A stretch of DNA of 64,000 nt. Source: Candidatus Daviesbacteria bacterium RIFCSPHIGHO2_02_FULL_43_12. GTDB lineage: Bacteria; Patescibacteriota; Microgenomatia; Daviesbacterales; UBA10151. Position numbers and translations under genes: made by a program. Where the stretch lies: contig MFDD01000002.1 in assembly GCA_001776775.1 (NCBI GenBank), positions 169,834-233,833 of the forward strand. Direction: 5' to 3'. The notes under the pieces were generated by a model. The model was not told the origin of the DNA and did not search any database. It was given only the letters and a program-made list of their open reading frames with translations. How positions within the stretch are numbered: the stretch's first letter is position 1; each line of letters opens with the position of its first letter. Positions 1-64,000 of this stretch are shown here, piece after piece.

Positions 1-2473
1 CTGCAGTTTTAACAGATTCTTGATTTCCAGTAGTTGCTGCATCAACCGAGAAATATTTAATAGTGTATTGCCCCTGAGCACTCAGAGTAATGCTATTACC
101 TGTACTTGAACTAGTAGTTGGAGTTGACCCATCAGTGGTGTAGTAGGTGGTGGCACAACCACTGTTTCCAGTAGCAGTATCCGAACAAGTTAAGGTGATA
201 GTGACAGCACTGTTGTGCCATAGACTGTCAGTGTTATCACTGGTGACAGGGGCGGTGGTATCGACTAATACTGATCCTTGGATCTCGCTACTTTGATTTG
301 CAGCATTGTCTTTGGCCAAGACAAAAAAGTTCCATGCTCCTTGAGTTAAATTAGTATTTACAGATGCAGTTGGGGCATTTACTATCCCATTTGGCCCGGC
401 TACTCCACCTAGCGTTGTTCTCCAGAAATATTGATAAATTCCAGAGAGTGCATCAGTGGCAGCTGTCCAATTCCAGGTTTGAGAAGTGGAGCTAGTTGGG
501 TTTGGGGTAGTAGTTGGAGTTCCCGGGTTAGTATTGGGGTTAGTTTTGTCAATTTTGACTAAATTAGCTGCAGTTTGGACTGCTTGGGTATTTCCATAAT
601 TATCAACTGAGAAGTATTTAATCGTGTACTGGCCATCGGTAGTTAAGATGATCGAGGTTCCCTGAGAGGAGGCAGTTGTCGGGGTTGAACCATCGGTGGT
701 GTAATAAGTCTTGAAACAGCCACTGACAGTATCTGTGCAAGTTAAGCTGATAGTTACTGAGCTATTGTGCCAGCTTGAGTCTGTATCATCAGTGGTTGTC
801 GGGGCGCTGGTATCTTTTTTTAATGAGTTAGTAGGGTTGGTTGTGGCGGAGCTTGTATTACCAGTGTTGCTGGGACCGGCATTATCTTTTAGAGTTACCG
901 AAACAATAACATTACTGCTATCAGGCAAACTCGAGACATTAATATTACTAATACTAAAGGTGCCGTTGGCTAAAACTGTAGTTACATCAGTTGCCGAAAC
1001 AGTAGTTCCGGAGCTGGTAATGGTGTAGCTTACCTTAGATCCTGCCTCTGCTCCAGATCCGGATATAGAAAAGGTTGTTAAATTAGTACTATCTACCTGA
1101 GTAGGGACGGTAATGCTAGCAGGTGCAGTTGGAGAAATGCTGTCTTTGGCTTGAGTTGCCTGTATATGGCTACTGGTGTATGAGAGGCTAGTTAATTGCA
1201 CATCAACGGTAAAGGTTCCTTCTCCTAAAGAGGTTAAATCTGCATTAAAGCTAAAGGTTCCGGATGAATTTACAGTTGTGGAGCCACTGGTGCTACCGCT
1301 AGTTCCGGTTATAGTGTAGTTTAGTGTTGCATTGGCTGCTCCAGTACCACTTACAGGATAACTTGCCTGGTTGCCAGAATAAGCCCCGACTAAAGCGCTG
1401 ATGGTTGGACTAATAATAACTACTGAGGTGCTTGCTGAAAATCCAGATATGGTAACTGGTGTTGTTTCTAAAATAAAACCACCGGTTACAGTGGGGCTAC
1501 CCTGACCGGTAATTATTAGCCTTTTTGTTACATGGACTGTCTCATTATAGGTGCCGGCGGCAACTGTAATTGTATCTAGGGGACTATTGTTATCTGTCGC
1601 GTTATTGATTGCCTGTTGGATGGTGGCAACACAGGTTGTGCCGGCGGTTGTACCGACTGTGACTGCATCACAATTGGCCTGAGTGTTGGGATCAACCACC
1701 ACAAACACGGTAAAGTGGTCTAGGTTCTGGATCGTAAAGGTGCCATCTCCGTTGTCAGTAATTGACTGACCGACCTGAGTAGCAGCGCTTAAGTTGTCAA
1801 CAGAAGAGGCATATAACACCTTAAGATTAGAAACTGTCACCCCTGCTGGAATCGGCAAAGTCAAATTATAAGTAAAGCTGCCGTTGCTCATGGATGAAGA
1901 GATATCGTAGGCAGTACTAGATAAGGCACCAATAGTACTGATCGCACTTGCTGACAGGGTAGTTTCCGAGATAGTCAAACTACCAGCTGATCCGCTGATC
2001 GAATTAAATTTTACTTTTACATTACTAGCAGGACCAGTATAGGTTGTGCCCACAGTAACAGTCGGTACAACGATCGTACTTGGGGACGTGCTGGGGCTAG
2101 GGGTTGGGGTTGGAGGGGTAGCACTTGGCTCAGTGGTCACAGTCCAACCAACTGGAACATTACAAGGGCTGGAATATTGCTGACAAACACTGGGGTTAGA
2201 GTCCATACAAGCATAGGTCATAACTTGAGCGCAAAAATCTGACTGTGTATTAACGGTGTCCGGAGATGGCGAGGGTAATGTAGAAGGTTCTGTTGAAGGT
2301 TCTAGGGTAGGGGTGACTGAGTCGCTGGCGACTGGGCTTGGAGAAGCAGTCACTTCCTCATCGGCCAATACCGGAGAGACAAGAGACGTACTGTTGGAGA
2401 AGGCCACGATAAAGGTGGCTAAAATAATTAATACAAAGTTAAAAATAGTTCTAATTTGCTTTAAATTTCTCAT
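1..2473 (-). CDS. Large secreted repeat-containing surface protein (5' part only; start codon 2471-2473, gene runs off window at position 1)
   Basis: Absent from ORF track because it has no stop in the window. Manual minus-strand translation from ATG at 2473 gives a signal peptide (MRNLKQIRTIFNFVLIILATFIVAFS), a Ser/Thr/Pro linker, a beta-helix-like stretch, then tandem ~100-aa units (…SLWHNSAVTITLTCSD…TYYTTDGSTPT…GQYTIKYFSVD…) typical of OmpL47/chitobiase-C type Ig-like surface repeats. DNA-level direct repeats are visible at ~200-290 vs ~760-815. Confidence 0.75.
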   Translation of the reverse strand, partial: MRNLKQIRTIFNFVLIILATFIVAFSNSTSLVSPVLADEEVTASPSPVASDSVTPTLEPSTEPSTLPSPSPDTVNTQSDFCAQVMTYACMDSNPSVCQQYSSPCNVPVGWTVTTEPSATPPTPTPSPSTSPSTIVVPTVTVGTTYTGPASNVKVKFNSISGSAGSLTISETTLSASAISTIGALSSTAYDISSSMSNGSFTYNLTLPIPAGVTVSNLKVLYASSVDNLSAATQVGQSITDNGDGTFTIQNLDHFTVFVVVDPNTQANCDAVTVGTTAGTTCVATIQQAINNATDNNSPLDTITVAAGTYNETVHVTKRLIITGQGSPTVTGGFILETTPVTISGFSASTSVVIISPTISALVGAYSGNQASYPVSGTGAANATLNYTITGTSGSTSGSTTVNSSGTFSFNADLTSLGEGTFTVDVQLTSLSYTSSHIQATQAKDSISPTAPASITVPTQVDSTNLTTFSISGSGAEAGSKVSYTITSSGTTVSATDVTTVLANGTFSISNINVSSLPDSSNVIVSVTLKDNAGPSNTGNTSSATTNPTNSLKKDTSAPTTTDDTDSSWHNSSVTISLTCTDTVSGCFKTYYTTDGSTPTTASSQGTSIILTTDGQYTIKYFSVDNYGNTQAVQTAANLVKIDKTNPNTNPGTPTTTPNPTSSTSQTWNWTAATDALSGIYQYFWRTTLGGVAGPNGIVNAPTASVNTNLTQGAWNFFVLAKDNAANQSSEIQGSVLVDTTAPVTSDNTDSLWHNSAVTITLTCSDTATGNSGCATTYYTTDGSTPTTSSSTGNSITLSAQGQYTIKYFSVDAATTGNQESVKTA

Positions 2474-2722
2474 TGCAAGGTGAGAAAGACAGTTACTAGT
2501 AAAAATAATTTTCACTATGGGGCAATAACCGTATTCAAGCGTGGATGATAATATGCTGATTAAGCTTTGTCAAGAGACTATTTTTATAGGCTTAGAAAAG
2601 AAATTATTTCGGGCAGGTAAATAGTGATAATTATTAGTCTTTTTTATTTTACTCAAGTATATTTATTTAGGCCGTTATATCAATCAATATATGTCCGAGT
2701 ATCTTATTTACTCACACAATAT

Positions 2723-3646
2723 TTAAGCCTGCATGGCCTGAAGAGCTGCTACTCTTTTTTCAACTGGTGGATGAGTATTAAATAGGTTAGCAAATCCACT
2801 GACTACCTCTGAACCTTTCAGCGGATTGGTAATATATAGATGTGCTGTCGCTCGATTAGCAGCTTCCAAGGGCTCTTTGTCTGCCGATATTTTAAGCAGA
2901 GCCTGGGCTAATTGTTCAGGATTACGAGTTAGCAAGGCGCTGGAGGCATCGGCCAAGAATTCTCGTCGCCGTGAGATCGCTAGCTGAATCAGAGTAGCTA
3001 TCAGAGGTGCCAAGAGTGAAGCGATTAAAGCAATCATTAAGAAAACCCCATTCCCTCCCCGATCTTCGCTATCCCGCCTTCCTCCTCTGTACCATTGCAT
3101 GCGTAAAAACCAATCAGCTAGCAGAGCAACCAACCCCACCAAAATAGAAACAACAGACATTAGTAGAGTGTCTCTATTTCGGATATGAGACAGTTCGTGC
3201 CCAATTACCCCCTCTAGTTCCTGTTTATTTAGCTTGTCCAGGATGCCGGTTGTAAAACAGATTACGGAATGAGCAGGATCTCTACCCGTGGCAAAAGCAT
3301 TCGGAGCGCTGTCTTCAATCGTATAGATTGAAGGGGTTGGTAAACCCGAAGCAATACAGAGATTTTCCACTAGGTGATACAGCTCCCGGTTATCTTTGAG
3401 CTCTATCTTTCGTGCTCCAGAGATACCCAATACCATCGAATCGGAGAAATAGTAGGCTCCAATATTCATTACCCCGGCAAAGATTAAGGCCATTCCCATC
3501 AAACTAAGTGAAGATCCTGGATCATATCCTAACCCTCTGGCAAAAATATACACCACACCAACCACAAACAGGGCAAAGAGGAGCATAATTAACCAAGTTT
3601 TAAAGATATTTGAGGAAATTTGATTCTGCGCGGTAGCAATAGCCAT
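2723..3646 (-). CDS. htpX: Zn-metalloprotease HtpX (M48 family)
   Basis: 307 aa, N-terminal TM helices, HEXXH motif (GHELSHI) plus downstream TM pair; ATG start verified. Confidence 0.85.
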   Translation of the reverse strand: MAIATAQNQISSNIFKTWLIMLLFALFVVGVVYIFARGLGYDPGSSLSLMGMALIFAGVMNIGAYYFSDSMVLGISGARKIELKDNRELYHLVENLCIASGLPTPSIYTIEDSAPNAFATGRDPAHSVICFTTGILDKLNKQELEGVIGHELSHIRNRDTLLMSVVSILVGLVALLADWFLRMQWYRGGRRDSEDRGGNGVFLMIALIASLLAPLIATLIQLAISRRREFLADASSALLTRNPEQLAQALLKISADKEPLEAANRATAHLYITNPLKGSEVVSGFANLFNTHPPVEKRVAALQAMQA

Positions 3647-3653
3647 GAAGTCT

Positions 3654-4202
3654 CTAGAAATTTACCTTAACATCCATCTTTTCTGACTCAGATGCTTGGA
3701 AGAAAGCCTCTGGTAAAAAGTGAAAGGCTTGGGCAAAAAATGAGGCCGGAAATGTCTGCAATGCTGTGTTGTAATCCAAGACATTGGTATTATAAAACTG
3801 CCTGGACGAAGCGACTTTGGTCTCTGTGTCAGCTAACTCTGATTGAAGCTGTTTGAAAGTATCCGATGCTTTCAGATCAGGGTAATTTTCGGATACGGCA
3901 AAGAGGGTTTTTAACGCTCCCGTGAGCTGATTATCGGCTGCGGCCTGATCTTTAGGGTTTCCGGCATGCATTAGGGCAGAGCGGGCTTTGGTCACCTCTT
4001 CCAACACTTCCCGTTCATGCTTCATGTAGCCCTTAACAGTTTCCACTAGGTTAGGAATCAGAGAAGATCGTCTCTTCAGTTGAACATCAATCTGAGAATA
4101 GGCTTCATGAACCCTATTTCTTTTGGTAACCAAAGAATTAAAGATACTAACTGTAGCAAGCAAGAGGACTATAATGACTACGAGTACGATAGTAAGTAAC
4201 AT
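3654..4202 (-). CDS. lemA: LemA family membrane protein
   Basis: 182 aa, single N-terminal TM, LemA-like sequence; classic LemA-HtpX gene pair. Confidence 0.75.
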   Translation of the reverse strand: MLLTIVLVVIIVLLLATVSIFNSLVTKRNRVHEAYSQIDVQLKRRSSLIPNLVETVKGYMKHEREVLEEVTKARSALMHAGNPKDQAAADNQLTGALKTLFAVSENYPDLKASDTFKQLQSELADTETKVASSRQFYNTNVLDYNTALQTFPASFFAQAFHFLPEAFFQASESEKMDVKVNF

Positions 4203-4243
4203 TCTTTTTATATCTTAACTCAAATTCATTTAAATTACCAGGC

Positions 4244-5035
4244 CTAGTCCACCAATTTATGTAAATGGCCCTGAACACGCACATAGTCAAACATCTTCAA
4301 AAATAGCCATAAAGAGACCAGAAACCACACTATATTTAGCCCAGTCGCCCATATCAACTCACTCCAGGGAACAACCCCGGTGATTACCACTTGCCTCATC
4401 CCCTCAAAGACATGCGCAGCAGGGATAGCCAAAGAGACTGGTCTTAGAAAAACAGGCAAGACACTGACCGGATAAAATACTGCCACAAAAGGCTGGATCA
4501 GCATTGTCAAGGCAAAAGCTAGAATCTGGGCACTCTGCCCAAATCTCAGGATAATAGAGGTGGCGATCAGTCCCAGCACCCATCCAAAGACAAATAGATT
4601 TATCGCAAAAGGGATCAGCAATAGTCCAAAGGAAAAGATATTAAAGCGGAAAAAAGCGAGCGCTGCGATAGATAGCACTCCCCCAATCAGAGCGAGTCTC
4701 ACTACCCCAATCAGTACTGTTGAAGCTAGAAATTCACCAACCCGCACCGGAGTAACAAATAAATTAAGCAAATTACGCTCCCAAACCTCTTCTAAAAAAG
4801 CAATCGAGACCGCTTGCTGTGATCTTTGAATAAAGTTCCAAAAAACCATTGCTCCAAGTAAAGCGCTGACAATCCCTGGGATACCTGCCCGGGATTGTTG
4901 CAAGTAAAGAGTCAACCATCCCCAGATTAGAAGGTCGACAATTGGCCAAAAAACAATATCTAAGATCCTCGGTATCGACCGCGGATAAAGATACAGATAC
5001 CGCAAAAGTAGTGCATAAATCCGTGTTAAGCTCAT
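4244..5035 (-). CDS. ABC-2 type transporter permease
   Basis: 263 aa, 6 predicted TM helices, 4-nt ATGA overlap with the ATPase gene. Confidence 0.75.
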   Translation of the reverse strand: MSLTRIYALLLRYLYLYPRSIPRILDIVFWPIVDLLIWGWLTLYLQQSRAGIPGIVSALLGAMVFWNFIQRSQQAVSIAFLEEVWERNLLNLFVTPVRVGEFLASTVLIGVVRLALIGGVLSIAALAFFRFNIFSFGLLLIPFAINLFVFGWVLGLIATSIILRFGQSAQILAFALTMLIQPFVAVFYPVSVLPVFLRPVSLAIPAAHVFEGMRQVVITGVVPWSELIWATGLNIVWFLVSLWLFLKMFDYVRVQGHLHKLVD

Positions 5036-5760
5036 GTTTCCTCCCTAGCTAGTTTAATAAAGACTTCGTTTAAATCTTTCAGGCCAAATTTCTTGATTAA
5101 CTCTTTGGGAGTACCCTCAGTCACGATCTTGCCTTCGTTAATAAAAATGGCCCGATCACATAACTCCTCGACTTCCGCCATGTTATGGGTAGTATAAACA
5201 ATAGTCACGTTTTTCTCTTTTTGAACCTGTTTAAGATATTTACGGATTCGGTCAGCGATATCCGGGTCCAAAGAAGAGGTCGGTTCATCCAAAAACAGCA
5301 ATCTGGGGGAATTTAACAAGGATTTAGCCAGATTAACCCGGGTCGATTGGCCGGACGAAAGCGATCCGTATAATTTATCAAAAAAGGGAGTAATATCAAA
5401 AAAATCTACCAATTCTTTAACCTTCTCCTTGTAATTAGGTACTTCGTATAACCTGGCAAAAGTATATAAATTTTCCCAAACTTTGAGGTTGGTCGGCAGG
5501 GATACATAGGCAGATGAAAAATTAACCTGCTGCAAAATCTCATGGCTATTCTTGGGCATATCTTTACCAAAGATTTTGACTGTCCCAGAAGTAGGAATAA
5601 TCAGTCCTAGGATCATCTGGATGGTGGTGGTTTTACCAGCTCCATTTGGACCAAGAAGCCCCAGGATCTCTCCTTCTTGCACCTGGAAGCTGATATTGTT
5701 AACAGCGGTAAAGGTGCCGTAAGTTTTGGTAAGATTAGAGACTTTCAGTAAAGTTTGCAT
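5032..5760 (-). CDS. ABC transporter ATP-binding protein
   Basis: Walker A GPNGAGKTTT, signature LSSGQ, Walker B LLFLDEPTSSLD. Confidence 0.9.
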   Translation of the reverse strand: MQTLLKVSNLTKTYGTFTAVNNISFQVQEGEILGLLGPNGAGKTTTIQMILGLIIPTSGTVKIFGKDMPKNSHEILQQVNFSSAYVSLPTNLKVWENLYTFARLYEVPNYKEKVKELVDFFDITPFFDKLYGSLSSGQSTRVNLAKSLLNSPRLLFLDEPTSSLDPDIADRIRKYLKQVQKEKNVTIVYTTHNMAEVEELCDRAIFINEGKIVTEGTPKELIKKFGLKDLNEVFIKLAREET

Positions 5761-5765
5761 AGGCT

Positions 5766-7499
5766 CTATTTTAAAACATCTAACAGGTCTTTGAAACCAT
5801 AAGTATTAATAATATCTGCACTTGTGGCCCAGCCACGCCTGGCCACGGCAACTCCGTAGTCCAGTTGATCCATTTGTTCTAGGCCATGAGCGTCCGAATC
5901 TATCACTAATTTGACTCCCTTGGAGATCGCCTGCCTGACCAAGTCATCTCTCAAATCGAGTCTATCTGGAAAAGAATTAATCTCCAGGATTTTACCTTTC
6001 TTGGCACAAAATTCAAAAACTTTTGCCCAGTCAGCCTCAAAAGATGGTCTTTGATTTAAGAGCCTACCGGTAGGATGAGCCAGAATCTGCACATACGGAT
6101 TACTGAGGGCTTTTAAGATCCGCGCTGTCATCTTTGACTGCTCCATCCGATGTGCCGAATGTACCCCGACAATGCAATAGTCTAGCAGCTTCAACCCCTC
6201 ATCGGGCACAGAGATTGATCCATCCGGTTGTATATCTGCTTCCAAACCTGCCAATATCTCTATCTTACCTGCATATTTAAGCTTTAATTTGTCAATAAAT
6301 GCGCTGCGTTTTTTGAGGATGTCAATAATTTTGGGTTTACTGTGATTAGAAGTCGCTGGAGAATGATCAGAAAAACCCAAATATTTATAACCCAAAGCCA
6401 GAGCCCTTTTGACCATATCTTCCATGCTATCTCGCCCTAAGTCATGGGAGGGTTCAATAGGATAGCTCGAGTGTAAATGCAAGTCACCCTTCAAGGATCC
6501 GTAGGGAATTAACTGAGGCAGTTGATGTTTTAAGGCTGCCTCTATCTCTCCAGCATCTTCTCTTATCTCCGACGGGGGTGTTTGCATATCTAGTAGCGAG
6601 TAAACTTCTTCCTCTGTTTTACATTCAATCACTGCAGTTTTGAGTTTTTTTACTCCGTATTCGCTAATCGAGTAACCTTTATCCTCAGCTAGCTTGCGGA
6701 GACTAATATTATGATGCTTTGATCCCGTAAAATGCTGCAACAAATTTCCGTAATTTTTTGGTTTACCTACCAACAGATCGATTTGTAAATGAGAGGTCAG
6801 CATCACCATAGCTTTATTTTCGCCCTGATCAACTATCCTGGAAATCCCCGGCATTTTAACAAAGTACTTAATAGCTTTTTCCGGATTGTCAGAGGCAACG
6901 GCAAAGTCCAGATCCCCAATGGTCGCGACCTTTCGGCGCAAGCTACCCAAGCAATCCGCCTGCTTTACATCCGGAGATTTGCGTAAGTAATCGAGAATTT
7001 TAGCTGCTAACTCTTCAGCAAAAGGTAGCAGCATTCGATCTTTTTCGCTGTTAGTATCTTTTAAACCCAGTAAGATATTCTCGGCTAATTTTTCCGAGAA
7101 GCCTTCTTTGATTAAGCTCCCGTCTTCTAATCTTTGCTTTAATTCTTCTAAGTTCTGAACTTTTAAACTTAAAATCCTTTGGGCGGTTTTCGGACCGACT
7201 CCGGGAATATCCAGAGCTTCAAAAAAGACTGGGGGCAAATCTTTAGTCAAAGATTCAAAATGAGCTACTTTTCCGGTCGAAAATAGTTCGTTTAAATGCT
7301 CGCTTAAGTTTTTACCAACTCCGGGCACTTCAGCCAATTTTCCCTCTTCCCAGAGATCCTTGACCTCTGAGGTTAGATGCTCTATGGCGTCAGCCGCTGT
7401 TTCATAGGCTCGGATTTGAAAAATGGAAGCTTTTTTGAGGGTTAAGGCAGCAGCAACATTCCGCAGCAGCTTTGCCACATCCCGATTAGTCAAATCCAT
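5766..7499 (-). CDS. DNA polymerase X family protein with C-terminal PHP phosphoesterase domain
   Basis: 577 aa; N-terminal Pol-beta-like HhH region, C-terminal PHP metal-binding histidines (HLHSSYP…DHS…). Confidence 0.8.
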   Translation of the reverse strand: MDLTNRDVAKLLRNVAAALTLKKASIFQIRAYETAADAIEHLTSEVKDLWEEGKLAEVPGVGKNLSEHLNELFSTGKVAHFESLTKDLPPVFFEALDIPGVGPKTAQRILSLKVQNLEELKQRLEDGSLIKEGFSEKLAENILLGLKDTNSEKDRMLLPFAEELAAKILDYLRKSPDVKQADCLGSLRRKVATIGDLDFAVASDNPEKAIKYFVKMPGISRIVDQGENKAMVMLTSHLQIDLLVGKPKNYGNLLQHFTGSKHHNISLRKLAEDKGYSISEYGVKKLKTAVIECKTEEEVYSLLDMQTPPSEIREDAGEIEAALKHQLPQLIPYGSLKGDLHLHSSYPIEPSHDLGRDSMEDMVKRALALGYKYLGFSDHSPATSNHSKPKIIDILKKRSAFIDKLKLKYAGKIEILAGLEADIQPDGSISVPDEGLKLLDYCIVGVHSAHRMEQSKMTARILKALSNPYVQILAHPTGRLLNQRPSFEADWAKVFEFCAKKGKILEINSFPDRLDLRDDLVRQAISKGVKLVIDSDAHGLEQMDQLDYGVAVARRGWATSADIINTYGFKDLLDVLK

Positions 7500-7850
7500 A
7501 TATTCAATAATATAACTCTATCTTAAAAATAATGTAAGAGCTCTCGCTTTTGTAGCTGTGACGTCTTAAAATACTTATATGCTGACCCAGGAGAAAAAAT
7601 CGTTCATCTTTTGCAACACACTTACAGATCAATATTAGATGTGGATCGCAATCTTTTCTGATTAAGTTAAGACAGATCCTTCATGAGAGTTGGGATATAG
7701 GTTTGGGCTCTCTATATCGGCATAGTGGTGCATATAGCCTTGCTTACTCAGGTAAAGATGTAGTAAAATTGCGTGACTTGATGTATCCAAGCTCTGAAGT
7801 TCCTTGTTTAAAGAGGAAAAAAGACATTTTAGATTTTGGAATCAAGATTT

Positions 7851-7922
7851 GGGGCCGTAGCTCAATGGTAGAGCAATTCCCTGTCACGGAATAGGTCGCC
7901 GGTTCAAATCCGGTCGGTCCCG
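7851..7922 (+). tRNA. tRNA-Asp (anticodon GTC)
   Basis: Cloverleaf folded by hand: acceptor GGGGCCG/CGGTCCC, D arm GCTC-AATGGTA-GAGC, anticodon loop cTGTCac, T arm GCCGG-TTCAAAT-CCGGT; no encoded CCA. Confidence 0.9.
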
Positions 7923-7940
7923 CTACTCTATTTTGACTTC

Positions 7941-7968
7941 TTGACAACAGACCTCAGTTTGGTATAAA
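7941..7968 (+). promoter_or_regulatory. Candidate sigma70-type promoter for the LysM gene (TTGACA-16nt-TATAAA)
   Basis: -35 TTGACA 7941-7946, -10 TATAAA 7963-7968; GGAGA SD at 8007-8011 ahead of GTG start 8021. Confidence 0.5.
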
Positions 7969-8020
7969 ACAACTACAAGCTAAACCAAGCCTCATAGTTT
8001 CGCTATAGGAGATACAATCA

Positions 8021-8782
8021 GTGCCTAGACCAAAGAAAGCCACCAAAAAAGCCATTCGAAAAACAGCTGCTGAAACTCATTCCAGCGAGACAAATAATTC
8101 AAGTTTCCTCCAAAGAATCCAAAGTGAAACTCGTAACCAATTTTCTTATCTTAATTTAATACTTGGAGGATTGATCCTGTTAGTTGCTGGTATTTTGATC
8201 TTCAACTATTTTAGTCGCCCCAATGGAGATCTGGGGACTTCTCAGACTACTACAGCCTCACCGACCACCAGTGTCGATGTCACCAAAGATAGCCTCCCCG
8301 GAACTTATACAGTTAAAGCGGATGATACCCTATTTTCTATTGCCGAAAAATACTACGGAGATGGGTACCAGTTTACAAAACTAGCCGAAGCCAACAAATT
8401 AACTGATCCAGGTCTGATAATCGAGGGTCAAGTTTTAAATATTCCCAAGCTTGACTTAGCCCAAAGGGATCAAACACCTCAAGCAACGATTGCCCCAACT
8501 AGCGAACCCTCACCCACCGAGTCCACCAACACTCCATCACTTAATGCAGGCGATGAAAAGACCCAACCAGTCGATGGTGGCAAAGGCGGGGCTGTCAATC
8601 AAACCGAATGGGGAGAAAAGATTACAGCAGATACATATACTGTAGTTTCAGGAGACTGGCTTTCTAAAATCGCCGGGAGGGCTTATGGAGATATTTACGC
8701 TTTTCAAAAAATAGCCGATGCCAATGGAATTACAGATCCGAATGTGATAGAGCCAGATACCGTTCTCAAAATTCCAAGATAG
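8021..8782 (+). CDS. Membrane-anchored protein with two LysM peptidoglycan-binding domains
   Basis: 253 aa, GTG start with SD; N-terminal TM; two LysM repeats (YTVKADDTLFSIAEKYYGD… and YTVVSGDWLSKIAGRAYGD…). Confidence 0.8.
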   Translation: MPRPKKATKKAIRKTAAETHSSETNNSSFLQRIQSETRNQFSYLNLILGGLILLVAGILIFNYFSRPNGDLGTSQTTTASPTTSVDVTKDSLPGTYTVKADDTLFSIAEKYYGDGYQFTKLAEANKLTDPGLIIEGQVLNIPKLDLAQRDQTPQATIAPTSEPSPTESTNTPSLNAGDEKTQPVDGGKGGAVNQTEWGEKITADTYTVVSGDWLSKIAGRAYGDIYAFQKIADANGITDPNVIEPDTVLKIPR

Positions 8783-8837
8783 ATTTGTCTTTAGCCTTTC
8801 CTTAATCAAAGAAAGCGAGTATTGTTAATAGGCTCCC

Positions 8838-9668
8838 ATGAAGTTATTTCCCAAGATCTTTTTACCTACCTTACTTATCCTAACTGTTATTTTTCTGAAT
8901 CCAGTTTTACTTTTTTTCTCTAAACACCTGCTGCCCAAGCCCCCTATTTATCCTTTCAACCCATCAGAGGAGGTAAAAATAGCCACAGTCGCCGGAAAGA
9001 TTAAATATTCGGTTGATTATACGATCGTGCTGGTCGGTGATTCCATGACCGAAAGGTTGGGTAATGGAGATGAGCTAAAAGGATATTTAAGTCTTTATTA
9101 TCCAAATAAGACTTTCGAAATCCTCAACTATGGATTCGGCGCCACCAATATCTTATCCCTCCCAGATCGTTTGACTACAGCGACATTTATGAAGCGAGAG
9201 TTTAGACCCATTTTGGATATTGACTTCGATCTGCTACTGATAGAATCGTTTGGATATAACCCACTTTCCGAGTTGTCCTTGGAACAAGGCCTCCGGAAAC
9301 AATCGGAGATGCTCGATATTTCTCTTAACCTCATTGACTCGGCTCAAAAAAAAGCTCGTGTGGCTTTTTTTACGACCATTGCCCCCAACAAGGATATTTT
9401 CTCCAAAGGAATTGTCGAGCTATCCGCTACTCAACGCAGCTCCTGGGTCAAAGAACGAAATCGGTATATCGAAAACCACACTGCCTATGCCAAAACTCAC
9501 CAATTACCCCTGATAGATATTTATCATAGCTCCCTTGATCTATTTGGCAACGGAAAATCTATTTATATCGACTCTCAAGACAACCTGCACCCTTCTCCAA
9601 CTGGAATATTTTTTATTAGCCAACAGCTAGCCTCAGGCATCTCTAAACTTCAACTGCTAAAAAATTAA
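8838..9668 (+). CDS. SGNH/GDSL-family hydrolase (membrane anchored)
   Basis: 276 aa; GDS block VLVGDSMTE and catalytic DxxH block (DNLHPSPTG) near C-terminus. Confidence 0.7.
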   Translation: MKLFPKIFLPTLLILTVIFLNPVLLFFSKHLLPKPPIYPFNPSEEVKIATVAGKIKYSVDYTIVLVGDSMTERLGNGDELKGYLSLYYPNKTFEILNYGFGATNILSLPDRLTTATFMKREFRPILDIDFDLLLIESFGYNPLSELSLEQGLRKQSEMLDISLNLIDSAQKKARVAFFTTIAPNKDIFSKGIVELSATQRSSWVKERNRYIENHTAYAKTHQLPLIDIYHSSLDLFGNGKSIYIDSQDNLHPSPTGIFFISQQLASGISKLQLLKN

Positions 9669-9699
9669 CTCCCCATTGTTTCCTTATAGCTAATGATAT

Positions 9700-10059
9700 T
9701 TATTTTCCAGGCTTCATTTCTGGACTCATTAACCCAGTCCGAACACTGACAGCATCCTGTGGGTTAGGACTGGCTCGATCTGGCTTGGATCTTTGTTCAA
9801 TCATGCGCTGAGGACGTTCTGGTGGTTTTAGCAGATCTGGAAAGGGAGTTTCCTTCTCGGGCAATTTGACTGCAAATTCTTGCTCTACAGCCTCTTTGAC
9901 TACAGCTCCCGGGATCTCCGTAGCACCTCCCACAACTCCTCTTCCAACACTACTAGCAAGTCCTCCAATCAGCCCTTTTCCTCCAAAAGGACCCATTTTT
10001 GCTTCAGCTTGAGGAGCAGGGGCGACAGCTTTAGGTTCTTGTTCAGTAATATCAGCCAT
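9700..10059 (-). CDS. Hypothetical Gly/Pro-rich protein
   Basis: ORF-track ORF begins with TTG at 10074; first ATG is at 10059 (MADITEQEP…). No recognisable domain. Confidence 0.35.
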   Translation of the reverse strand: MADITEQEPKAVAPAPQAEAKMGPFGGKGLIGGLASSVGRGVVGGATEIPGAVVKEAVEQEFAVKLPEKETPFPDLLKPPERPQRMIEQRSKPDRASPNPQDAVSVRTGLMSPEMKPGK

Positions 10060-10100
10060 AGGTTTAGTGTACAAGAAAATAGGTTAGAAGACAAAAGAGG

Positions 10101-10172
10101 AGCCGACTATCGGATTTGAACCGATGACCTACTGTTTACGATACAGCCGCTCTACCACTGAGCTAAGTCGGC
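10101..10172 (-). tRNA. tRNA-Thr (anticodon CGT)
   Basis: Reverse complement folds as GCCGACT-TA-GCTC-AGTGGTA-GAGC-G-GCTGT-aTCGTAa-ACAGT-AGGTC-ATCGG-TTCAAAT-CCGAT-AGTCGGC-T. Confidence 0.9.
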
Positions 10173-10407
10173 ATATCCCAATTCTAAAGGTCGGAGACGT
10201 ACATATCAAGAAAGAGCTTGTTTATTTCAAGACAGTCTGAGATAATAGATTTCCTAATACTACTAGCGAGCTGGTGGTATTTTTTTGGGGTTTTTTAAAA
10301 AAATTATGCTACTCGGAGCCTTGACCGGATTATTAATTCTTTTTTGTGTCTGTATCTTTACCTTTGTTTTTTATGCCTTTTTACAGAAGTTTTTTGGTTA
10401 GAACCAA

Positions 10408-10857
10408 TTATTTCTCGGCTATTTCTTTTACCTTTGGCAAAACCCGATCCCAAGTCGCACCAGACATTTGACAGTATTTTTCTCCTTCGTGTACTGCTGA
10501 AAAATCACCCTGCAATACATGCAGAGTGGTTACGCCATTTTGCTCAGACAGCTCGTAGGTGATACCATCTTCTTCGGTGACCGGAGGTTTGGCTCCGCGA
10601 ACATCAAGTACCGTAAATCGCAAGAATTTATCCGGCTCCAGGGCCGTTACCTCCCCTTCGACAATTATTATTCCGTTTTGGTCCTTCCAAAGAACCGGTT
10701 TACCTAGCTGCCAGTTTGATTCAATGTGAAACTGCGGAGATCCGCTCGAAAACTCGGGTGCCCAGATATCGGTATCCTCACGCCTAGTTAAGGCCTCCCA
10801 GACTCTCCCAACCGGAGCATTTATTTGAATTGTCTTATCTACAAACAGTTTGGCCAT
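10408..10857 (-). CDS. SRPBCC-fold (AHSA1/polyketide-cyclase-like) protein
   Basis: 149 aa; sequence pattern resembles SRPBCC ligand-binding domain proteins; family call is by similarity recall only. Confidence 0.45.
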   Translation of the reverse strand: MAKLFVDKTIQINAPVGRVWEALTRREDTDIWAPEFSSGSPQFHIESNWQLGKPVLWKDQNGIIIVEGEVTALEPDKFLRFTVLDVRGAKPPVTEEDGITYELSEQNGVTTLHVLQGDFSAVHEGEKYCQMSGATWDRVLPKVKEIAEK

Positions 10858-10932
10858 AGTTAAAGTATACCTCTTTTAAAAAACTTAAGCGGATGAAGAA
10901 ATGAATAAGTATATATTTACAGCCGCTACTGA

Positions 10933-11772
10933 TTATTTTTCAGCAGTAAAGATACAGTACCTAATCAGTCCCTTTTTCATCAATTCATACCACTCGACTG
11001 CTATAGTTGTATTAACAAAATACCGTTGTAAGTTGAATAATTTAATAAGGAAATACGGCAATAAAGCAATCCTTCTTAACCTTTGAAGTGAAGGTAACAT
11101 ATTTTTGGTAATATTTCTTTCCTTAATATTTTTAAAACCTATTTTCTTTAAGTAGCTTCCAAACTGGTCATGTTTAAACTCTTTAAGACCCAAGGCTGCT
11201 GTTCCCTCTATTCCCAAGTTGAGCATTTCCAGCTCCCGGGATGTAAAATCTTTTTCAGGCGCAAGAGTATATTCAAAAAATACGACTTTTCCATTTGGCT
11301 TTAGGATATTTAAAAATTGCCTTAAAGTCTTTTTTAGTTCTGCCGCATGAGAGAGGGTTTCTAAGGTAAAAATTGCATCAAAAGTGTTTTTAGTAAAAGA
11401 GGTCCTGGAATAATCCATTATTTCAAATTTCACTCTACCTTCGAGATTTAATTTCCTCGCTCTGCCTCTCGCCTTTCCTATTTCATAACTATTAAGATCT
11501 AGCCCGACAATATTCACCTTACTTTTTTCGGCTAAGTAACACGCAACCACTCCGTAACCACAACCAGCATCTAAGACCATTTGATTAGGTTTAAGACGCA
11601 GATATTTCGCTACTAAATCAGACATCAGTTGCTGTGCTTCATGTTCGGAGATGTTCCTTTGACCTTCAGGATAGTAACCAAAATGCTTTACCTTTTTAGT
11701 AATATATTCATAGCCAAGTTTCGACTCAAGACTTTTATAGTAACCCAAAACTTTTTTCTGATTAATATTCAT
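10933..11772 (-). CDS. Class I SAM-dependent methyltransferase
   Basis: 279 aa; motif I VLDAGCGYG, Rossmann-fold pattern. Confidence 0.8.
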   Translation of the reverse strand: MNINQKKVLGYYKSLESKLGYEYITKKVKHFGYYPEGQRNISEHEAQQLMSDLVAKYLRLKPNQMVLDAGCGYGVVACYLAEKSKVNIVGLDLNSYEIGKARGRARKLNLEGRVKFEIMDYSRTSFTKNTFDAIFTLETLSHAAELKKTLRQFLNILKPNGKVVFFEYTLAPEKDFTSRELEMLNLGIEGTAALGLKEFKHDQFGSYLKKIGFKNIKERNITKNMLPSLQRLRRIALLPYFLIKLFNLQRYFVNTTIAVEWYELMKKGLIRYCIFTAEK

Positions 11773-11935
11773 ATCGGAATTATACCAGTAAATAATTTTT
11801 AATAGCTGGAAAGTATTCCAGATTTACCACTTATTTCTAAAGTAAAAACAGGTCTTTGTTGCTACATTACAGCCGATCCTATTTTTAAAACTAGATGACT
11901 TTAAAGACCACCTTCCAATAGACAACTTTATGGAT

Positions 11936-12283
11936 TTAAAAAAGGACTCTAAAGTAGAAAAATAGGAAGACTAGTATGTGTATTGGTGCAGTAATTAAAC
12001 CTGGTACATACTTTTTAGCTACTCCTGACCAAACGATATGTTGGACTCCATTGGCGAACATTAGCACTAAGAAAAATGCTTGAAAATACTGCCTATTAGG
12101 AAAATCCTGAAGAAAATAAACACTGATCCAAAACCCTTCAAATACTAACTCAAATAGTAAAAATACCCAAAATGGCATTTTGAAGGCATACCATTTTTTA
12201 TGGAACCCTGTAAATAGTTCTTCTAACACATGTGCAATCTGTACAAGTACACTTATCAAGAAAAATTGCTCCAAAAGACTCAT
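11936..12283 (-). CDS. HXXEE-domain small membrane protein
   Basis: 115 aa, 4 TM segments, IAHVLEELF (HxxEE) motif. Confidence 0.55.
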   Translation of the reverse strand: MSLLEQFFLISVLVQIAHVLEELFTGFHKKWYAFKMPFWVFLLFELVFEGFWISVYFLQDFPNRQYFQAFFLVLMFANGVQHIVWSGVAKKYVPGLITAPIHILVFLFFYFRVLF

Positions 12284-12349
12284 AACTTAACTATACCAAA
12301 AGTGAGTTGTTTTTAGTAAGCAAAAAAAGTAATATTGACCCATAATTTT

Positions 12350-13909
12350 ATGGCTAAGACTCCTGATGGCACCCTGAGATACTTTGACTACATTCCTGGA
12401 CAATCCTTTCGTCCCTTTTTGCAAGCTGCTTTAGATCAGCGATTAGGTGCTCAATACGAAGCTTCGTCCAAAACAGATTACAAAGTTCATCCTATAATCG
12501 CTGATCGTCTTCAAAATATCCGGCTTCTTCCCCAAGATAGACGATACATTAGAGTAATTCACGCTCTTGACCCTGATAATCGTCAGCTTACCGAGGGTTT
12601 AGCCTACTTATTAGATACAGCTAGTACTCCACTTGCCACTAGGAAGATCAAGGAGCGTTTTGCCCAGACAAAAGTTTCCTTAGACGACTGTCTGACAGGT
12701 TTTAGCTCAGCCGAAAAGGGGATACTTGCAGAAAATTTGGCCTTTTTGCAATTGACAGAAGGCTGCACTGTGGGATGTTCCTTTTGCGGGGTAAGCGCCG
12801 CCAGAAAAGTTTCTTCTTCTTTTTCCTTGGAGTCATTAGTTAAGTTTGGCAAAGAAGTCCCTGGCAAGATGAATAGATTATCAACTTTATACTATGCCTC
12901 TGACCCTTTTGACTGGATTGACGGAGATTATACATATCTAGATTTATCGCCTCTTTGGGGTACTTACACCTCTGGTGTTCCTTATATGAGCACATCTTTA
13001 CCACTCGGTGCAGAATTCTCTGTTCTGCGTTTTTTAGAAGCTAATTACCATCTTTATAATCAGGGAAAAGATGCAGCCTCTGTAAGACAGATACGCTTTT
13101 CTAGAACTTCCCATAATGCTGCGCGAGTAGATACTATTTTTAGTGTCTTAGAACAAAGAGGCGTTAGTAAGGACTTTTTATCGACAATGCAGATTAATGA
13201 TCTAACTAAACAAGATTCCATTCGGAAAAATGGTCATTTAATTCATCATCCAGATAGAGATCCGCTAGCCGATGCATGGGGTATAAGTTGTCAAGATGGG
13301 GTATACATATCTCCTGGTCAAGGAGTTCGGGCGGGTATCGTCGAAGCATGTACGAGGGCCTCACCGACCGGATTATTCACATGGCCACTCGAACCCGGAC
13401 GTATGACGATTCCGGTTGAACGCTTTACTGGTTCAAGCGAATATGAGCATCCAGGGACTGCAATTTATGGTCGACTAAGCTTTAGTCTAATCCCTGAAGC
13501 TGAGGTAATGGAGGTAAGAAATGGAAAAATTACAGATCGTCATGTTTACCCCTCCATCAGGCGTGATATAAAAACTTTTCTGGTCGCTCTGAGAAATCTA
13601 GGATCATTAGCCGTTTTTTACAACTTTGAGGACAACACTAGGATATCCAAATTACGGTTTCTTGTAGCAGACGAGATCTCAGAGTTACGTGATGAGTTTG
13701 AAAGAAGAAGAGAAAAGTGTGAAAGATCTTTTCCTCAAAATAAAGATAGTGAAGCAGTAGCAATAGCCACAGAACTTATACGAAGAACGAGTCAACGATT
13801 TGACGAGCTCGCTGAGGTCTTGAAACCGGGGTTTGGAAGATCAGAAATCCCCCCAGGACTTTTGACTGACCCATATGGCAACTTAAGAACAGAGATTCTC
13901 TCGAGGTAA
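12350..13909 (+). CDS. Radical SAM enzyme of unknown function with ~145-aa N-terminal extension
   Basis: CxxxCxxC cluster at CTVGCSFCG ~aa 150; ORF track start 12335 is TTG, first ATG 12350; no SPASM/twitch Cys cluster seen; GC higher than surroundings. Confidence 0.7.
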   Translation: MAKTPDGTLRYFDYIPGQSFRPFLQAALDQRLGAQYEASSKTDYKVHPIIADRLQNIRLLPQDRRYIRVIHALDPDNRQLTEGLAYLLDTASTPLATRKIKERFAQTKVSLDDCLTGFSSAEKGILAENLAFLQLTEGCTVGCSFCGVSAARKVSSSFSLESLVKFGKEVPGKMNRLSTLYYASDPFDWIDGDYTYLDLSPLWGTYTSGVPYMSTSLPLGAEFSVLRFLEANYHLYNQGKDAASVRQIRFSRTSHNAARVDTIFSVLEQRGVSKDFLSTMQINDLTKQDSIRKNGHLIHHPDRDPLADAWGISCQDGVYISPGQGVRAGIVEACTRASPTGLFTWPLEPGRMTIPVERFTGSSEYEHPGTAIYGRLSFSLIPEAEVMEVRNGKITDRHVYPSIRRDIKTFLVALRNLGSLAVFYNFEDNTRISKLRFLVADEISELRDEFERRREKCERSFPQNKDSEAVAIATELIRRTSQRFDELAEVLKPGFGRSEIPPGLLTDPYGNLRTEILSR

Positions 13910-13913
13910 TATC

Positions 13914-14192
13914 CTACTGTAGAGCTTCTGGTAACATCATTCTCCAAACCTCTGGTGTAGTCTGCGCTCTAAGCGCACGAATCACCCGACACCTCGATGC
14001 TAAAAAAGCCGCACCATTTCTTCTATGAGAATCGTCTCCTTCGTGCGGCTCTTTAGCAAAGAAATGACCAACGCTACATCCATCACAAAAAACAGCAATA
14101 GTCGGCATTTTTTGGATTGGGAATTCAGTCTCTCCTGCTGGTTGATAAGAGACACCTGTCATCGTTTCAGCTCCACAACGTGCTATAGACAT
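13914..14192 (-). CDS. Small Cys-containing hypothetical protein (92 aa), convergent on radical SAM gene
   Basis: ATG start verified; GC-rich; 5 Cys including CDGC; no family recognised; could be spurious. Confidence 0.3.
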   Translation of the reverse strand: MSIARCGAETMTGVSYQPAGETEFPIQKMPTIAVFCDGCSVGHFFAKEPHEGDDSHRRNGAAFLASRCRVIRALRAQTTPEVWRMMLPEALQ

Positions 14193-14277
14193 AGGTGAAT
14201 AGTATGTTTCACAAGCGCAGAAGTCAATTAATACCGAAGATTAAAAATAATAGGTATTAAAAACTGAACCAGGCTTT

Positions 14278-14877
14278 TTACTTTGGTGTTTGTTTATCTA
14301 TCTGAGGTCGCTTGGCAATATATTGCAAGATCGCCTGCTTATGAGATACATGACGATAAATAAGCACGAATCCAACAAATAGCATATAGCCTACTGCAAC
14401 ACCAATTGTATTGAATATCACATCATTGATGTCGGCAATCCGAAACGTAGTGTGTGCCAAGAGCCCTGTTACGAGCTGCGCAAGCTCAATAGCGATGCTA
14501 AACAGCGCTCCAGCAACAACTACCTTCTTCATGCGAAAGTTCGTAATGAACGGCAGCCCGAAGCCAAAAGGGATCAGCAGCAGAATGTTGAGTAGCGAGG
14601 TTTTCAGATCCGAAGGAGTAAGGGTGATAAGCGGGATAAGATTCATGTCTTTCCCAGCCGCTTGTCCATTCAGCATAAGGTCTGGTATAAAATACCTTAG
14701 AATAACTAGAGATTGAAATTGAAATAATGTGTAATCCAGAACCTTAACTATGTAGATATAGAATATAGTGAAGAATATCAAATATACGATACTTTTCTTA
14801 TTTCTAAACAAAAGAAACACGGCAACACCGATCCAAATCAAGCCCAAAAGAAGTACAATCAATAAATTAAAATACAT
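14278..14877 (-). CDS. VanZ-like family membrane protein
   Basis: ORF track start is GTG at 14892; first ATG at 14877. 4-5 TM helices and a C-terminal pattern (AIELAQLVTG…RIADINDVIFNTIG) like VanZ-like proteins. Confidence 0.5.
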   Translation of the reverse strand: MYFNLLIVLLLGLIWIGVAVFLLFRNKKSIVYLIFFTIFYIYIVKVLDYTLFQFQSLVILRYFIPDLMLNGQAAGKDMNLIPLITLTPSDLKTSLLNILLLIPFGFGLPFITNFRMKKVVVAGALFSIAIELAQLVTGLLAHTTFRIADINDVIFNTIGVAVGYMLFVGFVLIYRHVSHKQAILQYIAKRPQIDKQTPK

Positions 14878-15088
14878 TACAAATCCTACCACCCTCTCGA
14901 ACTCGCCTCGTTCGACGCGAGTCGAAGCGGGCCAATCACACTATATCATTCCTGATTTACGAACTTACTGATAACTGTCAATTGGAGCTGGTGACCGTAC
15001 TTTGCTCGAACCTAAGACAATCTGTTACTCCAGACTTAATTCTACAACTTCAGTTACTCAAATGTCATTTAAATATTGAGATCTTTAA

Positions 15089-15538
15089 TTAAAAACCTGG
15101 TGGATTATCTGAAATTTCAGGAGTACCGATCCATGGCAGTGGCACTAATTTATATTCGCATTCCCTTGCTTGTAGATGATACTTAAAAAATCCATTACTA
15201 CTTAACTCTTTCGAGAGCTCCCCATATTTTTGCTCGATTACTTTAGCACATCTATTGTAAGCGTATGTATGCACTTGAACCATAAAAAGAATAAACAGAT
15301 AGTAACTGAGAATAAGCGCAGGAAAAATAACAATGATTTTAAAGAGTGTACGGTTTTTTATTTGTAACCAAGCTAATGTTGCAATAATGAATGGGGCAAC
15401 CCACAGAAATTTTATATCAAAATTAAAGGTTGTACATATCTTATCAATTAGCACAAGCAGCAGGAAAGAAAACAATGTCACTAGTACAGTTTGTATAAAG
15501 TATTTGTAAATATTAATCGACTGTAATTTTTTTGTCAT
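15089..15538 (-). CDS. Hypothetical membrane protein
   Basis: 149 aa, 3-4 TM helices, no motif recognised. Confidence 0.4.
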   Translation of the reverse strand: MTKKLQSINIYKYFIQTVLVTLFSFLLLVLIDKICTTFNFDIKFLWVAPFIIATLAWLQIKNRTLFKIIVIFPALILSYYLFILFMVQVHTYAYNRCAKVIEQKYGELSKELSSNGFFKYHLQARECEYKLVPLPWIGTPEISDNPPGF

Positions 15539-15572
15539 TTTCTGTACATTTCTGTAGATAGCTGTTGATTAG

Positions 15573-15644
15573 AGCGGTGGACCGGACTTGAACCGGCGAC
15601 CTTCTCCTTGGGAAGGAGATATTCTACCACTGAACTACCACCGC
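15573..15644 (-). tRNA. tRNA-Gly (anticodon CCC)
   Basis: Reverse complement GCGGTGG-TA-GTTC-AGTGGTA-GAAT…TCTCC-tTCCCaa-GGAGA-AGGTC-GCCGG-TTCAAGT-CCGGT-CCACCGC-T; discriminator U. Confidence 0.9.
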
Positions 15645-15698
15645 TTAAGAGTAGAGTATAGCAAACTCGCACAAATAAAGTTAAGATATAATTAGTTT

Positions 15699-16430
15699 AT
15701 GCGCCGTAACCGTTATCCTTCCAAATCCTATCGGCCACGATCTGTTCGTCATTTTGAACAAAAAGGTAAACAAAAGGCTATCTGGTATTTGACCTTTATA
15801 CTGGTCTTGCTCTATGTCTTTTTTTCCTGGGGAATACCAACAATTATCAAAACAGTTTCTCGTTTCAATCATCCCAAATCAGCGCCCAAGGTAGGTACTG
15901 ATTATATTGAGCTAACCCCACCGGTTTTTAGCATCCCCTACGAAGCTACCCCCACTGCCTCTATCCGTATCTTAGGATATTCTCAACCCAATACAGAAGT
16001 CGCTATCTATCTTAATGACACCCTAGCTACCACGGTTCACACTGCAGACGATGGAACCTTCGAGTCAAGTGCATTGAGTCTGGATAAAGGCGAAAATTAC
16101 CTCTATGGAAAAACAGTTGATTCCTCCGGAAAGGAGAGCCTCTCTTCAAAATCTATCCGGATAGTCCTGAATATCGACAAACCAATACTAGAAGTTTTTG
16201 AACCTCAGGACAATAAAATAGTTTCCGGTGGAGACCGTAAAATCACGGTCAAAGGCAAAACAGACGCTTTGAGTATTAGTATCAATGGATCAATAGTGAT
16301 TATTTCCTCAGACGGCAGCTTTTCAAACGACCTCCAGCTTCAAGACGGAGAAACCCAAATTACTATTGTGGCCACAAATAGCGTGGGCAGTAGTACTTCC
16401 GTCCAAAGAAAAGTTACTTATTCTCCCTAA
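15699..16430 (+). CDS. Membrane-anchored protein with bacterial Ig-like beta-sandwich repeats
   Basis: 243 aa, basic N-terminus + TM, then Thr/Ser-rich repeated beta-strand pattern. Confidence 0.5.
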   Translation: MRRNRYPSKSYRPRSVRHFEQKGKQKAIWYLTFILVLLYVFFSWGIPTIIKTVSRFNHPKSAPKVGTDYIELTPPVFSIPYEATPTASIRILGYSQPNTEVAIYLNDTLATTVHTADDGTFESSALSLDKGENYLYGKTVDSSGKESLSSKSIRIVLNIDKPILEVFEPQDNKIVSGGDRKITVKGKTDALSISINGSIVIISSDGSFSNDLQLQDGETQITIVATNSVGSSTSVQRKVTYSP

Positions 16431-17583
16431 CTGACCAACAAACACCCAACCAAAAAAGCAGCACCAACATCACCGGAGGAAAAAAGAGGCTATTTATAAA
16501 CTGGCTATTGACCAACACCCCAAGCAGCAGCCCTCGGATCACCAAACCTAACTGATTAGAGTATTTAGCAAATATAATCCGGATCCAAAAATATAAAAAA
16601 GCTATTAACCCCGATATTCCGGTGGTCGCTAGTACAAATAGCAGGCTCGAATCAACCCCTGCCCCGGCATGTCCTCCATCCTCGGAGTATGTTTTAGTTA
16701 GAGCCAGGGTATCAAAAGCTAGTCTTAGGTTATTAAACCCCACGCCGAGAACTGGACTAGACTGAAAGACTAGCAATCCGTTTTTCCAAGAATAGAAACG
16801 TTCTATCGAAGATTTATCTACTCTAAAGCCTCCAATAATACGCTCTGAGAATTTAGGGATAGACAAGTAGAGCACTAAGTTTATCACCAGCAGGAGTATC
16901 AAAAGTTTACGGTACTTAAAAAATCCCCATATTAAGCACTGAACTATTAAAAATAGATAGGCTGAACGAGAAAAGGTGAGAATAATCCCACTACAGATTA
17001 AAACCGCAAGCCAGACACTCCACTTCTTTGGCGCCTTAACCCAGCTAAAAAAAGTTATTGCCAAAGTGACATTCAGAAAACTCCCTACAAAATTAGGATC
17101 TAAAAAGGTCGAAACTAGTCTACCTTGATGCGGATCAAAACCAAAAGGGGTTAAGGGACGGAGGTCAGAAAAGACCACAAGTTGGAGGATCCCTAAAACC
17201 GAGATTACTCCACCTAAAATAGCTAATAATTTATTTACCGTTTCCAGAGAGGTCACTTTTTCCTTGATTAAACAAAAGCCTATCCAAAAACTCAGACAAT
17301 AAAAAATAAACCTAATGAGATAAAACCCTCCTTGTAGATGCCCAGAAACTAGCAGGGATAAGACAGCTACTATCCAAAATGGTAACCAGAGTAGTAGCAC
17401 TTTCAATGTTGAGAGGTTTCTCTTTACTCCAATCTGCCAAACTAATAAAAAAACTACCGCTAGTCCTAACATCAAGTCATAGACCGTTACCGAAAGACCT
17501 CCTCCGCCAAAAGGAAATCGACCAAATTCTCCAAATACCAGAGCGACAAAGGTCCCGATCGTTAAAAACCAGACTAAGTTCAT
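16414..17583 (-). CDS. O-antigen ligase/Wzy-like polymerase family membrane protein
   Basis: 389 aa, ~10 TM helices, TFSRSAYL block characteristic of Wzy_C. Confidence 0.6.
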   Translation of the reverse strand: MNLVWFLTIGTFVALVFGEFGRFPFGGGGLSVTVYDLMLGLAVVFLLVWQIGVKRNLSTLKVLLLWLPFWIVAVLSLLVSGHLQGGFYLIRFIFYCLSFWIGFCLIKEKVTSLETVNKLLAILGGVISVLGILQLVVFSDLRPLTPFGFDPHQGRLVSTFLDPNFVGSFLNVTLAITFFSWVKAPKKWSVWLAVLICSGIILTFSRSAYLFLIVQCLIWGFFKYRKLLILLLVINLVLYLSIPKFSERIIGGFRVDKSSIERFYSWKNGLLVFQSSPVLGVGFNNLRLAFDTLALTKTYSEDGGHAGAGVDSSLLFVLATTGISGLIAFLYFWIRIIFAKYSNQLGLVIRGLLLGVLVNSQFINSLFFPPVMLVLLFWLGVCWSVRENK

Positions 17584-18602
17584 ACTTTTATCAGTCCAAA
17601 CCAGGTAATTTTCTTCGGACGAATATTTTGCAGCATATACTCGTCACTAACCTTTTTCATTTGTTGAACCGCTCTTCTTTTCTGGATCAATTTCTGCCAA
17701 TTCTTCAGAATATACCATTCGCTGCTGATTGCTTCCTTAAAATATCCATGAGTACCTAAAAAACGTACCGTATTTAGATTAACCAAAAAAAGCATCAAAA
17801 GATGATAAGGATTTTTAAAGAGCTTAGCTGGAAAGTCGGTAATAATAGTCTGGGTCATATTACGAAACTGCAAATATTCAGTTAGCTTTAAATTTTTTCG
17901 GGAAGTAGCTTTATGTATATGCCAAATCTTAGCTGTCGATTCAAACCAGCCCTTAAATCCGGCCATCTGCGCCCTCAGGCACAGGTCAACATCCTCATAA
18001 TAAGCAAAGAAGGTTTCGTCAAACAGCCCGATTTTCTCTAGCATCTCCCTCTTAAACAACCCGCCGCCTCCGGTAACCAAAAATACAAAATTAGATGTTT
18101 TAAATTTTTCACTCGGCTCACCAAAACCAATATTATCAGCATGACCTACCATATCAATATAATCACCAGCCGAGTCAATTAATTCTGGGTTAAAAAACTG
18201 TAACATTTTTGCCGCTACCATTCCAACCTCTGGATGCAGGTTAGCAGCACTCACCAAATTCCGAATACAATCTTTGTCTACCTTTGTATCATTATTGATG
18301 AGTATAATATATGTTCCCTTGCTGACTAAGATTCCTTTATTTGCGGCCGGAGAAAATCCGATATTCAAAGGCAGCTTTATTAGGTTTACTTGCGGAAAAT
18401 TTTCTTCAATATACTGGATTGACTCATCAGTCGAACCATTATCTACGACAATTATTTCAAAATCCAAAAAGGTTTGGGCTGTTAAACTTGGTAAACAAAT
18501 CTTCAGCAGCTTATGACCATTCCAGTTAGGAATCACTATCGAAGCTGTTACGGTAGTTTTTCTGGGCGGTAATTTAAGTATAGGTGGGTAAATTTCTTGC
18601 AC
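17580..18602 (-). CDS. Family 2 glycosyltransferase
   Basis: SIVIPNWN…VVDNGSTDES, DxD context; GTG start in ORF track. Confidence 0.85.
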   Translation of the reverse strand: MQEIYPPILKLPPRKTTVTASIVIPNWNGHKLLKICLPSLTAQTFLDFEIIVVDNGSTDESIQYIEENFPQVNLIKLPLNIGFSPAANKGILVSKGTYIILINNDTKVDKDCIRNLVSAANLHPEVGMVAAKMLQFFNPELIDSAGDYIDMVGHADNIGFGEPSEKFKTSNFVFLVTGGGGLFKREMLEKIGLFDETFFAYYEDVDLCLRAQMAGFKGWFESTAKIWHIHKATSRKNLKLTEYLQFRNMTQTIITDFPAKLFKNPYHLLMLFLVNLNTVRFLGTHGYFKEAISSEWYILKNWQKLIQKRRAVQQMKKVSDEYMLQNIRPKKITWFGLIKV

Positions 18603-19876
18603 TAGAGTCTTTTGAATACTTGACGCTGCAAAAAGGCAAAAAAGACGACAAAGGACAAAGCCTCAGATAATACAGTTACAACGGCTGCTCCATTATATCC
18701 AAACATCGGGATCAGCATCAAATTAGCCGCAATATTAAAACTAACGGTAATCACCGAAAGAGCTATTACACCGGTTAAGTATCTGTCAGAGGACAGCAAC
18801 ACTAATGATCCGGGAACATGGATAAAGATAAAAGGAATAGTCAAAGACAGGATCAACAGAGTCGGGATAGCATTAATATATTGAGGCAAAAAATGTTGAA
18901 TTAATATCGGCAGAACAACTACGAATCCGAGCAAAACCACAAAAGATGCCGCAAATAATAATTTTAGGGATTTGAAGTAGAGTCTTTTTACTTGCGCCAG
19001 ATCGTTACTATGCAATCTGGCCAGGACTGGAAACATGGCTGTGGCCACAGTTGCAGGAATAAACACCACCGCCTCCAAAAATTTATAAGCCGCACCATAA
19101 ATACCGGCTTCGTATGATCCCCGAATATAAGCAACTAACAAAGCGTCAATCTTGAAATAAATCAGGCCCAACACACCCAAGATACCATAAGGCAGTGACC
19201 CGACAGCTATCTCTCTTAGCATCTCGAAGGAAAGGGCGTGTGGACTGGTTTTTGTCTCTTTGAGATACCTATAACCCAGCTTTATAGGAATAATAAAGAG
19301 CACTAAACAATAAAATATCTGACCCAAGACTATGGCCGAAACTGCCCCAAACACTCCATATCCATTACTCAACAAAAATACCCCAAACAAGGTTGTGGCG
19401 ATATTTAAACACACCAACCCAACCGAAGACCAAAAAAGCTTTTCTACGCCTACAAAGGCGCTGTCCAGCGTAAAGGCAATCGCTTGCGGCAATACTGCCG
19501 AAACAGCCAGCAAAGTAAGGGCCACCCGCATATGATCAGGGTCGCTTACCCGCAGAAATAGGGCAAATAAGGCATAAACTACAGAGATCAGGGCCAGTCT
19601 AAAAAGAAGTACCGAACAAAATAGTTCTGAGAGTTTATTTTTATTATCCTTTTTGTTGCTCAAAAGCGCGGTCTGTCTGGTTAAAAACCGATTTATCCCA
19701 AATTCTGCCAAGGCTGAAATTAGTGAAAAGTAAGAAAGCGCAACGGTATAAAGTCCAAAGATTGCCGGATCCCCTAAAATTTTAATTAAATATATGGTAT
19801 AAAAAAAGGATACTACTTTAGTAAACAATTGGGCCGTCATAAGATAAGAAGAATTTCGAAAGATCCCCGGAGGCAT
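18602..19876 (-). CDS. Wzx-type polysaccharide flippase (MOP/MATE superfamily)
   Basis: 12-14 TM helices; ORF-track start 19930 is TTG, first ATG 19876. Confidence 0.7.
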   Translation of the reverse strand: MPPGIFRNSSYLMTAQLFTKVVSFFYTIYLIKILGDPAIFGLYTVALSYFSLISALAEFGINRFLTRQTALLSNKKDNKNKLSELFCSVLLFRLALISVVYALFALFLRVSDPDHMRVALTLLAVSAVLPQAIAFTLDSAFVGVEKLFWSSVGLVCLNIATTLFGVFLLSNGYGVFGAVSAIVLGQIFYCLVLFIIPIKLGYRYLKETKTSPHALSFEMLREIAVGSLPYGILGVLGLIYFKIDALLVAYIRGSYEAGIYGAAYKFLEAVVFIPATVATAMFPVLARLHSNDLAQVKRLYFKSLKLLFAASFVVLLGFVVVLPILIQHFLPQYINAIPTLLILSLTIPFIFIHVPGSLVLLSSDRYLTGVIALSVITVSFNIAANLMLIPMFGYNGAAVVTVLSEALSFVVFFAFLQRQVFKRL

Positions 19877-19961
19877 AACTTTAGTGTAGCAGAAAAAATA
19901 TCTTAAACAAGTCTTCCTTCCTACTTGCAACAGCCAAACTTACTCTGAGATAATAGGCTTC

Positions 19962-20621
19962 ATGGATAATAGTTCAAATCCACAGCCTTTTACGCCGGTT
20001 GTCCCCCAACCAACCTCATCGCCGGACTCTTCTTCTATGAAAGGTCAGATGATCGAATTTGATGCCGAGAAGCATAACCTAAAAACTTATGTTATTGAAT
20101 TCATCCAGACACTTGCAGTTTGTCTGGTGGTCGGAATTGTCATTTATTGGCAGATCGCCCAACCTCATAAAGTCTCTGGTTTGTCGATGTTTCCTACCTT
20201 TCATAATAATGATTATATTATTACAAATAAAATCGGCTACAAATTTAACCAGCCAAAAAGAGGCGATATCGTAGTCTTGACTAATCCCAGAGACCTCTCT
20301 GAGGCTTTTATTAAACGGATCATCGGACTTCCCGAAGATAGGGTAAAAGTTCAAGAAGGTCATGTGTATATTAACGGCGAAAAGTTAGTAGAGAGTTATT
20401 TAGCCTCCACTTCTTCCACCCCACCCGGAGCCTTCTTAACCGAAGGTAGTGAGGTCTTTGTCCCCGAGGGTAGTTTTATAGTCCTCGGCGATAATCGAAC
20501 CGCCTCATCTGACTCCCGAGAATGGGGATTTGTCCCCAGGCAGGATATTATCGGTCAGGTGTTTTTACGCTACTGGCCCAAAGAGTCAGTTGGTTTTATC
20601 CCCGGAGATGTACAGTATTAG
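19962..20621 (+). CDS. lepB: Signal peptidase I
   Basis: Box B GLSMFPT, box D/E GDNRTASSDSREWG. Confidence 0.9.
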   Translation: MDNSSNPQPFTPVVPQPTSSPDSSSMKGQMIEFDAEKHNLKTYVIEFIQTLAVCLVVGIVIYWQIAQPHKVSGLSMFPTFHNNDYIITNKIGYKFNQPKRGDIVVLTNPRDLSEAFIKRIIGLPEDRVKVQEGHVYINGEKLVESYLASTSSTPPGAFLTEGSEVFVPEGSFIVLGDNRTASSDSREWGFVPRQDIIGQVFLRYWPKESVGFIPGDVQY

Positions 20622-20685
20622 AGTTAAGAGTTAAGAGTTAAGAGTTAAGAGTTAAGAGTTAAGAGTTAAGAGTTAAGAGTTAAGA
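20618..20685. repeat. Heptanucleotide microsatellite (GAGTTAA) x ~9.5, perfect copies
   Basis: Read directly: begins inside the lepB TAG stop and fills most of the 69-bp convergent lepB/parB spacer. Confidence 0.95.
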
Positions 20686-20690
20686 AAAGA

Positions 20691-21548
20691 TTATTCCTGA
20701 GTTTCGAAGTATTGACTGATAGCTTGGTATATTTTATTAATCTTCTCACCGGTCATATCTGGGTGTCCATCCATGCGAATCTCTAGTTTTGCCTGAGTAC
20801 TAGTTTGAATATATTTAACTTTAGTTTCCTTGGTCCCTTTACTCAAGATTTCAGTCAACCTGGTTTGAATTCGATCGACATCGTCATTAATAATATGCAT
20901 CATATCCTTGACCGCTCCTCTGCGTGGGCCAATTTTATGTTGAGACCTCATTTTACGAACCAATTCTTCCGTACCGCGCACCGATAAATTCTTGCGTAAG
21001 ACCTCTTTATACCCTTCGATCACCAAGCGTGGATCATCCAAAGCCGCCAAGGCTCTAGCATGCCCTTCGGTGGTTTGACCGGACATTAACGCATCTTTAA
21101 GAGCATCGGGGAGAGTTAGCAGACGAATAGTATTGGAGATATATGATGGGCTTTTAGAGACCCGTTGAGAGATCTCAGCATTACCCAAAGCAAATTCATC
21201 CATTAATCTACGGTAAGCCTGAGCCCGTTCAAGTGGATTTAAATCAATGCGCTGAACATTTTCCACAATTGCCATTTCCAGCATTCCCTGAGGAGTAGTT
21301 TCGCGGATAATAACAGGGACTTTCTCTAACCCGGCCAGCTTTGAAGCCCGCCATCTTCTTTCACCAGCAATGATCTGGTACCCAGCAGGAGTTTTAGCAA
21401 CTACAATAGGTTCCAAGATGCCATGTTCGCGGATAGATTCAGCTAGCTCCGCCAGGGATTCGGGAGTAATAAGACCCCGGGGTTGTAAGGGGTTAGTCTG
21501 CAGCATATCTGCAGCCAGTTCAAAGATTCTGTCGCCGTTGTCATCCAT
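20691..21548 (-). CDS. parB: ParB/Spo0J-family partition protein (no parA partner in window)
   Basis: 285 aa, ParB box II IIAGERRWRASK, HTH region. Confidence 0.85.
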   Translation of the reverse strand: MDDNGDRIFELAADMLQTNPLQPRGLITPESLAELAESIREHGILEPIVVAKTPAGYQIIAGERRWRASKLAGLEKVPVIIRETTPQGMLEMAIVENVQRIDLNPLERAQAYRRLMDEFALGNAEISQRVSKSPSYISNTIRLLTLPDALKDALMSGQTTEGHARALAALDDPRLVIEGYKEVLRKNLSVRGTEELVRKMRSQHKIGPRRGAVKDMMHIINDDVDRIQTRLTEILSKGTKETKVKYIQTSTQAKLEIRMDGHPDMTGEKINKIYQAISQYFETQE

Positions 21549-21611
21549 TCCTGGTCAGACAGTAACATGTTTTCGTGAAAATTACTAGTCTATCTTTCCG
21601 TATCAGACTAG

Positions 21612-21857
21612 CTACACTACGCAGATTTGCTTTTTACCTAATTTCTTTTTGAACTCTACTTTACCTTCAGTCATAGAGAAGATTGTAAAATCATTACCTT
21701 GTTTAGTACCTACTCCAGCATAAAATTTGTTACCCTTTTGGCGAACTAGGATGTTGCCAATCGTAACTTTTTCGCCGGCGTAACGTTTTACTCCCAACCT
21801 TTTGGAGATTGAGTCTTTATTTCCGGAAACAGATCCTGTACCTTTTTTGGAAGACAT
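21612..21857 (-). CDS. rpmA: 50S ribosomal protein L27
   Basis: 81 aa; KKGTGS…SKRLGVKRYAGE…VRQKG signature. Confidence 0.9.
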   Translation of the reverse strand: MSSKKGTGSVSGNKDSISKRLGVKRYAGEKVTIGNILVRQKGNKFYAGVGTKQGNDFTIFSMTEGKVEFKKKLGKKQICVV

Positions 21858-21936
21858 TTATAGTTCTCAGTTCACAGTTCGCGGTTCACAGTTTAGTTTT
21901 TTGACTATAAACTATGTACCATAAACTATATACCGA

Positions 21937-22275
21937 TTATTTCCCCTCCTTTTTCTTGCTTGACTCTTGACTCTTGCTACTAGCTACTTTGATTGTGGTT
22001 GTATAAGTCCTGGCTCCGACCACTTTTCTGGTATTGGCTTTAGCATGATATTTTGCTACCCGGATCTTACGACCTCTCTTAGAACTTAAGACCTCAAATT
22101 CAATGGTTTCTTTAAGATAGGGTTTTCCGACAGTAATTTTATCCCCATCAACCAGCATTAATACTTTGTCGCAAGTAATTTTTTTAAGATCGCCCAAAAA
22201 ATTAACCAAGATTTCCTGATCGGGACTAACTTTATATTGTCTTCCAGCTACTTCTACAACGGCGTAGGTAAACAT
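21937..22275 (-). CDS. rplU: 50S ribosomal protein L21
   Basis: ORF-track ORF starts with TTG at 22293; ATG at 22275 gives MFTYAVVEVAGRQYKV canonical L21 N-terminus. Confidence 0.85.
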   Translation of the reverse strand: MFTYAVVEVAGRQYKVSPDQEILVNFLGDLKKITCDKVLMLVDGDKITVGKPYLKETIEFEVLSSKRGRKIRVAKYHAKANTRKVVGARTYTTTIKVASSKSQESSKKKEGK

Positions 22276-22333
22276 AACCCAAAGATTATACAAAAGATCA
22301 GAGGGAAAGTAAACTACAAGCTCCTATTAAACC

Positions 22334-23389
22334 TTAAATCCCAAATACCGGAATCTCTTTTTCTCGCAGCCCCCATCTATTTACCGAAGCTGCCAGTCCC
22401 AAGGACAAAAGCGAGATAATAATCGAGCTTCCACCGTAAGATAAAAAGGGCAATGTAATACCTGTGATAGGCATAATTCCAATATTCATCCCAATATTTA
22501 CTACAACTTGGAAAAAAAGCATCCCGATTACCCCCATCACAATCAATTCCCCAAAACGGTTTTCTACCCGGATTAAAGTAGCAAAAAGTAGATAAAAAAT
22601 AATCGAGTACAAACTTAGTACAATTATTGTCCCGATAAAACCTAGCTCTTCGCCAATAAAAGCAAAGATAAAATCTGTTCTAAACTCCGGTAAAAACTGC
22701 AGCCTTGACTGCGTACCTCTGCCAAGCCCCCTTCCCCAAAATTCTCCGGAGCCAACAGCGATAGTAGACTGAATAACGTTATATCCTACCCCCAAGGGGT
22801 CATGGTTGGGATATAAGAAACTCAGGAATCTTAGACGTTGATAATCCTTTAGCAAAAACCACATCACTGGCAACACCAAGATCCCCAGTATTCCCAGAAT
22901 TCCACTCTTAACCATCCCGATATTTGCAGCCGCCAACATAAAAAGCCAGATACACCCCAGTGTCAAAGTGGTACCAAGATCTGGCTGCTTAAAAACCAAT
23001 ATTCCAAAAGGCAGAAATATCAAGAAAGATAGAAAAATATTTCTCCAGGTAGTCTTTTTGTCTCCCCAAAAGACCCCCAGCGACATAATTAACGAGAGTT
23101 TAGCCATTTCCGAAGGTTGCAAATTAAAAAAACCAAGGGGTATCCACCGCACAGATCCCCTTGTTTCATAACCCAATACAAATACTACAATCAATAAAAT
23201 ACATACTAAAATATAAAATGGTTTAACCAGTACTTTTAATGCTCTTAAGTCAAGGCTCCTTAAGCCTAAATAACCGATCAGTCCGATCACCGCAAAGATT
23301 GTTTGCTGAAAAGCCAAGCTATGGTTGGAGGTAGAGGTAAAAATTACTGTAATACCCAGCGAAAGAAGAAGCAGGACTGGAACAATCAT
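22334..23389 (-). CDS. SEDS-family peptidoglycan glycosyltransferase (RodA/FtsW paralogue outside dcw cluster)
   Basis: 351 aa, ~10 TM, SEDS-like loops; a second SEDS protein sits inside the dcw cluster. Confidence 0.75.
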   Translation of the reverse strand: MIVPVLLLLSLGITVIFTSTSNHSLAFQQTIFAVIGLIGYLGLRSLDLRALKVLVKPFYILVCILLIVVFVLGYETRGSVRWIPLGFFNLQPSEMAKLSLIMSLGVFWGDKKTTWRNIFLSFLIFLPFGILVFKQPDLGTTLTLGCIWLFMLAAANIGMVKSGILGILGILVLPVMWFLLKDYQRLRFLSFLYPNHDPLGVGYNVIQSTIAVGSGEFWGRGLGRGTQSRLQFLPEFRTDFIFAFIGEELGFIGTIIVLSLYSIIFYLLFATLIRVENRFGELIVMGVIGMLFFQVVVNIGMNIGIMPITGITLPFLSYGGSSIIISLLSLGLAASVNRWGLREKEIPVFGI

Positions 23390-23395
23390 TTTGAT

Positions 23396-26317
23396 TTAAA
23401 CTGCAATCTTTTTTATTTCTGCCTGATCAGATTTTACCAATTTAACAGCAGAGGTCATTTTAAGAATCATTTCTGTATATTGCTCCGGCCACTGCGGAAG
23501 GTAAATTTCAATTTTATCTTTTAGGGTCAGGGTGGCATCTTTTCTCATTTGTTGAACCTGTCGGATTATTTCTCGAGCTTTTCCCTCTTCGGCCAAGTCC
23601 TGAGTAACGACCGTGTCCAGCTCAACAGCAGGTTTTGGAGCAGATGACTTTTTATACTCTACTGATTTTACGTTTAGCTCTTGGGCAATTACCTCTTCCA
23701 AATCATCACTCAGCTTCCTGGACAAAGAATAGGTGAGCTTAGCCAAGGGTTGTCTTAATTTAAGCTCGGCTTCTTTTCTCTTACTGTGACCTAACTCCAC
23801 TACTTCCCGAACTGTTTTCATATCTTGAACCAAAGTTTCGTTTAGTAAGCCTTTGTCTCCTTCTGGGTAAAAACTTAGATGGACGGACTCTTCGTCGGTC
23901 AGAGTACGATAGATCTCTTCGGTGATAAAGGGGGCGAGGGGGGCAAAAAGCTTAGTGAAAGTGACCAAAACCCCATACATCACAGAAAAAAAAGTATCTT
24001 GATCGATCAGGTTTTCGTTATTGCTGACTCTGTCTCTTGACCGGCGGATATACCAAGTAGAAAAATCCGTTACCAGAAACTCCTTTAGGAGCTTTGTGGC
24101 CGCTGGTAAATCGTAGTTATCCAAAGCTTTTCTGGATAAAATTACGACTTCAGTTAAACGGGCCAAAATCCATTTATCCAGCACAGATAAACTAGCCTTT
24201 AGGGTCCCTGGATCGATCTTGTTGCATTCCCATTGCAGGATACTGGCGTAATCCATAAAAAATTTGTAGCAGTTCCAATAAATCAGTAGGAATTTATAAT
24301 TTTCCGAAACTCCCTCCTCTAAAAAGTTCATATCTTCACCCTTCATTACCGGCGAACCCATCAGGTAGAGTCGTAAGGCGTCTCCGCCGTAAGTATCCAA
24401 AATCATTTTAGGATCAGGGTAATTACCAAAAGATTTACTCATCTTTCGACCATCATTACCAGCCAAAACTCCGGTACAGATTACATTCGTAAAAGCGCCC
24501 TGATCAAATATCAAAGTCGAGATCCGAAGCAGTACATTAAACCAAGCCCTCACCTGGCCAACATATTCAATAATAAAATCTGCCGGTTGAGAATCTTCAA
24601 AAGCTTGCTTGTTCTCGAAAGGATAGTGGTATTCGGCAAAAGGAGCAGACCCAGAATCCATCCAACAATCTAATACCTCCGGAATCCGGAAGTACTCTTT
24701 TCCGTCTTTTTTCAGCACAACCTTGTCACAAACATCCCGATGCAGATCCATCGGCTCACCCCTAAAGAAGTAGGTCGGTTTTGCAGTTCCCGGTTCACGG
24801 TTCACCCCGATATAACCGGGGTTCACGGTAATCTCGTTGCAATATTGAGCCATTTCATTGAGGCTGCCGATAACTATTTCCTCTCCGGTTTTACTCCTCC
24901 AGATCGGCATGATTGTTGCCCAATAGCGGTTTCGAGAGATGCACCAATCAGGTGAGGTCTCCAGAGTATGTAAAAATCTCCCCTCTTTAATATGTTCCGG
25001 GATCCAGTTAGTCTCCTGGTTTAGCTCCTTCATTCGCTCTTTAATCTTTTGCACATCTATAAAATATGCATCCTGGGCCATATAGATTAAGGGGTTACTC
25101 CCCCGGTAAAAGGGTAGCCTGTGGGTATAAACTTCGCTGCGAAGTAAAACCTGCTTTTTCTGCATATCCTCGGTTATCAGGGCGGAAGCATCTCTTAAAT
25201 ATATTCCTTTCCAGGGGCCAATCGTCAGGTTGCCCTCTTCGTCAATATCGCTTAGTGCTGTAATCCCATGCTTAAGCCCCATCTGAAAATCAACCTCGCC
25301 AAAAGCCGGAGCGATATGCAAAACTCCCGTACCTTCGTCTAAGTTTACGTCTTCGGAGAGATAAACTTGGAAGTCTGTCTTACTATCTGATTTCAAATAA
25401 TCATATATTTGGGCATACTTCACCCCTCCAAGTTCACCTCCTGGAAATTCCGCAATAACCCGGACCTTGTTGCCAAAAGTGTACTGCACTCGGTCTTTGG
25501 CAACAATCAGATATTCTTGATCAACTTCGACCAGAGAATAAATAAATTTAGAATTAACTGCTAAAGCAAAGTTCGCCGGTATAGTCCAAGGGGTAGTCGT
25601 CCAAGCTATCAAGTAAATAGGCTTTGACTGCAAAGCTTTATCATTTATACACTCCGGGGTATTTGTTAATTCAAATTTAACAAAGACGCTTAGATCTTCC
25701 ATCTCCTGATAGTTATCCGGATCCATAGCTACTTCAAATTGCGAAACAGGGGTTGATGTATCTGTCGAAAAAAGTGAGACTCTTTTGCCCTTGTAAATTA
25801 AACCTTTGTCATATATTTGTTTAAAAGCCCAGATCACCGACTCCATAAAATCAACGCTCATAGTATAGTAAGCGTTGTCCATATCCACCCATCTGCCGAT
25901 TTTTTCGATATACCAACGCCAGTCAGAAGAGGCTGTTTGAACATATTTACGACACTCTTGAACATATTTTTCTATACCTAATTTTTCTTCTAGTTGAGCG
26001 CTAGATTTAATACCAAAAAGTTTGTTAACCTTTTCTTCAATCGGAAGACCGTGACAATCCCAGCCAAACACCCGGCGAACTCTTTTTCCAAGCATTGTTT
26101 GATACCGTGGTATCACGTCTTTAGCAATTGAGGGAAGCAGTGATCCATAATGAGGATTACCGGTTACAAAAGGTGGTCCATCAACAAAAGTATAGGCATT
26201 GTCCGGAGAACGGTCCTCAACGGATTTGGCAAAGATTTTTTGCTCTTTCCAAAATTTGGAGATTTCGTTTTCGATCTCTATCAGATTAACTTGTCCAGAA
26301 ACTGTCTTGAAAGCCAT
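23396..26317 (-). CDS. ileS: Isoleucyl-tRNA synthetase, type 2 (eukaryote/archaeal-like, no C-terminal Zn finger)
   Basis: 973 aa; PHYGS (HIGH variant) after FVDGPPFVTGNPHYGSLL, DWCISRNRYW block, KMSKS. Confidence 0.85.
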   Translation of the reverse strand: MAFKTVSGQVNLIEIENEISKFWKEQKIFAKSVEDRSPDNAYTFVDGPPFVTGNPHYGSLLPSIAKDVIPRYQTMLGKRVRRVFGWDCHGLPIEEKVNKLFGIKSSAQLEEKLGIEKYVQECRKYVQTASSDWRWYIEKIGRWVDMDNAYYTMSVDFMESVIWAFKQIYDKGLIYKGKRVSLFSTDTSTPVSQFEVAMDPDNYQEMEDLSVFVKFELTNTPECINDKALQSKPIYLIAWTTTPWTIPANFALAVNSKFIYSLVEVDQEYLIVAKDRVQYTFGNKVRVIAEFPGGELGGVKYAQIYDYLKSDSKTDFQVYLSEDVNLDEGTGVLHIAPAFGEVDFQMGLKHGITALSDIDEEGNLTIGPWKGIYLRDASALITEDMQKKQVLLRSEVYTHRLPFYRGSNPLIYMAQDAYFIDVQKIKERMKELNQETNWIPEHIKEGRFLHTLETSPDWCISRNRYWATIMPIWRSKTGEEIVIGSLNEMAQYCNEITVNPGYIGVNREPGTAKPTYFFRGEPMDLHRDVCDKVVLKKDGKEYFRIPEVLDCWMDSGSAPFAEYHYPFENKQAFEDSQPADFIIEYVGQVRAWFNVLLRISTLIFDQGAFTNVICTGVLAGNDGRKMSKSFGNYPDPKMILDTYGGDALRLYLMGSPVMKGEDMNFLEEGVSENYKFLLIYWNCYKFFMDYASILQWECNKIDPGTLKASLSVLDKWILARLTEVVILSRKALDNYDLPAATKLLKEFLVTDFSTWYIRRSRDRVSNNENLIDQDTFFSVMYGVLVTFTKLFAPLAPFITEEIYRTLTDEESVHLSFYPEGDKGLLNETLVQDMKTVREVVELGHSKRKEAELKLRQPLAKLTYSLSRKLSDDLEEVIAQELNVKSVEYKKSSAPKPAVELDTVVTQDLAEEGKAREIIRQVQQMRKDATLTLKDKIEIYLPQWPEQYTEMILKMTSAVKLVKSDQAEIKKIAV

Positions 26318-26417
26318 AGAGGTATTTTAGCAGATCTTCTCTTAGCGAACCAGAGAGTTGTGTCCTGTGGATCATTCTAGACAAATTCTTCTTTCTTGTG
26401 TATAGTATTTTAACTTC

Positions 26418-27320
26418 ATGACAGATTCCGGCAATATCCAAGACATCTTCCCCCCAGCCCAACTCGGCATTATCGGCTATGGTATCGTCGGTCAAGCTCT
26501 GGCTTATGGATTTACCACTGCTTCCAAGGGACGAGATGTTATTCGCTTCTACGACAAGTTCAAAAAGAGCCTACCTTTACCTGAGGTTATTGAGAAATCA
26601 GAGTTTATCTTCCTGGGTCTCCCTACCCCAATGAAAAAAGACGAATCGGGTATTGATCTATCCATAGTTGATGAGATGGTCAAGGAGATTACTAATTACA
26701 CTGATAATACTGACAAAGTTATAATTATCAAATCAACTGTGGTACCGGGAACAACTCGTAAATATCAGGCCCTATATCCACATTCAAACTTTTGCTTTAA
26801 CCCCGAATTTTTAACTGAAGCCAATTTTCTGGAAGATTTTCTGAACGCTAAGAGAACAATTATCGGCGCAAGTAGCGACCTTGTTTCCAGACGAGTAGCT
26901 GTACTTTATAAAGAGCGTTTCTTAGAAACTCAAATTTTCCAAACCGATCCTACCACAGCTGAAACAGTTAAATATTTTGCCAATGCCTTTTTAGCTCTTA
27001 AGGTCACTTTTGCCAATATTTTTTATGACCTTTGCAAAGAATTGGATATTAACTATGACGAAGTTAAAAGGCTTGCTACTACCGATCCTCGTATTGGTAA
27101 TTCCCATTTAGATGTTACTGCCACTCGTGGATTTGGTCAGAAATGTTTTCCTAAAGATATGGTTGCTTTGCTCGGCGAAGCACATGAGCTCGGTGTTGAT
27201 GTTAAAGTCTTAGAAGCAGCTTGGGAATATAACAAGAAAATTCGTAAAGACCACGACTGGGAAGAGATCCCCTTTGCTGTCAGCGAAATAAAGAATAAAG
27301 AATTAAGTAGTAAGAATTAA
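26418..27320 (+). CDS. UDP-glucose/GDP-mannose dehydrogenase family protein, short form (N-terminal + central domains only)
   Basis: Rossmann GIIGYGIVG, catalytic GFGQKCFPKD block; ends ~where the C-terminal UDP-sugar binding domain would start. Confidence 0.7.
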   Translation: MTDSGNIQDIFPPAQLGIIGYGIVGQALAYGFTTASKGRDVIRFYDKFKKSLPLPEVIEKSEFIFLGLPTPMKKDESGIDLSIVDEMVKEITNYTDNTDKVIIIKSTVVPGTTRKYQALYPHSNFCFNPEFLTEANFLEDFLNAKRTIIGASSDLVSRRVAVLYKERFLETQIFQTDPTTAETVKYFANAFLALKVTFANIFYDLCKELDINYDEVKRLATTDPRIGNSHLDVTATRGFGQKCFPKDMVALLGEAHELGVDVKVLEAAWEYNKKIRKDHDWEEIPFAVSEIKNKELSSKN

Positions 27321-27347
27321 GGGCGACATATTTTCTTTATTCTTACT

Positions 27348-28295
27348 CTAACTTCTCACCCACTCTATCATTTTCAACAGTCCTTCTTTCAGGTCAACTT
27401 TTGGTTCCCAACCCAAAAGTTTTCGAGCTTTAGTGATATCCGGCTGTCTCTTTTTTGGGTCATCCTCGGGCAGGTCTTCGCTAAAGATTATTTCACTCTT
27501 TGAATTGGTCAGTCTCTTCACCATTTCTGCATACTCAACTACTGTATGTTCCTCAGGATTTCCGATATTCACAACCTCTCCCTTGGTATTCGGGCTAAAC
27601 ATCAATTTGTAAATCCCCTCGACTGTATCATCTACATAGCAGAGTGACCTGGTTTGCTGACCATCTCCGAAAATCGTCACGGGTTTGTTTTCTAAAGCTT
27701 GGTTGATAAATGTAATAATCATCCGCATATCCGCCTTTTGCATTCTTGGGCCATAGGTATTAAAAATTCGGACAATTCGCGCATCGACCCCTCTATCTCT
27801 TTCAAAATAAGCAGTTATGGTCTCTCCAAATCTTTTCGCTTCGTCATAAACGGATCTTGGTCCGGTGGTTGAAACATTTCCACGGTATTCTTCTTTTTGC
27901 GGAGCTTCTAGCGGATCTCCGTAACACTCAGATGTTGAAGCAAAGAGAAATTTGGCTTTATTTTTTTCAGCAAATTTTAGCAACTCCAAGGTTCCTTGAG
28001 TATTCACTAACATTGTTTCCATAGGGAGGGCGTGATAGCTCAAGCTACTATGATGATTAGGTGACGCCGGGGAAGCAAAATGGAATACCGCCTCAGCTGT
28101 AATGTTTTCCGGTATTGGTTTGGTAACATCGTGTTCCAAAAATGCAAACTTGGGGTTACCCAAAAATTGCTGAATGTTTTCTTTGCTGCCGGTTAGTAAA
28201 TTATCAACACAAATTACCTCATGACTTTCTTTTAAAAACCTCTCGCATAGATGCGACCCTAAAAATCCAGCCCCTCCGGCCACTAATATTTTCAT
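27348..28295 (-). CDS. UDP-glucuronate decarboxylase (UDP-xylose synthase)-like NAD-dependent epimerase/dehydratase
   Basis: MKILVAGGAGFLGSHLCERFL…EVICVDNLLTGSKENI closely follows the UXS/ArnA-decarboxylase pattern. Confidence 0.75.
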   Translation of the reverse strand: MKILVAGGAGFLGSHLCERFLKESHEVICVDNLLTGSKENIQQFLGNPKFAFLEHDVTKPIPENITAEAVFHFASPASPNHHSSLSYHALPMETMLVNTQGTLELLKFAEKNKAKFLFASTSECYGDPLEAPQKEEYRGNVSTTGPRSVYDEAKRFGETITAYFERDRGVDARIVRIFNTYGPRMQKADMRMIITFINQALENKPVTIFGDGQQTRSLCYVDDTVEGIYKLMFSPNTKGEVVNIGNPEEHTVVEYAEMVKRLTNSKSEIIFSEDLPEDDPKKRQPDITKARKLLGWEPKVDLKEGLLKMIEWVRS

Positions 28296-28298
28296 AAT

Positions 28299-28808
28299 TT
28301 ATTCTCTCCCTGTCGTTTTAGCTAATTTATCTACCACTACATTTTCATATTCAAAGGCCATGTGTACACGCCTATCTAAATTCATCCATAAAAATCTAGA
28401 CACTTCTTCTGAGGACTCCAGGATAATTCTTTTCTCAAACGTTATTAAGTAAAAAAAGTTTAAAGTAAAATAGGTATTTCCCTCGTAGGGATATTTATCG
28501 ACTAAAACATCGAAGAGTCTTAGGTCTTTTTTATCAATCATTACCCCAGTTTCTTCTTGAAATTCTCTGACTGCACCATCTTTTGGATCTTCTCCGTTTC
28601 TTAAAAAGCCTCCCAGTAGCTCAAAGCTTCCTTTATGCGGATCCTGCTCTCTCACACCTACTAGAATTTCTTTTTCTCGATAGACTGGGGTGACGGTAGC
28701 TGTTGGTTTAGAATTATAAAATGTAGATTTATGACAAGAGGGGCATTTAAATCCTTGTTTTGTTTGATCTTTTATCTCTGCTCCACAATTCGGACAATAC
28801 TTAAACAT
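28299..28808 (-). CDS. NUDIX hydrolase with N-terminal C4 zinc ribbon
   Basis: CPNCG…CPSCH then Nudix box GGFLRNGEDPKDGAVREFQEETGV. Confidence 0.8.
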   Translation of the reverse strand: MFKYCPNCGAEIKDQTKQGFKCPSCHKSTFYNSKPTATVTPVYREKEILVGVREQDPHKGSFELLGGFLRNGEDPKDGAVREFQEETGVMIDKKDLRLFDVLVDKYPYEGNTYFTLNFFYLITFEKRIILESSEEVSRFLWMNLDRRVHMAFEYENVVVDKLAKTTGRE

Positions 28809-28864
28809 TAGTAAAAGAGATTGTAGATTAATTCTAAATATTTGTCTATGAATGAGGTTGCAAA

Positions 28865-30106
28865 CTAACGGTTTTGTCTGAGAAAAGCGGGGATTTCCAG
28901 ATCGTCGCTGTCATCAGTGCTATATTTATCTTCAATCTGGGTCTGATCTTCGCTAGATTGAGTCGAAGGTTCTTCAACAGATCGCCTACTACTCCCAAGA
29001 TTCGGAAAAGCTCCAAAAGCTGATGATTGTTGTGGTTGAAGAACTTGCTGAGTTTGGGACTGAGGCGGGTTGTAATTACTTTGCGGGGTTACTCCACTTT
29101 GAGATTGAGTAGCAGACATCCCTAGTCCGGCATATTCCCGCAATCTGCCTCTGCTCTCATCAAATCCGGTGGCAATAACCGATACCTTGACCATATCCAC
29201 CATGTCTTCTTTAATAGTCGCTCCGAAAATAATATTGGCATCGGGTTCAGCCGCCTGAGCTATAATCTGGGCTGCTTCATTAACTTCGGTCATGGATAGA
29301 TCTGGACCTCCGACGATATTAAACAGCACACCTTTGGCTCCTTCGATCGATACTTCCAAAAGAGGAGACGCGATCGCCATTCGGGCAGCCACTGCTGCTC
29401 TGTTTTCTCCACCAGCCTGTCCAATACCCATCAAGGCCGATCCTGCACTACTCATAATTGATTTGACATCAGCAAAGTCTACATTTATCAGTCCCGGCAT
29501 GGTGATAAGATCAGATATCCCTTGTACCCCCTGACCCAGAACAGAGTCAGCCAGTTTAAAAGCTTCCTGCAAGGTCATATTCTTGTCTACTACTTCCAGC
29601 AGCCGCTGATTGGGGATGACGATCAAGGCATCGACATGATCTTTCAGGCGTTCGATTCCCTCTTCGGCTGCCATCATTCTTCTTGAACCTTCAAACGCAA
29701 ATGGTTTTGTTACTACTGCTACAGTCAAAGCGCCTACTTTTCTAGCGACAGAAGCGGCGATCGGAATAGCTCCGGTACCCGTACCTCCACCCATACCGGC
29801 GGTTAAAAAAATCATATCCGCATCTTGCATGACGTCTTCCAATTTTTGCACTGACTCTTCGGCAGCCGCACGACCGACCTCCGGATCTCCACCAGAACCC
29901 AGACCTCGAGTTAGTGCTTCTCCAATTTGGACTTTGGTAGGTGACTGGTTTCCGAGGAGTGCTTGCGCATCAGTATTTACAGCCACAAATTCAACTCCTT
30001 GGATCTGCTGAAGAGTAATCATCGAATTAAGAGCATTGGTACCTCCACCACCCAGACCAATCACTTTAATCTTGGCAAAGCGCTGTACATCAGGTTTGAT
30101 CAACAT
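28865..30106 (-). CDS. ftsZ: Cell division GTPase FtsZ
   Basis: GGGTGTG tubulin signature, 413 aa with Gln/Ser-rich C-terminal tail. Confidence 0.95.
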
Positions 30107-30176
30107 ATATGGGCCGATTGTAGCAGTTTAAAAAACTATTGTCGAGAGTGTTTATTAGGGCAGCCCTTCGGTCAAC

Positions 30177-31460
30177 TCAGGGTAAAAACGATTTAATTAA
30201 ATCACTTATTTTTTGGGTCACTGCCTTTATTGGCAAACCCTTGGTAAGAGACGGTAAACTCAGTTCCTTGTCGCCACTTCCTTGTCTAGTTCCATAGAGA
30301 ATCAATCCTGCAACATTTGAAAAAACTGGTGAATCTATTTCATCCGTTAAACCGATGAATCCATCGGCATGTCCAATACGAGCAGGAAAACCAAGGATAT
30401 ATTTCGCCTGCTCTAGCGCCCCTATAGTCATCGATCCACCTCCACAAAGCACTAAACCAGACGGAATCTGGGCTCCGAATCCGCTTTTCTTAATCTCTTT
30501 ACCCACAAATTTAAATATCTCCTGCAGACGGGGCCGGATAATGCTGTCTGTTACGGTTTTGCGGGATATTTTTTGGACGTCTTCGTTAATACCCAAAGCT
30601 TTAACATCGAGGATATCTTCATCTTTTCGCTTAGGCTCTTTTTCTCCTTCAGGAAGGGTAACCGCCTTTAAGGGTCTGCTCAACCATTGCTTAATCTTTT
30701 CAGCAGACTCCAAGGATATCCGCATCCCTACAGCTATGTCCGAGGTAACATGCCTCGCTCCTAGTGGAATAACGCTAGAATAAGCGATAGCACCATCTAC
30801 AAAAATCACAATATCCGTAGTCTCCCCCCCGATATCCACCACCACCACACCTAGTTCCTTTTCAGTTTCAGTCAGTACCGCCATGGCCGATGACATTCCT
30901 GAAAAAACAAGTTCTTGCACATCTATCTGTACAGAATTAACACATTTAATCAGGTTTCTCATCGATGTAGTAGCACCCGTTACTATATGGGTATCAGTTT
31001 CCAAGCGGACTCCAGTCATCCCGATTGGATCACGGATGCCTTCTTGACCATCTACTGTAAAAGTTCGCGGAATCACATGCAATATTTCACGAGACGAAGG
31101 CAAAGCGATAGCCTTAGCGGCATCATTTACCCTCAAGATGTCCCCTTCCCGAATCTCCCCCTCAGGCTGAGCCACGGCAACCACGGCATGAGAATTAACG
31201 CTTTCTATCTGCGGACCCCCCATAGAAACAAAAGCCCCGGAGATTGAACATCCCGCCATTCTTTCCGCACCCTCAATGCTCTCATTGATAGCGGTGACCG
31301 CCTCTTCGATATCAACAACTTGACCTTTTTTTACACCCCGAGAATTAGACGCAGCAACACCAATGAGATTTATTCGATCATCTTCTCCAATAGTCGCAAT
31401 TACTGTAGCAATTTTTGAGGAACCAACATCTATACCACAAACAATTTTATCTTTAGCCAT
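30177..31460 (-). CDS. ftsA: Cell division protein FtsA
   Basis: 427 aa actin-like ATPase; GIDVGS start, position upstream of ftsZ. Confidence 0.9.
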   Translation of the reverse strand: MAKDKIVCGIDVGSSKIATVIATIGEDDRINLIGVAASNSRGVKKGQVVDIEEAVTAINESIEGAERMAGCSISGAFVSMGGPQIESVNSHAVVAVAQPEGEIREGDILRVNDAAKAIALPSSREILHVIPRTFTVDGQEGIRDPIGMTGVRLETDTHIVTGATTSMRNLIKCVNSVQIDVQELVFSGMSSAMAVLTETEKELGVVVVDIGGETTDIVIFVDGAIAYSSVIPLGARHVTSDIAVGMRISLESAEKIKQWLSRPLKAVTLPEGEKEPKRKDEDILDVKALGINEDVQKISRKTVTDSIIRPRLQEIFKFVGKEIKKSGFGAQIPSGLVLCGGGSMTIGALEQAKYILGFPARIGHADGFIGLTDEIDSPVFSNVAGLILYGTRQGSGDKELSLPSLTKGLPIKAVTQKISDLIKSFLP

Positions 31461-31474
31461 ACTAATTTTTTACT

Positions 31475-32371
31475 TCATTTCTTTTTTTCAAAAGTTACTA
31501 TCGGTTTATCAAAACGCAAATCAACGCTCTCAATTGATCGTAAATCTATTCTATTCCTTTGTAAGATTAGTTGTAAAGAGGCTAGTTCTTTTTGATTATC
31601 TCTGTCTAGTAAAAAAATAAAGATAGTTTTTTTAGTCAATTGGTTAGGAAGCGCTATTTCTAAAATTAAATACATTTCTTTAATTAACTTAATTTTAGTA
31701 ACTTTTGTCTCTAGTTCGTGTAGTCTTTCTAATATTATTTTGATATTTTTGATAATTCGCGCATCTATTTTTTGCCCAATATCAATTCCATCAATAAAAG
31801 CTGTGACTACCGGCAAATCAGAGACTGTTGCATCCTTAGAAAAAATTATTCCATTATCGTCAACAACAAAAGTTCCACTGGTTGTAGCATTCTCAAAAGT
31901 TAAATTAAGGGTTGGTATCAAATTAGCTGCAGCAGTGGCATCAACCTGTTTTCCCGAACTAGTACTTTCCCAGATCTTGAGTAGTCTGGCGGCTTTTTCA
32001 AAATCATCCGGGTCGGATAGAGCTTGGATTATAAGCGCTGGTCTTCTGGGTAATAAGGATAAGCTTAAAGTCTGTGGAAAAGTTCTAAAAATTTTAACAC
32101 TCTCGATACAGAGATATTTACTTACTAAAGTATTGCTAATTTTCTGTTTGTCCAAAAAAATCATTCCTTTTCCTAAAATAGGTAAAGTATCGAACACCTC
32201 TTGCTCATTAACGCATGCTTGTGTTTGGTTATCAATTTTTAATGTCTTTACGACAAGCAATTTGAAGGTCGCTAGAAAAGTCACACAAACTATAATCAGA
32301 CCAAAAATAGCACCTAACACAAAACGATTACGTTTTGAATGAAAGGTAGGCTTTGCTGATCTTCTATACAT
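31475..32371 (-). CDS. ftsQ: FtsQ/DivIB-like cell division protein
   Basis: 298 aa, N-terminal TM then POTRA-like region; position between murG and ftsA. Confidence 0.6.
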   Translation of the reverse strand: MYRRSAKPTFHSKRNRFVLGAIFGLIIVCVTFLATFKLLVVKTLKIDNQTQACVNEQEVFDTLPILGKGMIFLDKQKISNTLVSKYLCIESVKIFRTFPQTLSLSLLPRRPALIIQALSDPDDFEKAARLLKIWESTSSGKQVDATAAANLIPTLNLTFENATTSGTFVVDDNGIIFSKDATVSDLPVVTAFIDGIDIGQKIDARIIKNIKIILERLHELETKVTKIKLIKEMYLILEIALPNQLTKKTIFIFLLDRDNQKELASLQLILQRNRIDLRSIESVDLRFDKPIVTFEKKK

Positions 32372-32373
32372 AA

Positions 32374-33489
32374 TTAGCTTACCAATATATAAATTTCTTG
32401 GATTAATCTTTTCTCGGCATTTTCTAACACAACTGATTTAGCACTGCTCGCTTTTTCGGCCAACATAGGTAAATTATTTTTCATCTCTATAATCTTTTCA
32501 TTTAAAGATTTTCCTGAGAGATCTTTTTCCTCAAGCACTTCTCCTGCTCCCTTGCTTTCAAAAAAGCGAGCATTTACTTTCTGCTCATCTTTATTTGCAG
32601 AAGGCAGTGGAATAATTAATGTCGGTAGCCCCACCCAAGCTATCTCTAGCAAAGTATTAATGCCCGCTCTCGAAATTCCCAGACTAGCGTGTTTGAGTAT
32701 ATATCCCATGTCCATTGCTTCAAAAAAACGACTGACTAAATAACGGTCATTGTCTTTAGCTAAATTTTCGGCGATGGAAAAATCATGGTACTTAGAATCT
32801 CCTGTTTGATGAATCACAAAAAAGTCCTTAGTCAAACTTGCAAGCTTTTCAAAGATAGAGCTGTTGATTGCATGTGATCCCTGATTCCCACCCGTTACAA
32901 AAAGAACTGGAGTATTATGTCTTTTTGCTTGCTCGAAAAAATTAGCTATCCTGATACTTGGCTTAGTAGTCGAAGTTAGAATCTCTGCTCTTAAGGGATT
33001 ACCTGTTACTAAGATTTTATTTCTGGGAAAATCGTAGGGGTTATCAAAGGAGACTGCAATTTTGGTAGCAAACCAGCTAGAGACGGTATTGGCGATACCG
33101 CTTACTAATGTCTGTTCATGAACAATAATCGGAATCGATAAAAGCCAAGCGGCAATTACCACTGGCACTCCAATATACCCACCAAAGGAGACTACTAGGT
33201 CGGGCTTTTCTCGGAGTAAAATTAAAAAGGCTTCCAAAAACCCCCAAGGGATTTTAAGAATTGACAGAATAGAAAATCTAGTAAAATGTCTTTGCCATCT
33301 GCCAGTATTTAGATTAATAAATTTAATGCCGAGTTTAGGAATTACCCCTGATTCCACAGAAGGAGTGGGGTCACCTTCCATCGTCCTATTTCTACCAATA
33401 TATACAACCTCAAAGTTATCTCTACTTAGAAGCTCCTTAATCACCGCTTGGGCTGGTGTAAAATGAGAGCCGGTAATAATAATTTTCAT
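32374..33489 (-). CDS. murG: UDP-GlcNAc:lipid I GlcNAc transferase MurG
   Basis: GT28 pattern MKIIITGSHFTPAQ…; ORF-track start 33516 gives 9 extra aa, ATG at 33489 matches the canonical N-terminus. Confidence 0.85.
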   Translation of the reverse strand: MKIIITGSHFTPAQAVIKELLSRDNFEVVYIGRNRTMEGDPTPSVESGVIPKLGIKFINLNTGRWQRHFTRFSILSILKIPWGFLEAFLILLREKPDLVVSFGGYIGVPVVIAAWLLSIPIIVHEQTLVSGIANTVSSWFATKIAVSFDNPYDFPRNKILVTGNPLRAEILTSTTKPSIRIANFFEQAKRHNTPVLFVTGGNQGSHAINSSIFEKLASLTKDFFVIHQTGDSKYHDFSIAENLAKDNDRYLVSRFFEAMDMGYILKHASLGISRAGINTLLEIAWVGLPTLIIPLPSANKDEQKVNARFFESKGAGEVLEEKDLSGKSLNEKIIEMKNNLPMLAEKASSAKSVVLENAEKRLIQEIYILVS

Positions 33490-33547
33490 ACCAAGGTTAA
33501 TTGTACTTCGAAGCATTTAACCAGAGCAAGGCTTGGGCTGTTTTAGT

Positions 33548-34660
33548 TTAGGTCTTAAGCTTATCCGTTTTTTTAGATATATTAAGCAGTATCCCAATGG
33601 CACTCAGGTTAACAAGCAGAGCTGATCCACCATACGAGATAAAAGGCAGTGGTACACCGGTTAACGGGATCAGGGAAACCATCGCTGCCAAGTTAATCAC
33701 GGTCTGTAGTCCAAGCCAAGAAGTAATCCCAAAAGCGAGCAGTTTACTAAAGCGGTCAGGAGCATTTTCTGTTATCTTATATCCTCTGTAAATTAAGTAT
33801 CCAAACAAGGCAATTAGTGTCAGCGCTCCCATAAAACCTAGCTCTTCACCAATTACGGCAAAGATAGAATCTGTCGTGACCTCAGGAATATACTCAAATT
33901 TTTGTCTTGACTGTCCAAGACCCAGGCCAAACCACCCCCCAGAACCTAAGGCAATCAAAACTTGAGAAATATGATACGAAAAACCCTGAGGATCAGCAAA
34001 TGGATCCAAAAATGCCAGGATTCTTTGTTTTCGATAAGCAGAAGTAAACACAAAACTTATAAATCCCACTATCGTAAGCGGCACCAAAGCCAAAAAGTGA
34101 GACATGGGCCCTCCAGCTGCAAAGTACATACTTAGAGCAATCAGAAAATAAACAATTGCCGAACCCAAGTCCTTTTGGAATATTCCAAGAATAAAGGTTA
34201 CCGCGAGGGTAATAATAAAAAACGGTTTGGCATCTACCTTTTTCTCGAAAAAATATGCCAAAAAAACAACTGTGGTCATTTTGATAATCTCTGTTGGTTG
34301 AATTGTAAAACCAAATAGACGAAGCCATCGATGAGCCCCCCCACCGGTACTGCCAAGTCCTGGGATAAACACGGCAATAATTAAGATACAAGATATTATA
34401 AATAATAATCCGGATAATTTTTTTATTCGGGTAATATCAAAAACAGAAAAAAATATTAAGCATATAAATCCCAGAATTATCCATAATAACTGCTGCTTGA
34501 TATAAAAATATTTATCTCCATAATCTTTAAACGCTTGCACCACAGATGAGTCGTAAACCATAATCAGACCAAATAGCGAAAGTAGAGCAACAGTTGCTAG
34601 AAGCAATACATCTACTCTGGGATGTGTTTTTTGCTTACGAGGTGGATTTATTCGAAACAT
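33548..34660 (-). CDS. ftsW: SEDS protein FtsW (lipid II flippase/PG polymerase)
   Basis: ORF-track start 34753 would overlap mraY by 91 nt; ATG at 34660 (MFRINPP…) lies 2 nt after the mraY stop. Confidence 0.8.
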   Translation of the reverse strand: MFRINPPRKQKTHPRVDVLLLATVALLSLFGLIMVYDSSVVQAFKDYGDKYFYIKQQLLWIILGFICLIFFSVFDITRIKKLSGLLFIISCILIIAVFIPGLGSTGGGAHRWLRLFGFTIQPTEIIKMTTVVFLAYFFEKKVDAKPFFIITLAVTFILGIFQKDLGSAIVYFLIALSMYFAAGGPMSHFLALVPLTIVGFISFVFTSAYRKQRILAFLDPFADPQGFSYHISQVLIALGSGGWFGLGLGQSRQKFEYIPEVTTDSIFAVIGEELGFMGALTLIALFGYLIYRGYKITENAPDRFSKLLAFGITSWLGLQTVINLAAMVSLIPLTGVPLPFISYGGSALLVNLSAIGILLNISKKTDKLKT

Positions 34661-34662
34661 AA

Positions 34663-35673
34663 TTAATGAGACATGAAGGCAAGCCAGAGCCCAAGAATTG
34701 CAAAGATTATACCAGCCAACCAAAACCGTGTGACAATTTTTGGCTCCTCCCAACCTACATATTTAAAATACATATGGATTGGGGCCACCGGAATTAACTT
34801 CTTTTTTACTACTCTCTTGAAAAAGATCTGCAAGAGAGAAGAGACAACAATTACCACATATACTCCGCCAATCACCGCCAAGCCAATAATCTTACCGGTC
34901 AAAAGGCCAACCATGGCGAGAGCCGCCCCAAAACCGTATGCTCCAGCATCTCCCAAATAGATCCGGGCTGGAAAGACATTAAAATATAGATAAGCAATTA
35001 GTGCTCCAATCCATATTCCAACAAATATACCCAGTGTGACATCAAAGACAGAGTGAGCCAAAACTAAAAAAGCAAACAGACAAATCATCAAAAGACCGCT
35101 GGATAGACCGTCTAATCCGTCCGATATATTGTACGCATTGGAAAAAGACACGATCGCAAAAACTGCCAGTGGAATATACCACCAACCTAATATAATATTC
35201 CCAAAGATGGGAATAAAAATATTATCGAATCCAAGCAGAAAATATAACAGCAGCGAGGAGATCAGCGCAAAAATAATTTGATAAAGAAAAATATAACGGG
35301 ATCTTAAACCCTTATATTTTCCACTAAAATTTAGGAATATTTTTTTAACATCATCAATAAAACCAATCGCTCCAAAGGAAAGAAGAGTAAATAGCAATAT
35401 AAACAGTTCAGTTTTTATTAAATTCAATAAAAAAGCTGCCAGGGTACTTAGCACGGTAATTATCCCGATCAGTAAAATACCCCCTCCAACAGGAACGGCG
35501 ATGTCCTTTCCTGAAAGCAGCAGATTATGTATTGGGGTATCTGCTGACACGCTTTCTCGGACAGATCCCTTTAGTTGTTTATTTTTTAAAATAAAAAGAT
35601 AATCGATAAAAGGTATCAATAAAAAACTTGTGGTGAAAAAAGATATTAAAACCAGTCCAAGTAGTTGTACCAT
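34663..35673 (-). CDS. mraY: Phospho-N-acetylmuramoyl-pentapeptide transferase MraY
   Basis: 336 aa, 10 TM, polyprenyl-phosphate GlcNAc-1-P transferase pattern. Confidence 0.9.
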   Translation of the reverse strand: MVQLLGLVLISFFTTSFLLIPFIDYLFILKNKQLKGSVRESVSADTPIHNLLLSGKDIAVPVGGGILLIGIITVLSTLAAFLLNLIKTELFILLFTLLSFGAIGFIDDVKKIFLNFSGKYKGLRSRYIFLYQIIFALISSLLLYFLLGFDNIFIPIFGNIILGWWYIPLAVFAIVSFSNAYNISDGLDGLSSGLLMICLFAFLVLAHSVFDVTLGIFVGIWIGALIAYLYFNVFPARIYLGDAGAYGFGAALAMVGLLTGKIIGLAVIGGVYVVIVVSSLLQIFFKRVVKKKLIPVAPIHMYFKYVGWEEPKIVTRFWLAGIIFAILGLWLAFMSH

Positions 35674-36876
35674 TTATTTTTTTAAACCTACCAGCCTACT
35701 GACAACCTCATCTAAACGATTTGCTCGTGCTCCCTTTACCAAGACTACATCACCTTTTGTTAAAACCTGGAGCAATTTATTAACTATCTCGGGATTTTTT
35801 AAGTTATATTCTAGCCTATCCTGATTCCATCCCAAGTTTAAGAGCTCCTCTGCGATATATTTGGTATCCCCAATCCCCAAAAAAACCAGATCAGGCTGCT
35901 CTTTCATAATTTTACGAGCGATTAAACGATGCAACTTTTCACTAAATTCTCCTAATTCCCTCATCTCTCCTATCACCGCAATCCTGCGGTGGGCCGATAC
36001 TCGACTCAAGGTATCCAAAGCTTCGTCAAGAGCTATAGGAGCAGCATTATAGGTATCATCGAGCACGATTGAGTTATTATACCCTTCTAGGGGTTGGAGC
36101 CGATGCTCGGGGGGGGCAATAGATTCAAGAGCCTTTTTAATCTTCATCAACGGAATTGAGGCTTCAAGTCCCAATGTAGCTGCTGCCAGTAGCGGATAAA
36201 CCTGGTGCAACCCTAAAAAATGTGATTTTATCTCGACACTTTCTACTCCGTAATTTAGGCCAAAACTTAGCTGGAAATTGGTGATTTTTATATCGCTCGC
36301 CCAGACATGACACTCTTTTGAGTTTGTTCCGAAATAGAGCACCTTAGCTTTTGTTGTCTCGGCCATCTTTTTCACCAATGGGTCATCAAAGTTTAAGATC
36401 GCCACACCAGCTGCTGGTAGTGACGCCACCAATTTCCCTTTTTCCGAAGCTATCTCTTCCACATCTCCCAAGAATTCACTATGAGCGTTAGCAATCCGGG
36501 TTACAATAGCCGTTTGAGGCTGAATTAAATGCAAATAGAAGTCCATTTCACCCTTATATTCGATGCCCATTTCTAAAACTATTTTTTCGATACCTGGCCT
36601 TACGCGGAGGATAGTCATTGGTAAATTAAAGATAGTATCCAGATTGGGCATCTCCGCATGAGTCTGCGCTGTACTGATGGTTTTATATTTTTGCATCAAA
36701 ACTGCCTGAGACGCAATGACAGTGGTTGTTTTACCAACAGACCCGGTTACTCCAATAAACTTAGATGAAGGAAGTAGTTTGCCATACTGGCGAGCTAAAA
36801 AGATTCGCAACAGGTGGCCTCTTTTCTTAAACGGATTTATCCCCCTCCAGATGGGATGGCTATTTATATCGATCAT
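35674..36876 (-). CDS. murF: Mur ligase family protein, probably MurF (UDP-MurNAc-tripeptide:D-Ala-D-Ala ligase)
   Basis: GVTGSVGKTTT P-loop; dcw position after mraY; ORF-track start is TTG, ATG at 36876. Confidence 0.7.
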   Translation of the reverse strand: MIDINSHPIWRGINPFKKRGHLLRIFLARQYGKLLPSSKFIGVTGSVGKTTTVIASQAVLMQKYKTISTAQTHAEMPNLDTIFNLPMTILRVRPGIEKIVLEMGIEYKGEMDFYLHLIQPQTAIVTRIANAHSEFLGDVEEIASEKGKLVASLPAAGVAILNFDDPLVKKMAETTKAKVLYFGTNSKECHVWASDIKITNFQLSFGLNYGVESVEIKSHFLGLHQVYPLLAAATLGLEASIPLMKIKKALESIAPPEHRLQPLEGYNNSIVLDDTYNAAPIALDEALDTLSRVSAHRRIAVIGEMRELGEFSEKLHRLIARKIMKEQPDLVFLGIGDTKYIAEELLNLGWNQDRLEYNLKNPEIVNKLLQVLTKGDVVLVKGARANRLDEVVSRLVGLKK

Positions 36877-36908
36877 CAATGGTAATTATATAGCTTTGAT
36901 TACTGAAA

Positions 36909-37505
36909 TTATACCGCTGATTTGAAGTTCATTACTACAGATAGAACAATATGCTTATTGCGTAGCTCTGCAGGCGATATCTCTTGGTGTCCTTTATCCC
37001 ATATTTTTATCTTCTCACATTTTTCTAACATCCGAGGATCAACTAATAAACTACCTCCGATTGTGCCATTTAAAGAACTTTGCCAAACGGGTACAGCCAA
37101 ACCTTGTTTGTTTAAATATTCATTTAAAATCGACACGCTAACCCCTGAATCAATCTCAACCTTGGCTTCATCTACTCCCACAACCTGCTTGCCGACAGGT
37201 AAGTTACCTTTGTCTATCTTTCCTTTGATACCCACAATTCTTAGACCAGCTGCTCTATTTCTAATAACTAATTTTCGTATTTTTTCTTTATCAAAAATAA
37301 TTTTTGTACCATTTCCGAAGACAAGAAATGCGATTTTTAATTTAGAACATAGTTCTAAAATTTTTTCTAGTTCCCGCCTATTGGTAGCAATATAAAAAAA
37401 CTGAGCGACTATCTTATCTTTTCGAAAAAGATAGTACTCTAATGGTTCGTTATATTTAACCCGATGTGCGCCTAGTTCTTTTATCAATAAATCAATATTA
37501 TCCAT
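36909..37505 (-). CDS. MurB-like FAD-binding (PCMH) domain protein lacking the MurB C-terminal substrate domain
   Basis: 198 aa; FLVFGNGTKII / VEIDSGVSV / GTIGGSL blocks align with MurB N-terminal FAD domain; no room downstream for the missing C-terminal ~100 aa. Confidence 0.55.
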   Translation of the reverse strand: MDNIDLLIKELGAHRVKYNEPLEYYLFRKDKIVAQFFYIATNRRELEKILELCSKLKIAFLVFGNGTKIIFDKEKIRKLVIRNRAAGLRIVGIKGKIDKGNLPVGKQVVGVDEAKVEIDSGVSVSILNEYLNKQGLAVPVWQSSLNGTIGGSLLVDPRMLEKCEKIKIWDKGHQEISPAELRNKHIVLSVVMNFKSAV

Positions 37506-37509
37506 CTAA

Positions 37510-39252
37510 TTACTCCGTTGGAGCCAGACCATAATAGTTAAAAACTTCCTTAGCAATATTAAAAAATGTTGGAGCTGCAGTTTCTGCACCATAAATAGAA
37601 CTCGATGGCTGGTCGTATCTTACCAGCATAATAAATTTTGGATTATCTGCCGGGGCAAAACCGATAAATGAAGCAATTGTCTTAGATGCATCGTAGTGAC
37701 CAGCAACTGGGATTTGGGCAGTTCCAGTTTTACCGGCAACCTTGAATCCTTTTGGTTTAAAAAATTTAGCTTCTCCTTCTTCAACAGCTTTTACCATCAT
37801 TTCAGTTACCAGTTTAGCTGTCTGCTCTGAAATGGGCCGTGAAACCTCCCGAGGATTAATGACCGTGACTTTTTCTCCGTCTGCAATAGTATGCACGACA
37901 TGCGGTTCCATCATCACTCCATTATTGGCAATAGCCGCAACCGCCCTGACCAACTGCAAGGCTGTCGAAGAAATCCCCTGACCAAAGGAAGCAGTGGCTA
38001 GATCTATTTCCTTCCAACTAGGCAGAGGGCGAAGCTGGGGAGTTTGTTCGTCCTGCAGATCAATTCCTGTTAGTTCTCCAAAGCCGAATTTTTGAATATA
38101 TGCAAAAAGTTTATCTGCTCCTAGTTTTTTTGCTACAAAAACCATGCCTGTATTATCTGAGTGGATAATCGCATCGGTCATACTCAAATTAGCTGAATAT
38201 TTATTGTTCCAAGTGCGGATTATGTAACCTCCGATGCTTAGTGGCCCCCCACATCTGTCGCAGGAGGTCTCGGGCTGTACCAAATCTTCATTAATCCCTG
38301 CCGCCATAACCAAAACTTTAAAGGTTGATCCGGGTTCATACGAATCTACTGTAATAGGATTTCTGAAAAACTCTTTGGAAAAATCTGCTGGGGCAGCCGG
38401 ATCATAATTAGGAAAAGAAGCCAGTGCTAAAACATTCCCCGTCTTTGGGTCCATCACAATAGCCGAGGCACTCTTAGCACCGTACTTTTCTTTTCCTAGA
38501 CGCAAATTTTCTTCGACAATATGCTGAATAGTCCGGTCAACATTTAGCAAAAGCGTCTTACCTGGTTTAGCATCTTTTATTTTATATGTCCCAATCAGAA
38601 TAGGTAGTCCCTGGGCATCCTTGTCCTGAGTCAGTAGTCCATTTTTCCCTTTTAACTCTCCATTATAAAATCCTTCTAACCCAAAATATCCTGCCTCCGA
38701 ACCATACGCATCGCTGCTGATAAACCCCAGTAAATGAGCAGACGTTGAACCTTCAGGATAAAATCTAGTCAAATAAGTATCAAAGCCAATACCAAAAAAG
38801 TTCTCTTTTTCTATTCTTTGTTTCGTGTCCATAGATACTTTAATCCCCAAGCTGACCCAAAAAAGATCTTTCTGTAACCTACTATTTATATCTTCTTCTA
38901 TTCTGGCTTGCTGTTGGGTTACCTGAATCTCTTTTTTTGCAGGATCAACATCTAGCTCGTCATGTCTCCTATCCTCCCAAAAAAGCAATGCCAATTTCCT
39001 AGCTACCTCACCTTTATTTTTAATTAGTTTAGGTTGAGCAAAAACTAGAAAGGTTGGTTCTGTAGAGGCCAGCAAGGATCCATCACTAAAATAGATCTGC
39101 CCTCTGGGTGCCAAGAGGGTCTGAGAGGATACTCGCTGCTGCTCTGCCCGAGCGGTTAATGTATCAGAACTTAAGATCTGCCAGTACCACAACCGAAAAA
39201 CAATCATGATCAGGCCTAGATAAAGTAAAGATGGTACTATCCTAAAGCGCAT
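37510..39252 (-). CDS. ftsI: Penicillin-binding protein (FtsI/PBP2-class transpeptidase)
   Basis: 580 aa; N-terminal TM, STFK, SDN, KTGT motifs. Confidence 0.9.
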   Translation of the reverse strand: MRFRIVPSLLYLGLIMIVFRLWYWQILSSDTLTARAEQQRVSSQTLLAPRGQIYFSDGSLLASTEPTFLVFAQPKLIKNKGEVARKLALLFWEDRRHDELDVDPAKKEIQVTQQQARIEEDINSRLQKDLFWVSLGIKVSMDTKQRIEKENFFGIGFDTYLTRFYPEGSTSAHLLGFISSDAYGSEAGYFGLEGFYNGELKGKNGLLTQDKDAQGLPILIGTYKIKDAKPGKTLLLNVDRTIQHIVEENLRLGKEKYGAKSASAIVMDPKTGNVLALASFPNYDPAAPADFSKEFFRNPITVDSYEPGSTFKVLVMAAGINEDLVQPETSCDRCGGPLSIGGYIIRTWNNKYSANLSMTDAIIHSDNTGMVFVAKKLGADKLFAYIQKFGFGELTGIDLQDEQTPQLRPLPSWKEIDLATASFGQGISSTALQLVRAVAAIANNGVMMEPHVVHTIADGEKVTVINPREVSRPISEQTAKLVTEMMVKAVEEGEAKFFKPKGFKVAGKTGTAQIPVAGHYDASKTIASFIGFAPADNPKFIMLVRYDQPSSSIYGAETAAPTFFNIAKEVFNYYGLAPTE

Positions 39253-39256
39253 GAAA

Positions 39257-39577
39257 CTATTTAGCAGATGCTACATCACTTGGCTTGAAGTAGTCAACAA
39301 GATGAACTGCCCGAAATCCTAACAGTAAGGAGCGATTTTGAATCTCACGCAGGGATGATAATGAAGCAATCCTATTTTGCAAAATTTGATTCTCAAGCTG
39401 CAAATCATTGGATGTTTTCTCGAAGCGAGTTATCTGTTCTCCAAAGGTAGACAAACGGTTTAGAGCCCATATTTCGACCACCACCAGCAGCAAAAAAGCC
39501 ATTATCCCTAAGGTAAGCATTTTTTTACGCAACTGTCTATTAACGATCAGATTTTTTAAATTTTTCATTTTTCTCAA
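39257..39577 (-). CDS. ftsL: FtsL-like septum protein (basic N-terminus, TM, coiled coil)
   Basis: 106 aa; position between rsmH and ftsI; ORF-track start overlaps rsmH by 38 nt, true start may be ATG at ~39520. Confidence 0.5.
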   Translation of the reverse strand: MRKMKNLKNLIVNRQLRKKMLTLGIMAFLLLVVVEIWALNRLSTFGEQITRFEKTSNDLQLENQILQNRIASLSSLREIQNRSLLLGFRAVHLVDYFKPSDVASAK

Positions 39578-40430
39578 AGATTCTCATTTTCGCACTCCTG
39601 GAACGTGGGTTTTTCATTATCTCTGCAACCTCCGGGGTTATTGGTTTTTCGGTAATAACCACTCCCTTGCCCTCTTTCTCAAACTCTTTAAAACTCTCTT
39701 TAGCTATCCTATCCTCCAAAGAATGAAAAGAGACTACAACTATTCTTCCTCCATCTTCTAGCAGCTCTACAGCCTTGGGCAAACTAGTCCTCAAGCTATT
39801 TAATTCATCATTTACCGCAATACGCAGCGCCTGAAATATCAGGGTAGCCGGATGAATTTTATCCTTCCCTCTGCCCACAGCTCTTTCCACAATACCCGCT
39901 AGTTCCGTCGTGGTCTCGATAGCTTTGAGCTTTCGACTTTCAATAATAGCCTTCAGCGCTTTCTTATTGACAAACTCACCGTAGGTCGCAAATAACTTTT
40001 CCAGCTCTCCTTTATTTAATCCATTGATCAGATCAGCTGCCCGAACCGAAAGATTCATATCCATTCTCATATCCAGCGGGGCATCCCGAGAAAAAGAAAA
40101 GCCTCTCTCGCCATCTTCTAACTGATTACTGGATACCCCCAAATCATAAACAAATCCCGCAACAGGTTGATCTATTAAATTATCCAGCTCGGCAAAATTT
40201 CCTTGCTTAATCACTACTTTACTTGAGAGACCTAAAGCTCCTAGCCTCTCTTTCGCTCTTTTAATTGATTCAGTGTCCTGATCTAACCCAAAGATTTGCC
40301 CCCCACGTCTTACTATCTCAACTGTATATCCTCCATCTCCCAAGGTGCAATCGACATAATACTTATTTTTTTCAATCTGCAATGCGTCAATTGCTTCGCT
40401 TAGCAAGACACTGGTATGAACTTTATCCAT
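39540..40430 (-). CDS. rsmH: 16S rRNA (cytosine1402-N4)-methyltransferase RsmH/MraW
   Basis: 296 aa; YVDCTLGDGGYT…SFHSLEDR signature. Confidence 0.9.
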   Translation of the reverse strand: MDKVHTSVLLSEAIDALQIEKNKYYVDCTLGDGGYTVEIVRRGGQIFGLDQDTESIKRAKERLGALGLSSKVVIKQGNFAELDNLIDQPVAGFVYDLGVSSNQLEDGERGFSFSRDAPLDMRMDMNLSVRAADLINGLNKGELEKLFATYGEFVNKKALKAIIESRKLKAIETTTELAGIVERAVGRGKDKIHPATLIFQALRIAVNDELNSLRTSLPKAVELLEDGGRIVVVSFHSLEDRIAKESFKEFEKEGKGVVITEKPITPEVAEIMKNPRSRSAKMRIFEKNEKFKKSDR

Positions 40431-40828
40431 TAATCAGCTTTTATTTTTATCAATTCTTCTTCCCAGCGCTTTTTACTCCAAATTTCAAAATGGTCTCCAG
40501 CCCCAATTATCCAGACTTCCCCCCTAAGATCGCACTTATCGACACATTCCTGAGGCAGGATAAATCTCCCCTGTCTGTCCAAAAAACACTCATCAGCCTG
40601 AGAGAAAAAACTCCTGCGGTCTCTCCCACCAGCCTCCAGAGATAATGGTTTTTCGAGAATACTTTCTACCAACTTTGCCCAGTTATCTTTATCTAATCCC
40701 CATACTTCACCATCTCGACCCAATATTATGTAAAATTTGTCCTCATTTCCCAACTCTCTGCGTATCTTCTTTGGTAGCATTAACCTATTTTTACCACTAA
40801 AGTATGTTGTATATTTGCCCAAAAACAT
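40430..40828 (-). CDS. mraZ: Transcriptional regulator MraZ
   Basis: 132 aa, duplicated DXXXR-type MraZ domain, first gene of dcw cluster. Confidence 0.85.
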   Translation of the reverse strand: MFLGKYTTYFSGKNRLMLPKKIRRELGNEDKFYIILGRDGEVWGLDKDNWAKLVESILEKPLSLEAGGRDRRSFFSQADECFLDRQGRFILPQECVDKCDLRGEVWIIGAGDHFEIWSKKRWEEELIKIKAD

Positions 40829-40986
40829 AATGTTTGGGCAGATTCACCATCTTTATTCATTCTGCTCCATTTATACCAAGCTGTCAATAGTTCGACTTCG
40901 CTCACTATAGAAAATTAATTCAGAGTTAAGAGGAATAACCGAAGTGAAAGCACTTATTGGACAAAAGCGTACAGCGAGGGAAGGGA

Positions 40987-41178
40987 TTATTTTCCAAGAA
41001 TTTTATTGACCACAGCAGCAGTAGGCGCCCCTTTTCCAGAGGCCTCTGGGGATTTTTGATCCGAGATAGGGATCGCATTCGCGACTGCGATTCCGGTACC
41101 GACAACGGTAAGGGCCTTAAAGGTTTTTCTGAATAGGTCTCTCTTTGTTTGTAACCCACCTTCTCCTGATTCAGACAT
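40987..41178 (-). CDS. Small hypothetical protein (63 aa)
   Basis: Weak; competes with an overlapping 115-aa ORF in another frame (40926..41273); neither has a recognisable domain. Confidence 0.2.
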   Translation of the reverse strand: MSESGEGGLQTKRDLFRKTFKALTVVGTGIAVANAIPISDQKSPEASGKGAPTAAVVNKILGK

Positions 41179-41232
41179 AGATAAACTATATACAGACTGT
41201 TAGCAGATTGCAAGTATCTTTTTAGAAAAGGT

Positions 41233-42117
41233 CTATTTAGGAGAGTTAGCAAAAACGGTAAAAAGGCCTGCACTGTCAGCCTGAGCGGTCAGATTGCTGC
41301 CGGTAATCTTGGTCTCTAATATCTTCCAATTATTATCCTTTTCGATATATTGTCCAATTTGGGCATCAGTTGGTGGATTCTGCGCTAGTTCTATGGTCAC
41401 GCTCCCCGGTGGAAATTGTTTGGCAGTAGGCACATTAAAGGCATAAACTTTACCCAAGATCTGTTTGCCTTCCGGGATTTTTGGTGTCCCGGACAGATCA
41501 TTTACCAAAGTAAGTCCCACAATATTTAAATCTTGCCTAGAGGCTAGAGTTTTAAAACTAAAATGACTATCAGCAGAAGTTATCAACCCCAAGGCTACGT
41601 CCGGCTTTTGCATATGCCAGGTAGTATTAATCTTATAAACTTTAACTACCTTGTCCCCTGGTTTTGGCTTCTGCTTGATACGAAGAAGCAGAGTTCCATT
41701 CTCTACATTCAAATCAAAAACACAGTGCAATGGGTCTGAGGTGTCTCCCTTAGAACAGGTCCCAAAAAGGATCTCCTGGGTATATTCGCTCTTTTTATTC
41801 TGCATATCCAATGTGCCCGTTACCCCTCTATCGACCATCTCTTTGTCTTCGGTCTGGGATTGGTAGGCCAGTTCATAAGATATACCGTCATAATCGGACA
41901 CTCTTTTTATATTCAAAGATAGGGCATTACCGTCGCGGCGAGGAGATAAAAGGGCGTAGGGACCGTCCGCATTAAAGGGCAAATCAACCTCTTCTTCCGG
42001 GAGGACTACTTTTCTCTGGGAAAAAGCTTTCAGACCTACTCCAGTCAATATCACAAGTATAATAATTCCGGCAACAAGTAGGATTGTAGTCTTTTGGGCA
42101 AGCAAGCGTTTTAGCAT
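41233..42117 (-). CDS. Hypothetical membrane-anchored extracytoplasmic protein
   Basis: 294 aa, N-terminal TM then beta-rich domain. Confidence 0.45.
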   Translation of the reverse strand: MLKRLLAQKTTILLVAGIIILVILTGVGLKAFSQRKVVLPEEEVDLPFNADGPYALLSPRRDGNALSLNIKRVSDYDGISYELAYQSQTEDKEMVDRGVTGTLDMQNKKSEYTQEILFGTCSKGDTSDPLHCVFDLNVENGTLLLRIKQKPKPGDKVVKVYKINTTWHMQKPDVALGLITSADSHFSFKTLASRQDLNIVGLTLVNDLSGTPKIPEGKQILGKVYAFNVPTAKQFPPGSVTIELAQNPPTDAQIGQYIEKDNNWKILETKITGSNLTAQADSAGLFTVFANSPK

Positions 42118-42118
42118 A

Positions 42119-43444
42119 TTAGAATATTTTGGTCAGGAGGTAATTATCCAAATCCGAGATCTTTATTCTCTCTTGAGTGGCACTATCTCGATCCCTGACC
42201 GTGACACTTTCATCTTTCAGTGTATCAAAATCAACGGTAATACAAAAGGGAGTACCTGCCTCGTCTTGTGAGGCGTAGCGTTTTCCAATATTTCCCCGGT
42301 CATCCCAGGCGACCATCATCTTAACTTTAAGGGATTCGTAAATACCTCTCGCCTTCTCTACTAGCTCAGGTTTATTGGCCAGGAGCGGGAATACGGCAGC
42401 CTTAAACGGGGCAATTTTGGGTGAAAGTTTCATCACCACCCGTCCGTCTTCGGTTTCGAAGTAAGCGTCAATCAGTAAAAAGAGCACTGACCTATCCACT
42501 CCTGCCGAAGTTTCAATATCCCAGGGAATATAACTTTCACTCGTAAACGGATCCCTAAAACTCATATCTTGACCAGAGTATTTTTGATGACGAGACAAAT
42601 CCCAATCCCCACGATGGTGAATACCCATAAATTCAGACCAACCAAAAGGAGCATTATATTCTATATCTGTCGCGGCTTTAGCATAATGTGCTCTTTCGTC
42701 AGGTGCATGATCCCGAAAACGTAAATTATCCTTATTTATTCCCAGAGATAAATAGAAATCCATCCTATTTTGCTTCCAATATTCAAACCATTTCTCCCCC
42801 TCTTTCTCCTCGGGCTTGATATAAAACTGGACTTCCATCTGTTCAAACTCACGAGACCTGAAGGTAAAATTTCCTGGAGTAATCTCATTGCGAAAAGCTT
42901 TTCCGACCTGGGCTATTCCAAAAGGGATCCTGACCCTAGTTGAATCGATCACATTTCGAAAATTTACATGAACCCCGTTGGTGATCTCTCCCCGCAAAAA
43001 TATTTCCGATTGCTTACCTTCGATTACCCCCAAATAGGCTTTAACCAATAGATTAAACTGCTGAGGCTCGGTCCACTCTACCTTTTTTCCATTGTGCGAT
43101 AATTCATGGTCTTTGATCTCGTCTTGTTTGTCTGCTCGAAGCCTGGAGTGGCATATTTTGCACTCTACTAACGGATCTGTAAAAGCCTCGACATGTCCCG
43201 AGGCTTCCCACGCTTTAGGGTTCATCATGATGGCTGCATCAACCCCAACGATATCCGAGCGTAGCTGGACCATCTCTTTCCACCATATATCTTTTAAGTT
43301 TTTTTTAAGCAAAACCCCCAGTGGACCATAATCCCAGGTTCCTCCCAATCCTCCATAAATTTCCGATCCAGGAAAAATAAACCCCCGTCTTTTACAAAGG
43401 GCTACTATTTTCTCCATTAAATTTTGCTGAGTGTTTGTATTCAT
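42119..43444 (-). CDS. glyQS: Glycyl-tRNA synthetase, homodimeric alpha2 type
   Basis: 441 aa; LCKRRGFIFPGSEIYGGLGGTWDYGPLG N-terminus typical of alpha2 GlyRS; ATG start, no SD. Confidence 0.9.
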   Translation of the reverse strand: MNTNTQQNLMEKIVALCKRRGFIFPGSEIYGGLGGTWDYGPLGVLLKKNLKDIWWKEMVQLRSDIVGVDAAIMMNPKAWEASGHVEAFTDPLVECKICHSRLRADKQDEIKDHELSHNGKKVEWTEPQQFNLLVKAYLGVIEGKQSEIFLRGEITNGVHVNFRNVIDSTRVRIPFGIAQVGKAFRNEITPGNFTFRSREFEQMEVQFYIKPEEKEGEKWFEYWKQNRMDFYLSLGINKDNLRFRDHAPDERAHYAKAATDIEYNAPFGWSEFMGIHHRGDWDLSRHQKYSGQDMSFRDPFTSESYIPWDIETSAGVDRSVLFLLIDAYFETEDGRVVMKLSPKIAPFKAAVFPLLANKPELVEKARGIYESLKVKMMVAWDDRGNIGKRYASQDEAGTPFCITVDFDTLKDESVTVRDRDSATQERIKISDLDNYLLTKIF

Positions 43445-43510
43445 TTTTTTCTTATACTACATACTATATACCAAATACCTTCACAGCACACCTCCTAGAA
43501 AGGCGCTGCT

Positions 43511-43729
43511 TTACTTACTCTGCTCTTTTTGCGCCTTTCTTAAGTTCGCAATATGTTCCCGAAAGCAGGTAGCCCACTGTATCTTTGGTTCAACACAATG
43601 TATACGTTCTCCGCGCTTTACTTGCGCCGCCTCATATGCTGCTGCCCTTAATAAACTAAATCCCAAAAACTGACAGCTAGCCGTAAAGGCAATAAAAGTT
43701 ACCCTATCTCTCATCTTCCCTCGCTCCAT
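43511..43729 (-). CDS. Small basic ORF (72 aa) inside the glyQS leader
   Basis: AGGAGG 8 nt upstream of ATG 43729 (MERGKMRDRVTF…); ORF-track version starts at GTG 43738. Confidence 0.45.
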   Translation of the reverse strand: MERGKMRDRVTFIAFTASCQFLGFSLLRAAAYEAAQVKRGERIHCVEPKIQWATCFREHIANLRKAQKEQSK

Positions 43730-43779
43730 CCTAAACACCTCCTTTCTGCATTAAAAAATGCATACGGGACGAAGGTATC

Positions 43780-43900
43780 TAGGATACTCCGCGGTTCCAC
43801 GCCGTTTCCCCTCAACAACCATTAGGGCACTTTTGCGGCTTTGAAACTCCAGCTTGCCAAAGACTTTCAGCGTTTCATTAAGCCAGGAGGTTTTGTGAAT
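43780..43900 (-). promoter_or_regulatory. Second T-box-like element (GGCGUGGAACCGCGG) directly upstream of the small ORF
   Basis: T-box core on minus strand at 43789-43805; shares a 22-nt block GAAAGUCUUUGGCAAGCUGGAG with leader 1. Confidence 0.55.
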
Positions 43901-43908
43901 TTTTCCAT

Positions 43909-43940
43909 AAAAAAACTCGTCTCCTATAATGAGGGACGAG
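43909..43940 (-). terminator. Intrinsic terminator of T-box 1 (CUCGUCCCU-cauuau-AGGAGACGAG + U7)
   Basis: Stem-loop followed by UUUUUUU; the 5' half (CCCU…) can alternatively pair with AGGG of the T-box as antiterminator. Confidence 0.65.
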
Positions 43941-44058
43941 TTACACCCGCGGTTCCACCCTTATTGTTTAACTGAGCAAAGCTTTAAGTTAAACCTCCTT
44001 AATTTATTTCCCAGCTCCAGCTTGCCAAAGACTTTCATAGCCAGAAATATTTAGTTGT
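43941..44058 (-). promoter_or_regulatory. Glycine T-box riboswitch leader 1 (AAUAAGGGUGGAACCGCGGG core at 43946-43963)
   Basis: Exact match to the AGGGUGGNACCGCG T-box consensus on the glyQS strand, N=A complementary to discriminator U of tRNA-Gly; GGCA (Gly codon + A) in the upstream stem region. Confidence 0.75.
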
Positions 44059-44064
44059 AGACAA

Positions 44065-44093
44065 ATTATAGACAGATGAGTAATGCATGTCAA
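44065..44093 (-). promoter_or_regulatory. Sigma70 consensus promoter for the T-box/glyQS leader (TTGACA-17-TATAAT)
   Basis: Minus strand reads TTGACAtgcattactcatctgtcTATAAT, perfect hexamers with 17-nt spacer. Confidence 0.7.
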
Positions 44094-44113
44094 ATACTAT
44101 GAAAAAATAATTC

Positions 44114-44740
44114 TTAACGATGCGACAGAGCTACCTTAATACCAAGTCCAATTAACACAACTCCAATAAATTTTTCCGAGAAATGCTGAATTTTATTCAC
44201 TCGGCTTTTAATAAAATGATGAGATACCAGAAACGCGACCATCATAAACCAGAGGCTCGTTACAACGGTCATTTCAATACCCATAATTAATTTTACAAAA
44301 AGAGGGGTAGATGGATCGATAACTAGGGTAAAGAGACTTAAGAAAAAAAGAGTCGCCTTGGGATTTGTGACATTAGTCAAAAAGCCCATGCGTATCGCTG
44401 AAGTTTTAGAAATTTCTCTTCTATGCTCTGCACCTGCGAGCTCAAGTTTAGATGATTGCGAGAGTAGCGACATTACCCCGATATAAATTAGATACCCAGC
44501 TCCTAGAAATTTTATTAAATTAAAAAGTAAGATTGATTTAGCTATTACAAAACCGATACCAACAAAAGAGTAGGTAATATGAACCAATATTCCCAAACCC
44601 AGACCCAAAGCTGAATACATACCCGTCCTTCTGGAATACATCAGACTATTTCGAGTGATTAAAATAAAATCTGGCCCCGGGCTAATTACTGCTAATAAAT
44701 GAACTAGGGCAACAGTCAGAATAATTGGAACATACTGCAT
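44114..44740 (-). CDS. LysE/RhtB-family amino-acid exporter
   Basis: 208 aa, 6 TM, LysE-type N-terminus. Confidence 0.7.
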   Translation of the reverse strand: MQYVPIILTVALVHLLAVISPGPDFILITRNSLMYSRRTGMYSALGLGLGILVHITYSFVGIGFVIAKSILLFNLIKFLGAGYLIYIGVMSLLSQSSKLELAGAEHRREISKTSAIRMGFLTNVTNPKATLFFLSLFTLVIDPSTPLFVKLIMGIEMTVVTSLWFMMVAFLVSHHFIKSRVNKIQHFSEKFIGVVLIGLGIKVALSHR

Positions 44741-44771
44741 ATGGTTATCTTATCACATCTTAAAATTGATG

Positions 44772-45410
44772 TTATTTTCGCAGTTGTCTCATTACTTGAA
44801 TACTTTTTAAATTTGCTTCCAAGACTCTTTCGATATATTGTCTCAGAATATTCTCCAGAAACAAGGCCTCTTCTTCACTCAATGAAATTTCGTTAATTTG
44901 ATTCCAAGATAAGTGTTCTAATTGTTCTAGTAATTTGATCATTTCTTTCGGAAGATGTGGCAGGGCATTTATTGACCAAAACCCACTAACACTTAGTAAT
45001 TTCACTTCAAAAGCCCGCAAAAAAATCTGTCGGGGGTTTTTTTCTAATAGCTCCAGGATAGCTACAACCAAGGAATAAACCAGGGGGTTAAACTGATCTT
45101 CTGCTACCATTCTATCGACCAGTTCAAGGACGTGGAAAGCAGTCGTTGCCAGAGTCAAATTTTCTTTAATCTGCGGATAAACCTGGATCGCTTCGGCCTC
45201 TTGAAGATTGAAACTTTTAGCTTTAAAAAGATGTAGTTTGACCCGATTTAATACCTCAATATTTCCGGCTCTTCTGGAGGTTATTCGCCTGACCCCTTTG
45301 GCGACCACCGAGATCTTGCCGTACTGTTTGGTGATTATAGTAACCACCCTATCTGCCTCGCCAAAATTCTTTCTTTTTAAAATAACCCCTTCGGTGGTAA
45401 TCGATCCCAT
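44772..45410 (-). CDS. recO: DNA repair protein RecO
   Basis: 212 aa; N-terminal OB-fold pattern EGVILKRKNFGEADRVVTIITKQYGKISVVAKGVRR. Confidence 0.75.
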   Translation of the reverse strand: MGSITTEGVILKRKNFGEADRVVTIITKQYGKISVVAKGVRRITSRRAGNIEVLNRVKLHLFKAKSFNLQEAEAIQVYPQIKENLTLATTAFHVLELVDRMVAEDQFNPLVYSLVVAILELLEKNPRQIFLRAFEVKLLSVSGFWSINALPHLPKEMIKLLEQLEHLSWNQINEISLSEEEALFLENILRQYIERVLEANLKSIQVMRQLRK

Positions 45411-45411
45411 G

Positions 45412-47361
45412 TTACAAAGGAAGCTTCAGATCCATATCGGAAGAAAGTTCAAAGTTTGCTTTTTCTTTACCATTAATCTTCACTACATACTTATAATCAT
45501 GGGTTCCTGGCTGTTTCTGGATCAAAAGGGGATAATCCCTACCCAAAGCTCCCTTAGGGGTTGTGTATTCAAAAGTCAAAGTTAACGAATTCTGAGGACG
45601 GATCTGAATAAAAGCCTCAAAGACAGTTTTACCTAAGTCGTCTTCAATGGTTGTTACTTTCTCTTCCGACCCCTTTGACAGAGACAACCTGGCCCCTTTT
45701 GGTACATAAACCCGAACATAATCTCTATTAATACCATTTAACCAAGTTTTATACGGCTCCGGATTTTTGTAGTTTAAAGTCAACTTATGTTTGATATCCG
45801 CCCCATTAGTGTCAATCTCCAGCAGACCATCGACTGTTACATAGATATTTGATTTTCCACCGGCAAAGTTAGAGTCATTGACATGTAGATAGTCGCGGTC
45901 TGTTTGTTTTATCTCCCCAGTCCAATTCAATGCCGAGAGTGCTTGTTGGGTAGGAGAGTCGTGCATATAAAACATGATATGTTTAGCATTGGCCAGCTTT
46001 ACTCCGGCATTAATAAATTCCGGGAGTTTGTCTGTACTAGCTCCCAATGATCGCGCCAAGATCTGCTGCATCAATGTGCCAAGTATGGCTTTGCGATCCG
46101 CCTCACCCTTCTCAATAATCTGGGCATAATTTTCTAACTCATATATGACGTTTGGACAGTTACATCTTTTATCAGTCTCAGCGCTATAAGTAGTGCCAAA
46201 CACATCAATTGGTCCGGTAATCCTAATCAGCTCTTCTACAACTTGTGTATCAATTGTAATAATGCCATCAAACGGATCCTCCTTTAAAAAGCTATACATC
46301 TTTTCAAATGTTTTTAGAGAAGTCTGCAGGTCAGGAGAGAGATTAGAGTCTCTCATGGACCAGGCAGTTCGAGCTTTCCCATTTTCCTCAGGTAAATATT
46401 TGACGATTGGTGCAGGAGGTGTCAGGGGGCAAATCACGTTTAAACATACTTTAAGCAATCTTTCGTCAAGTCGATAAATATCATCTGATTTACTCGAGGA
46501 GATTCGACCTTTATCAAGACTCATAAAAGCATATGCGGTCATAAATCCTCCTGTGGCGCGTAACTCTTTATCATTTTGAAAGATAATTAAATAATTCTTT
46601 GGACTTGGTTCTCCAAGGGCGGACGGGGCAATTTTAAGAGCTGGCCTAGCCTTCGTCACCACATAGTTTGCCCCAATAATCAGATTTTTAATAATCTCCA
46701 CCCGAGATCTGACAGCTGTGTGTCCTAAACTTGCAGGGTATTTAGCAACATCTATATGTTCAACCTCAACGGATGCTTTGGCTAACTGAGGCTCGATTGA
46801 ATCTAAGTTAGGAATAGCTTTATCTAATATTTTAATAGCTTGGGTAATGCGGTCTTGTCCGGGGGTCGGATGTCCAGTTAAACCCAATTCTGTTTTATAT
46901 GGATCTAACCAGTCAGTAATAGTCAGAGCGGCTTGAATTTCATTACCGGCTGCCGAGGCGAAATGGTTTGCATCGGCATAATAATCACCAACAAAAGGGA
47001 GGACTCTAACCCAAAACAAAAAAGACAAAGAGGTCTTTAGTTGACCTATATTAGAATGAATCACTTTTAAATCACTGCGAATGCCGTCTAAGTCCTCATT
47101 TTTCACTGCTACAGACAAAGCTTTGCCGTTAACCATCAGCTTACGCACTGCACTATAAACCCCGCGGATCGGCAGATAGATGGTCAGGGTTGCGACAATC
47201 AAAACTATTAATACTCGAAAGAAAAGTTTACGTTTACTTTTCTTTTTCTCCTGGCGCTCCCTTTTATCGAGTCGCTGTAGTTTAGAGTTTAAATTTTGGA
47301 ATTTCACTAGACAGCTCCTCTCGTGGTTAAAACCGCGGGAATAGTCTTGATGATTATCCAC
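45412..47361 (-). CDS. Large membrane-anchored extracytoplasmic protein of unknown function (possibly DUF4012-like)
   Basis: 649 aa, basic N-terminus, single TM, GTG start in ORF track; sits immediately downstream of the initiating sugar transferase. Confidence 0.45.
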   Translation of the reverse strand: MDNHQDYSRGFNHERSCLVKFQNLNSKLQRLDKRERQEKKKSKRKLFFRVLIVLIVATLTIYLPIRGVYSAVRKLMVNGKALSVAVKNEDLDGIRSDLKVIHSNIGQLKTSLSFLFWVRVLPFVGDYYADANHFASAAGNEIQAALTITDWLDPYKTELGLTGHPTPGQDRITQAIKILDKAIPNLDSIEPQLAKASVEVEHIDVAKYPASLGHTAVRSRVEIIKNLIIGANYVVTKARPALKIAPSALGEPSPKNYLIIFQNDKELRATGGFMTAYAFMSLDKGRISSSKSDDIYRLDERLLKVCLNVICPLTPPAPIVKYLPEENGKARTAWSMRDSNLSPDLQTSLKTFEKMYSFLKEDPFDGIITIDTQVVEELIRITGPIDVFGTTYSAETDKRCNCPNVIYELENYAQIIEKGEADRKAILGTLMQQILARSLGASTDKLPEFINAGVKLANAKHIMFYMHDSPTQQALSALNWTGEIKQTDRDYLHVNDSNFAGGKSNIYVTVDGLLEIDTNGADIKHKLTLNYKNPEPYKTWLNGINRDYVRVYVPKGARLSLSKGSEEKVTTIEDDLGKTVFEAFIQIRPQNSLTLTFEYTTPKGALGRDYPLLIQKQPGTHDYKYVVKINGKEKANFELSSDMDLKLPL

Positions 47362-47963
47362 AGGTCATAAAGGATCGATCTTCTCTGCGCATATTGAGCG
47401 TCCATTTCGACGCGTTTATCAAAATTGATATTAGACCTGCCAGAGACCTGCCAAAGACCGGTAATCCCTGGTTTAGACGATAAAATAATCTTGACATATT
47501 CTCTTGACTCAGGGAATTTCTTTTGCTGCTCTTCTAGTTCAAAATCATAATACGCCCGATGTCCAACAAAACTCATGTCTCCTTTGATTACATTAATAAA
47601 CTGCGGCAGTTCATCTAAGGAGGTCTTCCTTAGAAACCTGCCGATATGTGTCACCCTTGGATCCTCATTTATTTTATAACTATTTCTCTGATATTCTTCG
47701 AGTAATGTTTTAAATTTGGGATCATTATGTAAAAGATCATGGGCACCTGCTACCATTGACCTAAATTTGTACATTTTAAAAAGTTTCCCGTTTTTACCTA
47801 CCCTTGGTGGAATATCCGCAATGACTGGACCTTTAGAGTCTAATTTAATCAAAAAAGCAATTACTACAAAGACCGGGGAAAGCAATATCAAAGCTGATAG
47901 GGCAATGGCGATATCCAAAAGTCTTTTTAAAAACGAGTAAACCATATTCGTGAGTGCTCTCAT
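47307..47963 (-). CDS. Small (PglC-type) bacterial sugar transferase / polyprenyl-phosphate hexose-1-phosphate transferase
   Basis: 218 aa; KRLLDI…SPVFVVIAFLIKLDS…KFRSM…DELPQFINVIKGDMSFVGHRA. Confidence 0.8.
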   Translation of the reverse strand: MRALTNMVYSFLKRLLDIAIALSALILLSPVFVVIAFLIKLDSKGPVIADIPPRVGKNGKLFKMYKFRSMVAGAHDLLHNDPKFKTLLEEYQRNSYKINEDPRVTHIGRFLRKTSLDELPQFINVIKGDMSFVGHRAYYDFELEEQQKKFPESREYVKIILSSKPGITGLWQVSGRSNINFDKRVEMDAQYAQRRSILYDLWIIIKTIPAVLTTRGAV

Positions 47964-47980
47964 TATAACTACAAAGTTGG

Positions 47981-49084
47981 TTAAATGTCGACCGGCTGAT
48001 CCTGCAACGAGTCAACTGCCGAAGAAAATTTCATTTTAAATCGTGTCTTCGAAAATTTGGCTGCATTTTTTTTGATTTCCGGGCTACTAAACTTGGAGCT
48101 ACAAAATAACACCAAAGCTTCCAGAAGGCTTTGTTCATTTGCTTGATCAAAAAATAGGCCTGTTTTTTTATTGATCACTGTCTCTAGTACCCCTCCTTTA
48201 CCAAAAGCAATTACCGGCTTACCCGTAGCTTGTGCTTCCAGCGCAGTTAGTCCAAAATCTTCCTCCCCGGGTAAAATAAGTGCACTGCAACCGGATAAAA
48301 TATCCATCCTTACCTCCTCGGTAACGGCACCCAGAAAATCTATCTCACTGCTGGCCATTTGATAGAGATCATTTAGCTTAGGACCAGTACCAATAATCCT
48401 CATTCGCCACTTTTTTTCCTTTCGAATCTTCACAAATTTATTAAAAGCTTTGATTGCCAAATCAACTCTTTTGTACTCATTGAGTCTGGCGATTACTAAA
48501 AAATAGTTACCGTCCCAAGCTTGCCATTTAGAATAATCCGAAACCTCCACAAAACCCGGTACAACCACAGCTGGCTGGTGATAGATCTTCTGGATACGGC
48601 TGCTTGCTACCTTTGACCCGGCTATCCAGTGATCAACCCGAACAGAGCTGACCCTATCGATAACTCTTAAACTGCTCAGTATCGGACGGGCCAGAATGGG
48701 TACGTTGTCAGACTGAAAGTTCCATAAAAATCGTGGCGGAGTGTAGCAGTAGCAGAGATGTCTTTGTTCTGGCTTGGTAATCACCGACTTGGCAAAACGG
48801 GTAGTAATAGAGATCACCAAATCATACCCAGACAAATCGAACTGTTCAAAAACAAACGGATAAAGGGCAAATAAGGGTTTGTATAAAATTTTCCATCCGG
48901 GAATTTTCTGCAAAAAAGAAGTCTTTATCTTTTTTACTCCAAACTGCTCTTTTATTAGAGGGTTTTCCCAATCGATTACTGAGGTATATATTACTGCCTC
49001 CGGATAAATTTCCGAGATTCCCAGTAACATTCTCTCCAATCCGCCCCACTGGACTAAATCATCATGAACAAGCGCTACCTTCAT
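47981..49084 (-). CDS. Family 4 glycosyltransferase
   Basis: EDFGLTALEAQATGKPVIAF; start moved to ATG 49084 (MKVALVHDD) giving 4-nt overlap with upstream gene. Confidence 0.8.
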   Translation of the reverse strand: MKVALVHDDLVQWGGLERMLLGISEIYPEAVIYTSVIDWENPLIKEQFGVKKIKTSFLQKIPGWKILYKPLFALYPFVFEQFDLSGYDLVISITTRFAKSVITKPEQRHLCYCYTPPRFLWNFQSDNVPILARPILSSLRVIDRVSSVRVDHWIAGSKVASSRIQKIYHQPAVVVPGFVEVSDYSKWQAWDGNYFLVIARLNEYKRVDLAIKAFNKFVKIRKEKKWRMRIIGTGPKLNDLYQMASSEIDFLGAVTEEVRMDILSGCSALILPGEEDFGLTALEAQATGKPVIAFGKGGVLETVINKKTGLFFDQANEQSLLEALVLFCSSKFSSPEIKKNAAKFSKTRFKMKFSSAVDSLQDQPVDI

Positions 49085-50196
49085 ATTGATCGATATACTG
49101 CTAGAGTCTGTTCTGCCATTTTTTTCCAACTAAATTTCGTCAATTGCTTCTTACCTTTCTTCACTAGATCGCTTCTTAATGTATCACTTCCTAACATCTT
49201 TATTATTTTCTCGGACATATCCTTTGTAGAGTACGGGTTAAAATACATCGCTCCTTCGCCTGCTACTTCCGGAAGAGATGATGTATCCGAACAAGCAACA
49301 GGACAGCAAACTGCAAAAGCTTCCAGTACCGGAATACCAAAACCCTCTTCAAAAGATGGGATCACCCGGAGGGAGGCCTTCTTTAATAGAGAAATCATCT
49401 CTTTATCCGAAACAAAGCTTGTAAAAATAATATCCGGATGGTGGACTCCAGACTTTAGTCTCTCCCAAAAATAGTGATCATGGCCAGACAATACTAACTT
49501 TAAGTATTGGTATTTTTTTCGCAGTTCCAGAAAACATTCAATCAATCCTTCAACATTCTTATGTGGATGAGCGTTTCCAAGATAAAAAATAAACGGTGGT
49601 TTAATATCAAATTTCTCCAGAACTTTTCTTACTTCCTCTTCAGTCACAGAACTTGCAAGCTTACTAAAAGTTTCTTCCACTCCCTCTAAAGTAACAACTA
49701 TTTTATCAGCAGAAACTGATGAATTATTCAATATATCATGTTTTACAAATTCCGATGGTACAATAATTTTTTCACTTTTCAAAAGAGCGGAAGACAACGC
49801 GATATTAAACCCCACCTTTTTAAGATTATAAAAAATCCTACCATGGGTTGTGGATCGTTGCATCGAAAATCGCTGATGAATTAAATCATGGATCGTCACC
49901 ACGAATTTACCTTTATAAAGAATCGGGACATTAAAGTGAGGAAAGTGCATTAAGTCTATTTTATATTTACCGATTAGATAGGGTAACTTAATCTGTTCTG
50001 CAAATCCGTACCAAGGAATATCTGCTTTTATCTTTTTGAAGTTTTCTGATTGATCAAACTTTTCAAAATCTCTGGCTAGCAAAAATACAAAGTAACTATT
50101 CTGCTTATCAATTTTTTTTAGCTCGTTTATTAGATTGCGAATGTACCTACCAATTCCTGATTCGCCAAATAGTCTTGCATCAATACCTATATTCAT
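49081..50196 (-). CDS. Family 4 glycosyltransferase
   Basis: EGFGIPVLEAFAVCCPVACS motif. Confidence 0.85.
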   Translation of the reverse strand: MNIGIDARLFGESGIGRYIRNLINELKKIDKQNSYFVFLLARDFEKFDQSENFKKIKADIPWYGFAEQIKLPYLIGKYKIDLMHFPHFNVPILYKGKFVVTIHDLIHQRFSMQRSTTHGRIFYNLKKVGFNIALSSALLKSEKIIVPSEFVKHDILNNSSVSADKIVVTLEGVEETFSKLASSVTEEEVRKVLEKFDIKPPFIFYLGNAHPHKNVEGLIECFLELRKKYQYLKLVLSGHDHYFWERLKSGVHHPDIIFTSFVSDKEMISLLKKASLRVIPSFEEGFGIPVLEAFAVCCPVACSDTSSLPEVAGEGAMYFNPYSTKDMSEKIIKMLGSDTLRSDLVKKGKKQLTKFSWKKMAEQTLAVYRSI

Positions 50197-50702
50197 TTTT
50201 TTAAAGTTTGTTTAGTCAAATTAGTAATTTTAAAGTCGTTCCCGACTTGCGCGGAAATAAAAAATAACTCATTTTCATTTACAATTTCTTCAAAACAATA
50301 CTGGATGTCATCGACTAAATCTAGTTCACCATTTAGAACTTCATCCTTATTTATCCATATCAGCTCGCCATCTTCTGTCTTGCTGCCAATTGGTAACTTT
50401 ATACTAGAAACGCTGATCTTAAAAAAACACATTACCCAGTCTTCATCGTAAAAGCCTTCAAGTCTTACAACACCACAGAATTTTATCTGTGAAGCATCAA
50501 CCTTTATGCCGGTCTCTTCTTTAGTTTCTCTAATGGCTGCACTTAAATAGTCTTCACCTGGTTCTACTCTTCCACCGATACCATTGACCTTTCCTGGATC
50601 TATTTTTTTATGAGTACCCCTTTTTAATAATAAGTAATCATCGCCGCAGTGAATAAAATTAGTAACCGATGTCTGAACTTTTCTTGTATATTTCTCCATC
50701 AT
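50193..50702 (-). CDS. NUDIX hydrolase embedded in glycosyltransferase cluster
   Basis: Nudix box GGRVEPGEDYLSAAIRETKEETGI; TTG in ORF track, ATG at 50702. Confidence 0.75.
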   Translation of the reverse strand: MMEKYTRKVQTSVTNFIHCGDDYLLLKRGTHKKIDPGKVNGIGGRVEPGEDYLSAAIRETKEETGIKVDASQIKFCGVVRLEGFYDEDWVMCFFKISVSSIKLPIGSKTEDGELIWINKDEVLNGELDLVDDIQYCFEEIVNENELFFISAQVGNDFKITNLTKQTLKK

Positions 50703-50739
50703 TAACTCTGCATTCTTCAATCTGAATTCTGCATTCCAA

Positions 50740-51612
50740 TCATACCGTAAGTTTTCTCTTCGCCATCCACCACTTAATATTAATCCCCAAGTACACTAAC
50801 CAATTTATAAAAAAGGGGTATTTTTTGGACATCTGCTTCTTATAAAAAGTTAGCATTGAGATGTAGAAAGCATCTAAAGACCTCCTGCGAGTCTCTGGGT
50901 CTGCAGTTGTTACGCTTTGTGAGTCCTTTTTTAACCCGGAAGATACCCCTTTATAGTGCACTATCGAAACACTTGGAACATATACCACCTTAAACCCGGC
51001 CTCTTTTATCCTAAAGCACAAATCAATATCTTCGGCGTATAAAAAGTAATCTTCGTCAAAGAGTCCGACTTTTTTTAAAACGTCCGCCCGAGTAAGCATA
51101 AAAGCTCCGGCGATAGCATCAACTTCGTGTGGACCGGACATATCCATTTGACGCAAATGGTAAAGACTGTCATCTTTTAGAAAATAATATTTAAATGAAG
51201 CCCACGGAGTCGGGAAGCCTCGATGAGCTGTCAAATCCAATCTACCGTCCGGAAAAACTATTTTACAGGTAGAGATCCCGACCTCAAGGTGAGCTTCCAT
51301 AAATTCAAGCATCTTAGAGATTACCCCTTTTTCTAGTTTAGTATCTGGGTTAAGTAGTAAAATATATCCTTCCTTAATTTTCTCTAAAGCGAGATTATTC
51401 CCTTTCCCAAAACCTAAATTTTCTGGATTAAGAATAAAATTAAACTCGGGAAATTCCTGCTTGGCGGTCTTGGCACTATCGTCACTTGATGCATTATCTA
51501 TTATATAAACACTGACGTCTGCCTCATTTATCACCTGCTTCACTGATGACAGACATTCCAACAGAAAATTTCCGGCGTTAAAATTGACGATAACTATGGA
51601 TAGCTTAAGCAT
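50740..51612 (-). CDS. Family 2 glycosyltransferase
   Basis: LSIVIVNFNAG…IIDNASSDDS. Confidence 0.85.
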   Translation of the reverse strand: MLKLSIVIVNFNAGNFLLECLSSVKQVINEADVSVYIIDNASSDDSAKTAKQEFPEFNFILNPENLGFGKGNNLALEKIKEGYILLLNPDTKLEKGVISKMLEFMEAHLEVGISTCKIVFPDGRLDLTAHRGFPTPWASFKYYFLKDDSLYHLRQMDMSGPHEVDAIAGAFMLTRADVLKKVGLFDEDYFLYAEDIDLCFRIKEAGFKVVYVPSVSIVHYKGVSSGLKKDSQSVTTADPETRRRSLDAFYISMLTFYKKQMSKKYPFFINWLVYLGINIKWWMAKRKLTV

Positions 51613-52792
51613 GAGCCACCTCTTTATATATATCGCTTAATTTTTGCGCTATTTGGTCCCAATCATATTTTTGTTGAACCATTTTTTTAGCGTTTTCTGC
51701 AAGTCTTGAGTATTTTTTAGGATCTTGCAGCAGCTCTATTGCCGCTTGGGCGATATCTTTTGGGTCATCCCGTATAATTACTTCTTTGCCGTCTTCGGCT
51801 TCTGTTCCACCAATGCCAATCGAGGTTGTAACGACCGGTAACCCCGAAGCAAAAGTCTCAAAATTCTTTAACCTGGTTCCATGACCGCTATAGATAGGCG
51901 TTACCAAAAGATGTGCTCCTTGATAGGCCTCTCTGACGTCTTTAACTTCTTCTATCCGAATATCTTTATTCTCAAGAGACGAAAAAAAATTCTTCGCATC
52001 CTTACCGATAATCCAGAGTTTTGCATCTTTAACAGATCTTTTAATAATCGGCCAGACTTTTTCGACCAGCACCTCCACTGCTTCTCTGTTTTGTAGCCAG
52101 GTAAAGTTTCCCAGATACATGATTACCGGTTCCTTTGACTTTTCCTTGATCTTTGCTCCGAAGAAAGTGCTGTCTACTCCATTGGGAACTATCTCCACGT
52201 TCAGTGACGGTACCTGAGTAATCATAGTTTCTCTGTCGTTGGAAGACATGGCAATTACTTTACTGGCTTGTTTCCAATATTTTAATTCCCAGAATTTTAG
52301 CTTATAAACATCTATTAAAAGAAGTGGTTTTAAAAAGTTATATTTATAATTTTCTACATAATGCTGATAAACCTTATACTCTATAGTTTGATCGACTAAG
52401 ACGATGGGTATAGTAGTTTTTGGAATATGGGGCATAACGTAAAAGGTCTCTGCATGAATTAAATCAAAACTCTGTTCGTCTAGGAGTTTAGCAACCGCTG
52501 TCTTCTCTCCACTCGCCCAGTTACGCATTACCAAAAAGGGGAAGAAGCTAAAACCAGTTCTTAAAATATTTATTATAGTCCAGGGTTTTTCCGGACGGTT
52601 AAAAACCCTAACCTCTTTGCAGAATTTTTCCAACTCTGGCGCATACTTTTTTTCGTCATCACTTTTGACCAAGCAAAAAAGAGTAATCTCGTGTCCTAAA
52701 TTTGCTAATCTTTTTATTAGATTGTAGGATCTTGTTTGCCCCCCTGTTAACAGAGGAAATGGCAAGTAGGGTGTAAGCATGAGTATTTTCAT
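51605..52792 (-). CDS. Family 4 glycosyltransferase
   Basis: GT-B pattern; MKILMLTPYLPFPLLTGGQTRSYNL N-terminus. Confidence 0.75.
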   Translation of the reverse strand: MKILMLTPYLPFPLLTGGQTRSYNLIKRLANLGHEITLFCLVKSDDEKKYAPELEKFCKEVRVFNRPEKPWTIINILRTGFSFFPFLVMRNWASGEKTAVAKLLDEQSFDLIHAETFYVMPHIPKTTIPIVLVDQTIEYKVYQHYVENYKYNFLKPLLLIDVYKLKFWELKYWKQASKVIAMSSNDRETMITQVPSLNVEIVPNGVDSTFFGAKIKEKSKEPVIMYLGNFTWLQNREAVEVLVEKVWPIIKRSVKDAKLWIIGKDAKNFFSSLENKDIRIEEVKDVREAYQGAHLLVTPIYSGHGTRLKNFETFASGLPVVTTSIGIGGTEAEDGKEVIIRDDPKDIAQAAIELLQDPKKYSRLAENAKKMVQQKYDWDQIAQKLSDIYKEVAHA

Positions 52793-52794
52793 GG

Positions 52795-54261
52795 CTATTT
52801 AATCACTGCACCTGATGTCGAAGATGGATACCTTAAATCAGCGATAACATATTTCGGAGTCTGCTCGATTACTTTGTATTTTTTTAATACGGTGGCAGTA
52901 TCATTGTCGTAGTTGGTAGAAACATAATGAGTCACCCCGAAATCTTTAATCAAATCTTCAAATGAAGCTGCAACAACTGGAAAGCCGGTTCTATTAATTT
53001 GGTATAAAAACGCCGTATCGCCATTATAGGGGGCAATCACCACAGCATCTTTCGGTAACAGTGTATCCGCCTTTCTTCCCACCTCAACAATTATTGGGTT
53101 ATTTATCTGATAAAGACCCTTAATCTCATACCAGGTTAGCCCAAGTGTTAATGATAGCAAAAAGATAGCTAGAGGAATGGTCACAATCCTGGGGAGAAAG
53201 AGCGGTAAGCCTTTTAGCATTAGCCAAAGCCCCCGGGCGGTAAAAATACAGATCGCCGGAACAATCAGTGTTTGGTAATAATCATGCTGGACATTACCTG
53301 TGGCAAAAACAATCAAGTATAAAAAAGCGCCAACTGCAAAAAGATGCAGAAACAAATTCTCGTTTTTAAGCGGTCGAAGAACTAACCCGAGAATAAAAAC
53401 AAACACTCCGACCGGAGATAATAGTTCGCGACTAAATCGGTCATTTATTATCCATCTCCAAAAAGCTGGACGAAAGCGGATTCCGTTACCATTTAGAAGC
53501 CAGGCTGAAGATGGTATCCCCTCGGGGTGAATATTAATCCATAGTCTCCAGATAAGCAGGGGCGCTAGTACCAGACTGACAAATCCAATATACTTTTTAG
53601 GGATTGGAAAGAGCCCTTTTTCTTTTAGATAATAGGAGTACAGCAGTGGTAGTGTGTAAAAGATTACTGTTGGTTTAGTTAAAAAAGCTAAAATGCTAAA
53701 AATGACCGCTAGACCAAAGGTACTTTTCGATGATTCCCATATCCAACGATCAGTAAAATAGACCATCCCTAACCCAAAAAAAATCAACGAGGGCTCAGGC
53801 AGAATAACTCGGGAGTAGTAGATACTGTACGGAAGAACAGCAAATAGCAGCGCTGCCAGAAGAGCCGTACCTTGTCCAAAGTATTTCTTAGTTAGAAAAT
53901 ACATTAACACTATAGACCCCAGGGAAAAAATTATGGAGACTAAACGAGCTAGTGGTTCACTGACTCCTCCGTGTAGTAGATAGGCCGCATAGACGACGGC
54001 ATTATATATCGGAAACTCGACATATCTTAGACGAAGTGGGTTAAACTTCCCGGTTTCAGAGATCTGAGACATATCATCTCCTTTAGGATAAAATATATTA
54101 AATCCTTCTTTATAAAAGTTACGGGCTACCGCTGCCGTATCTGCCTGCCTCCAAGAATGCCAATCGGCAATCGGACTATCTAGCTTATAAAGCCGCATCA
54201 CAAAAGCTAAGCAAAGAATCACCAAGAGCCAAAGTAGTGGTTGTTTTAAAAATTTGATCAT
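52795..54261 (-). CDS. GT-C fold membrane glycosyltransferase (ArnT/PMT/GT39-like)
   Basis: ~12 TM; WRQADTAAVARNF loop motif; start set to ATG 54261 (ATGA overlap with upstream gene). Confidence 0.6.
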   Translation of the reverse strand: MIKFLKQPLLWLLVILCLAFVMRLYKLDSPIADWHSWRQADTAAVARNFYKEGFNIFYPKGDDMSQISETGKFNPLRLRYVEFPIYNAVVYAAYLLHGGVSEPLARLVSIIFSLGSIVLMYFLTKKYFGQGTALLAALLFAVLPYSIYYSRVILPEPSLIFFGLGMVYFTDRWIWESSKSTFGLAVIFSILAFLTKPTVIFYTLPLLYSYYLKEKGLFPIPKKYIGFVSLVLAPLLIWRLWINIHPEGIPSSAWLLNGNGIRFRPAFWRWIINDRFSRELLSPVGVFVFILGLVLRPLKNENLFLHLFAVGAFLYLIVFATGNVQHDYYQTLIVPAICIFTARGLWLMLKGLPLFLPRIVTIPLAIFLLSLTLGLTWYEIKGLYQINNPIIVEVGRKADTLLPKDAVVIAPYNGDTAFLYQINRTGFPVVAASFEDLIKDFGVTHYVSTNYDNDTATVLKKYKVIEQTPKYVIADLRYPSSTSGAVIK

Positions 54262-55676
54262 TTTCTCTGGTATAAATACCCTAAGTAAGTCCCTGAAATA
54301 AGCCAAAAGAGTGTGGCTATTTTCGATGCTTCAAAAACATCAATCACCAAGCCGTTAGTTACAAAACAAAAAACCATAATCAACATTCCCGCAGAAAGAA
54401 TCTTCGTAAACTGATCTTTGTCCTGGTAGCCCTTCCAAAAGTCACGAACTATTCGAGTGATTAAAAAGAAAAAAGCTAAGCTGCCCAAGACCCCAGTCTC
54501 ACCCAATGAACGTAGGAAATCGTTATCTGTTGCCAAACCTAATGATGAGTATCCTGTTCCCAAAAATGGGTTCTTCATGAATGCTCTAATCGCCAAAGGC
54601 CACTCGTAATTAAGCCTAATGGCACCAGATCTATAAACTCCAAGCTGGGTCGGGTCTGTCGGTTCTCCAGGCACAACATCCGGCGCAACCCCTCCGGAGG
54701 GGGTAGAGAATTTCGTAGCATTAACTAAATCTTTGGAGATCGGCAGGGTGGGAATATTTAGCTTGCTTCTTTGTTCCTGAAGATTGTTTTTAGGATTATA
54801 GGTGTCCCCTGCCGACCGGAAGTTAACCATAATGGTCGAAACCAGACGATCTCGAAGCTGCGAAGGATAAGCTGCACCAAGAACTACAACCAGGAGCAGC
54901 AGCGCAATGAGCATTCGTTTTTTAAGTAAAACAAGTAGAATAATAATTCCGACCACCAAGGCTGCAAACGAAAGCCTCGCTGCATTCATGACCAGGATAA
55001 TAAAACAAAACAAACAGCCAAGGCCAGTCAGTAATTTGAGAGCAGTGTTTTTGAAGTAGAAAAAAAGGGCTATAAAGATACTCATGACCATCACTAAAAA
55101 AACCGGTAAATCATAGTGTCCAGCAAACGTAGAGCTGACCCTAGCTCCCGGAGAGAGGTAAAGGATCTGTCCCTTAGCAAATTCCGAGTTCGTAGTCGCA
55201 ATCACTGGCCAGTGTAAATATGCTTGACCAAGTGCGTATACATTAACTAAAACTGAGGTTATAAAAAGAGTCCAGAGAACAATCAGCAGCTGACGTTTAT
55301 GTTGAATAATAAAGATTGAAAAACAAAGGACAGGCACTAGCTCGACTCGCCTTAAAAAATGCAGTACAGCTAGGTGAGGAAGAGCAGTATGCGTCAGAAA
55401 AATACCGGAAAAGCTCGACAGTATTCCGATCAATAGAAAGACTCCAACGATCTGATTCACAGGTAGCGTCACAAATTTTTTAACCTGTCTGGAAAAAAGA
55501 ATATACAAACTCCAGACGACCAGACTAAAAGCAATCACCAAATCTTCCAGTCTAATAGCCGCAAAAGTATTCTGGACAGAGAAAAGGGGAATTTTTGGAT
55601 ACAAAGGGATAAACACTACCAAAAAAAGCAGTAGCCAAAAGGATAAGTTTTTAAATATATCTGATAACTTGTGCAT
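54258..55676 (-). CDS. O-antigen ligase/Wzy-like membrane protein
   Basis: 472 aa, multi-TM, C-terminal DNDFLRSLGETGVLG block typical of O-antigen ligases. Confidence 0.65.
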   Translation of the reverse strand: MHKLSDIFKNLSFWLLLFLVVFIPLYPKIPLFSVQNTFAAIRLEDLVIAFSLVVWSLYILFSRQVKKFVTLPVNQIVGVFLLIGILSSFSGIFLTHTALPHLAVLHFLRRVELVPVLCFSIFIIQHKRQLLIVLWTLFITSVLVNVYALGQAYLHWPVIATTNSEFAKGQILYLSPGARVSSTFAGHYDLPVFLVMVMSIFIALFFYFKNTALKLLTGLGCLFCFIILVMNAARLSFAALVVGIIILLVLLKKRMLIALLLLVVVLGAAYPSQLRDRLVSTIMVNFRSAGDTYNPKNNLQEQRSKLNIPTLPISKDLVNATKFSTPSGGVAPDVVPGEPTDPTQLGVYRSGAIRLNYEWPLAIRAFMKNPFLGTGYSSLGLATDNDFLRSLGETGVLGSLAFFFLITRIVRDFWKGYQDKDQFTKILSAGMLIMVFCFVTNGLVIDVFEASKIATLFWLISGTYLGYLYQRK

Positions 55677-56547
55677 AAGTTTTGGAAAATTCTTTTTTTC
55701 CCAGCAAAAAAAATACTATCATCCTAAGAGCTATAAATATATACATCAATACTCTTAAAATATCTCCAGCCAATTTTCCATAAAACTTGCTGTAAAGATA
55801 CAGTAGTCCTTTAAACTCACCTTTCCATTGGTTCAGTTTAGGAGCAGGGGAACTTCCTCCACCCAGATGAATAATCTGGGCTTGATCAGTAAAACCGACT
55901 TTAAATCCAGCCTCACGCGCTCTCCAACAATACTCTACATCTTCTGCATACATAAAGATACTGCCGTCCAGAGCCCCTATCTTCGATAATACTTCGCTAC
56001 TGATCAGCAAAGCTGTCCCTGCCACCCAACCGACTTCGTGTGTCCCCCGGTAAAAAGCAGGTTTTTGCAGATGATAAGAAGCACTCGAGATTCCCAGTAA
56101 GCCTAAAAGGTCATCAATTCCAGATAACCATAAAAATAGAGGTCCCGGAGTTGGTAAAAATCCGGCGTTGGGCTGAAGGCTGTGATCTTCATTTAAGAGT
56201 TTGCAGCTAAGCAGGGCGTATTGATCAGTTTTGGCAACTGTCATTAAAAGCTCCAGACAGTCAGGCAGGACAATGGTATCGGAATTAAGTAATAAAAAGT
56301 GGCCTGCTTTAACTTTGGCGAGGGCTAGATTATTACCCGCCGCAAAGCCTACATTCCGGGGACTTTCAATAAGTTCTACTTGGGGAAATTCTTTTTTGGT
56401 AGCTTTGACGCTGTCGTCTGAGGAGGCGTTATCGACGACTATAACTTTTAGATCAAAGCTCACTTTCTGCTGGTAGACACTGGCCAGAGCCTTCAGGAGT
56501 AAGGCTTTGGTATTAAAGTTGACAATAATAACTGCTAAATCTGTCAT
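55651..56547 (-). CDS. Family 2 glycosyltransferase
   Basis: AVIIVNFNT…VVDNASSDDS. Confidence 0.85.
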   Translation of the reverse strand: MTDLAVIIVNFNTKALLLKALASVYQQKVSFDLKVIVVDNASSDDSVKATKKEFPQVELIESPRNVGFAAGNNLALAKVKAGHFLLLNSDTIVLPDCLELLMTVAKTDQYALLSCKLLNEDHSLQPNAGFLPTPGPLFLWLSGIDDLLGLLGISSASYHLQKPAFYRGTHEVGWVAGTALLISSEVLSKIGALDGSIFMYAEDVEYCWRAREAGFKVGFTDQAQIIHLGGGSSPAPKLNQWKGEFKGLLYLYSKFYGKLAGDILRVLMYIFIALRMIVFFLLGKKEFSKTYAQVIRYI

Positions 56548-57095
56548 TAGACAAAGGCTTTTTTAGACATTTTCCCAAGAAGCCAGGCGCAACTCACAAT
56601 TCCTGCCCAAACTACTAACCTAACCCACGCCGCCGAGGGGTAATAACGCAGAGTTACCTTATTGTCAAAAGTCCCTTCAGGCAAATCAAATTTTACTGCT
56701 CCATCATATTTGGGATTGTTACTTTCGTCATATGGTTCCAGTCCGTTAATATAGAGGGAGTTTCTTAATGGATAAACGTACTCTTCAAGATAGGTGCTGT
56801 GTGTTTCTACTTTAATATAAGTCACTGCTAGCTCAGGAGGATAGTTCAAACGCAGTGGCCCAAAGGGGAGCATAGTTAGCCCGGCATAATTTTTAACATA
56901 AAAAGGGATAACTTCCGGACGAAAAGAGTTCGTAAAATAAGCCTTTAGATTAGGAACCTGCCAGGTATCTCCATCAAGATTTGATCTGACTGAACTAGGA
57001 AGATCAGCTAACTGATAGACATCTTTAGGTCCCGGGATAAACATATACCCCAAAAGAAGTAATGAGAGAGCAAAAAAAGTGTTTTTTTTGATCAT
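56547..57095 (-). CDS. Hypothetical membrane-anchored protein
   Basis: 182 aa, N-terminal TM and C-terminal TM, no motif. Confidence 0.4.
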   Translation of the reverse strand: MIKKNTFFALSLLLLGYMFIPGPKDVYQLADLPSSVRSNLDGDTWQVPNLKAYFTNSFRPEVIPFYVKNYAGLTMLPFGPLRLNYPPELAVTYIKVETHSTYLEEYVYPLRNSLYINGLEPYDESNNPKYDGAVKFDLPEGTFDNKVTLRYYPSAAWVRLVVWAGIVSCAWLLGKMSKKAFV

Positions 57096-57733
57096 TGAAA
57101 AAGCCTAGACCTTCCTAGTTTATAATGCAGATCTTGAACCTCTCGGGTGCCGATCACCCTAGCCGGAACTCCTCCGGCAATATCAAAATCCACCACATCT
57201 TTCGTGACTACGGCCCCAGCAGCCACCACCGCTCCTTTGCCAATACTGACACCCGGTAGGACGATCACTCTCGGACCGATAAACACAAAGTCCCCTATTT
57301 CCACAGGTGCAACCACTGCCCGAAAGTCTTCCGAGTGAATATCATGCTCAGAATTATAGATCATGACGTCACTGGCAATATCTACAAAACTACCAATTTT
57401 TAGACTGTCCCTTCCGTCTAAAAAAGCATTTTGGCCAATAATAGTACCTTCTCCAATCTGAACTCCGGAGGGGTTAAAAAACTGCACTCCCATATGTAAG
57501 TGAGAACCGTGGCCAATTTTAACTCCGGCGATTTGGTAAAAAAACTTTCTCACAAAAAATATAGGGAAGTAACCAATTAGGCGAAGTAAGAATAGATCTA
57601 AGTCTTGAAAATAGCTCATAAATCGACTGCCAACCTTTTGTAACCCCAAGGACAAAGAGAGGGTTTTGCCCATCTTATTCTTAAAATAGAAACCGGTGTT
57701 ACTGTCCCACCCTAAATGTTCAAGATAAAACAT
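57092..57733 (-). CDS. Hexapeptide-repeat (LbH) sugar O-acetyl/acyltransferase
   Basis: Repeated [LIV]G-x4 hexapeptides (IGKGAVVAAGAVVTKDV); ATG 57733 chosen over TTG 57775. Confidence 0.75.
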   Translation of the reverse strand: MFYLEHLGWDSNTGFYFKNKMGKTLSLSLGLQKVGSRFMSYFQDLDLFLLRLIGYFPIFFVRKFFYQIAGVKIGHGSHLHMGVQFFNPSGVQIGEGTIIGQNAFLDGRDSLKIGSFVDIASDVMIYNSEHDIHSEDFRAVVAPVEIGDFVFIGPRVIVLPGVSIGKGAVVAAGAVVTKDVVDFDIAGGVPARVIGTREVQDLHYKLGRSRLFQ

Positions 57734-57784
57734 TAGATTATTATATCTTGTTTTAACAGACCAGAGCAACCTCAAACCAGTGAC

Positions 57785-58774
57785 TTACGGATACATCCCC
57801 AAGATTTCTGAATCCTTCAGTTTAGACAAATGACTCTCTTTAGCTCTTTTAGGTAGAAGAAGGGGAAGCTTAACTAGGGCACTAAAAAAAACTTTTAGAT
57901 AACTGGGGTGAGAAATTATCATCCGTAAAAGCCCCAAAAAATGCTGGCGGAGCATTGCTGGATCAGTAATATTTTTCCAGATCAATAAAAGTTGATTCCT
58001 CTGAGCGACTGAAGAGATTTTAGACCGGGAGAAATTTTCCTCAATTACTCCCTTTTGTTTATAATGCTCGACCTTTGAATCGGGATCCCAAAGGTTGAGA
58101 TAGCCTCGCTTAGTAGCTCTGTATCCTAAATCACTATCCTCTTCATAAAAGGGCGCAAAAAGTTCATCAAACCCGGTTAACTCTTCCCAAATACTTTTAC
58201 GAAACAGCCCGCTACCTCCTGAGGCCCACAACGTCTGGTGAAGTTTGGGAGACTCACCTTCCGGTAAAGGCACTTTGTAATGCCACAGAAAGCCTCGCTC
58301 AAACTTGGCCCAGGACCAGTTGCCATCTTCAGTAGCGCAACTGACACTAAATACCTTGGGGTTTTCAAAATGCGCTAAAGCTATCTTCACAGCTTCGGGA
58401 GCAGGTGAGGCATCACTATTTAAAAGAAAAAGTATATCTCCTGATGATTCCCGAACACCTTGATTAACAGTGCTGGAAAAGCCGCTATTTTGTGGCTTAA
58501 TAATTAGCTTAACCGCAGGAAAGTTTTTCCGGATGATTTCAATACTATCATCTGTTGAACCATCGTCAACTACAATCACCTCATGAATATCTTTAACCGC
58601 TAAAACACTTGGCAAATTTTTTTTAAGCTTATCTCGCCCATTCCAATTAGGTATCACAATAGAGACTTTAAAATTATTCATTGCTGGCTTCCTTAAAGAC
58701 CTCCAGGACCTGCTCGGCCATCTTTTTCCAGGAGAATATTTTAGCTTGCTCCAAGGCTTTGATGGATAACTCAT
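57785..58774 (-). CDS. Family 2 glycosyltransferase
   Basis: VSIVIPNWNG…VVDDGSTDDS. Confidence 0.85.
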   Translation of the reverse strand: MSYPSKPWSKLKYSPGKRWPSRSWRSLRKPAMNNFKVSIVIPNWNGRDKLKKNLPSVLAVKDIHEVIVVDDGSTDDSIEIIRKNFPAVKLIIKPQNSGFSSTVNQGVRESSGDILFLLNSDASPAPEAVKIALAHFENPKVFSVSCATEDGNWSWAKFERGFLWHYKVPLPEGESPKLHQTLWASGGSGLFRKSIWEELTGFDELFAPFYEEDSDLGYRATKRGYLNLWDPDSKVEHYKQKGVIEENFSRSKISSVAQRNQLLLIWKNITDPAMLRQHFLGLLRMIISHPSYLKVFFSALVKLPLLLPKRAKESHLSKLKDSEILGMYP

Positions 58775-59810
58775 CCCTCAGGCCTGCATCTTCACAAACC
58801 CGAACGATCGCATTTCTAATCTCTTCTATATTTAACGGATCAACCAATATTCCCGCCTCACCTACTATTTCTGGCAAAGAACCGGCAGTGGAAACAATCA
58901 CTGGTTTCCCCACAGACATCGCATCAACTACCGGAATACCAAACCCCTCCCATAAACTGGGAAACACAAAGGCTTTGGCCCCGTTTAGTAAATAAACTAA
59001 ATCCTCATCAGGGACAAATCCTAGGAATTTAATTTTGGTCTCAATACCCAGCCTTCTAGGCTTATCTAAAATCTCTTTAAATTTCCACCCCTGCTTACCC
59101 GGCCCGGTGGTCTTACCGCTTATTGCCAGTTGCACTCCTTCAATCGTTTTAAAAGCTTCGATTAACCTGGATAAGTTCTTGCGTGGTTGAATCGTACCAA
59201 TAAATAAAACATAATTTTTATCTAATTTATATTTAGAGCTGATCTCTTTAATCTTAGCTTCATCCTTAATCTCGATATATTTATCGCTATGTCCTGGATA
59301 GGCTACTGTTACTTTTTCTGATGAAACCTGGTAGTTTTTGAGGATATCCCGCTTAGCTGACTCAGAAATAGTGACGATATGTTGAGCATTTCTTATAGAG
59401 TACTTTGTCCAATTTTTTAACTTCCATAAGTCTTTTGCGGTCAAAGTCTCAGGAAAATGCAAGAATCCAGTATCAAAGACCATCACTACTCTTTTAACAT
59501 TAGTGAGTGTTGGGATATAGTGAGTTGGACTAAAAAACAGATCAGGCTTTATTTTAGCTCGAAAAATCTCTAGTGGTAGAGCGACCCTGGTCCATAGCTT
59601 ATTAAATTTTAAAATCTTATATTTCCACCCCTCACGCTCCTTAGGTAGATCACTTAAGGGGCTAGACGGCAGTAAGATTAAATAGTCATTTAAATGATCG
59701 ATCTGCTCTAAGTGTTTAAGTAACTCAAAGGCCACCTGCCCCGACCCAAGCCTTTGCTCAACATTTGCTTCATAACCATCAATCCAGATAAGTTTTTTAC
59801 TGCTTGTCAT
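58674..59810 (-). CDS. Family 4 glycosyltransferase
   Basis: EGFGIPVVDAMSVGKPVIVS. Confidence 0.85.
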   Translation of the reverse strand: MTSSKKLIWIDGYEANVEQRLGSGQVAFELLKHLEQIDHLNDYLILLPSSPLSDLPKEREGWKYKILKFNKLWTRVALPLEIFRAKIKPDLFFSPTHYIPTLTNVKRVVMVFDTGFLHFPETLTAKDLWKLKNWTKYSIRNAQHIVTISESAKRDILKNYQVSSEKVTVAYPGHSDKYIEIKDEAKIKEISSKYKLDKNYVLFIGTIQPRKNLSRLIEAFKTIEGVQLAISGKTTGPGKQGWKFKEILDKPRRLGIETKIKFLGFVPDEDLVYLLNGAKAFVFPSLWEGFGIPVVDAMSVGKPVIVSTAGSLPEIVGEAGILVDPLNIEEIRNAIVRVCEDAGLRDELSIKALEQAKIFSWKKMAEQVLEVFKEASNE

Positions 59811-60816
59811 TTAGTCTTTCGTAAAGAGCTACTGTTGTGTCGGCAGACTTTTGCCAGCTGAATTTTTGGACTTGTTTAAAACCTTTCGCAATCAGCTCTT
59901 TGCGTAAATCTACATCCGCCCATACCTCTTTAAGCTTTGCGGTGATCTCATCAACGTTTAAGGGGTCAACATAGCAGGCGCCATCTCCTCCCACTTCCGG
60001 AAGGGCGGAGACATTAGAGGTAATTACCGGCACTCCACAAGCAAAGCTTTCTAAAACCGGTAGTCCGAATCCTTCGTATAGTGAAGGATAAAGCAGTACT
60101 TTTGCCAGAGAATAAAGAACCGGCATTTGGGAATCTGATGGTCTTGGCATTAGTTCTCCGCTTACCACCAAGGGCAAATCCCCAACCGCATCCTTTACTC
60201 TAGCTAAATTTCGTCTCTCTCCAACCCCGCTAATTGCCAACACGAATTCTTTGGGTAGATTATATTTTTTCCGGAATTCGTCTTTAGTACTTTCGGATTG
60301 AGGCTTAAAATTTTCACTTACCCCCTCATAAATTACTTCAATCTTTTCTGCCGGGATATGAGTTAGCTCTAGTAGGTCCTGTTTTGTGGATTCGGAGACC
60401 GCGATAATATAGTCTATTTCTCTCTCTACTTTTTCCAGGCGTTCCTTATGGACCTTGATAATCGAGGGTACTGACCATTGGGGGTACTTTAGGGGAATGA
60501 CATCGTGATAGGTCGTTACTTTTTTAGCACTACTAGCTGGCTGAACCCAGTCAGAGCTATGAAAAACATCTACCTTACCGATGAACTGTTCGATGTTAAT
60601 AAATCTCCAGTTATTCATCACGGGCTGAAAAAGACTGGGCGGGATAGGTAGGGATTTAACATTCGCCAATTCACCCTTATAGGGTTTTCTGAGTGAAGTA
60701 TAAAAAAATACTATCTCTAAGTCTTTCCGTAAGGAGAGTGCTTTTGCTAGCTCTTTAGTATAGGTTGCTACCCCACCGATAAATGCTGTTTGAGATATAT
60801 CAAAACCAATTTTCAT
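59797..60816 (-). CDS. Family 4 glycosyltransferase
   Basis: [20 protein letters not shown]. Confidence 0.85.
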
Positions 60817-62231
60817 TTTAGAGTGTACTCATAGATAAAACCAACTCCAGCAAAGTCATGGGTGATGGTATTTAGATACCCCTTCCTTTCTATTGCTGCG
60901 GCCACAAAGCGCTGAGGATCAGTAATATCTACTAAATAGTCTACCAGAAAAATAGTCTTATCACCCTTTAGCTTTGTTTTTAAGTCGACTACGTCCGAGT
61001 CCCGCTGGGCAGGCATCATCTCCAGAGCTCCGAGGGTCTGAAGATTATCCTGGGCATAATACTTAAACGGCGAAAAGCTGTCGTTACTTTCAAAAAGTAT
61101 CTTTGCCTGGGGATTTCTAAGCTCCAAAAAGGACACTGCTTCTCGCCAGTTTTCTCTTTGAAATCTGGGATTAAACAGATATATACCACCAAAAATAAGT
61201 TGCGTGACGACTATGCTAGTTAGGGCAGTTTCTCTCCACTTGTGAGATAAACTATCAATCCCTAACGCTGCTAAAATCATCAAAGGACTGAGAATAAAAA
61301 GCACTCTAAAATAGCTAAAGATAGGAATCCAAAAAGAGATTATAAAACTTAAAGTTAGGGGAACTAGAAACCAATATATTAGACTGGGAATAAATTTATT
61401 TCTACCAACTACCCCCCGGCTGACAAACCATCCATAAGCCAGCCCCATTCCTCCGGCAATCAATCCATATAGTATTTTATTATAAAAACTAATTCTACCG
61501 AGTAGAAATTTCACTAAGGTGAGCCCTAAGGATTTAGCAGTTGCTTGTCCGACCACCTCTTTCCATACTGGAAAGTTAGTTGTCGTATCTATACCAATTT
61601 TTAACTGCTTAATGAGCAGCGGTAAAAAGGCCGCTCCGGCCAGTGCTACCAGTATCCATCCCTTCAAAACTTCCTTCCACCAATTCTTCGACTGGGCAAA
61701 AATCAATACTACTATTTGCGAAAGGATGGTGAGGCTGGCTACATAATCGCTGCTTAAAAGCAAGGTTGTCGATGCTCCGTATTTTAAAAACCCAAATCGC
61801 GAGAGGTTCTGGAGCTTAAGAAAATAATAAAAGCTCATGGCTGAGGCCATAGCTGCAAACTCATACATTCGCGCCTCCTGGCTATAATAAATATGTAGAG
61901 GATTCACTGCAATTAAAAGAGCCGCGGTCAGGGCCAGCTGCCTGTTTTTTATTAGTACCCCTAATTTATACACATACCAAATAGTCACCACCCCAAAAAT
62001 GACCGAGGGTATTCTGGCCGATATTTCACTAAACCCGAAAGTATGAGTCCAAATCCAAAGAATAATAAAATACCCGGGGGGATGAAAATCTGCCTGCAGA
62101 TACTGAGTTATATAATCCCAGAAGGAATTTTGTTTACTTGCCAGCAGACTAATTGCCTCATCCAGCCACAGACTTTGATTTAAAGATATCAAGCGCAAGG
62201 TCAGCCCTAAAATAAGCACGACTATAATCAT
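60813..62231 (-). CDS. GT-C fold membrane glycosyltransferase (ArnT/PMT_2-like)
   Basis: 472 aa, ~12 TM, LWLDEAISLL first-loop motif. Confidence 0.65.
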   Translation of the reverse strand: MIIVVLILGLTLRLISLNQSLWLDEAISLLASKQNSFWDYITQYLQADFHPPGYFIILWIWTHTFGFSEISARIPSVIFGVVTIWYVYKLGVLIKNRQLALTAALLIAVNPLHIYYSQEARMYEFAAMASAMSFYYFLKLQNLSRFGFLKYGASTTLLLSSDYVASLTILSQIVVLIFAQSKNWWKEVLKGWILVALAGAAFLPLLIKQLKIGIDTTTNFPVWKEVVGQATAKSLGLTLVKFLLGRISFYNKILYGLIAGGMGLAYGWFVSRGVVGRNKFIPSLIYWFLVPLTLSFIISFWIPIFSYFRVLFILSPLMILAALGIDSLSHKWRETALTSIVVTQLIFGGIYLFNPRFQRENWREAVSFLELRNPQAKILFESNDSFSPFKYYAQDNLQTLGALEMMPAQRDSDVVDLKTKLKGDKTIFLVDYLVDITDPQRFVAAAIERKGYLNTITHDFAGVGFIYEYTLK

Positions 62232-62986
62232 TTTTGTTCGCTTAAGGAATATAGATGCAGCTCAACTAAGATTCGATAATACATTAACCCGAGTACCAAA
62301 CCAATTCCCCACCAACCGTCTAAGTATCCCCTATGCTTTATAAATCTTACCAAAAACTCCCTGGTTGGCTGCCAAATAAGTCTGAGTGGAGAAAACCGAA
62401 TACCTTTAGTCGATAGATTTTGGGCTTCAATCTTTGCATAACGGCGCTGCCTTGACAAAAACTGGCTGAAATTGTCATATCCAAAATGAAGCAAAGCATT
62501 ACTTTCTATGGCCGGTAAATTATATGCCTCACCTTCGATTTTCGGGTAAGTATGGATTATTCTTGGCCAACTAACTGCCCCTCTTCTAAAAAACCGTATC
62601 TGTCTATCGGGCCAAAAATTAGTATGCGAAATCCACTGACCGGCAAATATATTTTTTCTAGGAATATTAATTACTGAATATTCATTACTGGCTGCAAACT
62701 CTCTGAGCTTAACCTTCAAAGATTCGCTCAGCTCCTCATCAGGATCCATAATCAAGATCCAGTCCCCTGAGGTTTGTGCTATAGAATAATCTCTAATTAA
62801 TTCCACAAAAGGCACAAAAGCATGTGCTTGGTATTTTGCCCTAAACTCTTTGCTCAAGTCTTGGACCCTGGGTTCGCTGCCTATATCTATAATCACGATC
62901 TCTTCTGCAAAGTTGCTAATACTTTGAAGAGATTTGCGAAGTTTTTCAGTTTCATTAAAAACTACATAAACTACAGATATTTTCAT
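62228..62986 (-). CDS. Family 2 glycosyltransferase
   Basis: MKISVVYVVFNE…IIDIGS, DPDE. Confidence 0.75.
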   Translation of the reverse strand: MKISVVYVVFNETEKLRKSLQSISNFAEEIVIIDIGSEPRVQDLSKEFRAKYQAHAFVPFVELIRDYSIAQTSGDWILIMDPDEELSESLKVKLREFAASNEYSVINIPRKNIFAGQWISHTNFWPDRQIRFFRRGAVSWPRIIHTYPKIEGEAYNLPAIESNALLHFGYDNFSQFLSRQRRYAKIEAQNLSTKGIRFSPLRLIWQPTREFLVRFIKHRGYLDGWWGIGLVLGLMYYRILVELHLYSLSEQK

Positions 62987-63927
62987 TTTTCTCCAATCTG
63001 AAGAAGCAGCTCTTTATAGCGCTTGGCTATTATATTCCATGAAAACCTTTCGGCTTGCTGGCGAGGTTTATTTTCCCAATTTCTTTGAAGAGCTAGTTTC
63101 ATAGCCTCGGCAATTATTTGTTCATTTTCGGCGTCAATTAATATTCCCGCATCGCCAATAATCTCTTTCCTAGCTCCATCTAAGGGAGCCACCACCGGTA
63201 ACCCCGAAGCCATTGCTTCTAAATAAACTATTCCAAATGATTCCCTGTCCCATGATAGTAGTGTAAAAAGATCTGCGGCGCGGTAAAGTTCGGCCATATT
63301 AGAATAATCAAATGATTTAATGCTAAATCTATCCCCCAATAGTGATTGGCCTAGCTCACGAAGAGATTGCTCCTCTTCACCTTCGCCTACAATCAAAAGC
63401 GACCCCTGGTCTAATTTCGCAACAGCTCTAATCGCTCTTTCGTGATGTTTGTTTTTAGTGAGGGCACCAACTGCAAGAATAACTGGACGAGCTAATTTTA
63501 AATCTAGCTTAGAACCTTTGGGATTAAATTTATCTAAGTCTACCCCATTGGATATTTTTTCAATGCGTACCCCCAGACTTCTGAGACTAGCCCACTTCCT
63601 CATTGTTTCAGTCAGAGCAATAAAAACATCCGGTCTGACCAAAATATTCCACCAGTCATCCCTGCCCATACCACTATGCCCAGAAATAACCATTTTGTAT
63701 GGTTTTATCAGCCGACCCAAAGAAACTTTCAAGCTTTGCAACCTACCATTAATAGGGATCACTACATCCGGATTCAAGGAGAGAACCTTGGTCAGGTTAT
63801 CCGCATCCTTGCCGGATAAAACCTCCAGCTGCATAGAATTTTGTAGATGAGAGGTTAGTTCTCTAACAAAAACTTCCGCTCCTCGTTTAGATGTTTCTTG
63901 ATATCTGCTTAAAAATATAGTTTTCAT
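62983..63927 (-). CDS. Family 4 glycosyltransferase
   Basis: LEAMASGLPVVAP motif; ATG 63927 (MKTIFLS) preferred to TTG 63966. Confidence 0.75.
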   Translation of the reverse strand: MKTIFLSRYQETSKRGAEVFVRELTSHLQNSMQLEVLSGKDADNLTKVLSLNPDVVIPINGRLQSLKVSLGRLIKPYKMVISGHSGMGRDDWWNILVRPDVFIALTETMRKWASLRSLGVRIEKISNGVDLDKFNPKGSKLDLKLARPVILAVGALTKNKHHERAIRAVAKLDQGSLLIVGEGEEEQSLRELGQSLLGDRFSIKSFDYSNMAELYRAADLFTLLSWDRESFGIVYLEAMASGLPVVAPLDGARKEIIGDAGILIDAENEQIIAEAMKLALQRNWENKPRQQAERFSWNIIAKRYKELLLQIGEK

Positions 63928-64000
63928 TTTTTTACTACAACCACTAAATGTGGTCCCCACATCCAAAAAGGATAAACGCCTAATTTACCCAAAACTTTAA

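Follow-up and report, generated by a model that had tools for sequence, protein, structure and literature searches.

The locus analysed here raises the question of whether seven genes enclosed by two same-strand tRNA genes belong to one pathway or have come to share a site. A preliminary description of the 64,000-nucleotide stretch of DNA examined (the window) had read them as a compact secondary-metabolite or peptide-modification and self-protection module. The two tRNAs and the seven ORFs were confirmed using ARAGORN, Rfam and the ORF list, and the labels given to the SRPBCC, methyltransferase, HXXEE and VanZ proteins were backed by Pfam at 41, 54–70, 36 and 61 bits, respectively. The interval between the tRNAs, termed the slot, and its flanks comprise the following features:

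5766–7499, − strand: PolX, left backbone (Pfam)
7851–7923, + strand: tRNA-Asp, left backbone
8021–8782, + strand: LysM protein, left backbone (Pfam)
8838–9668, + strand: GDSL hydrolase, lineage-specific, 3' of the LysM gene (Pfam)
10099–10172, − strand: tRNA-Thr, anticodon CGT, left slot boundary (ARAGORN; Rfam RF00005, 70.5 bits)
10408–10857, − strand: SRPBCC/AHSA1-type small hydrophobic-ligand-binding protein, 149 aa (Pfam PF08327, 41.3 bits, cut-off 22.1)
10933–11772, − strand: class-I SAM methyltransferase of the CMAS/sterol-C-MT/UbiE-like small-molecule type, 279 aa (Pfam)
11936–12283, − strand: HXXEE-family membrane protein, 115 aa, divergent from the radical SAM gene (Pfam PF13787, 36 bits, cut-off 25)
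12335–13909, + strand: radical-SAM-like enzyme (rSAM), 524 aa, or 519 aa from ATG 12350 in public gene calls (profile search and hhalign)
12764–12787, + strand: CX3CX2C [4Fe-4S]/SAM cluster motif of the rSAM, C144/C148/C151, translating as TEGCTVGCSFCGVS
13289–13291, + strand: Cys319 of the rSAM, within GISCQDG
13914–14192, − strand: orf92, 92 aa, four Cys, tail-to-tail with the rSAM gene (ORF)
14278–14892, − strand: VanZ-like membrane protein, 204 aa, or 199 aa in public gene calls (Pfam PF04892, 60.6 bits)
15089–15538, − strand: mem149, predicted membrane protein of no family, 149 aa (ORF list)
15572–15644, − strand: tRNA-Gly, anticodon CCC, right slot boundary (ARAGORN; Rfam, 69.8 bits)
15699–16430, + strand: Ig-like/Glucodextran_B protein, right backbone (Pfam)
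16414–17583, − strand: Wzy_C, right backbone (Pfam)
17580–18602, − strand: GT2, right backbone (Pfam)
18602–19930, − strand: Polysacc_synt flippase, right backbone (Pfam)

Matching public gene records carry locus tags A2631_02445–02515 of the CPR bacterium Candidatus Daviesbacteria RIFCSPHIGHO2_01_FULL_44, with A2631_02475 corresponding to the SRPBCC protein. The methyltransferase matched Methyltransf_31/25/11 at 67–70 bits and CMAS at 53.7 bits in Pfam, all its NCBIfam matches were sub-threshold, and its best plasmid matches, 23–31% identical, carried sterol C-MT, CFA-synthase family or generic MT annotations. mem149 showed three hydrophobic stretches by sequence inspection and a codon score of +0.161, and was not matched in Pfam or NCBIfam. 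As had been described, the rSAM gene and orf92 lie tail-to-tail with a gap of 4 nt, since the former stops at 13909 and the stop of the latter starts at 13914. The orf92 frame is probably coding, with a codon-usage score of +0.084, where the five alternative frames score −0.34 to −0.74. It was not matched in Pfam, NCBIfam, PADLOC, PHROG or Rfam, it was found only within the same population, and its single-sequence AF2 model was unusable (pLDDT 47.7).

Slot flanks and cargo in related genomes

Six related genomes with conserved flanks were compared, in which the tRNA pair brackets 2.4–5.4 kb with entirely different genes each time, and the backbone keeps the order PolX, tRNA-Asp, LysM, slot, Ig-like protein and Wzy_C. 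L084, L095 and L097–L100 have orthologues of PolX and the LysM protein in the corresponding place. Right-backbone orthologues, from the Ig-like protein to the flippase, flank the slot in L084, L097, L098, L099 and L100, where the tRNA-Thr likewise bounds it. Both boundary tRNAs are single-copy, complete and kept as a pair in all relatives. The slots of the relatives contain:

L084: tRNA-Gly, DUF5701, Na_Ca_ex, YceG, MTase and tRNA-Thr
L095: rearranged, with Bro-N genes
L097: five small genes, one of them a NUDIX
L098: Trypsin_2, a 172-aa ORF, T5orf172 and a CMAS-like MT
L099: AAA ATPase and a 54-aa ORF
L100: MGH1-like glycoside hydrolase and a 152-aa ORF

Flank orthologues were recovered from these loci by tblastn, which found no cargo orthologues in them apart from a single weak match of generic methyltransferase type (26% identity); the SRPBCC gene is in the slot of none of the six. 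In the window, L097 and L100 the block runs Thr(−)..Gly(−); the opposite arrangement, Gly(+)..Thr(+), is seen in L084, L098 and L099. The same flanks and tRNA pair, combined with different cargo and both orientations, thus argue for a genuine variable slot. This comparison upheld the earlier view of the interval as accessory and showed it to be variable, with the cargo differing in 6/6 related genomes, which are, of note, distant (PolX 55–64% identical, flanking proteins 32–58%) and fast-evolving, so that some cargo difference is to be expected anywhere in such genomes. Moreover, the housekeeping gene YceG/MltG sits inside the L084 slot, so that "accessory slot" is not strictly true of every lineage.

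The reading that we favour, with a probability of roughly 0.7, is that the slot is a conserved, rearrangement-prone cargo site of Daviesbacteria, and that the seven genes found here are a collection rather than a pathway, with an epimerase-like rSAM. The site would be located between the LysM-protein gene and the Ig-like/Wzy/GT2/flippase glycan cluster. Its present arrangement, which can be read as a minus-strand run of HXXEE > methyltransferase > SRPBCC, a lone rSAM as the only plus-strand gene, orf92, VanZ and a membrane protein, would probably have been gathered gene by gene, independently. Cargo turnover would proceed through local recombination or inversion and occasional selfish-gene insertion, rather than through a site-specific integrase.

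The radical SAM enzyme and its family

Judging by profile comparison, the rSAM is a member of an unmodelled family, the catalytic (β-α) core of which is homologous to PoyD-type RiPP epimerases. It scored only 17.7 bits against PF04055 and 40.9 bits against TIGR04517, the NCBIfam model of PoyD/OspD-type proteusin epimerases, compared with a cut-off of 325 bits and with 382–583 bits for true members in the fetched loci. Residues 129–350 were aligned to PoyD-like proteins by hhalign with 99.1% probability (E 6e-19). The 524-aa ORF contains TEGCTVGCSFCG, which is the CX3CX2C motif shared with these epimerases, and its three cluster cysteines are kept in 147/147 aligned family representatives. Cys319 was aligned with the only invariant non-cluster cysteine of PoyD-like epimerases, the segment GISCQDG being paired with TIACVSG of their profile; the proposed role of this cysteine, Cys372 in PoyD, is that of H-atom donor (PMC8326336). 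Within the new family, it is conserved in 108/127 representatives and missing in 19/127. As in the PoyD/OspD type, there is no extra conserved cysteine for auxiliary clusters. Unlike that type, the N-terminal (~1–128) and C-terminal (~351–524) regions of the rSAM do not align, and the gene has no adjacent nitrile-hydratase-like or Nif11 precursor, being solitary with variable neighbours.

At E≤1e-3, the profile search returned 439 representatives, and the family comprises ~440 clusters (50% identity) spread over CPR, DPANN and some proteobacterial MAGs; no relatives were found in viral contigs. Profile scores parted cleanly, the new-family profile giving the better score for 19 loci and the PoyD-like one for 64. 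The AF2 model of the enzyme had a pLDDT of 85.8, and the search for PDB relatives found none. A housekeeping MiaB/RimO identity was rejected at 14–21 bits against cut-offs of 251–357: only the cluster-binding loop (residues 106–170) is common with MiaB/RimO/MtaB methylthiotransferases, and no UPF0004 or TRAM domain was matched. The subfamily HMMs thus yielded no housekeeping methylthiotransferase and left RiPP-modifying epimerases as the nearest characterised relatives, in keeping with the atypical radical SAM enzyme first described.

The enzyme would bind one [4Fe-4S] cluster and split SAM to a 5'-deoxyadenosyl radical. Abstraction of an H atom, most plausibly the Cα H of a peptide, would follow, with H given back by Cys319; the substrate thus epimerised would be a peptide or protein whose gene lies elsewhere in the genome. 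The basis from which we infer this mechanism is ~200 aligned core residues and one cysteine.

Joint function or shared location

An alternative that we regard as unlikely is a loosely knit cell-envelope set, in which the three membrane proteins HXXEE, VanZ and mem149, the lipid-type C-methyltransferase, the rSAM and the START-like lipid-binding SRPBCC protein would all target lipids, glycans or surface proteins of the envelope, the genes having been recruited beside the Wzy/GT2/flippase cluster. The slot abuts this glycan cluster, the methyltransferase matches are of CMAS, CFA-synthase and sterol-MT types, and rSAM homologues occur within glycosylation clusters of two other Microgenomates, namely among PMT_2, GT4 and Wzy_C in L005 and between a Polysacc_synt flippase and Wzy_C in L006. 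However, the glycan cluster is conserved backbone whatever the slot holds, the relatives' cargo (AAA ATPase, NUDIX, protease, ion exchanger) has no envelope theme, and rSAM-family members outside Microgenomates have unrelated neighbours. Since CPR genomes are generally rich in glycosyltransferase genes, the 3/3 association of the rSAM with glycan clusters may be due to chance.

The module originally proposed is highly improbable. In it, the rSAM would modify orf92, the methyltransferase would tailor the product, and HXXEE, VanZ and the small membrane proteins would provide export or immunity. As in radical-SAM RiPP gene clusters, a RiPP-maturase-related rSAM, here with RiPP epimerases as closest characterised kin, abuts a small coding-type ORF with cysteines, and the whole gene set is lineage-specific. 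Yet the two genes are convergent, not co-transcribed and not co-conserved, orf92 matched no precursor model or other family and carries no NHLP/Nif11 or other precursor signature, and neither a protease nor an (ABC or other) transporter is present in the slot. The resistance-type character attributed to the VanZ-like protein derives from the family name only: with 47 bits for vanZ-F against a cut-off of 375, it falls outside the VanZ resistance equivalog.

The neighbourhoods of 18 rSAM-family homologues in other loci, taken from two metagenome contigs and 16 species genomes, were searched by tblastn (E≤10), and SRPBCC, methyltransferase, HXXEE, orf92, VanZ and mem149 were all absent within 8–10 kb. 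All-against-all neighbour comparison of 14 of these loci revealed no conserved partner gene. Similarly, no conserved small ORF was found beside the rSAM-family genes in 13 of them, by a test of low sensitivity, the positive control of which recovered only one clear precursor pair in 14 PoyD-like loci. The rSAM stands alone on its strand in most family loci, and family members adjoin genes as varied as those for MraZ, phosphodiesterase, Mur ligase, HopA1-like protein, UPP synthase and GTs. The suggested co-occurrence with HXXEE or VanZ was therefore not found, and the module claim fell with it. This test covered the rSAM only, and the HXXEE–methyltransferase–SRPBCC run could be a small functional unit.

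Mobility signs and composition

Like tRNA-associated genomic islands and integration hot spots, the slot is tRNA-bounded, with variable content, conserved flanks and occasional selfish genes in relatives; unlike them, it lacks an integrase, an att direct repeat and a compositional anomaly, it is bounded by two different tRNAs that invert together with it, and it houses YceG in one relative. That it derives by decay from a tRNA-targeting integrative element, with integrase and att site lost, is the least credible reading: the tRNA-adjacent position and variable content, the selfish or phage-type genes in or near the slot of relatives (T5orf172 in L098, GIY-YIG near L099, Bro-N in L095) and a GC3 1.3–2.5 sd under the host mean in 5/7 genes would suit it, but Pfam, NCBIfam, PADLOC and PHROG found no integrase (as initially noted) and no mobile, phage or defence family in the interval, the 3' 22 nt of tRNA-Thr and of tRNA-Gly have no second copy in the window at ≤3 mismatches, and the intact tRNA pair, the host-like codon scores and the lack of viral rSAM relatives likewise speak against it.

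The segment had also been described as higher in GC, which the composition profile did not confirm. Interval 10173–15571 has 38.5% GC, below the 40.7% of the window and at the 6.5th percentile of 5.4-kb windows. Its centre (12300–14200) has 42.5%; among 1.9-kb windows, which have a mean of 40.6 and an sd of 2.0, this is the 85th percentile. Codon-usage scores are host-like for all seven slot ORFs, and the GC case for a foreign origin fails. Over the window's 38 reference genes, GC ranges from 32.8 to 47.6%, with a GC3 of 38.2 ± 3.8%. The rSAM and orf92 genes have a low GC3 (0.33 and 0.31), which places the source of their slight GC excess in codon positions 1 and 2, i.e. in amino-acid composition.

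Gene content and base composition of the slot

In the window, the interval between tRNA-Thr(CGT) and tRNA-Gly(CCC), hereafter the slot, contains seven genes, referred to as its cargo. ORF calling confirmed the seven ORFs and the coordinates of the preliminary description, together with the 4-nt gap between the 524-aa radical-SAM-like ORF (rSAM) and the neighbouring 92-aa, four-cysteine ORF (orf92). The rSAM gene is transcribed divergently from the HXXEE gene and convergently with orf92. The tRNAs were located with ARAGORN and Rfam, and the named protein families were assigned with Pfam.

Features of the slot and the adjacent tRNA-Asp, in window coordinates
7851-7923, + strand, tRNA-Asp
10099-10172, - strand, tRNA-Thr(CGT)
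10408-10857, AHSA1/SRPBCC protein
10933-11772, class-I/CMAS-type methyltransferase
11936-12283, HXXEE membrane protein
12335-13909, + strand, rSAM, 524 aa, the only + strand gene of the slot
13914-14192, orf92
14278-14892, VanZ-like protein
15089-15538, 149-aa membrane protein (mem149), no Pfam or NCBIfam match
15572-15644, - strand, tRNA-Gly(CCC)

At its gathering thresholds, Rfam returned three tRNAs and nothing else across the window. Scans for promoters (15 found, 16.0 expected) and terminators (3 found, 5.1 expected) remained at chance level. A codon-usage log-odds score, trained on the long genes of the window, favoured the annotated frame of all seven ORFs, including orf92, with positive values there and clearly negative values in each of the five alternative frames. 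A non-coding RNA in the orf92 region was rejected, as Rfam returned nothing but the tRNAs and this score favours coding.

The slot had been described as richer in GC than its surroundings, which did not hold: its GC content is 38.5%, compared with 40.7% for the whole window, and falls at the 6.5th percentile of 5.4-kb windows, while its centre (42.5%) lies at the 85th percentile of 1.9-kb windows. Among the 38 reference genes of the window, GC ranges from 32.8 to 47.6% and GC3 is 38.2 ± 3.8%; the GC of every slot gene lies within the host range. Five of the seven slot genes are slightly AT-rich at the third codon position. The GC3 values of rSAM and orf92 are 0.33 and 0.31, respectively, and their GC excess therefore sits in codon positions 1 and 2. 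Overall, the profile revealed no atypical composition and host-like codon scores.

Exact-sequence matches to the window were found in Candidatus Daviesbacteria bacterium RIFCSPHIGHO2_01_FULL_44 (locus tags A2631_02445-02515), and the window thus belongs to a population of CPR/Microgenomates MAGs recovered from the Rifle aquifer. Every contig with orf92 or a near-identical rSAM, including L001 and L085-L094, shares 99.8-100% nucleotide identity; these contigs therefore represent the same population and carry no evolutionary information. Within this population, ANAN16-1 scaffold_4888 lacks 23 nt at window positions 13611-13633 (L001 1453-1460), which shifts the rSAM frame and yields a 428-aa product (P0001). 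Either this loss arose in assembly or the population includes a variant in which rSAM is disrupted; the gene is intact in all other contigs of the population. The same scaffold differs by an indel between the VanZ-like and mem149 genes, with 60 nt (L001 2838-2897) in place of 17 nt (window 15019-15035), and mem149 is called shorter, at 122 aa, in another contig.

Turnover and inversion of the slot among relatives

Relatives were collected from the neighbourhoods of the flanking Ig-like protein and of PolX orthologues (55-64% identity) in other Daviesbacteria-like genomes, in which the tRNAs were then located, and the window's flank orthologues were recovered in these loci by tblastn. Five loci (L084 and L097-L100) retain a backbone of PolX, tRNA-Asp, LysM protein, slot, Ig-like protein (Glucodextran_B), Wzy_C, glycosyltransferase and flippase. 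In each genome with the backbone, the tRNA-Gly(CCC)/tRNA-Thr(CGT) pair between the LysM and Ig-like genes brackets 2.4-5.4 kb.

Span of the tRNA block, its orientation relative to the LysM and Ig-like/Wzy flanks, and cargo
Window, 10099-15644, Thr(-)..Gly(-), seven genes listed in the preceding table
L084, 5692-9976, Gly(+)..Thr(+), DUF5701, Na/Ca exchanger, YceG, RlmI-like methyltransferase
L097, 1357-5266, Thr(-)..Gly(-), five small genes including a NUDIX
L098, 5057-8911, Gly(+)..Thr(+), Trypsin_2, 172-aa ORF, T5orf172 nuclease, CMAS-like methyltransferase
L099, 6130-8731, Gly(+)..Thr(+), AAA ATPase, 54-aa ORF
L100, 3291-5889, Thr(-)..Gly(-), MGH1-like glycoside hydrolase, 152-aa ORF
L095, rearranged, carries Bro-N genes

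The proposal of an accessory, variable interval was supported by this comparative synteny: all six relatives carry cargo of their own within conserved flanks, in a comparison that covers distant relatives and the turnover at this locus alone. By tblastn, the seven cargo proteins of the window had no homologue in the relatives' loci except for a generic methyltransferase match at 26% identity. Since both block orientations occur, the tRNA-bounded block was inverted at least once. The search for repeats able to mediate this inversion detected tRNA-tRNA similarity alone.

The slot resembles tRNA-targeting integrative islands in that its content varies between related genomes within conserved flanks. 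It lacks the classical hallmarks of such islands, namely an integrase, an att repeat and atypical composition or codon usage. That no integrase is present had been correctly noted: no integrase or recombinase was found among the ORFs of 9.7-16.4 kb with Pfam, NCBIfam, PADLOC or PHROGs. As to an att direct repeat, with up to three mismatches allowed the 22-nt 3' end of each tRNA occurs just once in the window, and a repeat search found no informative repeats and no tRNA 3'-end duplicate.

CPR genomes are usually described as streamlined and syntenic. At the present locus, which is of an ordinary kind and of modest interest, a conserved but variable slot between tRNAs of such a genome has a filling specific to the lineage. 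Its significance is that in CPR genomes a tRNA pair delimits at least one conserved slot whose cargo turns over and which inverts without a recognisable integrase.

Several minor features adjoin the slot. Selfish or phage-type genes occur in it or next to it in three relatives, namely a T5orf172/MUG113 nuclease (L098 6297-7019), a GIY-YIG endonuclease (L099 9639-9902) and Bro-N proteins (L095 2537-3376 and 6726-7547), consistent with repeated insertion at the locus. The nearby tRNA-Asp likewise points one way in some genomes and the other way in others. Outside the tRNA pair, a Gly/Pro/Ala-rich ORF of 124 aa (9700-10074, - strand) without a family match lies between the GDSL hydrolase gene and tRNA-Thr, with a GC1 of 0.66, a GC3 of 0.30 and the highest codon score of the region. 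Together with the GDSL gene, it makes up a lineage-specific insertion, and comparable extra genes (TPR and NAD_binding_2) lie outside the pair in L100.

Neighbours of the radical-SAM gene

The cargo had also been read as a compact module for peptide modification and self-protection, a reading for which the analysis gave no support. This was evaluated in 82 loci from other genomes or contigs with rSAM homologues, which profile scoring divided into 18 of the window family and 64 PoyD-like, the latter term denoting TIGR04517-type rSAM RiPP epimerases. With tblastn, even at E<=10, the six rSAM neighbours, HXXEE and VanZ-like proteins included, gave short chance matches at most in these 82 loci. 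When the genes around rSAM in 14 family loci were compared all-against-all by BLAST, no cluster was linked to rSAM.

In most loci, the rSAM-family gene stands alone on its strand, and its annotated neighbours are heterogeneous (MraZ, phosphodiesterase, Mur ligase, HopA1-like protein, UPP synthase and DEAD helicase). No conserved small ORF was found beside the rSAM gene in the window and 13 other family loci. When 14 diverse PoyD-like loci served as positive control for this test, a single clear pair of precursor-like ORFs emerged upstream (E 8e-9), and the test therefore works with limited sensitivity. In this control, the PoyD-like rSAM genes of L049 and L082 are immediately preceded, on the same strand, by conserved ORFs of 109-117 aa (L049 7129-7458; L082 6548-6892 and 6988-7341) that resemble proteusin-type precursors.

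In a RiPP biosynthetic gene cluster, the modifying enzyme would share both location and conservation with a precursor gene and genes for export or processing, which is not the case in the window slot, where Pfam detected no peptidase or ABC-transporter family. The resistance-type reading of the VanZ-like protein was likewise not upheld: its match is confined to the generic PF04892 domain, and in NCBIfam it did not reach the resistance equivalog (NF000145, vanZ-F; 47.2 bits against a cut-off of 375). It was the comparative context, rather than GC or family names, that settled that the slot is not a biosynthetic module. A defence-system or phage origin was rejected, as PADLOC and PHROGs gave no signal in the slot beyond generic methyltransferase similarity and the rSAM family has no relative in viral contigs. 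Among plasmid records, the best match of the methyltransferase was an unannotated record.

As for orf92, it matched no Pfam or NCBIfam model and bears no NHLP/Nif11 precursor signature, and its single-sequence AF2 model (pLDDT 47.7) was unusable. Its origin as a degraded rSAM paralogue was considered on account of weak tblastn matches of FCDGCSVGHFF to the cluster-motif region of many rSAM loci, and was rejected as a chance motif (hhalign, 12 columns at 12% probability; BLASTP, E 0.6).

The rSAM family and PoyD epimerases

The rSAM ORF carries TEGCTVGCSFCG. It scored below the gathering cut-off of PF04055 (17.7 against 29.5 bits; residues 139-195 only), and HMM searches did not resolve it to a housekeeping methylthiotransferase (MiaB/RimO models, 14-21 bits). 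A word-index search turned up only three proteins, including one from the window's own organism, and gave these three again when run with the family alignment. In an exhaustive profile search of 1.84 billion representatives, 439 passed E<=1e-3 and 47 of them also passed E<=1e-30, delineating a family of about 440 clusters at 50% identity without a Pfam or NCBIfam model. For each of the best 150 representatives, the new-family profile outscores the PoyD-like profile by a wide margin. C144, C148 and C151 (CX3CX2C) are present in 147 of 147 representatives and C319 in 108 of 127, and the SDPFD motif, T220, P223 and G346 are near-invariant. Judged by the invariant CX3CX2C and homology to an established rSAM family, the protein fits the radical SAM superfamily.

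In species genomes, the family was found in CPR (Daviesbacteria, Curtissbacteria, Roizmanbacteria, Saccharibacteria and unclassified Patescibacteria), DPANN archaea (Micrarchaeota and Woesearchaeota), several Gammaproteobacteria MAGs and one Deltaproteobacteria MAG. It is a sizeable family of solitary genes, largely from CPR and DPANN organisms. The confident AlphaFold model (pLDDT 85.8, pTM 0.86) comprises alternating strands and helices (135-289), a beta domain (320-405) and long C-terminal helices, and no significant relative was found in the PDB by sequence or Foldseek.

Aligned with hhalign, the family matched the PoyD-like profile at 99.1% probability (E 6e-19) over window residues 129-350, pairing GISC(319)QDG with TIAC(353)VSG, in which C353 is the sole invariant non-cluster cysteine of the PoyD-like alignment A3. 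According to a review (PMC8326336), PoyD homologues possess one strictly conserved extra cysteine (Cys372), the proposed H-atom donor, as supported by C372A mutants. The A3 column of C353 probably corresponds to this Cys372. PoyD-type epimerases and rSAM have in common CX3CX2C and a single further conserved cysteine. They differ in the adjacent proteusin-type precursor (NHLP/Nif11 leader) that typifies the former and was not found beside the window rSAM, and in the TIGR04517 score, which is 40.9 bits for rSAM (curated cut-off 325; match confined to residues 131-236) and 382-583 bits for true members among the fetched loci (rhizobial, Lachnospiraceae and others). The rSAM family is an uncharacterised sister family of the PoyD peptide epimerases, the nearest relative of these epimerases in this analysis, and a rather ordinary orphan within a huge superfamily.

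Most likely, C144, C148 and C151 of rSAM ligate a single [4Fe-4S] cluster, and the enzyme carries out reductive cleavage of SAM and removes a hydrogen atom from its substrate. By analogy with PoyD, Cys319 would then return a hydrogen, resulting in C-alpha epimerisation of a peptide or protein. No conserved neighbour encodes the substrate. Epimerisation specifically is a tentative assignment; radical-SAM chemistry on a peptide or protein in general is the likelier one. The distinct N- and C-terminal domains suggest substrate recognition unlike that of proteusin epimerases.

A bolder and improbable reading is that of a new stand-alone rSAM class, with a RiPP-epimerase core and no dedicated precursor, by which the ultra-small symbiotic CPR bacteria and DPANN archaea, and some proteobacterial MAGs, would install D-residues, or make some other radical modification, in a protein, peptide or glycoconjugate with a housekeeping or envelope role. 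Such a target is hinted at by the placement of homologues in glycosylation clusters of two other Microgenomates. In L005 (Daviesbacteria UBA9644, 1886-13891), the homologue lies inside a cluster with three PMT_2 genes, two GT4 genes, a hexapeptide transferase and Wzy_C, and in L006 (Curtissbacteria, 5633-10569) between a Polysacc_synt flippase and Wzy_C. This weak lead may point to a functional link or may merely reflect GT-rich genomes. The window rSAM lies 2.5 kb from Wzy_C, GT2 and flippase genes, a cluster that belongs to the conserved backbone whatever the slot cargo. If the family epimerises a non-RiPP substrate, or modifies it in another way, radical-SAM peptide chemistry would extend beyond natural-product pathways. 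Two small leads emerge from this work: a slot that can invert, and an epimerase-like enzyme encoded by a solitary gene in CPR and DPANN organisms.

In the Patescibacteria MAG locus L014, a 487-aa protein (5198-6661, - strand) with a HopA1 effector-family domain (75 bits) is encoded two genes upstream of the rSAM-family homologue, so that a family of type III effectors from plant pathogens is represented in a CPR genome.

Follow-up and report, generated by a model that had tools for sequence, protein, structure and literature searches.

To our knowledge, radical SAM enzymes that epimerize peptides have so far been described solely from RiPP natural-product clusters, in which the substrate gene adjoins that of the enzyme. 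The proteusin-type enzymes PoyD, OspD, AvpD, and PlpD share with the protein described below a length of about 450 to 520 amino acids (aa) and a cluster motif, xELSxGC[ST]VGCxFCG, located about 130 to 180 residues from the N terminus. Such a late cluster motif in a protein of ~500 aa that is devoid of SPASM or twitch is the signature of the PoyD/OspD class, and in the NCBIfam model rSAM_PoyD (TIGR04517), which comprises 446 positions, the cluster lies at about position 130. Proteusin epimerases contain no auxiliary cluster, unlike EpeE (PMC13012085). Across approximately 70 homologues of PoyD, one Cys alone is strictly conserved, namely, Cys372, which was proposed to be the hydrogen-atom donor, and the C372A replacement in PoyD abolishes epimerization in vivo (PMC8326336). 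The EpeE/YydG enzymes harbor an auxiliary [4Fe-4S] cluster in the twitch/T-SPASM (PMC13012085), and in their proposed reaction, the Cα hydrogen is abstracted and Cys223 of the enzyme then donates a hydrogen (PMC8326336, PMC13012085). SkfB, the sporulation killing factor thioether maturase (PDB code 6efn), is a radical SAM RiPP maturase that carries an auxiliary cluster as well.

The gene described here originates from Candidatus Daviesbacteria, a groundwater bacterium with a tiny genome that belongs to the CPR Microgenomates lineage, and lies in a window that denotes the whole 64-kb stretch of DNA analyzed. The ORF list of this window contains an ORF on the plus strand that ends at position 13909 and starts with either a TTG at position 12335 or an ATG at position 12350. 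The ATG form (12350..13909, 519 codons plus stop) constitutes the complete gene, and its product is deposited at NCBI with exactly this sequence as OGE31965.1 and under three other accessions. None of the databases searched contained the 524-aa TTG form. Codon usage was gene-like in the ORF's own frame only. The protein is labeled [quoted passage not shown] by NCBI and "Radical SAM core domain-containing protein" by UniRef. The 519-aa radical SAM ORF reported in an earlier note on this DNA was confirmed by the ORF list, by the exact NCBI sequence, and by the presence of the motif CTVGCSFC.

This motif (aa 139 to 146, 12764..12787, plus strand) is of the CxxxCxxC type, whose three Cys residues ligate the [4Fe-4S] cluster of radical SAM enzymes. 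It is the sole CxxxCxxC in the protein (chance expectation of ~9 × 10−4), and it was invariant in 60 of 60 relatives and in 18 of 18 PoyD proteins. The earlier note had placed the cluster after an N-terminal region of ~145 aa; the late position holds, while the exact figure has to be corrected, as 138 residues precede the motif. The protein contains a total of seven Cys residues (positions 114, 139, 143, 146, 314, 334, and 457) and no other CxnC pair. C114, the only one located N-terminal to the motif, is not conserved, and just C314, C334, and C457 lie downstream of it. Among the 60 sequences, C334 was conserved in 4 and C457 in 8; C314 was retained in 51 of the 60 members of the broad family and in 19 of the 22 members of the close clade (substituted in 9 and 3, respectively) and is the sole conserved non-cluster Cys. 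Its codon occupies positions 13289..13291 on the plus strand, within the segment GISCQDG, and in the 60-sequence alignment its context reads A/S-C-x-D-G. The conserved C314 had been overlooked in the earlier note.

Because the proteins of the 60-sequence family contain only 4 to 10 Cys residues each, of which none but C314 is conserved apart from those of the cluster, a SPASM/twitch auxiliary cluster was excluded; the protein displayed no Pfam match to SPASM and no second Cys cluster. Similarly, the DxHxxG motif of B12-dependent enzymes was not present in the 519-aa protein, and Pfam revealed no B12-binding domain in aa 1 to 145, even at an E value of ≤10. Our analysis therefore agrees with the earlier note that both a B12 motif and SPASM/twitch Cys residues are missing. 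Besides the three cluster Cys residues, D185, T215, P218, S251, and G341 were invariant in the 60-sequence alignment. The first of these belongs to the nearly invariant block SDPFD (aa 184 to 188, 12899..12913, plus strand), in which D185 was conserved in 60, S184 in 58, and P186 in 56 of the 60 sequences. In canonical radical SAM enzymes, GGE is the SAM-binding motif, and the SDPFD block appears to follow the predicted second core strand, the place where canonical enzymes carry GGE.

Searches against family databases yielded partial matches. The Pfam model PF04055 (Radical_SAM) scored 17.7 bits against a gathering cutoff of 29.5 and covered aa 134 to 190 only, and 33 of the 60 relatives matched this model at an E value of ≤0.01 (best, 1.6 × 10−8). 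The earlier note had proposed a separate Pfam check of the terminal parts; neither the N-terminal 145 aa nor the C-terminal 374 aa matched anything at an E value of ≤10. The top NCBIfam match was rSAM_PoyD (E value of 1.2 × 10−10), which reached 40.9 bits compared with a cutoff of 325 and spanned aa 126 to 231, corresponding to profile positions 116 to 223 of 446. The same model was weakly matched by 28 of the 60 relatives, and none of the 60 reached a curated family cutoff. PADLOC returned nothing for the protein, and the sole PHROGs matches were two weak ones at the cluster region, both to phage families whose function is not known. No radical SAM relatives were found in the PDB by sequence, either with the single sequence or with the 60-sequence profile; the PDB sequence matches to coiled-coil and designed proteins were spurious, being drawn by the helical C terminus. 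By these scores and the lack of a PDB relative by sequence or fold, the protein has no confident full-length match to a characterized family, the kind of match that would have contradicted the earlier note. Nor did we find a curated family, a solved structure, or a paper devoted to the clade.

Three relatives were retrieved when 5.8 billion clusters were searched by word index, and an exhaustive search with a profile, covering 1.84 billion representatives, identified 439 at an E value of ≤10−3 and 47 at an E value of ≤10−30, about 23 representatives being near-full-length relatives. Close relatives came from Daviesbacteria and Curtissbacteria metagenome-assembled genomes (MAGs), weaker ones came from Woesearchaeota and Micrarchaeota (DPANN archaea), and viral contigs contained none. 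The distant relatives retrieved by the exhaustive search were tested as candidate PoyD members and proved not to be PoyD. The best explanation of these data is that the protein is a soluble enzyme of the radical SAM type that binds one [4Fe-4S] cluster and represents a small uncurated clade, and the family merits its own curated model.

The relationship to PoyD was analyzed by profile comparison. A cluster-motif scan of 185,579 species-representative genomes yielded 80 loci, and classification of all of them with three HMMs assigned most to the PoyD type. Among the ORFs scanned from fetched loci, 9 of 10 were confirmed as PoyD-family members, with 389 to 597 bits against the cutoff of 325. When the profile of the query clade (A3, 22 sequences) was aligned by hhalign with a second profile, built from 18 PoyD-type proteins with confirmed members among them (A4), the match reached a probability of 99.1% and an E value of 5.5 × 10−19 over 241 columns and paired query aa 124 to 393 with PoyD positions 161 to 428. 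This PoyD-homologous region (12719..13528, plus strand) comprises the radical SAM core and a beta-rich subdomain with C314. The order of the conserved blocks was independently reproduced by a joint MAFFT alignment, in which xQLTxGCTVGCxFCG of the query clade corresponded to xELSxGCSVGCWFCG of the PoyD family, LYxASDPFDW to CYWATDPLD, STAVP to TTTAxP, FRFS to NRFS, GIxCxDG to TIACVSG, and NPxG to WPxGY; residues T215, S251, and G341 were aligned as well. Both groups thus share the block [ST]DP[FL]D where GGE is usually found (SDPFD of the query pairing with the segment YWATDPLD of PoyD), the (S/T)T(A), RFS, and P-x-G blocks, the lack of an auxiliary cluster, and a single conserved Cys that lies outside the cluster motif and is aligned between them. 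In the joint alignment, the column of C314 coincided with the best-conserved non-cluster Cys of the PoyD proteins (17 of 18). We consider this column a candidate equivalent of PoyD Cys372, the two being equated by their unique conservation and not by the sequence or numbering of PoyD itself.

The assertion in the earlier note that no known radical SAM enzyme combines such a size and motif position with the lack of an auxiliary cluster could not be upheld, as the PoyD-type epimerases have exactly that layout, as they lack an auxiliary cluster (PMC13012085) and carry a single conserved Cys (PMC8326336). Nevertheless, the two groups differ in several respects. Their core identity is only about 21% in the aligned region, the N-terminal ~123 aa and the C-terminal ~125 aa of the query, both confidently predicted to be helical, do not align to PoyD, and the motif around the candidate donor Cys reads G-I-x-C-x-D-G in the query clade versus T-I-A-C-V-S-G in PoyD. 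The hosts differ as well, being CPR and DPANN for the query clade and cyanobacteria, rhizobia, and the like for the PoyD type. Judged from the alignments, the clade is best explained as a remote sister of the proteusin-type epimerases (PoyD/OspD) and not as a member of the PoyD family, because the rSAM_PoyD score was 40.9 versus 325 bits, the terminal domains differ, and no NHLP or Nif11 precursor is linked to the gene. In our opinion, it is highly probable that the protein is a radical SAM enzyme with a single cluster and a homologue of PoyD. The EpeE/YydG enzymes, which share the proposed chemistry, differ by their auxiliary cluster, for which the query has no Cys residues, and gave no sequence or fold match to the query among the PDB matches.

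To obtain a structural model, we used AlphaFold2 (AF2), as the earlier note had recommended for the N terminus. A run with 4 sequences was unusable (pLDDT of 42), and the model used here was built from 60 sequences and was confident (pLDDT of 89.1; pTM of 0.89). The N-terminal region (aa 1 to 123, 12350..12718, plus strand), which lies outside the hhalign range and has no Pfam match, was modeled as all-helical, with the helices in residues 23 to 104 at a pLDDT of 81 to 98. It is clade specific, and its first ~50 aa are confined to the closest relatives (the top 7 sequences of A3). The suggestion of an RRE-like N terminus found no backing, as the region has no family matches, is predicted to be all-helical, and aligns to nothing in PoyD. 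Across aa 130 to 284, strands and helices alternate in the model, and the beta-rich part starts at C314. The C-terminal region (aa 394 to 519, 13529..13906, plus strand), which is likewise clade specific, is predicted to form one strand followed by a three-helix bundle (residues 403 to 426, 430 to 459, and 467 to 490). In a near-identical contig (L003), this region has been lost through a 31-bp frameshifting deletion. A Foldseek search of the model against the PDB revealed nothing significant; the top entry was SkfB (6efn), with an E value of 0.03, a TM score of 0.17 to 0.22, and a root mean square deviation of 11.6 Å.

In the control loci encoding PoyD-type proteins, a leader was present within 4 kb in 14 of 18 cases, 9 being of the NHLP type and 5 of the Nif11 type. 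HMMs built from these leaders recovered the positive controls at E values of 10−22 to 10−68; with the same HMMs, neither the 64 kb of the window nor the loci of the query clade revealed an NHLP or Nif11 precursor, all E values being 0.2 or worse. Two other small ORFs were considered and rejected. The Gly/Val/Ala-rich 124-aa ORF at 9700-10074, a candidate core peptide, had no counterpart in any relative's locus, and a 34-aa ORF that lies upstream of one tier-3 relative (L170) was Lys-rich, unconserved elsewhere, and unconvincing. The neighborhood was compared across 12 and then 20 loci, including metagenome loci, which represent 17 independent groups. Neither an obligatory neighbor nor a conserved small ORF was found across these 17 groups, the most widespread neighbor being a Wzx-type flippase in 3 of them. 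In the window, the radical SAM gene is the lone plus-strand gene between minus-strand genes for an HXXEE membrane protein and a VanZ-like protein. The window also contains a dcw cluster.

Based on the analogy to PoyD, we infer epimerization chemistry and a peptide nature of the substrate. The cluster bound by C139, C143, and C146 would reductively cleave SAM, and the resulting 5′-deoxyadenosyl radical would take a hydrogen from the substrate, most likely the Cα hydrogen of a peptide or protein residue. The thiol of Cys314 would then give a hydrogen to the opposite face, converting an L-residue into a D-residue. Because no precursor gene lies beside the radical SAM gene, which stands alone in an envelope-gene-rich region, the substrate would be encoded elsewhere. 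Radical SAM enzymes that are remotely homologous need not catalyze the same reaction, and we regard the chances as roughly even that the enzyme epimerizes an unlinked peptide or protein with C314 as the hydrogen donor. In this clade, the catalytic core and the putative donor Cys are kept, the flanking domains are new, no precursor is linked, and the gene stands alone in minimal genomes. If the reading as an epimerase is correct, the enzyme would point to D-amino-acid-containing peptides or proteins in CPR and DPANN organisms, whose biochemistry is almost unexplored, and its scaffold, which would work independently of a leader, might be useful in biotechnology. A bolder version, which we consider a long shot, is that a PoyD-like epimerase became detached from natural-product clusters in the ultra-small CPR bacteria, with a related form in DPANN archaea, and introduces D-residues into a target with a housekeeping function, for instance, a protein of the surface or the pilus, a glycoprotein, or a peptide of the cell wall, the terminal helical domains replacing leader-guided recognition. 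If true, this would be a posttranslational L-to-D epimerase with a physiological and not an antibiotic role.

Alternatively, the same scaffold might act on a cell-envelope glycan or glycoconjugate intermediate, by radical sugar epimerization or another C-H transformation, within the surrounding surface-polysaccharide machinery. Genes for Wzy_C, GT2, and Wzx proteins are located 2.5 to 6 kb from the radical SAM gene in the window, one relative's gene lies in the same-strand array PMT_2-GT4-PMT-231aa-rSAM-GT4 (L005), and another is flanked by a Wzx flippase gene upstream and a Wzy_C gene downstream (L006). In L004/L085, the radical SAM gene is divergent from mraZ of the dcw cluster, which is adjacent in L085, and the flippase shared by three independent groups fits the same picture. 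The avilamycin pathway, as cited in PMC8326336, provides a precedent for radical SAM sugar epimerization. However, glycan genes (glycosyltransferase, PMT, or Bac_transf) accounted for at least 13 of the 48 other ORFs of the window compared with 3 of 13 within 6 kb, which is no measurable enrichment. As the background of the window is equally dense, we rejected the association with envelope glycan genes as evidence and retain it only as a weak lead. Moreover, the loci of relatives on shorter contigs have unrelated neighbors, and the sole characterized homologues work on peptides. Taken together, action on a glycan appears unlikely to us.

The enzyme might also modify a peptide or protein by a chemistry other than epimerization, the radical meeting another fate and C314 serving a structural or redox function. 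Sactisynthases and epimerases share Cα hydrogen abstraction and diverge thereafter (PMC8326336), C314 is missing in some members of the clade, and the distinct terminal domains suggest a different handling of the substrate. On the other hand, maturases that form thioether or C-C bonds or transfer methyl groups normally need auxiliary clusters or cobalamin, neither of which the protein has, and the single conserved extra Cys sits exactly at the position of the proposed PoyD donor. We therefore hold a different chemistry to be decidedly unlikely; if it applied, the clade would show the extent to which the PoyD scaffold has diversified.

The earlier note had also pointed to a plausible small Cys-rich partner ORF on the opposite strand. 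Such an ORF does exist (13914..14192, minus strand, 92 aa, 4 Cys residues), and its position 4 nt from the radical SAM stop codon, a gene-like codon usage confined to its own frame, and its call as a gene on the near-identical contig would be compatible with a RiPP-like maturase acting on, or together with, its product. The partner role, however, did not withstand comparison. In 5.8 billion clusters, this ORF matched nothing but a copy from its own organism, with 100% identity, no family was matched, and no counterpart was found beside the 16 other independent relatives; in addition, the ORF is convergent with the radical SAM gene and therefore not cotranscribed. The idea of a 92-aa partner is thus largely refuted by the absent co-occurrence and seems very improbable to us, and the ORF is probably a lineage-specific orphan gene. 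Finally, a mis-scored housekeeping radical SAM enzyme, such as a MiaB/RimO/MtaB methylthiotransferase or an SkfB-like SPASM maturase, is scarcely credible, since the weak NCBIfam matches to MiaB-like, RimO, and SkfB models (E values of 2 × 10−4 to 10−2) span ~35 to 65 residues at the cluster loop (aa 101 to 165) with 14 to 21 bits against cutoffs of 251 to 357, and the protein has neither the N-terminal UPF0004 Cys residues nor a TRAM domain nor SPASM Cys residues.

As a minor observation on the distribution of the clade, one close relative was found on a contig labeled Gammaproteobacteria, which has genes in common with a Daviesbacteria contig at 59 to 68% identity.

The contig L003, which originates from an aquifer, is nearly identical to positions 12152-18912 of the window (99.8% identity) and therewith covers the gene of the 519-aa radical SAM (rSAM) protein OGE31965.1, a remote homologue of PoyD-type epimerases (12350-13909, + strand). 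Of this gene, 31 bp (window 13604-13634), bordered by an AGGA direct repeat, are absent from L003 at the corresponding site (L003 1450-1460). The loss shifts the reading frame, and the rSAM protein is consequently cut to 428 aa (P0001) and deprived of its predicted C-terminal helical bundle. Either the population varies at this site, or the sequence was misassembled. A further indel of approximately 43 bp between L003 and the window was identified at window 15018-15036.

Immediately downstream of the rSAM gene lies a 92-aa ORF (13914-14192, − strand), which the earlier note had proposed as a Cys-rich partner of the rSAM protein. Its codon usage is gene-like only in its own frame (LLR of +0.14), the five other frames being negative, and a search of 5.8 billion clusters revealed no homologue beyond its own species. 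This ORF is a probable lineage-specific orphan gene. Among the six ORFs scored, the codon-usage signal was highest (LLR of +0.39) for a 124-aa ORF (9700-10074, − strand) that fills the gap between a GDSL-like gene and the tRNA-Thr gene. It contains a Gly/Val/Ala-rich stretch, GGKGLIGGLASSVGRGVVGGATEIPGAVV, yielded no Pfam match and has no counterpart at the loci of the rSAM relatives.

The second gene upstream of that for the rSAM protein (10933-11772, − strand) encodes a class I SAM methyltransferase. The PADLOC model mad2 matches this protein (E value of 1e-17); the match probably reflects only a generic methyltransferase domain, and the gene is not conserved near the rSAM relatives. Three tRNA genes are dispersed in this neighborhood, namely, Asp-GTC (7851-7923, + strand), Thr-CGT (10099-10172, − strand), and Gly-CCC (15572-15644, − strand). 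The latter two flank the rSAM gene, and neither repeats nor an integrase was noticed around it between them.

The more distant ("tier-3") rSAM relatives include, at L099 (7131-9872, + strand) and L008/L100, one 913-aa form as well as 596-aa forms, in which long N-terminal extensions place the cluster at approximately residue 220. In an actinobacterial PoyD-family ORF (L056 9614-11125, + strand), N-terminal residues 29-69 match the NHLP-clan leader model NF038399 (E value of 1.4e-9); either the ORF call was over-extended through an upstream precursor gene, or a genuine leader-enzyme fusion is encoded. Contig CAYMUB010000058.1 (L004/L085) is labeled "uncultured Gammaproteobacteria bacterium". 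It carries genes that share 59-68% identity with counterparts on L005, a Candidatus Daviesbacteria contig, and are co-linear with them in inverted orientation; the bin label is probably wrong.

Most of the window forms one long, near-unbroken run of − strand genes (20000-64000) that is rich in envelope functions. These comprise six GT1/GT4 and four GT2 genes, two PMT_2 genes, a Bac_transf gene, and an NAD-dependent epimerase gene, together with a dcw cluster encoding MraW, a PBP transpeptidase, a Mur ligase, two FtsW/RodA proteins, MurG, FtsA, and FtsZ.

Follow-up and report, generated by a model that had tools for sequence, protein, structure and literature searches.

The glyQS T-box of Bacillus and Geobacillus (Rfam RF00230) has a canonical Stem I of ~85 nt, in which an internal loop holds the specifier and, distally, an interdigitated T-loop platform stacks on the tRNA elbow; transcriptional T-boxes generally need this elbow contact (PMC7583486). 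A short Stem I and an A2 with insertions are typical of T-boxes that act on translation (PMC7583486, section 6.2); in the actinobacterial ileS representatives (6UFG/6UFM), the codon-anticodon pairing is clamped by an S-turn in Stem II together with a IIA/B pseudoknot, and truncated Stem I's barely bind tRNA without Stem II (PMC7583486). Tandem T-boxes are known from Bacillota (trp operon, thrS/thrZ, ilv-leu), where both units are full-length and both terminate transcription; among the aaRS genes, only ThrS had tandems in a survey from 2025 that covered 5,418 genomes (PMC12452182).

The locus described here lies on the minus strand of the window (the whole 64-kb stretch of DNA that was analysed), between lysE and glyQS. 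We regard it as likely that this gap gives rise to a single leader RNA, transcribed from the promoter at 44093..44065, in which two minimal glycine T-boxes, the first of the transcriptional type (E1) and the second of the translational type (E2), control glyQS. Each sequence feature listed in an earlier note on this DNA could be located on the minus strand, with coordinates that agree with the note exactly or to within a few bases. The framework of the locus is as follows:

669 nt, minus strand: gap between lysE (stop at 44114) and glyQS
44065..44093, minus strand: sigma-70-type promoter, -35 TTGACA (44093..44088), 17-nt spacer, -10 TATAAT (44070..44065)
42119..43444, minus strand: glyQS, alpha2-type glycine--tRNA ligase of 441 aa (Pfam HGTP_anticodon and tRNA-synt_2b)

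The promoter had been described as a perfect TTGACA-17-TATAAT site right after the lysE stop, and such it is: it agrees with the consensus at 12/12 positions, starts 20 nt past the stop and is the sole perfect site in 42000..46000. Transcription would start near 44058, which leaves only ~10 nt before Stem I. Similar promoters stand ahead of the single elements at loci L017 and L028, and ahead of a second tandem in another Daviesbacteria contig (L094), whose GlyRS is 85% identical to that of the window. On the minus strand from 44028 to 43183 no further promoter is predicted, including between E1 and E2, and a promoter of its own for E2 or for glyQS was rejected on this ground. The gene predicted to be under the control of the leader is glyQS; its product has 100% identity to the glycine--tRNA ligase of Candidatus Daviesbacteria bacterium RIFCSPHIGHO2_01_FULL_44_29, and the three contigs with identical GlyRS have identical leaders too, with no within-population variation.

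The first element comprises the following features:

44048..43909, minus strand: E1 as a whole (Rfam T-box match, 41.6 bits; model R2, see below, 57.4 bits)
44010..44045, minus strand: ultrashort Stem I, C-stem 44045..44040 with 44015..44010 (Rfam, R1 and R2 alignments; covariation helices 1 and 2)
44039..44035 and 44018..44016, minus strand: K-turn/GA motif, UAU-GA and GGA (Rfam alignment)
43966..43994, minus strand: Stem III, GUUUAACU (43994..43987) with AGUUAAAC (43973..43966), in both the MFE and centroid folds
43965..43946, minus strand: first T-box core, AAUAAGGGUGGAACCGCGGG, seen in the sequence
43932..43961, minus strand: T-box and antiterminator, helix A1 AGGG/CCCU, bulge UGGAACC (43957..43951), helix A2 GCGGG/CUCGU
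43909..43940, minus strand: intrinsic terminator, CUCGUCCCU...AGGAGACGAG followed by U7 (43915..43909), the MFE hairpin

The core at 43965..43946 confirms the exact T-box consensus that had been placed ~100 nt past the promoter. Stem I ends in a 9-nt apical loop, CUUUGGCAA, closed by a 3-bp stem (AGU/GCU), with the specifier GGC at 44026..44024 followed by A at 44023. The Rfam alignment of E1 includes the K-turn, Stem III, the T-box and the antiterminator, with Stem II and 80 Stem I positions deleted; the long Stem I with its internal specifier loop, AG bulge and distal loop is therefore absent from E1. The same alignment places GCUAUGAAAG...CUGGAGCU on the T-box K-turn consensus gCgaUGAaag / cugGAGcuu, a correspondence at the level of sequence only. 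The claim of a terminator hairpin with U7 in competition with an antiterminator also holds: the 5' arm of the terminator, CUCGUCCCU, is the 3' strand of the antiterminator, making the two mutually exclusive. Predicted energies are -7.3 to -8.2 kcal/mol for the antiterminator and -11.5 for the terminator hairpin; the 61-nt platform in its entirety has an MFE of -15.9.

The second element, and the block that it shares with the first, are made up as follows:

43884..43727, minus strand: E2 as a whole, found by the family models only (R1 63.7 bits, R2 40.0 bits)
43837..43884, minus strand: Stem I, outer helix GGCUU/AAGCC and C-stem UGAAAC (43877..43872)/GUUUCA (43847..43842), centroid fold
43809..43827, minus strand: Stem III, CCCU (43827..43824) with AGGG (43812..43809)
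43803..43789, minus strand: second T-box core, GGCGUGGAACCGCGG, seen in the sequence
43765..43804, minus strand: T-box core and anti-sequestrator, helix A1 C-GG(c)G/CCCG, bulge UGGAACC (43799..43793)
43727..43786, minus strand: sequestrator, GUAUCCUAGAUACCUUC (43786..43771) with GGAGGUGUUUAGGAUG (43742..43727), 15-16 bp, MFE
44037..44015 and 43869..43847, minus strand: repeated block UGAAAGUCUUUGGCAAGCUGGAG, 23 nt, 100% identical

A second core downstream had been reported and is there, a few bases from its expected place; the window has two occurrences of the core GTGGAACCGCGG and no more, where 0.04 would be expected, and two or more copies were seen in 0/100 shuffles. The block preceding both cores is identical as claimed, albeit 23 and not 22 nt long, and its proposed role as a candidate specifier region with GGC-A is supported by the position of GGC-A in the apical loop above the K-turn. 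In E2 this K-turn reads GCU-GA/GGA, the AGU/GCU stem and the CUUUGGCAA loop are the same as in E1, and the specifier GGC lies at 43858..43856 (43858..43855 with the A). The Stem I with a GGN specifier that had been anticipated upstream of each core is thus present in both elements as regards GGC, but this sits in the apical loop of an ultrashort Stem I, not in an internal specifier loop. Where E2 departs from E1 in sequence, pairing is largely preserved: five of the six C-stem pairs differ and all still pair, three Stem III pairs are altered on both strands, and in helix A1, into which one C is inserted, a C-G pair replaces A-U in compensatory fashion. Overall, 22/23 pairs form in E2, eight of them altered on both sides.

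Downstream of the bulge the two elements part ways. The extended A2 helix of E2, GCGGAGUAUC-CUA-GAUACCUUCGU (43792..43769), competes with the 15-16 bp helix formed by 43786..43771 and 43742..43727, GAUACCUUC being common to the sequestrator and the 3' strand of A2. In the predicted fold the sequestrator encloses the hairpin UGCAUU/AAUGCA (43762..43747) and buries both an SD, GGAGG (43742..43738), and an AUG (43729..43727); its energy of -27.3 kcal/mol compares with -12.2 +/- 2.9 in shuffles of the 3' part, and 0/1000 of these reach it. The small hairpin and AGGAGG (43743..43738) at which E2 had been said to end are both present, but the meaningful end structure is the longer helix that encloses the hairpin. 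The canonical anti-sequestrator fold is predicted at -8.8 kcal/mol, and since the sequestrator is ~18 kcal/mol more stable, a switch in E2 would have to be kinetic. We rejected E2 as a terminator: no U-tract follows any hairpin, and the sole nearby U-run is the loop of the inner hairpin. It fits the trait of translational T-boxes, with an SD in a helix alternative to an antiterminator-like helix and no U-tract.

At gathering thresholds, Rfam reports only three tRNAs in the window. The gathering threshold of RF00230 is 93 bits, and E1 falls below it at 41.6-42.7 bits (E=1e-7 in a 751-nt region, 4.5e-6 in the whole window), whereas E2 has no match at E<10; the covariance-model support envisaged for the two elements was therefore obtained from RF00230 in part for E1 and not for E2, but covariance models of the family match both. 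Model R1, built from 14 elements with E2 left out, gives E2 63.7 bits (E=4.5e-17), the family score of E1 being 91.9 bits. Model R2 was built from five other CPR glyQS leaders, found only via GlyRS protein homology and including no window sequence, and over the 64 kb it matches E1 (57.4 bits), E2 (40.0 bits) and nothing else; this supports the central claim of two tandem glycine T-boxes before glyQS, the first acting by termination and the second abutting an ORF. The full-length matches are 167-168 nt apart in the window, and L094 also has two. A third match to R1 (window 144..241, minus strand, 18.9 bits) lies within a coding region, lacks a T-box core and was put down to chance, as were weak matches to PyrR, snoRNA and ES205 at permissive Rfam thresholds (E 2.5-9). 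The Rfam scores are far below threshold because of an ultrashort Stem I with a terminal-loop specifier and the lack of a distal Stem I or Stem II; the Rfam T-box threshold is known to exclude bona fide T-boxes (PMC12452182).

The failure of E2 to match Rfam at E<10, its extra C in A1 and its lower family score (63.7 versus 91.9 bits) would also be expected were E1 the sole working riboswitch and E2 a decaying duplicate, with an incidental helix around the SD. That L084, the closest relative by GlyRS (88% identical), carries a single element, and that the ORF behind E2 is an ORFan, would agree with such decay. We nonetheless consider it quite improbable, given the retention of 22/23 pairs with eight altered on both sides, the intact bulge, GGC-A loop and K-turn, a sequestrator energy reached by none of 1000 shuffles, and the comparison with L094, in which E2 and its platform are 90% identical to those of the window against 37% in the ORF body and 37-46% in the flanks. 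In the same comparison, Stem III of E1 is 83% and its T-box/antiterminator 88% identical, and the second element of L094 (E2') has the same sequestrator helix, no terminator and a canonical A1 (AGGG/CCCU). As to copy number in orthologous glyQS loci, which the earlier note had raised, the tandem is not unique to the window genome: two copies are found in L094 also, and the remaining relatives have one or none. The leader is missing altogether from close relatives whose GlyRS shares 96% identity with that of L094, so the system is dispensable.

E1 and E2 belong to a minimal class that is represented in CPR and Chloroflexota by 19 elements at 17 loci, each directly upstream of an alpha2 GlyRS and of no other gene. 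The shared layout is a K-turn, an ultrashort Stem I with a GGC-A apical loop, Stem III and a UGGAACC bulge, without an elbow-binding distal Stem I and without Stem II; Stem I measures ~36 nt, and aptamer and platform together ~115 nt. The linker from Stem I to Stem III is short and A-rich (~9 unpaired nt, GCAAAAGUG, in E2 and ~15 in E1), with no helix predicted or conserved in it, and a Stem II with S-turn and IIA/B pseudoknot is absent. Terminators accompany 17/19 elements, namely the 15 single ones, E1 and its L094 counterpart E1', and are absent from E2 and E2'. Against Rfam, the other class members score 40-51 bits or have no match. A strict regular expression applied upstream of 80 CPR glyQS loci matched only three; a match at -773 in L076 was rejected as high-GC, coding-like sequence unconfirmed by the model.

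Covariation in the class is strong: 92.5% of cells are paired versus 37-49% in slid controls, and 19/23 pairs show double changes, a number reached by 0/500 shuffles. Helix 3 (Stem III) has double changes at 5/5 pairs with 97.8% of cells paired, and helices A1 and A2 are 97-100% paired over the 19 elements. The GGC-A loop, UGGAA and the last C of the bulge are invariant in 19/19, the sixth bulge base varying in one element (L070), although nine family members were retrieved by a pattern fixing 23 nt, at which identity is no evidence of conservation. A structured RNA that resembles a T-box without sensing tRNA, such as an attenuator that binds a protein or is constitutive, would account for scores under the Rfam threshold and for the absence of the elbow and Stem II contacts used by known T-boxes (PMC7583486). 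The invariance of precisely the tRNA-contacting nucleotides, the occurrence of all 19 elements upstream of GlyRS only, and the complementarity of UGGA to the UCCA end of tRNA-Gly make this very improbable.

The window itself encodes one tRNA-Gly:

15572..15644, minus strand: tRNA-Gly gene, anticodon CCC, ending in U73

Bacterial tRNA-Gly in general has U73. The variable bulge base is A in both elements and complementary to U73, in keeping with the pairing suggested for it, and UGGA matches the UCCA end of the tRNA-Gly in the window. The U73 that the earlier note had ascribed to this tRNA is confirmed, but its anticodon is CCC and it is not the isoacceptor for the GGC specifier; the cognate tRNA-Gly(GCC) was not seen in the window.

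What E2 would control directly is not glyQS but a short reading frame:

43511..43729, minus strand: ORF72, orphan ORF (72 codons) whose start codon is the AUG buried in the sequestrator
43492..43506, minus strand: conserved 15-mer GCGCCUUUCUAGGAG, 4 nt past the ORF72 stop

ORF72 has no Pfam domain, no tblastn match in 80 loci and no homologue but itself among 5.8 billion proteins, and its codon score (0.03) lies between those of real genes and off-frames. At the corresponding place L094 has a 99-codon ORFan (ORF99) with no similarity to ORF72, and there the same 15-mer follows 6 nt past the stop. The 5' part of the 15-mer in the window pairs with AGAAAGGCGC (43540..43531) in the last codons of ORF72 as a 10-bp hairpin, and the 15-mer may be a coupling element.

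This arrangement allows that both T-boxes work while E2 governs only a lineage-specific small protein (ORF72, or ORF99 in L094), glyQS being under E1 alone and translated independently. The SD and AUG hidden by E2 are those of the ORF, and the glyQS start lies 285 nt beyond the ORF72 start; chance hardly explains that the two frames stay open (P=0.006 for ORF72, P=0.00015 for ORF99); and in the single-T-box leaders L084 and L017 glyQS likewise has no strong SD, so that its translation need not depend on an upstream ORF. On the other hand, two mutually dissimilar ORFs without homologues are hard to square with a glycine-related protein meriting a tRNA-Gly sensor, the shared, conserved 15-mer follows either stop codon at a distance of 4-6 nt, and the hairpin between this 15-mer and the last codons of ORF72 is a layout typical of coupling. 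We think a control by E2 of the small protein only is unlikely, and favour a leader in which both elements act on glyQS.

In the mechanism that we propose for such a leader, the GGC-A apical loop would be presented to the anticodon of tRNA-Gly(GCC), and UGGA of the bulge would pair with the uncharged 3' end, UCCA. Co-transcriptionally, uncharged tRNA-Gly would stabilise the weak antiterminator of E1 (~-8 kcal/mol) against the terminator and its U7; without uncharged tRNA-Gly, transcription would end at the E1 terminator (43940..43909). Read-through transcripts would carry E2, which has the same sensing core and a longer A2 competing with the -27 kcal/mol helix, and uncharged tRNA-Gly bound there would permit translation to start at the short ORF. 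More speculatively, translation of the ORF could relay the outcome at E2 to glyQS, either through translational coupling or through protection of the mRNA from polarity. With two switches in series, glyQS expression would respond more steeply to uncharged tRNA-Gly. It is not certain that E1 can sense tRNA efficiently during transcription, as its Stem I lacks both known affinity modules and, according to the review (PMC7583486), a truncated Stem I hardly binds tRNA without Stem II. We offer more tentatively, as a possible rather than a probable account, the wider reading that a minimal T-box senses only the anticodon (through three G-C pairs) and the NCCA end and decides termination on this basis, with the Daviesbacteria tandem as a hybrid gate relayed to glyQS by the ORF.

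A class without elbow platform or Stem II and yet with terminators in 17/19 elements either contradicts the current rule (PMC7583486) or implies an unknown compensating contact; one possible answer lies in the three G-C pairs between codon and anticodon. Scores at half the Rfam threshold mean that standard annotation misses the class, and T-box use outside Bacillota and Actinomycetota, CPR included, is probably underestimated. In the literature searched we found neither this tandem arrangement nor the minimal design, and no paper combining T-boxes with CPR/Patescibacteria; an earlier account of ultrashort glycyl T-boxes without Stem II may exist. The suggestion that the tandem is undescribed agrees with the survey of 5,418 genomes, in which ThrS is the only aaRS with tandems (PMC12452182); glyQS would add a second aaRS with serial T-boxes, and the locus is the first case found in the literature searched that mixes transcriptional and translational platforms. 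If the wider reading is true, the layout is new among regulated aaRS genes, the switch is the smallest natural one to sense tRNA, and CPR gains its first described T-box system. With aptamer and platform so compact, the class lends itself as a minimal scaffold to structural studies and to engineered tRNA sensors, and the intervening ORF, conserved in position and not in sequence, makes the coupling mechanism directly testable.

Among described systems, the Bacillus/Geobacillus glyQS T-box shares with the present class the GlyRS target, GGC followed by A, a K-turn at the base of Stem I, a single-stranded linker in place of Stem II or IIA/B, Stem III, UGGA in a 7-nt bulge and, with E1, the opposition of an antiterminator to an intrinsic terminator. 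It differs in its Stem I: here this is ~36 nt long instead of ~85, carries the specifier in the apical loop and has no distal platform, with scores of 40-51 bits against the threshold of 93. The actinobacterial ileS T-boxes (6UFG/6UFM, PMC7583486) have in common with it the apical-loop specifier and a short Stem I above a K-turn, and with E2 the SD-sequestering helix that replaces a terminator, E2 also having an extended A2; in contrast to their Stem II clamp, a short A-rich linker (about 15-25 nt) is found here, the amino acid is Gly and not Ile, and 17/19 members, E1 included, act by transcription termination. The Bacillota tandems (PMC12452182) likewise consist of two complete sensor-platform units in series reading the same tRNA, so that expression would need two productive tRNA encounters, whereas the present units are minimal and precede glyQS, the second of them using SD sequestration, with a non-conserved ORF between it and the target gene.

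The 669-nt gap between the lysE stop and the glyQS ATG (minus strand) contains all of the sequence features named in the earlier note, and our analysis supports reading it as a tandem of minimal glycyl T-boxes: a first unit (E1; 44048..43909, minus strand) that would act on transcription, and a second (E2; 43884..43727, minus strand) that would act on translation. We infer that both units sense tRNA, the first terminating transcription and the second occluding the Shine-Dalgarno (SD) sequence, and that the second is coupled to glyQS. The locus is arranged as follows.

44740..44114, minus strand: LysE-family gene (Pfam LysE)
44093..44065, minus strand: promoter TTGACA-17-TATAAT, the sole 12/12 match within 42000..46000
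44037..44015 and 43869..43847, minus strand: exact 23-nt repeat UGAAAGUCUUUGGCAAGCUGGAG
43940..43909, minus strand: E1 hairpin CUCGUCCCU...AGGAGACGAG-U7, the MFE hairpin
43729..43511, minus strand: ORF72, starting at the AUG predicted to be sequestered
43444, minus strand: glyQS ATG

The promoter call holds, and the block said to recur before both cores is an exact repeat, though of 23 nt and not 22. Two copies of the 12-mer GTGGAACCGCGG are present (43958..43947 and 43800..43789, minus strand), where 0.04 are expected. The window GlyRS is 100% identical to that of Candidatus Daviesbacteria bacterium RIFCSPHIGHO2_01_FULL_44_29.

At its curated threshold, Rfam reports three tRNAs in the window and nothing else. 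The search with the Rfam T-box model (RF00230) that had been suggested recovers one unit only: at a permissive threshold it aligns to 44047..43929 in E1 at 41.6 bits, below the gathering score of 93 (E-value 1e-7 for the region, 4.5e-6 for the whole window), and E2 was not detected at E<10. The E1 alignment agrees in the K-turn (GCUAUGAAAG / CUGGAGCU) and Stem III, as it does in T-box sequence and antiterminator; its score is low because 80 Stem I positions and 40 Stem II positions are deleted. The Stem I of E1 is therefore ultrashort, made up of a C-stem and the K-turn topped by a 3-bp stem, whose 9-nt apical loop (CUUUGGCAA) holds GGC-A.

We took 80 glyQS loci from GTDB genomes, all of them like the Candidate Phyla Radiation (CPR; GlyRS 63-83% identical), together with the locus of the nearest metagenomic GlyRS (L084; 88% identity) and nine loci from one metagenome scan with the pattern CTTTGGCAAGC-N40-70-GTGGAACCGCGG. 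An alpha2-type GlyRS lies immediately downstream of every element retrieved. The GlyRS of the nine pattern-scan loci are just 45-53% identical to that of the window and one locus falls in a cluster labelled Anaerolinea sp.; the minimal class therefore extends beyond CPR. Scored with Rfam, the elements of the relatives reach 40-51 bits or give no match. Many of the GTDB MAGs (binchicken; L002-L004, L006-L009, L017, L070 and L071 among them) are titled “uncultured Gammaproteobacteria bacterium,” yet their GlyRS shares 69-83% identity with the Daviesbacteria one and their synteny is CPR-like; these titles look like placeholder taxonomy.

A covariance model (R1) trained on 14 elements, with E1 included and E2 left out, gave 91.9 bits for E1 and 63.7 bits (E=4.5e-17) for E2, and across 90 loci found a single element in each of 15 and none in the others. 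Since R1 carries two biases that needed removal, the 23 nt fixed by the pattern scan and the block common to E1 and E2, a second model (R2) was built from five CPR elements only, all located via protein homology. Run on both strands of the whole window, R2 gave exactly two matches, E1 (57.4 bits, E=3e-11) and E2 (40.0 bits, E=2.6e-7), which upholds the tandem reading and places both in the family by sequence and structure. A third R1 match (144..241, minus strand; 18.9 bits, with GUCUAUGGCAC) was set aside as chance, lying in a Thr/Ser-rich coding region without a T-box core. In the final 19-element alignment, which was fitted to the model and is thus biased towards pairing, 92.5% of cells are paired vs 37-49% with slid partners, 19 of the 23 pairs have double-sided changes, and none of 500 shuffles reaches any of the measures; both the controls with slid partners and the independent model speak for a real family structure despite this bias. 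Within the minimal family, the loop of antiterminator helix A2 in L084 (190..250) and L089 is enlarged by 35-45-nt insertions that form a hairpin of their own, recalling staphylococcal stem Sa; in L070 (205..293) Stem III is absent and the bulge reads UGGAAAC, and L090 (510..628) has no recognisable GA motif.

Outside the shared block and core, E1 and E2 are only about 59% identical overall. Nevertheless, E2 forms 22 of the 23 pairs of the model, eight of them altered on both sides relative to E1, including the whole Stem I C-stem, three Stem III pairs and the A1 base pair; helices kept through paired changes are not expected of a decaying copy. In the window the two Stem I hairpins match at all 23 nt of the repeat; in L094, a second Daviesbacteria contig with the tandem, they differ clearly (92..130 and 278..315; loops AAAUUGGCA and AUGGCA), so the identity in the window reflects lineage-specific homogenisation, which suggests gene conversion between the two Stem I copies.

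Co-folding bears out the alternatives proposed for E1: both fold, the antiterminator at about -7 to -8 kcal/mol and the terminator hairpin alone at -11.5 (platform MFE -15.9), in a classical design common to all 15 single elements and the first element of L094. No terminator was found in E2. Instead, E2 has an extended A2 helix (GCGGAGUAUC-CUA-GAUACCUUCGU; canonical fold -8.8 kcal/mol), and the 3' half of A2 with the distal hairpin can also pair with GGAGGUGUUUAGGAUG (43742..43727, minus strand), a predicted sequestrator helix of 15-16 bp and -27.3 kcal/mol that would bury both the SD (GGAGG) and the AUG (43729); none of 1000 shuffles of the E2 3' part reaches this energy (mean -12.2, sd 2.9). 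The small UGCAUU/AAUGCA hairpin thought to end E2 before the SD exists, but is enclosed by this helix. Given the large energy gap between sequestrator and canonical fold, the E2 switch would have to be kinetic. Translational T-boxes are described as combining a short Stem I with an A2 helix that has insertions, and the sequestration logic of E2 is like theirs (PMC7583486, section 6.2).

L094 is an ENA scaffold (GlyRS 85% identical to that of the window) with two R1 matches (56.3 and 48.7 bits), then a 99-codon ORF (ORF99), then glyQS; its first element has a terminator and its second the same sequestrator (MFE -32.4 kcal/mol). Identity between window and L094 is 90% in the E2 hairpin-SD-AUG platform, 88% in the E1 T-box/antiterminator and 83% in E1 Stem III, vs 37% in the ORF body, and the contrast between platform and ORF is strong evidence of selection on the RNA; E2 is present in two genomes only, and its covariation evidence is thin. 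Copy number at orthologous glyQS loci, a question raised in the earlier note, is two in L094, one in L084 and in 5/80 GTDB loci (R1), and none in L096 and others, including relatives with GlyRS 90-96.5% identical to that of L094 (L095, L097-L100 listed), where recO lies directly upstream. Even very close relatives differ in whether they carry the leader (a presence/absence polymorphism), L094 having the full tandem; the leader has thus been gained or lost quickly. The ancestral synteny is recO-glyQS-(294 aa)-mraZ; in the window, a lysE gene is also found between recO and the leader. The 294-aa ORF (41233..42117, minus strand), directly 3' of glyQS and without a Pfam match, is probably co-transcribed with glyQS and hence also under the leader; a 294-303-aa ORF keeps this position before mraZ in the fetched Daviesbacteria-like relatives.

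For ORF72, the 72-codon frame behind E2, Pfam gives no domain, a search of 5.8 billion proteins gives no homologue, and the codon score is intermediate; ORF99 is equally orphan and unrelated to it. Both frames are open far beyond chance (P=0.006 for ORF72, P=0.00015 for ORF99), and the same 15-mer, GCGCCUUUCUAGGAG, lies 4-6 nt past both stops (window 43492..43506, minus strand; L094 about 749..763), its 5' half pairing in the window with AGAAAGGCGC (43531..43540, minus strand) in the last ORF72 codons as a 10-bp hairpin. More speculatively, we infer selection on the act of translating the ORF behind E2 and not on its product; such translation might relay the E2 decision to glyQS. Mini-ORFs lie between the 15-mer and the glyQS AUG (GUG + 5 codons in the window, AUG + 4 codons in L094). 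The sole tRNA-Gly in the window (15572..15644, minus strand) has anticodon CCC and U73, and its wobble base would not match the GGC specifier; the GCC isoacceptor must be elsewhere in the genome.

E1 would work like the Bacillus glyQS T-box, but without the elbow-binding Stem I of the latter; with respect to Stem I, E1 is similar to the ultrashort ileS type of actinobacteria, yet it lacks the Stem II essential there. Transcriptional T-boxes generally require a long Stem I, and truncated Stem I's without Stem II bind tRNA only barely (PMC7583486), so that the combination in E1 is unexpected. Our literature search found no link between T-boxes and CPR; an earlier description of the minimal class is possible, key older papers having been outside the search. 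T-boxes in tandem are known as such. That a duplicated glycine arrangement had not been described agrees with a survey of 5,418 genomes, in which tandem T-boxes among aaRS genes were found for ThrS only (PMC12452182). Stem II loss is thought tolerable in glycyl T-boxes because of three G-C codon-anticodon pairs (PMC11404447), and by analogy these pairs may explain the further reduction of Stem I too.
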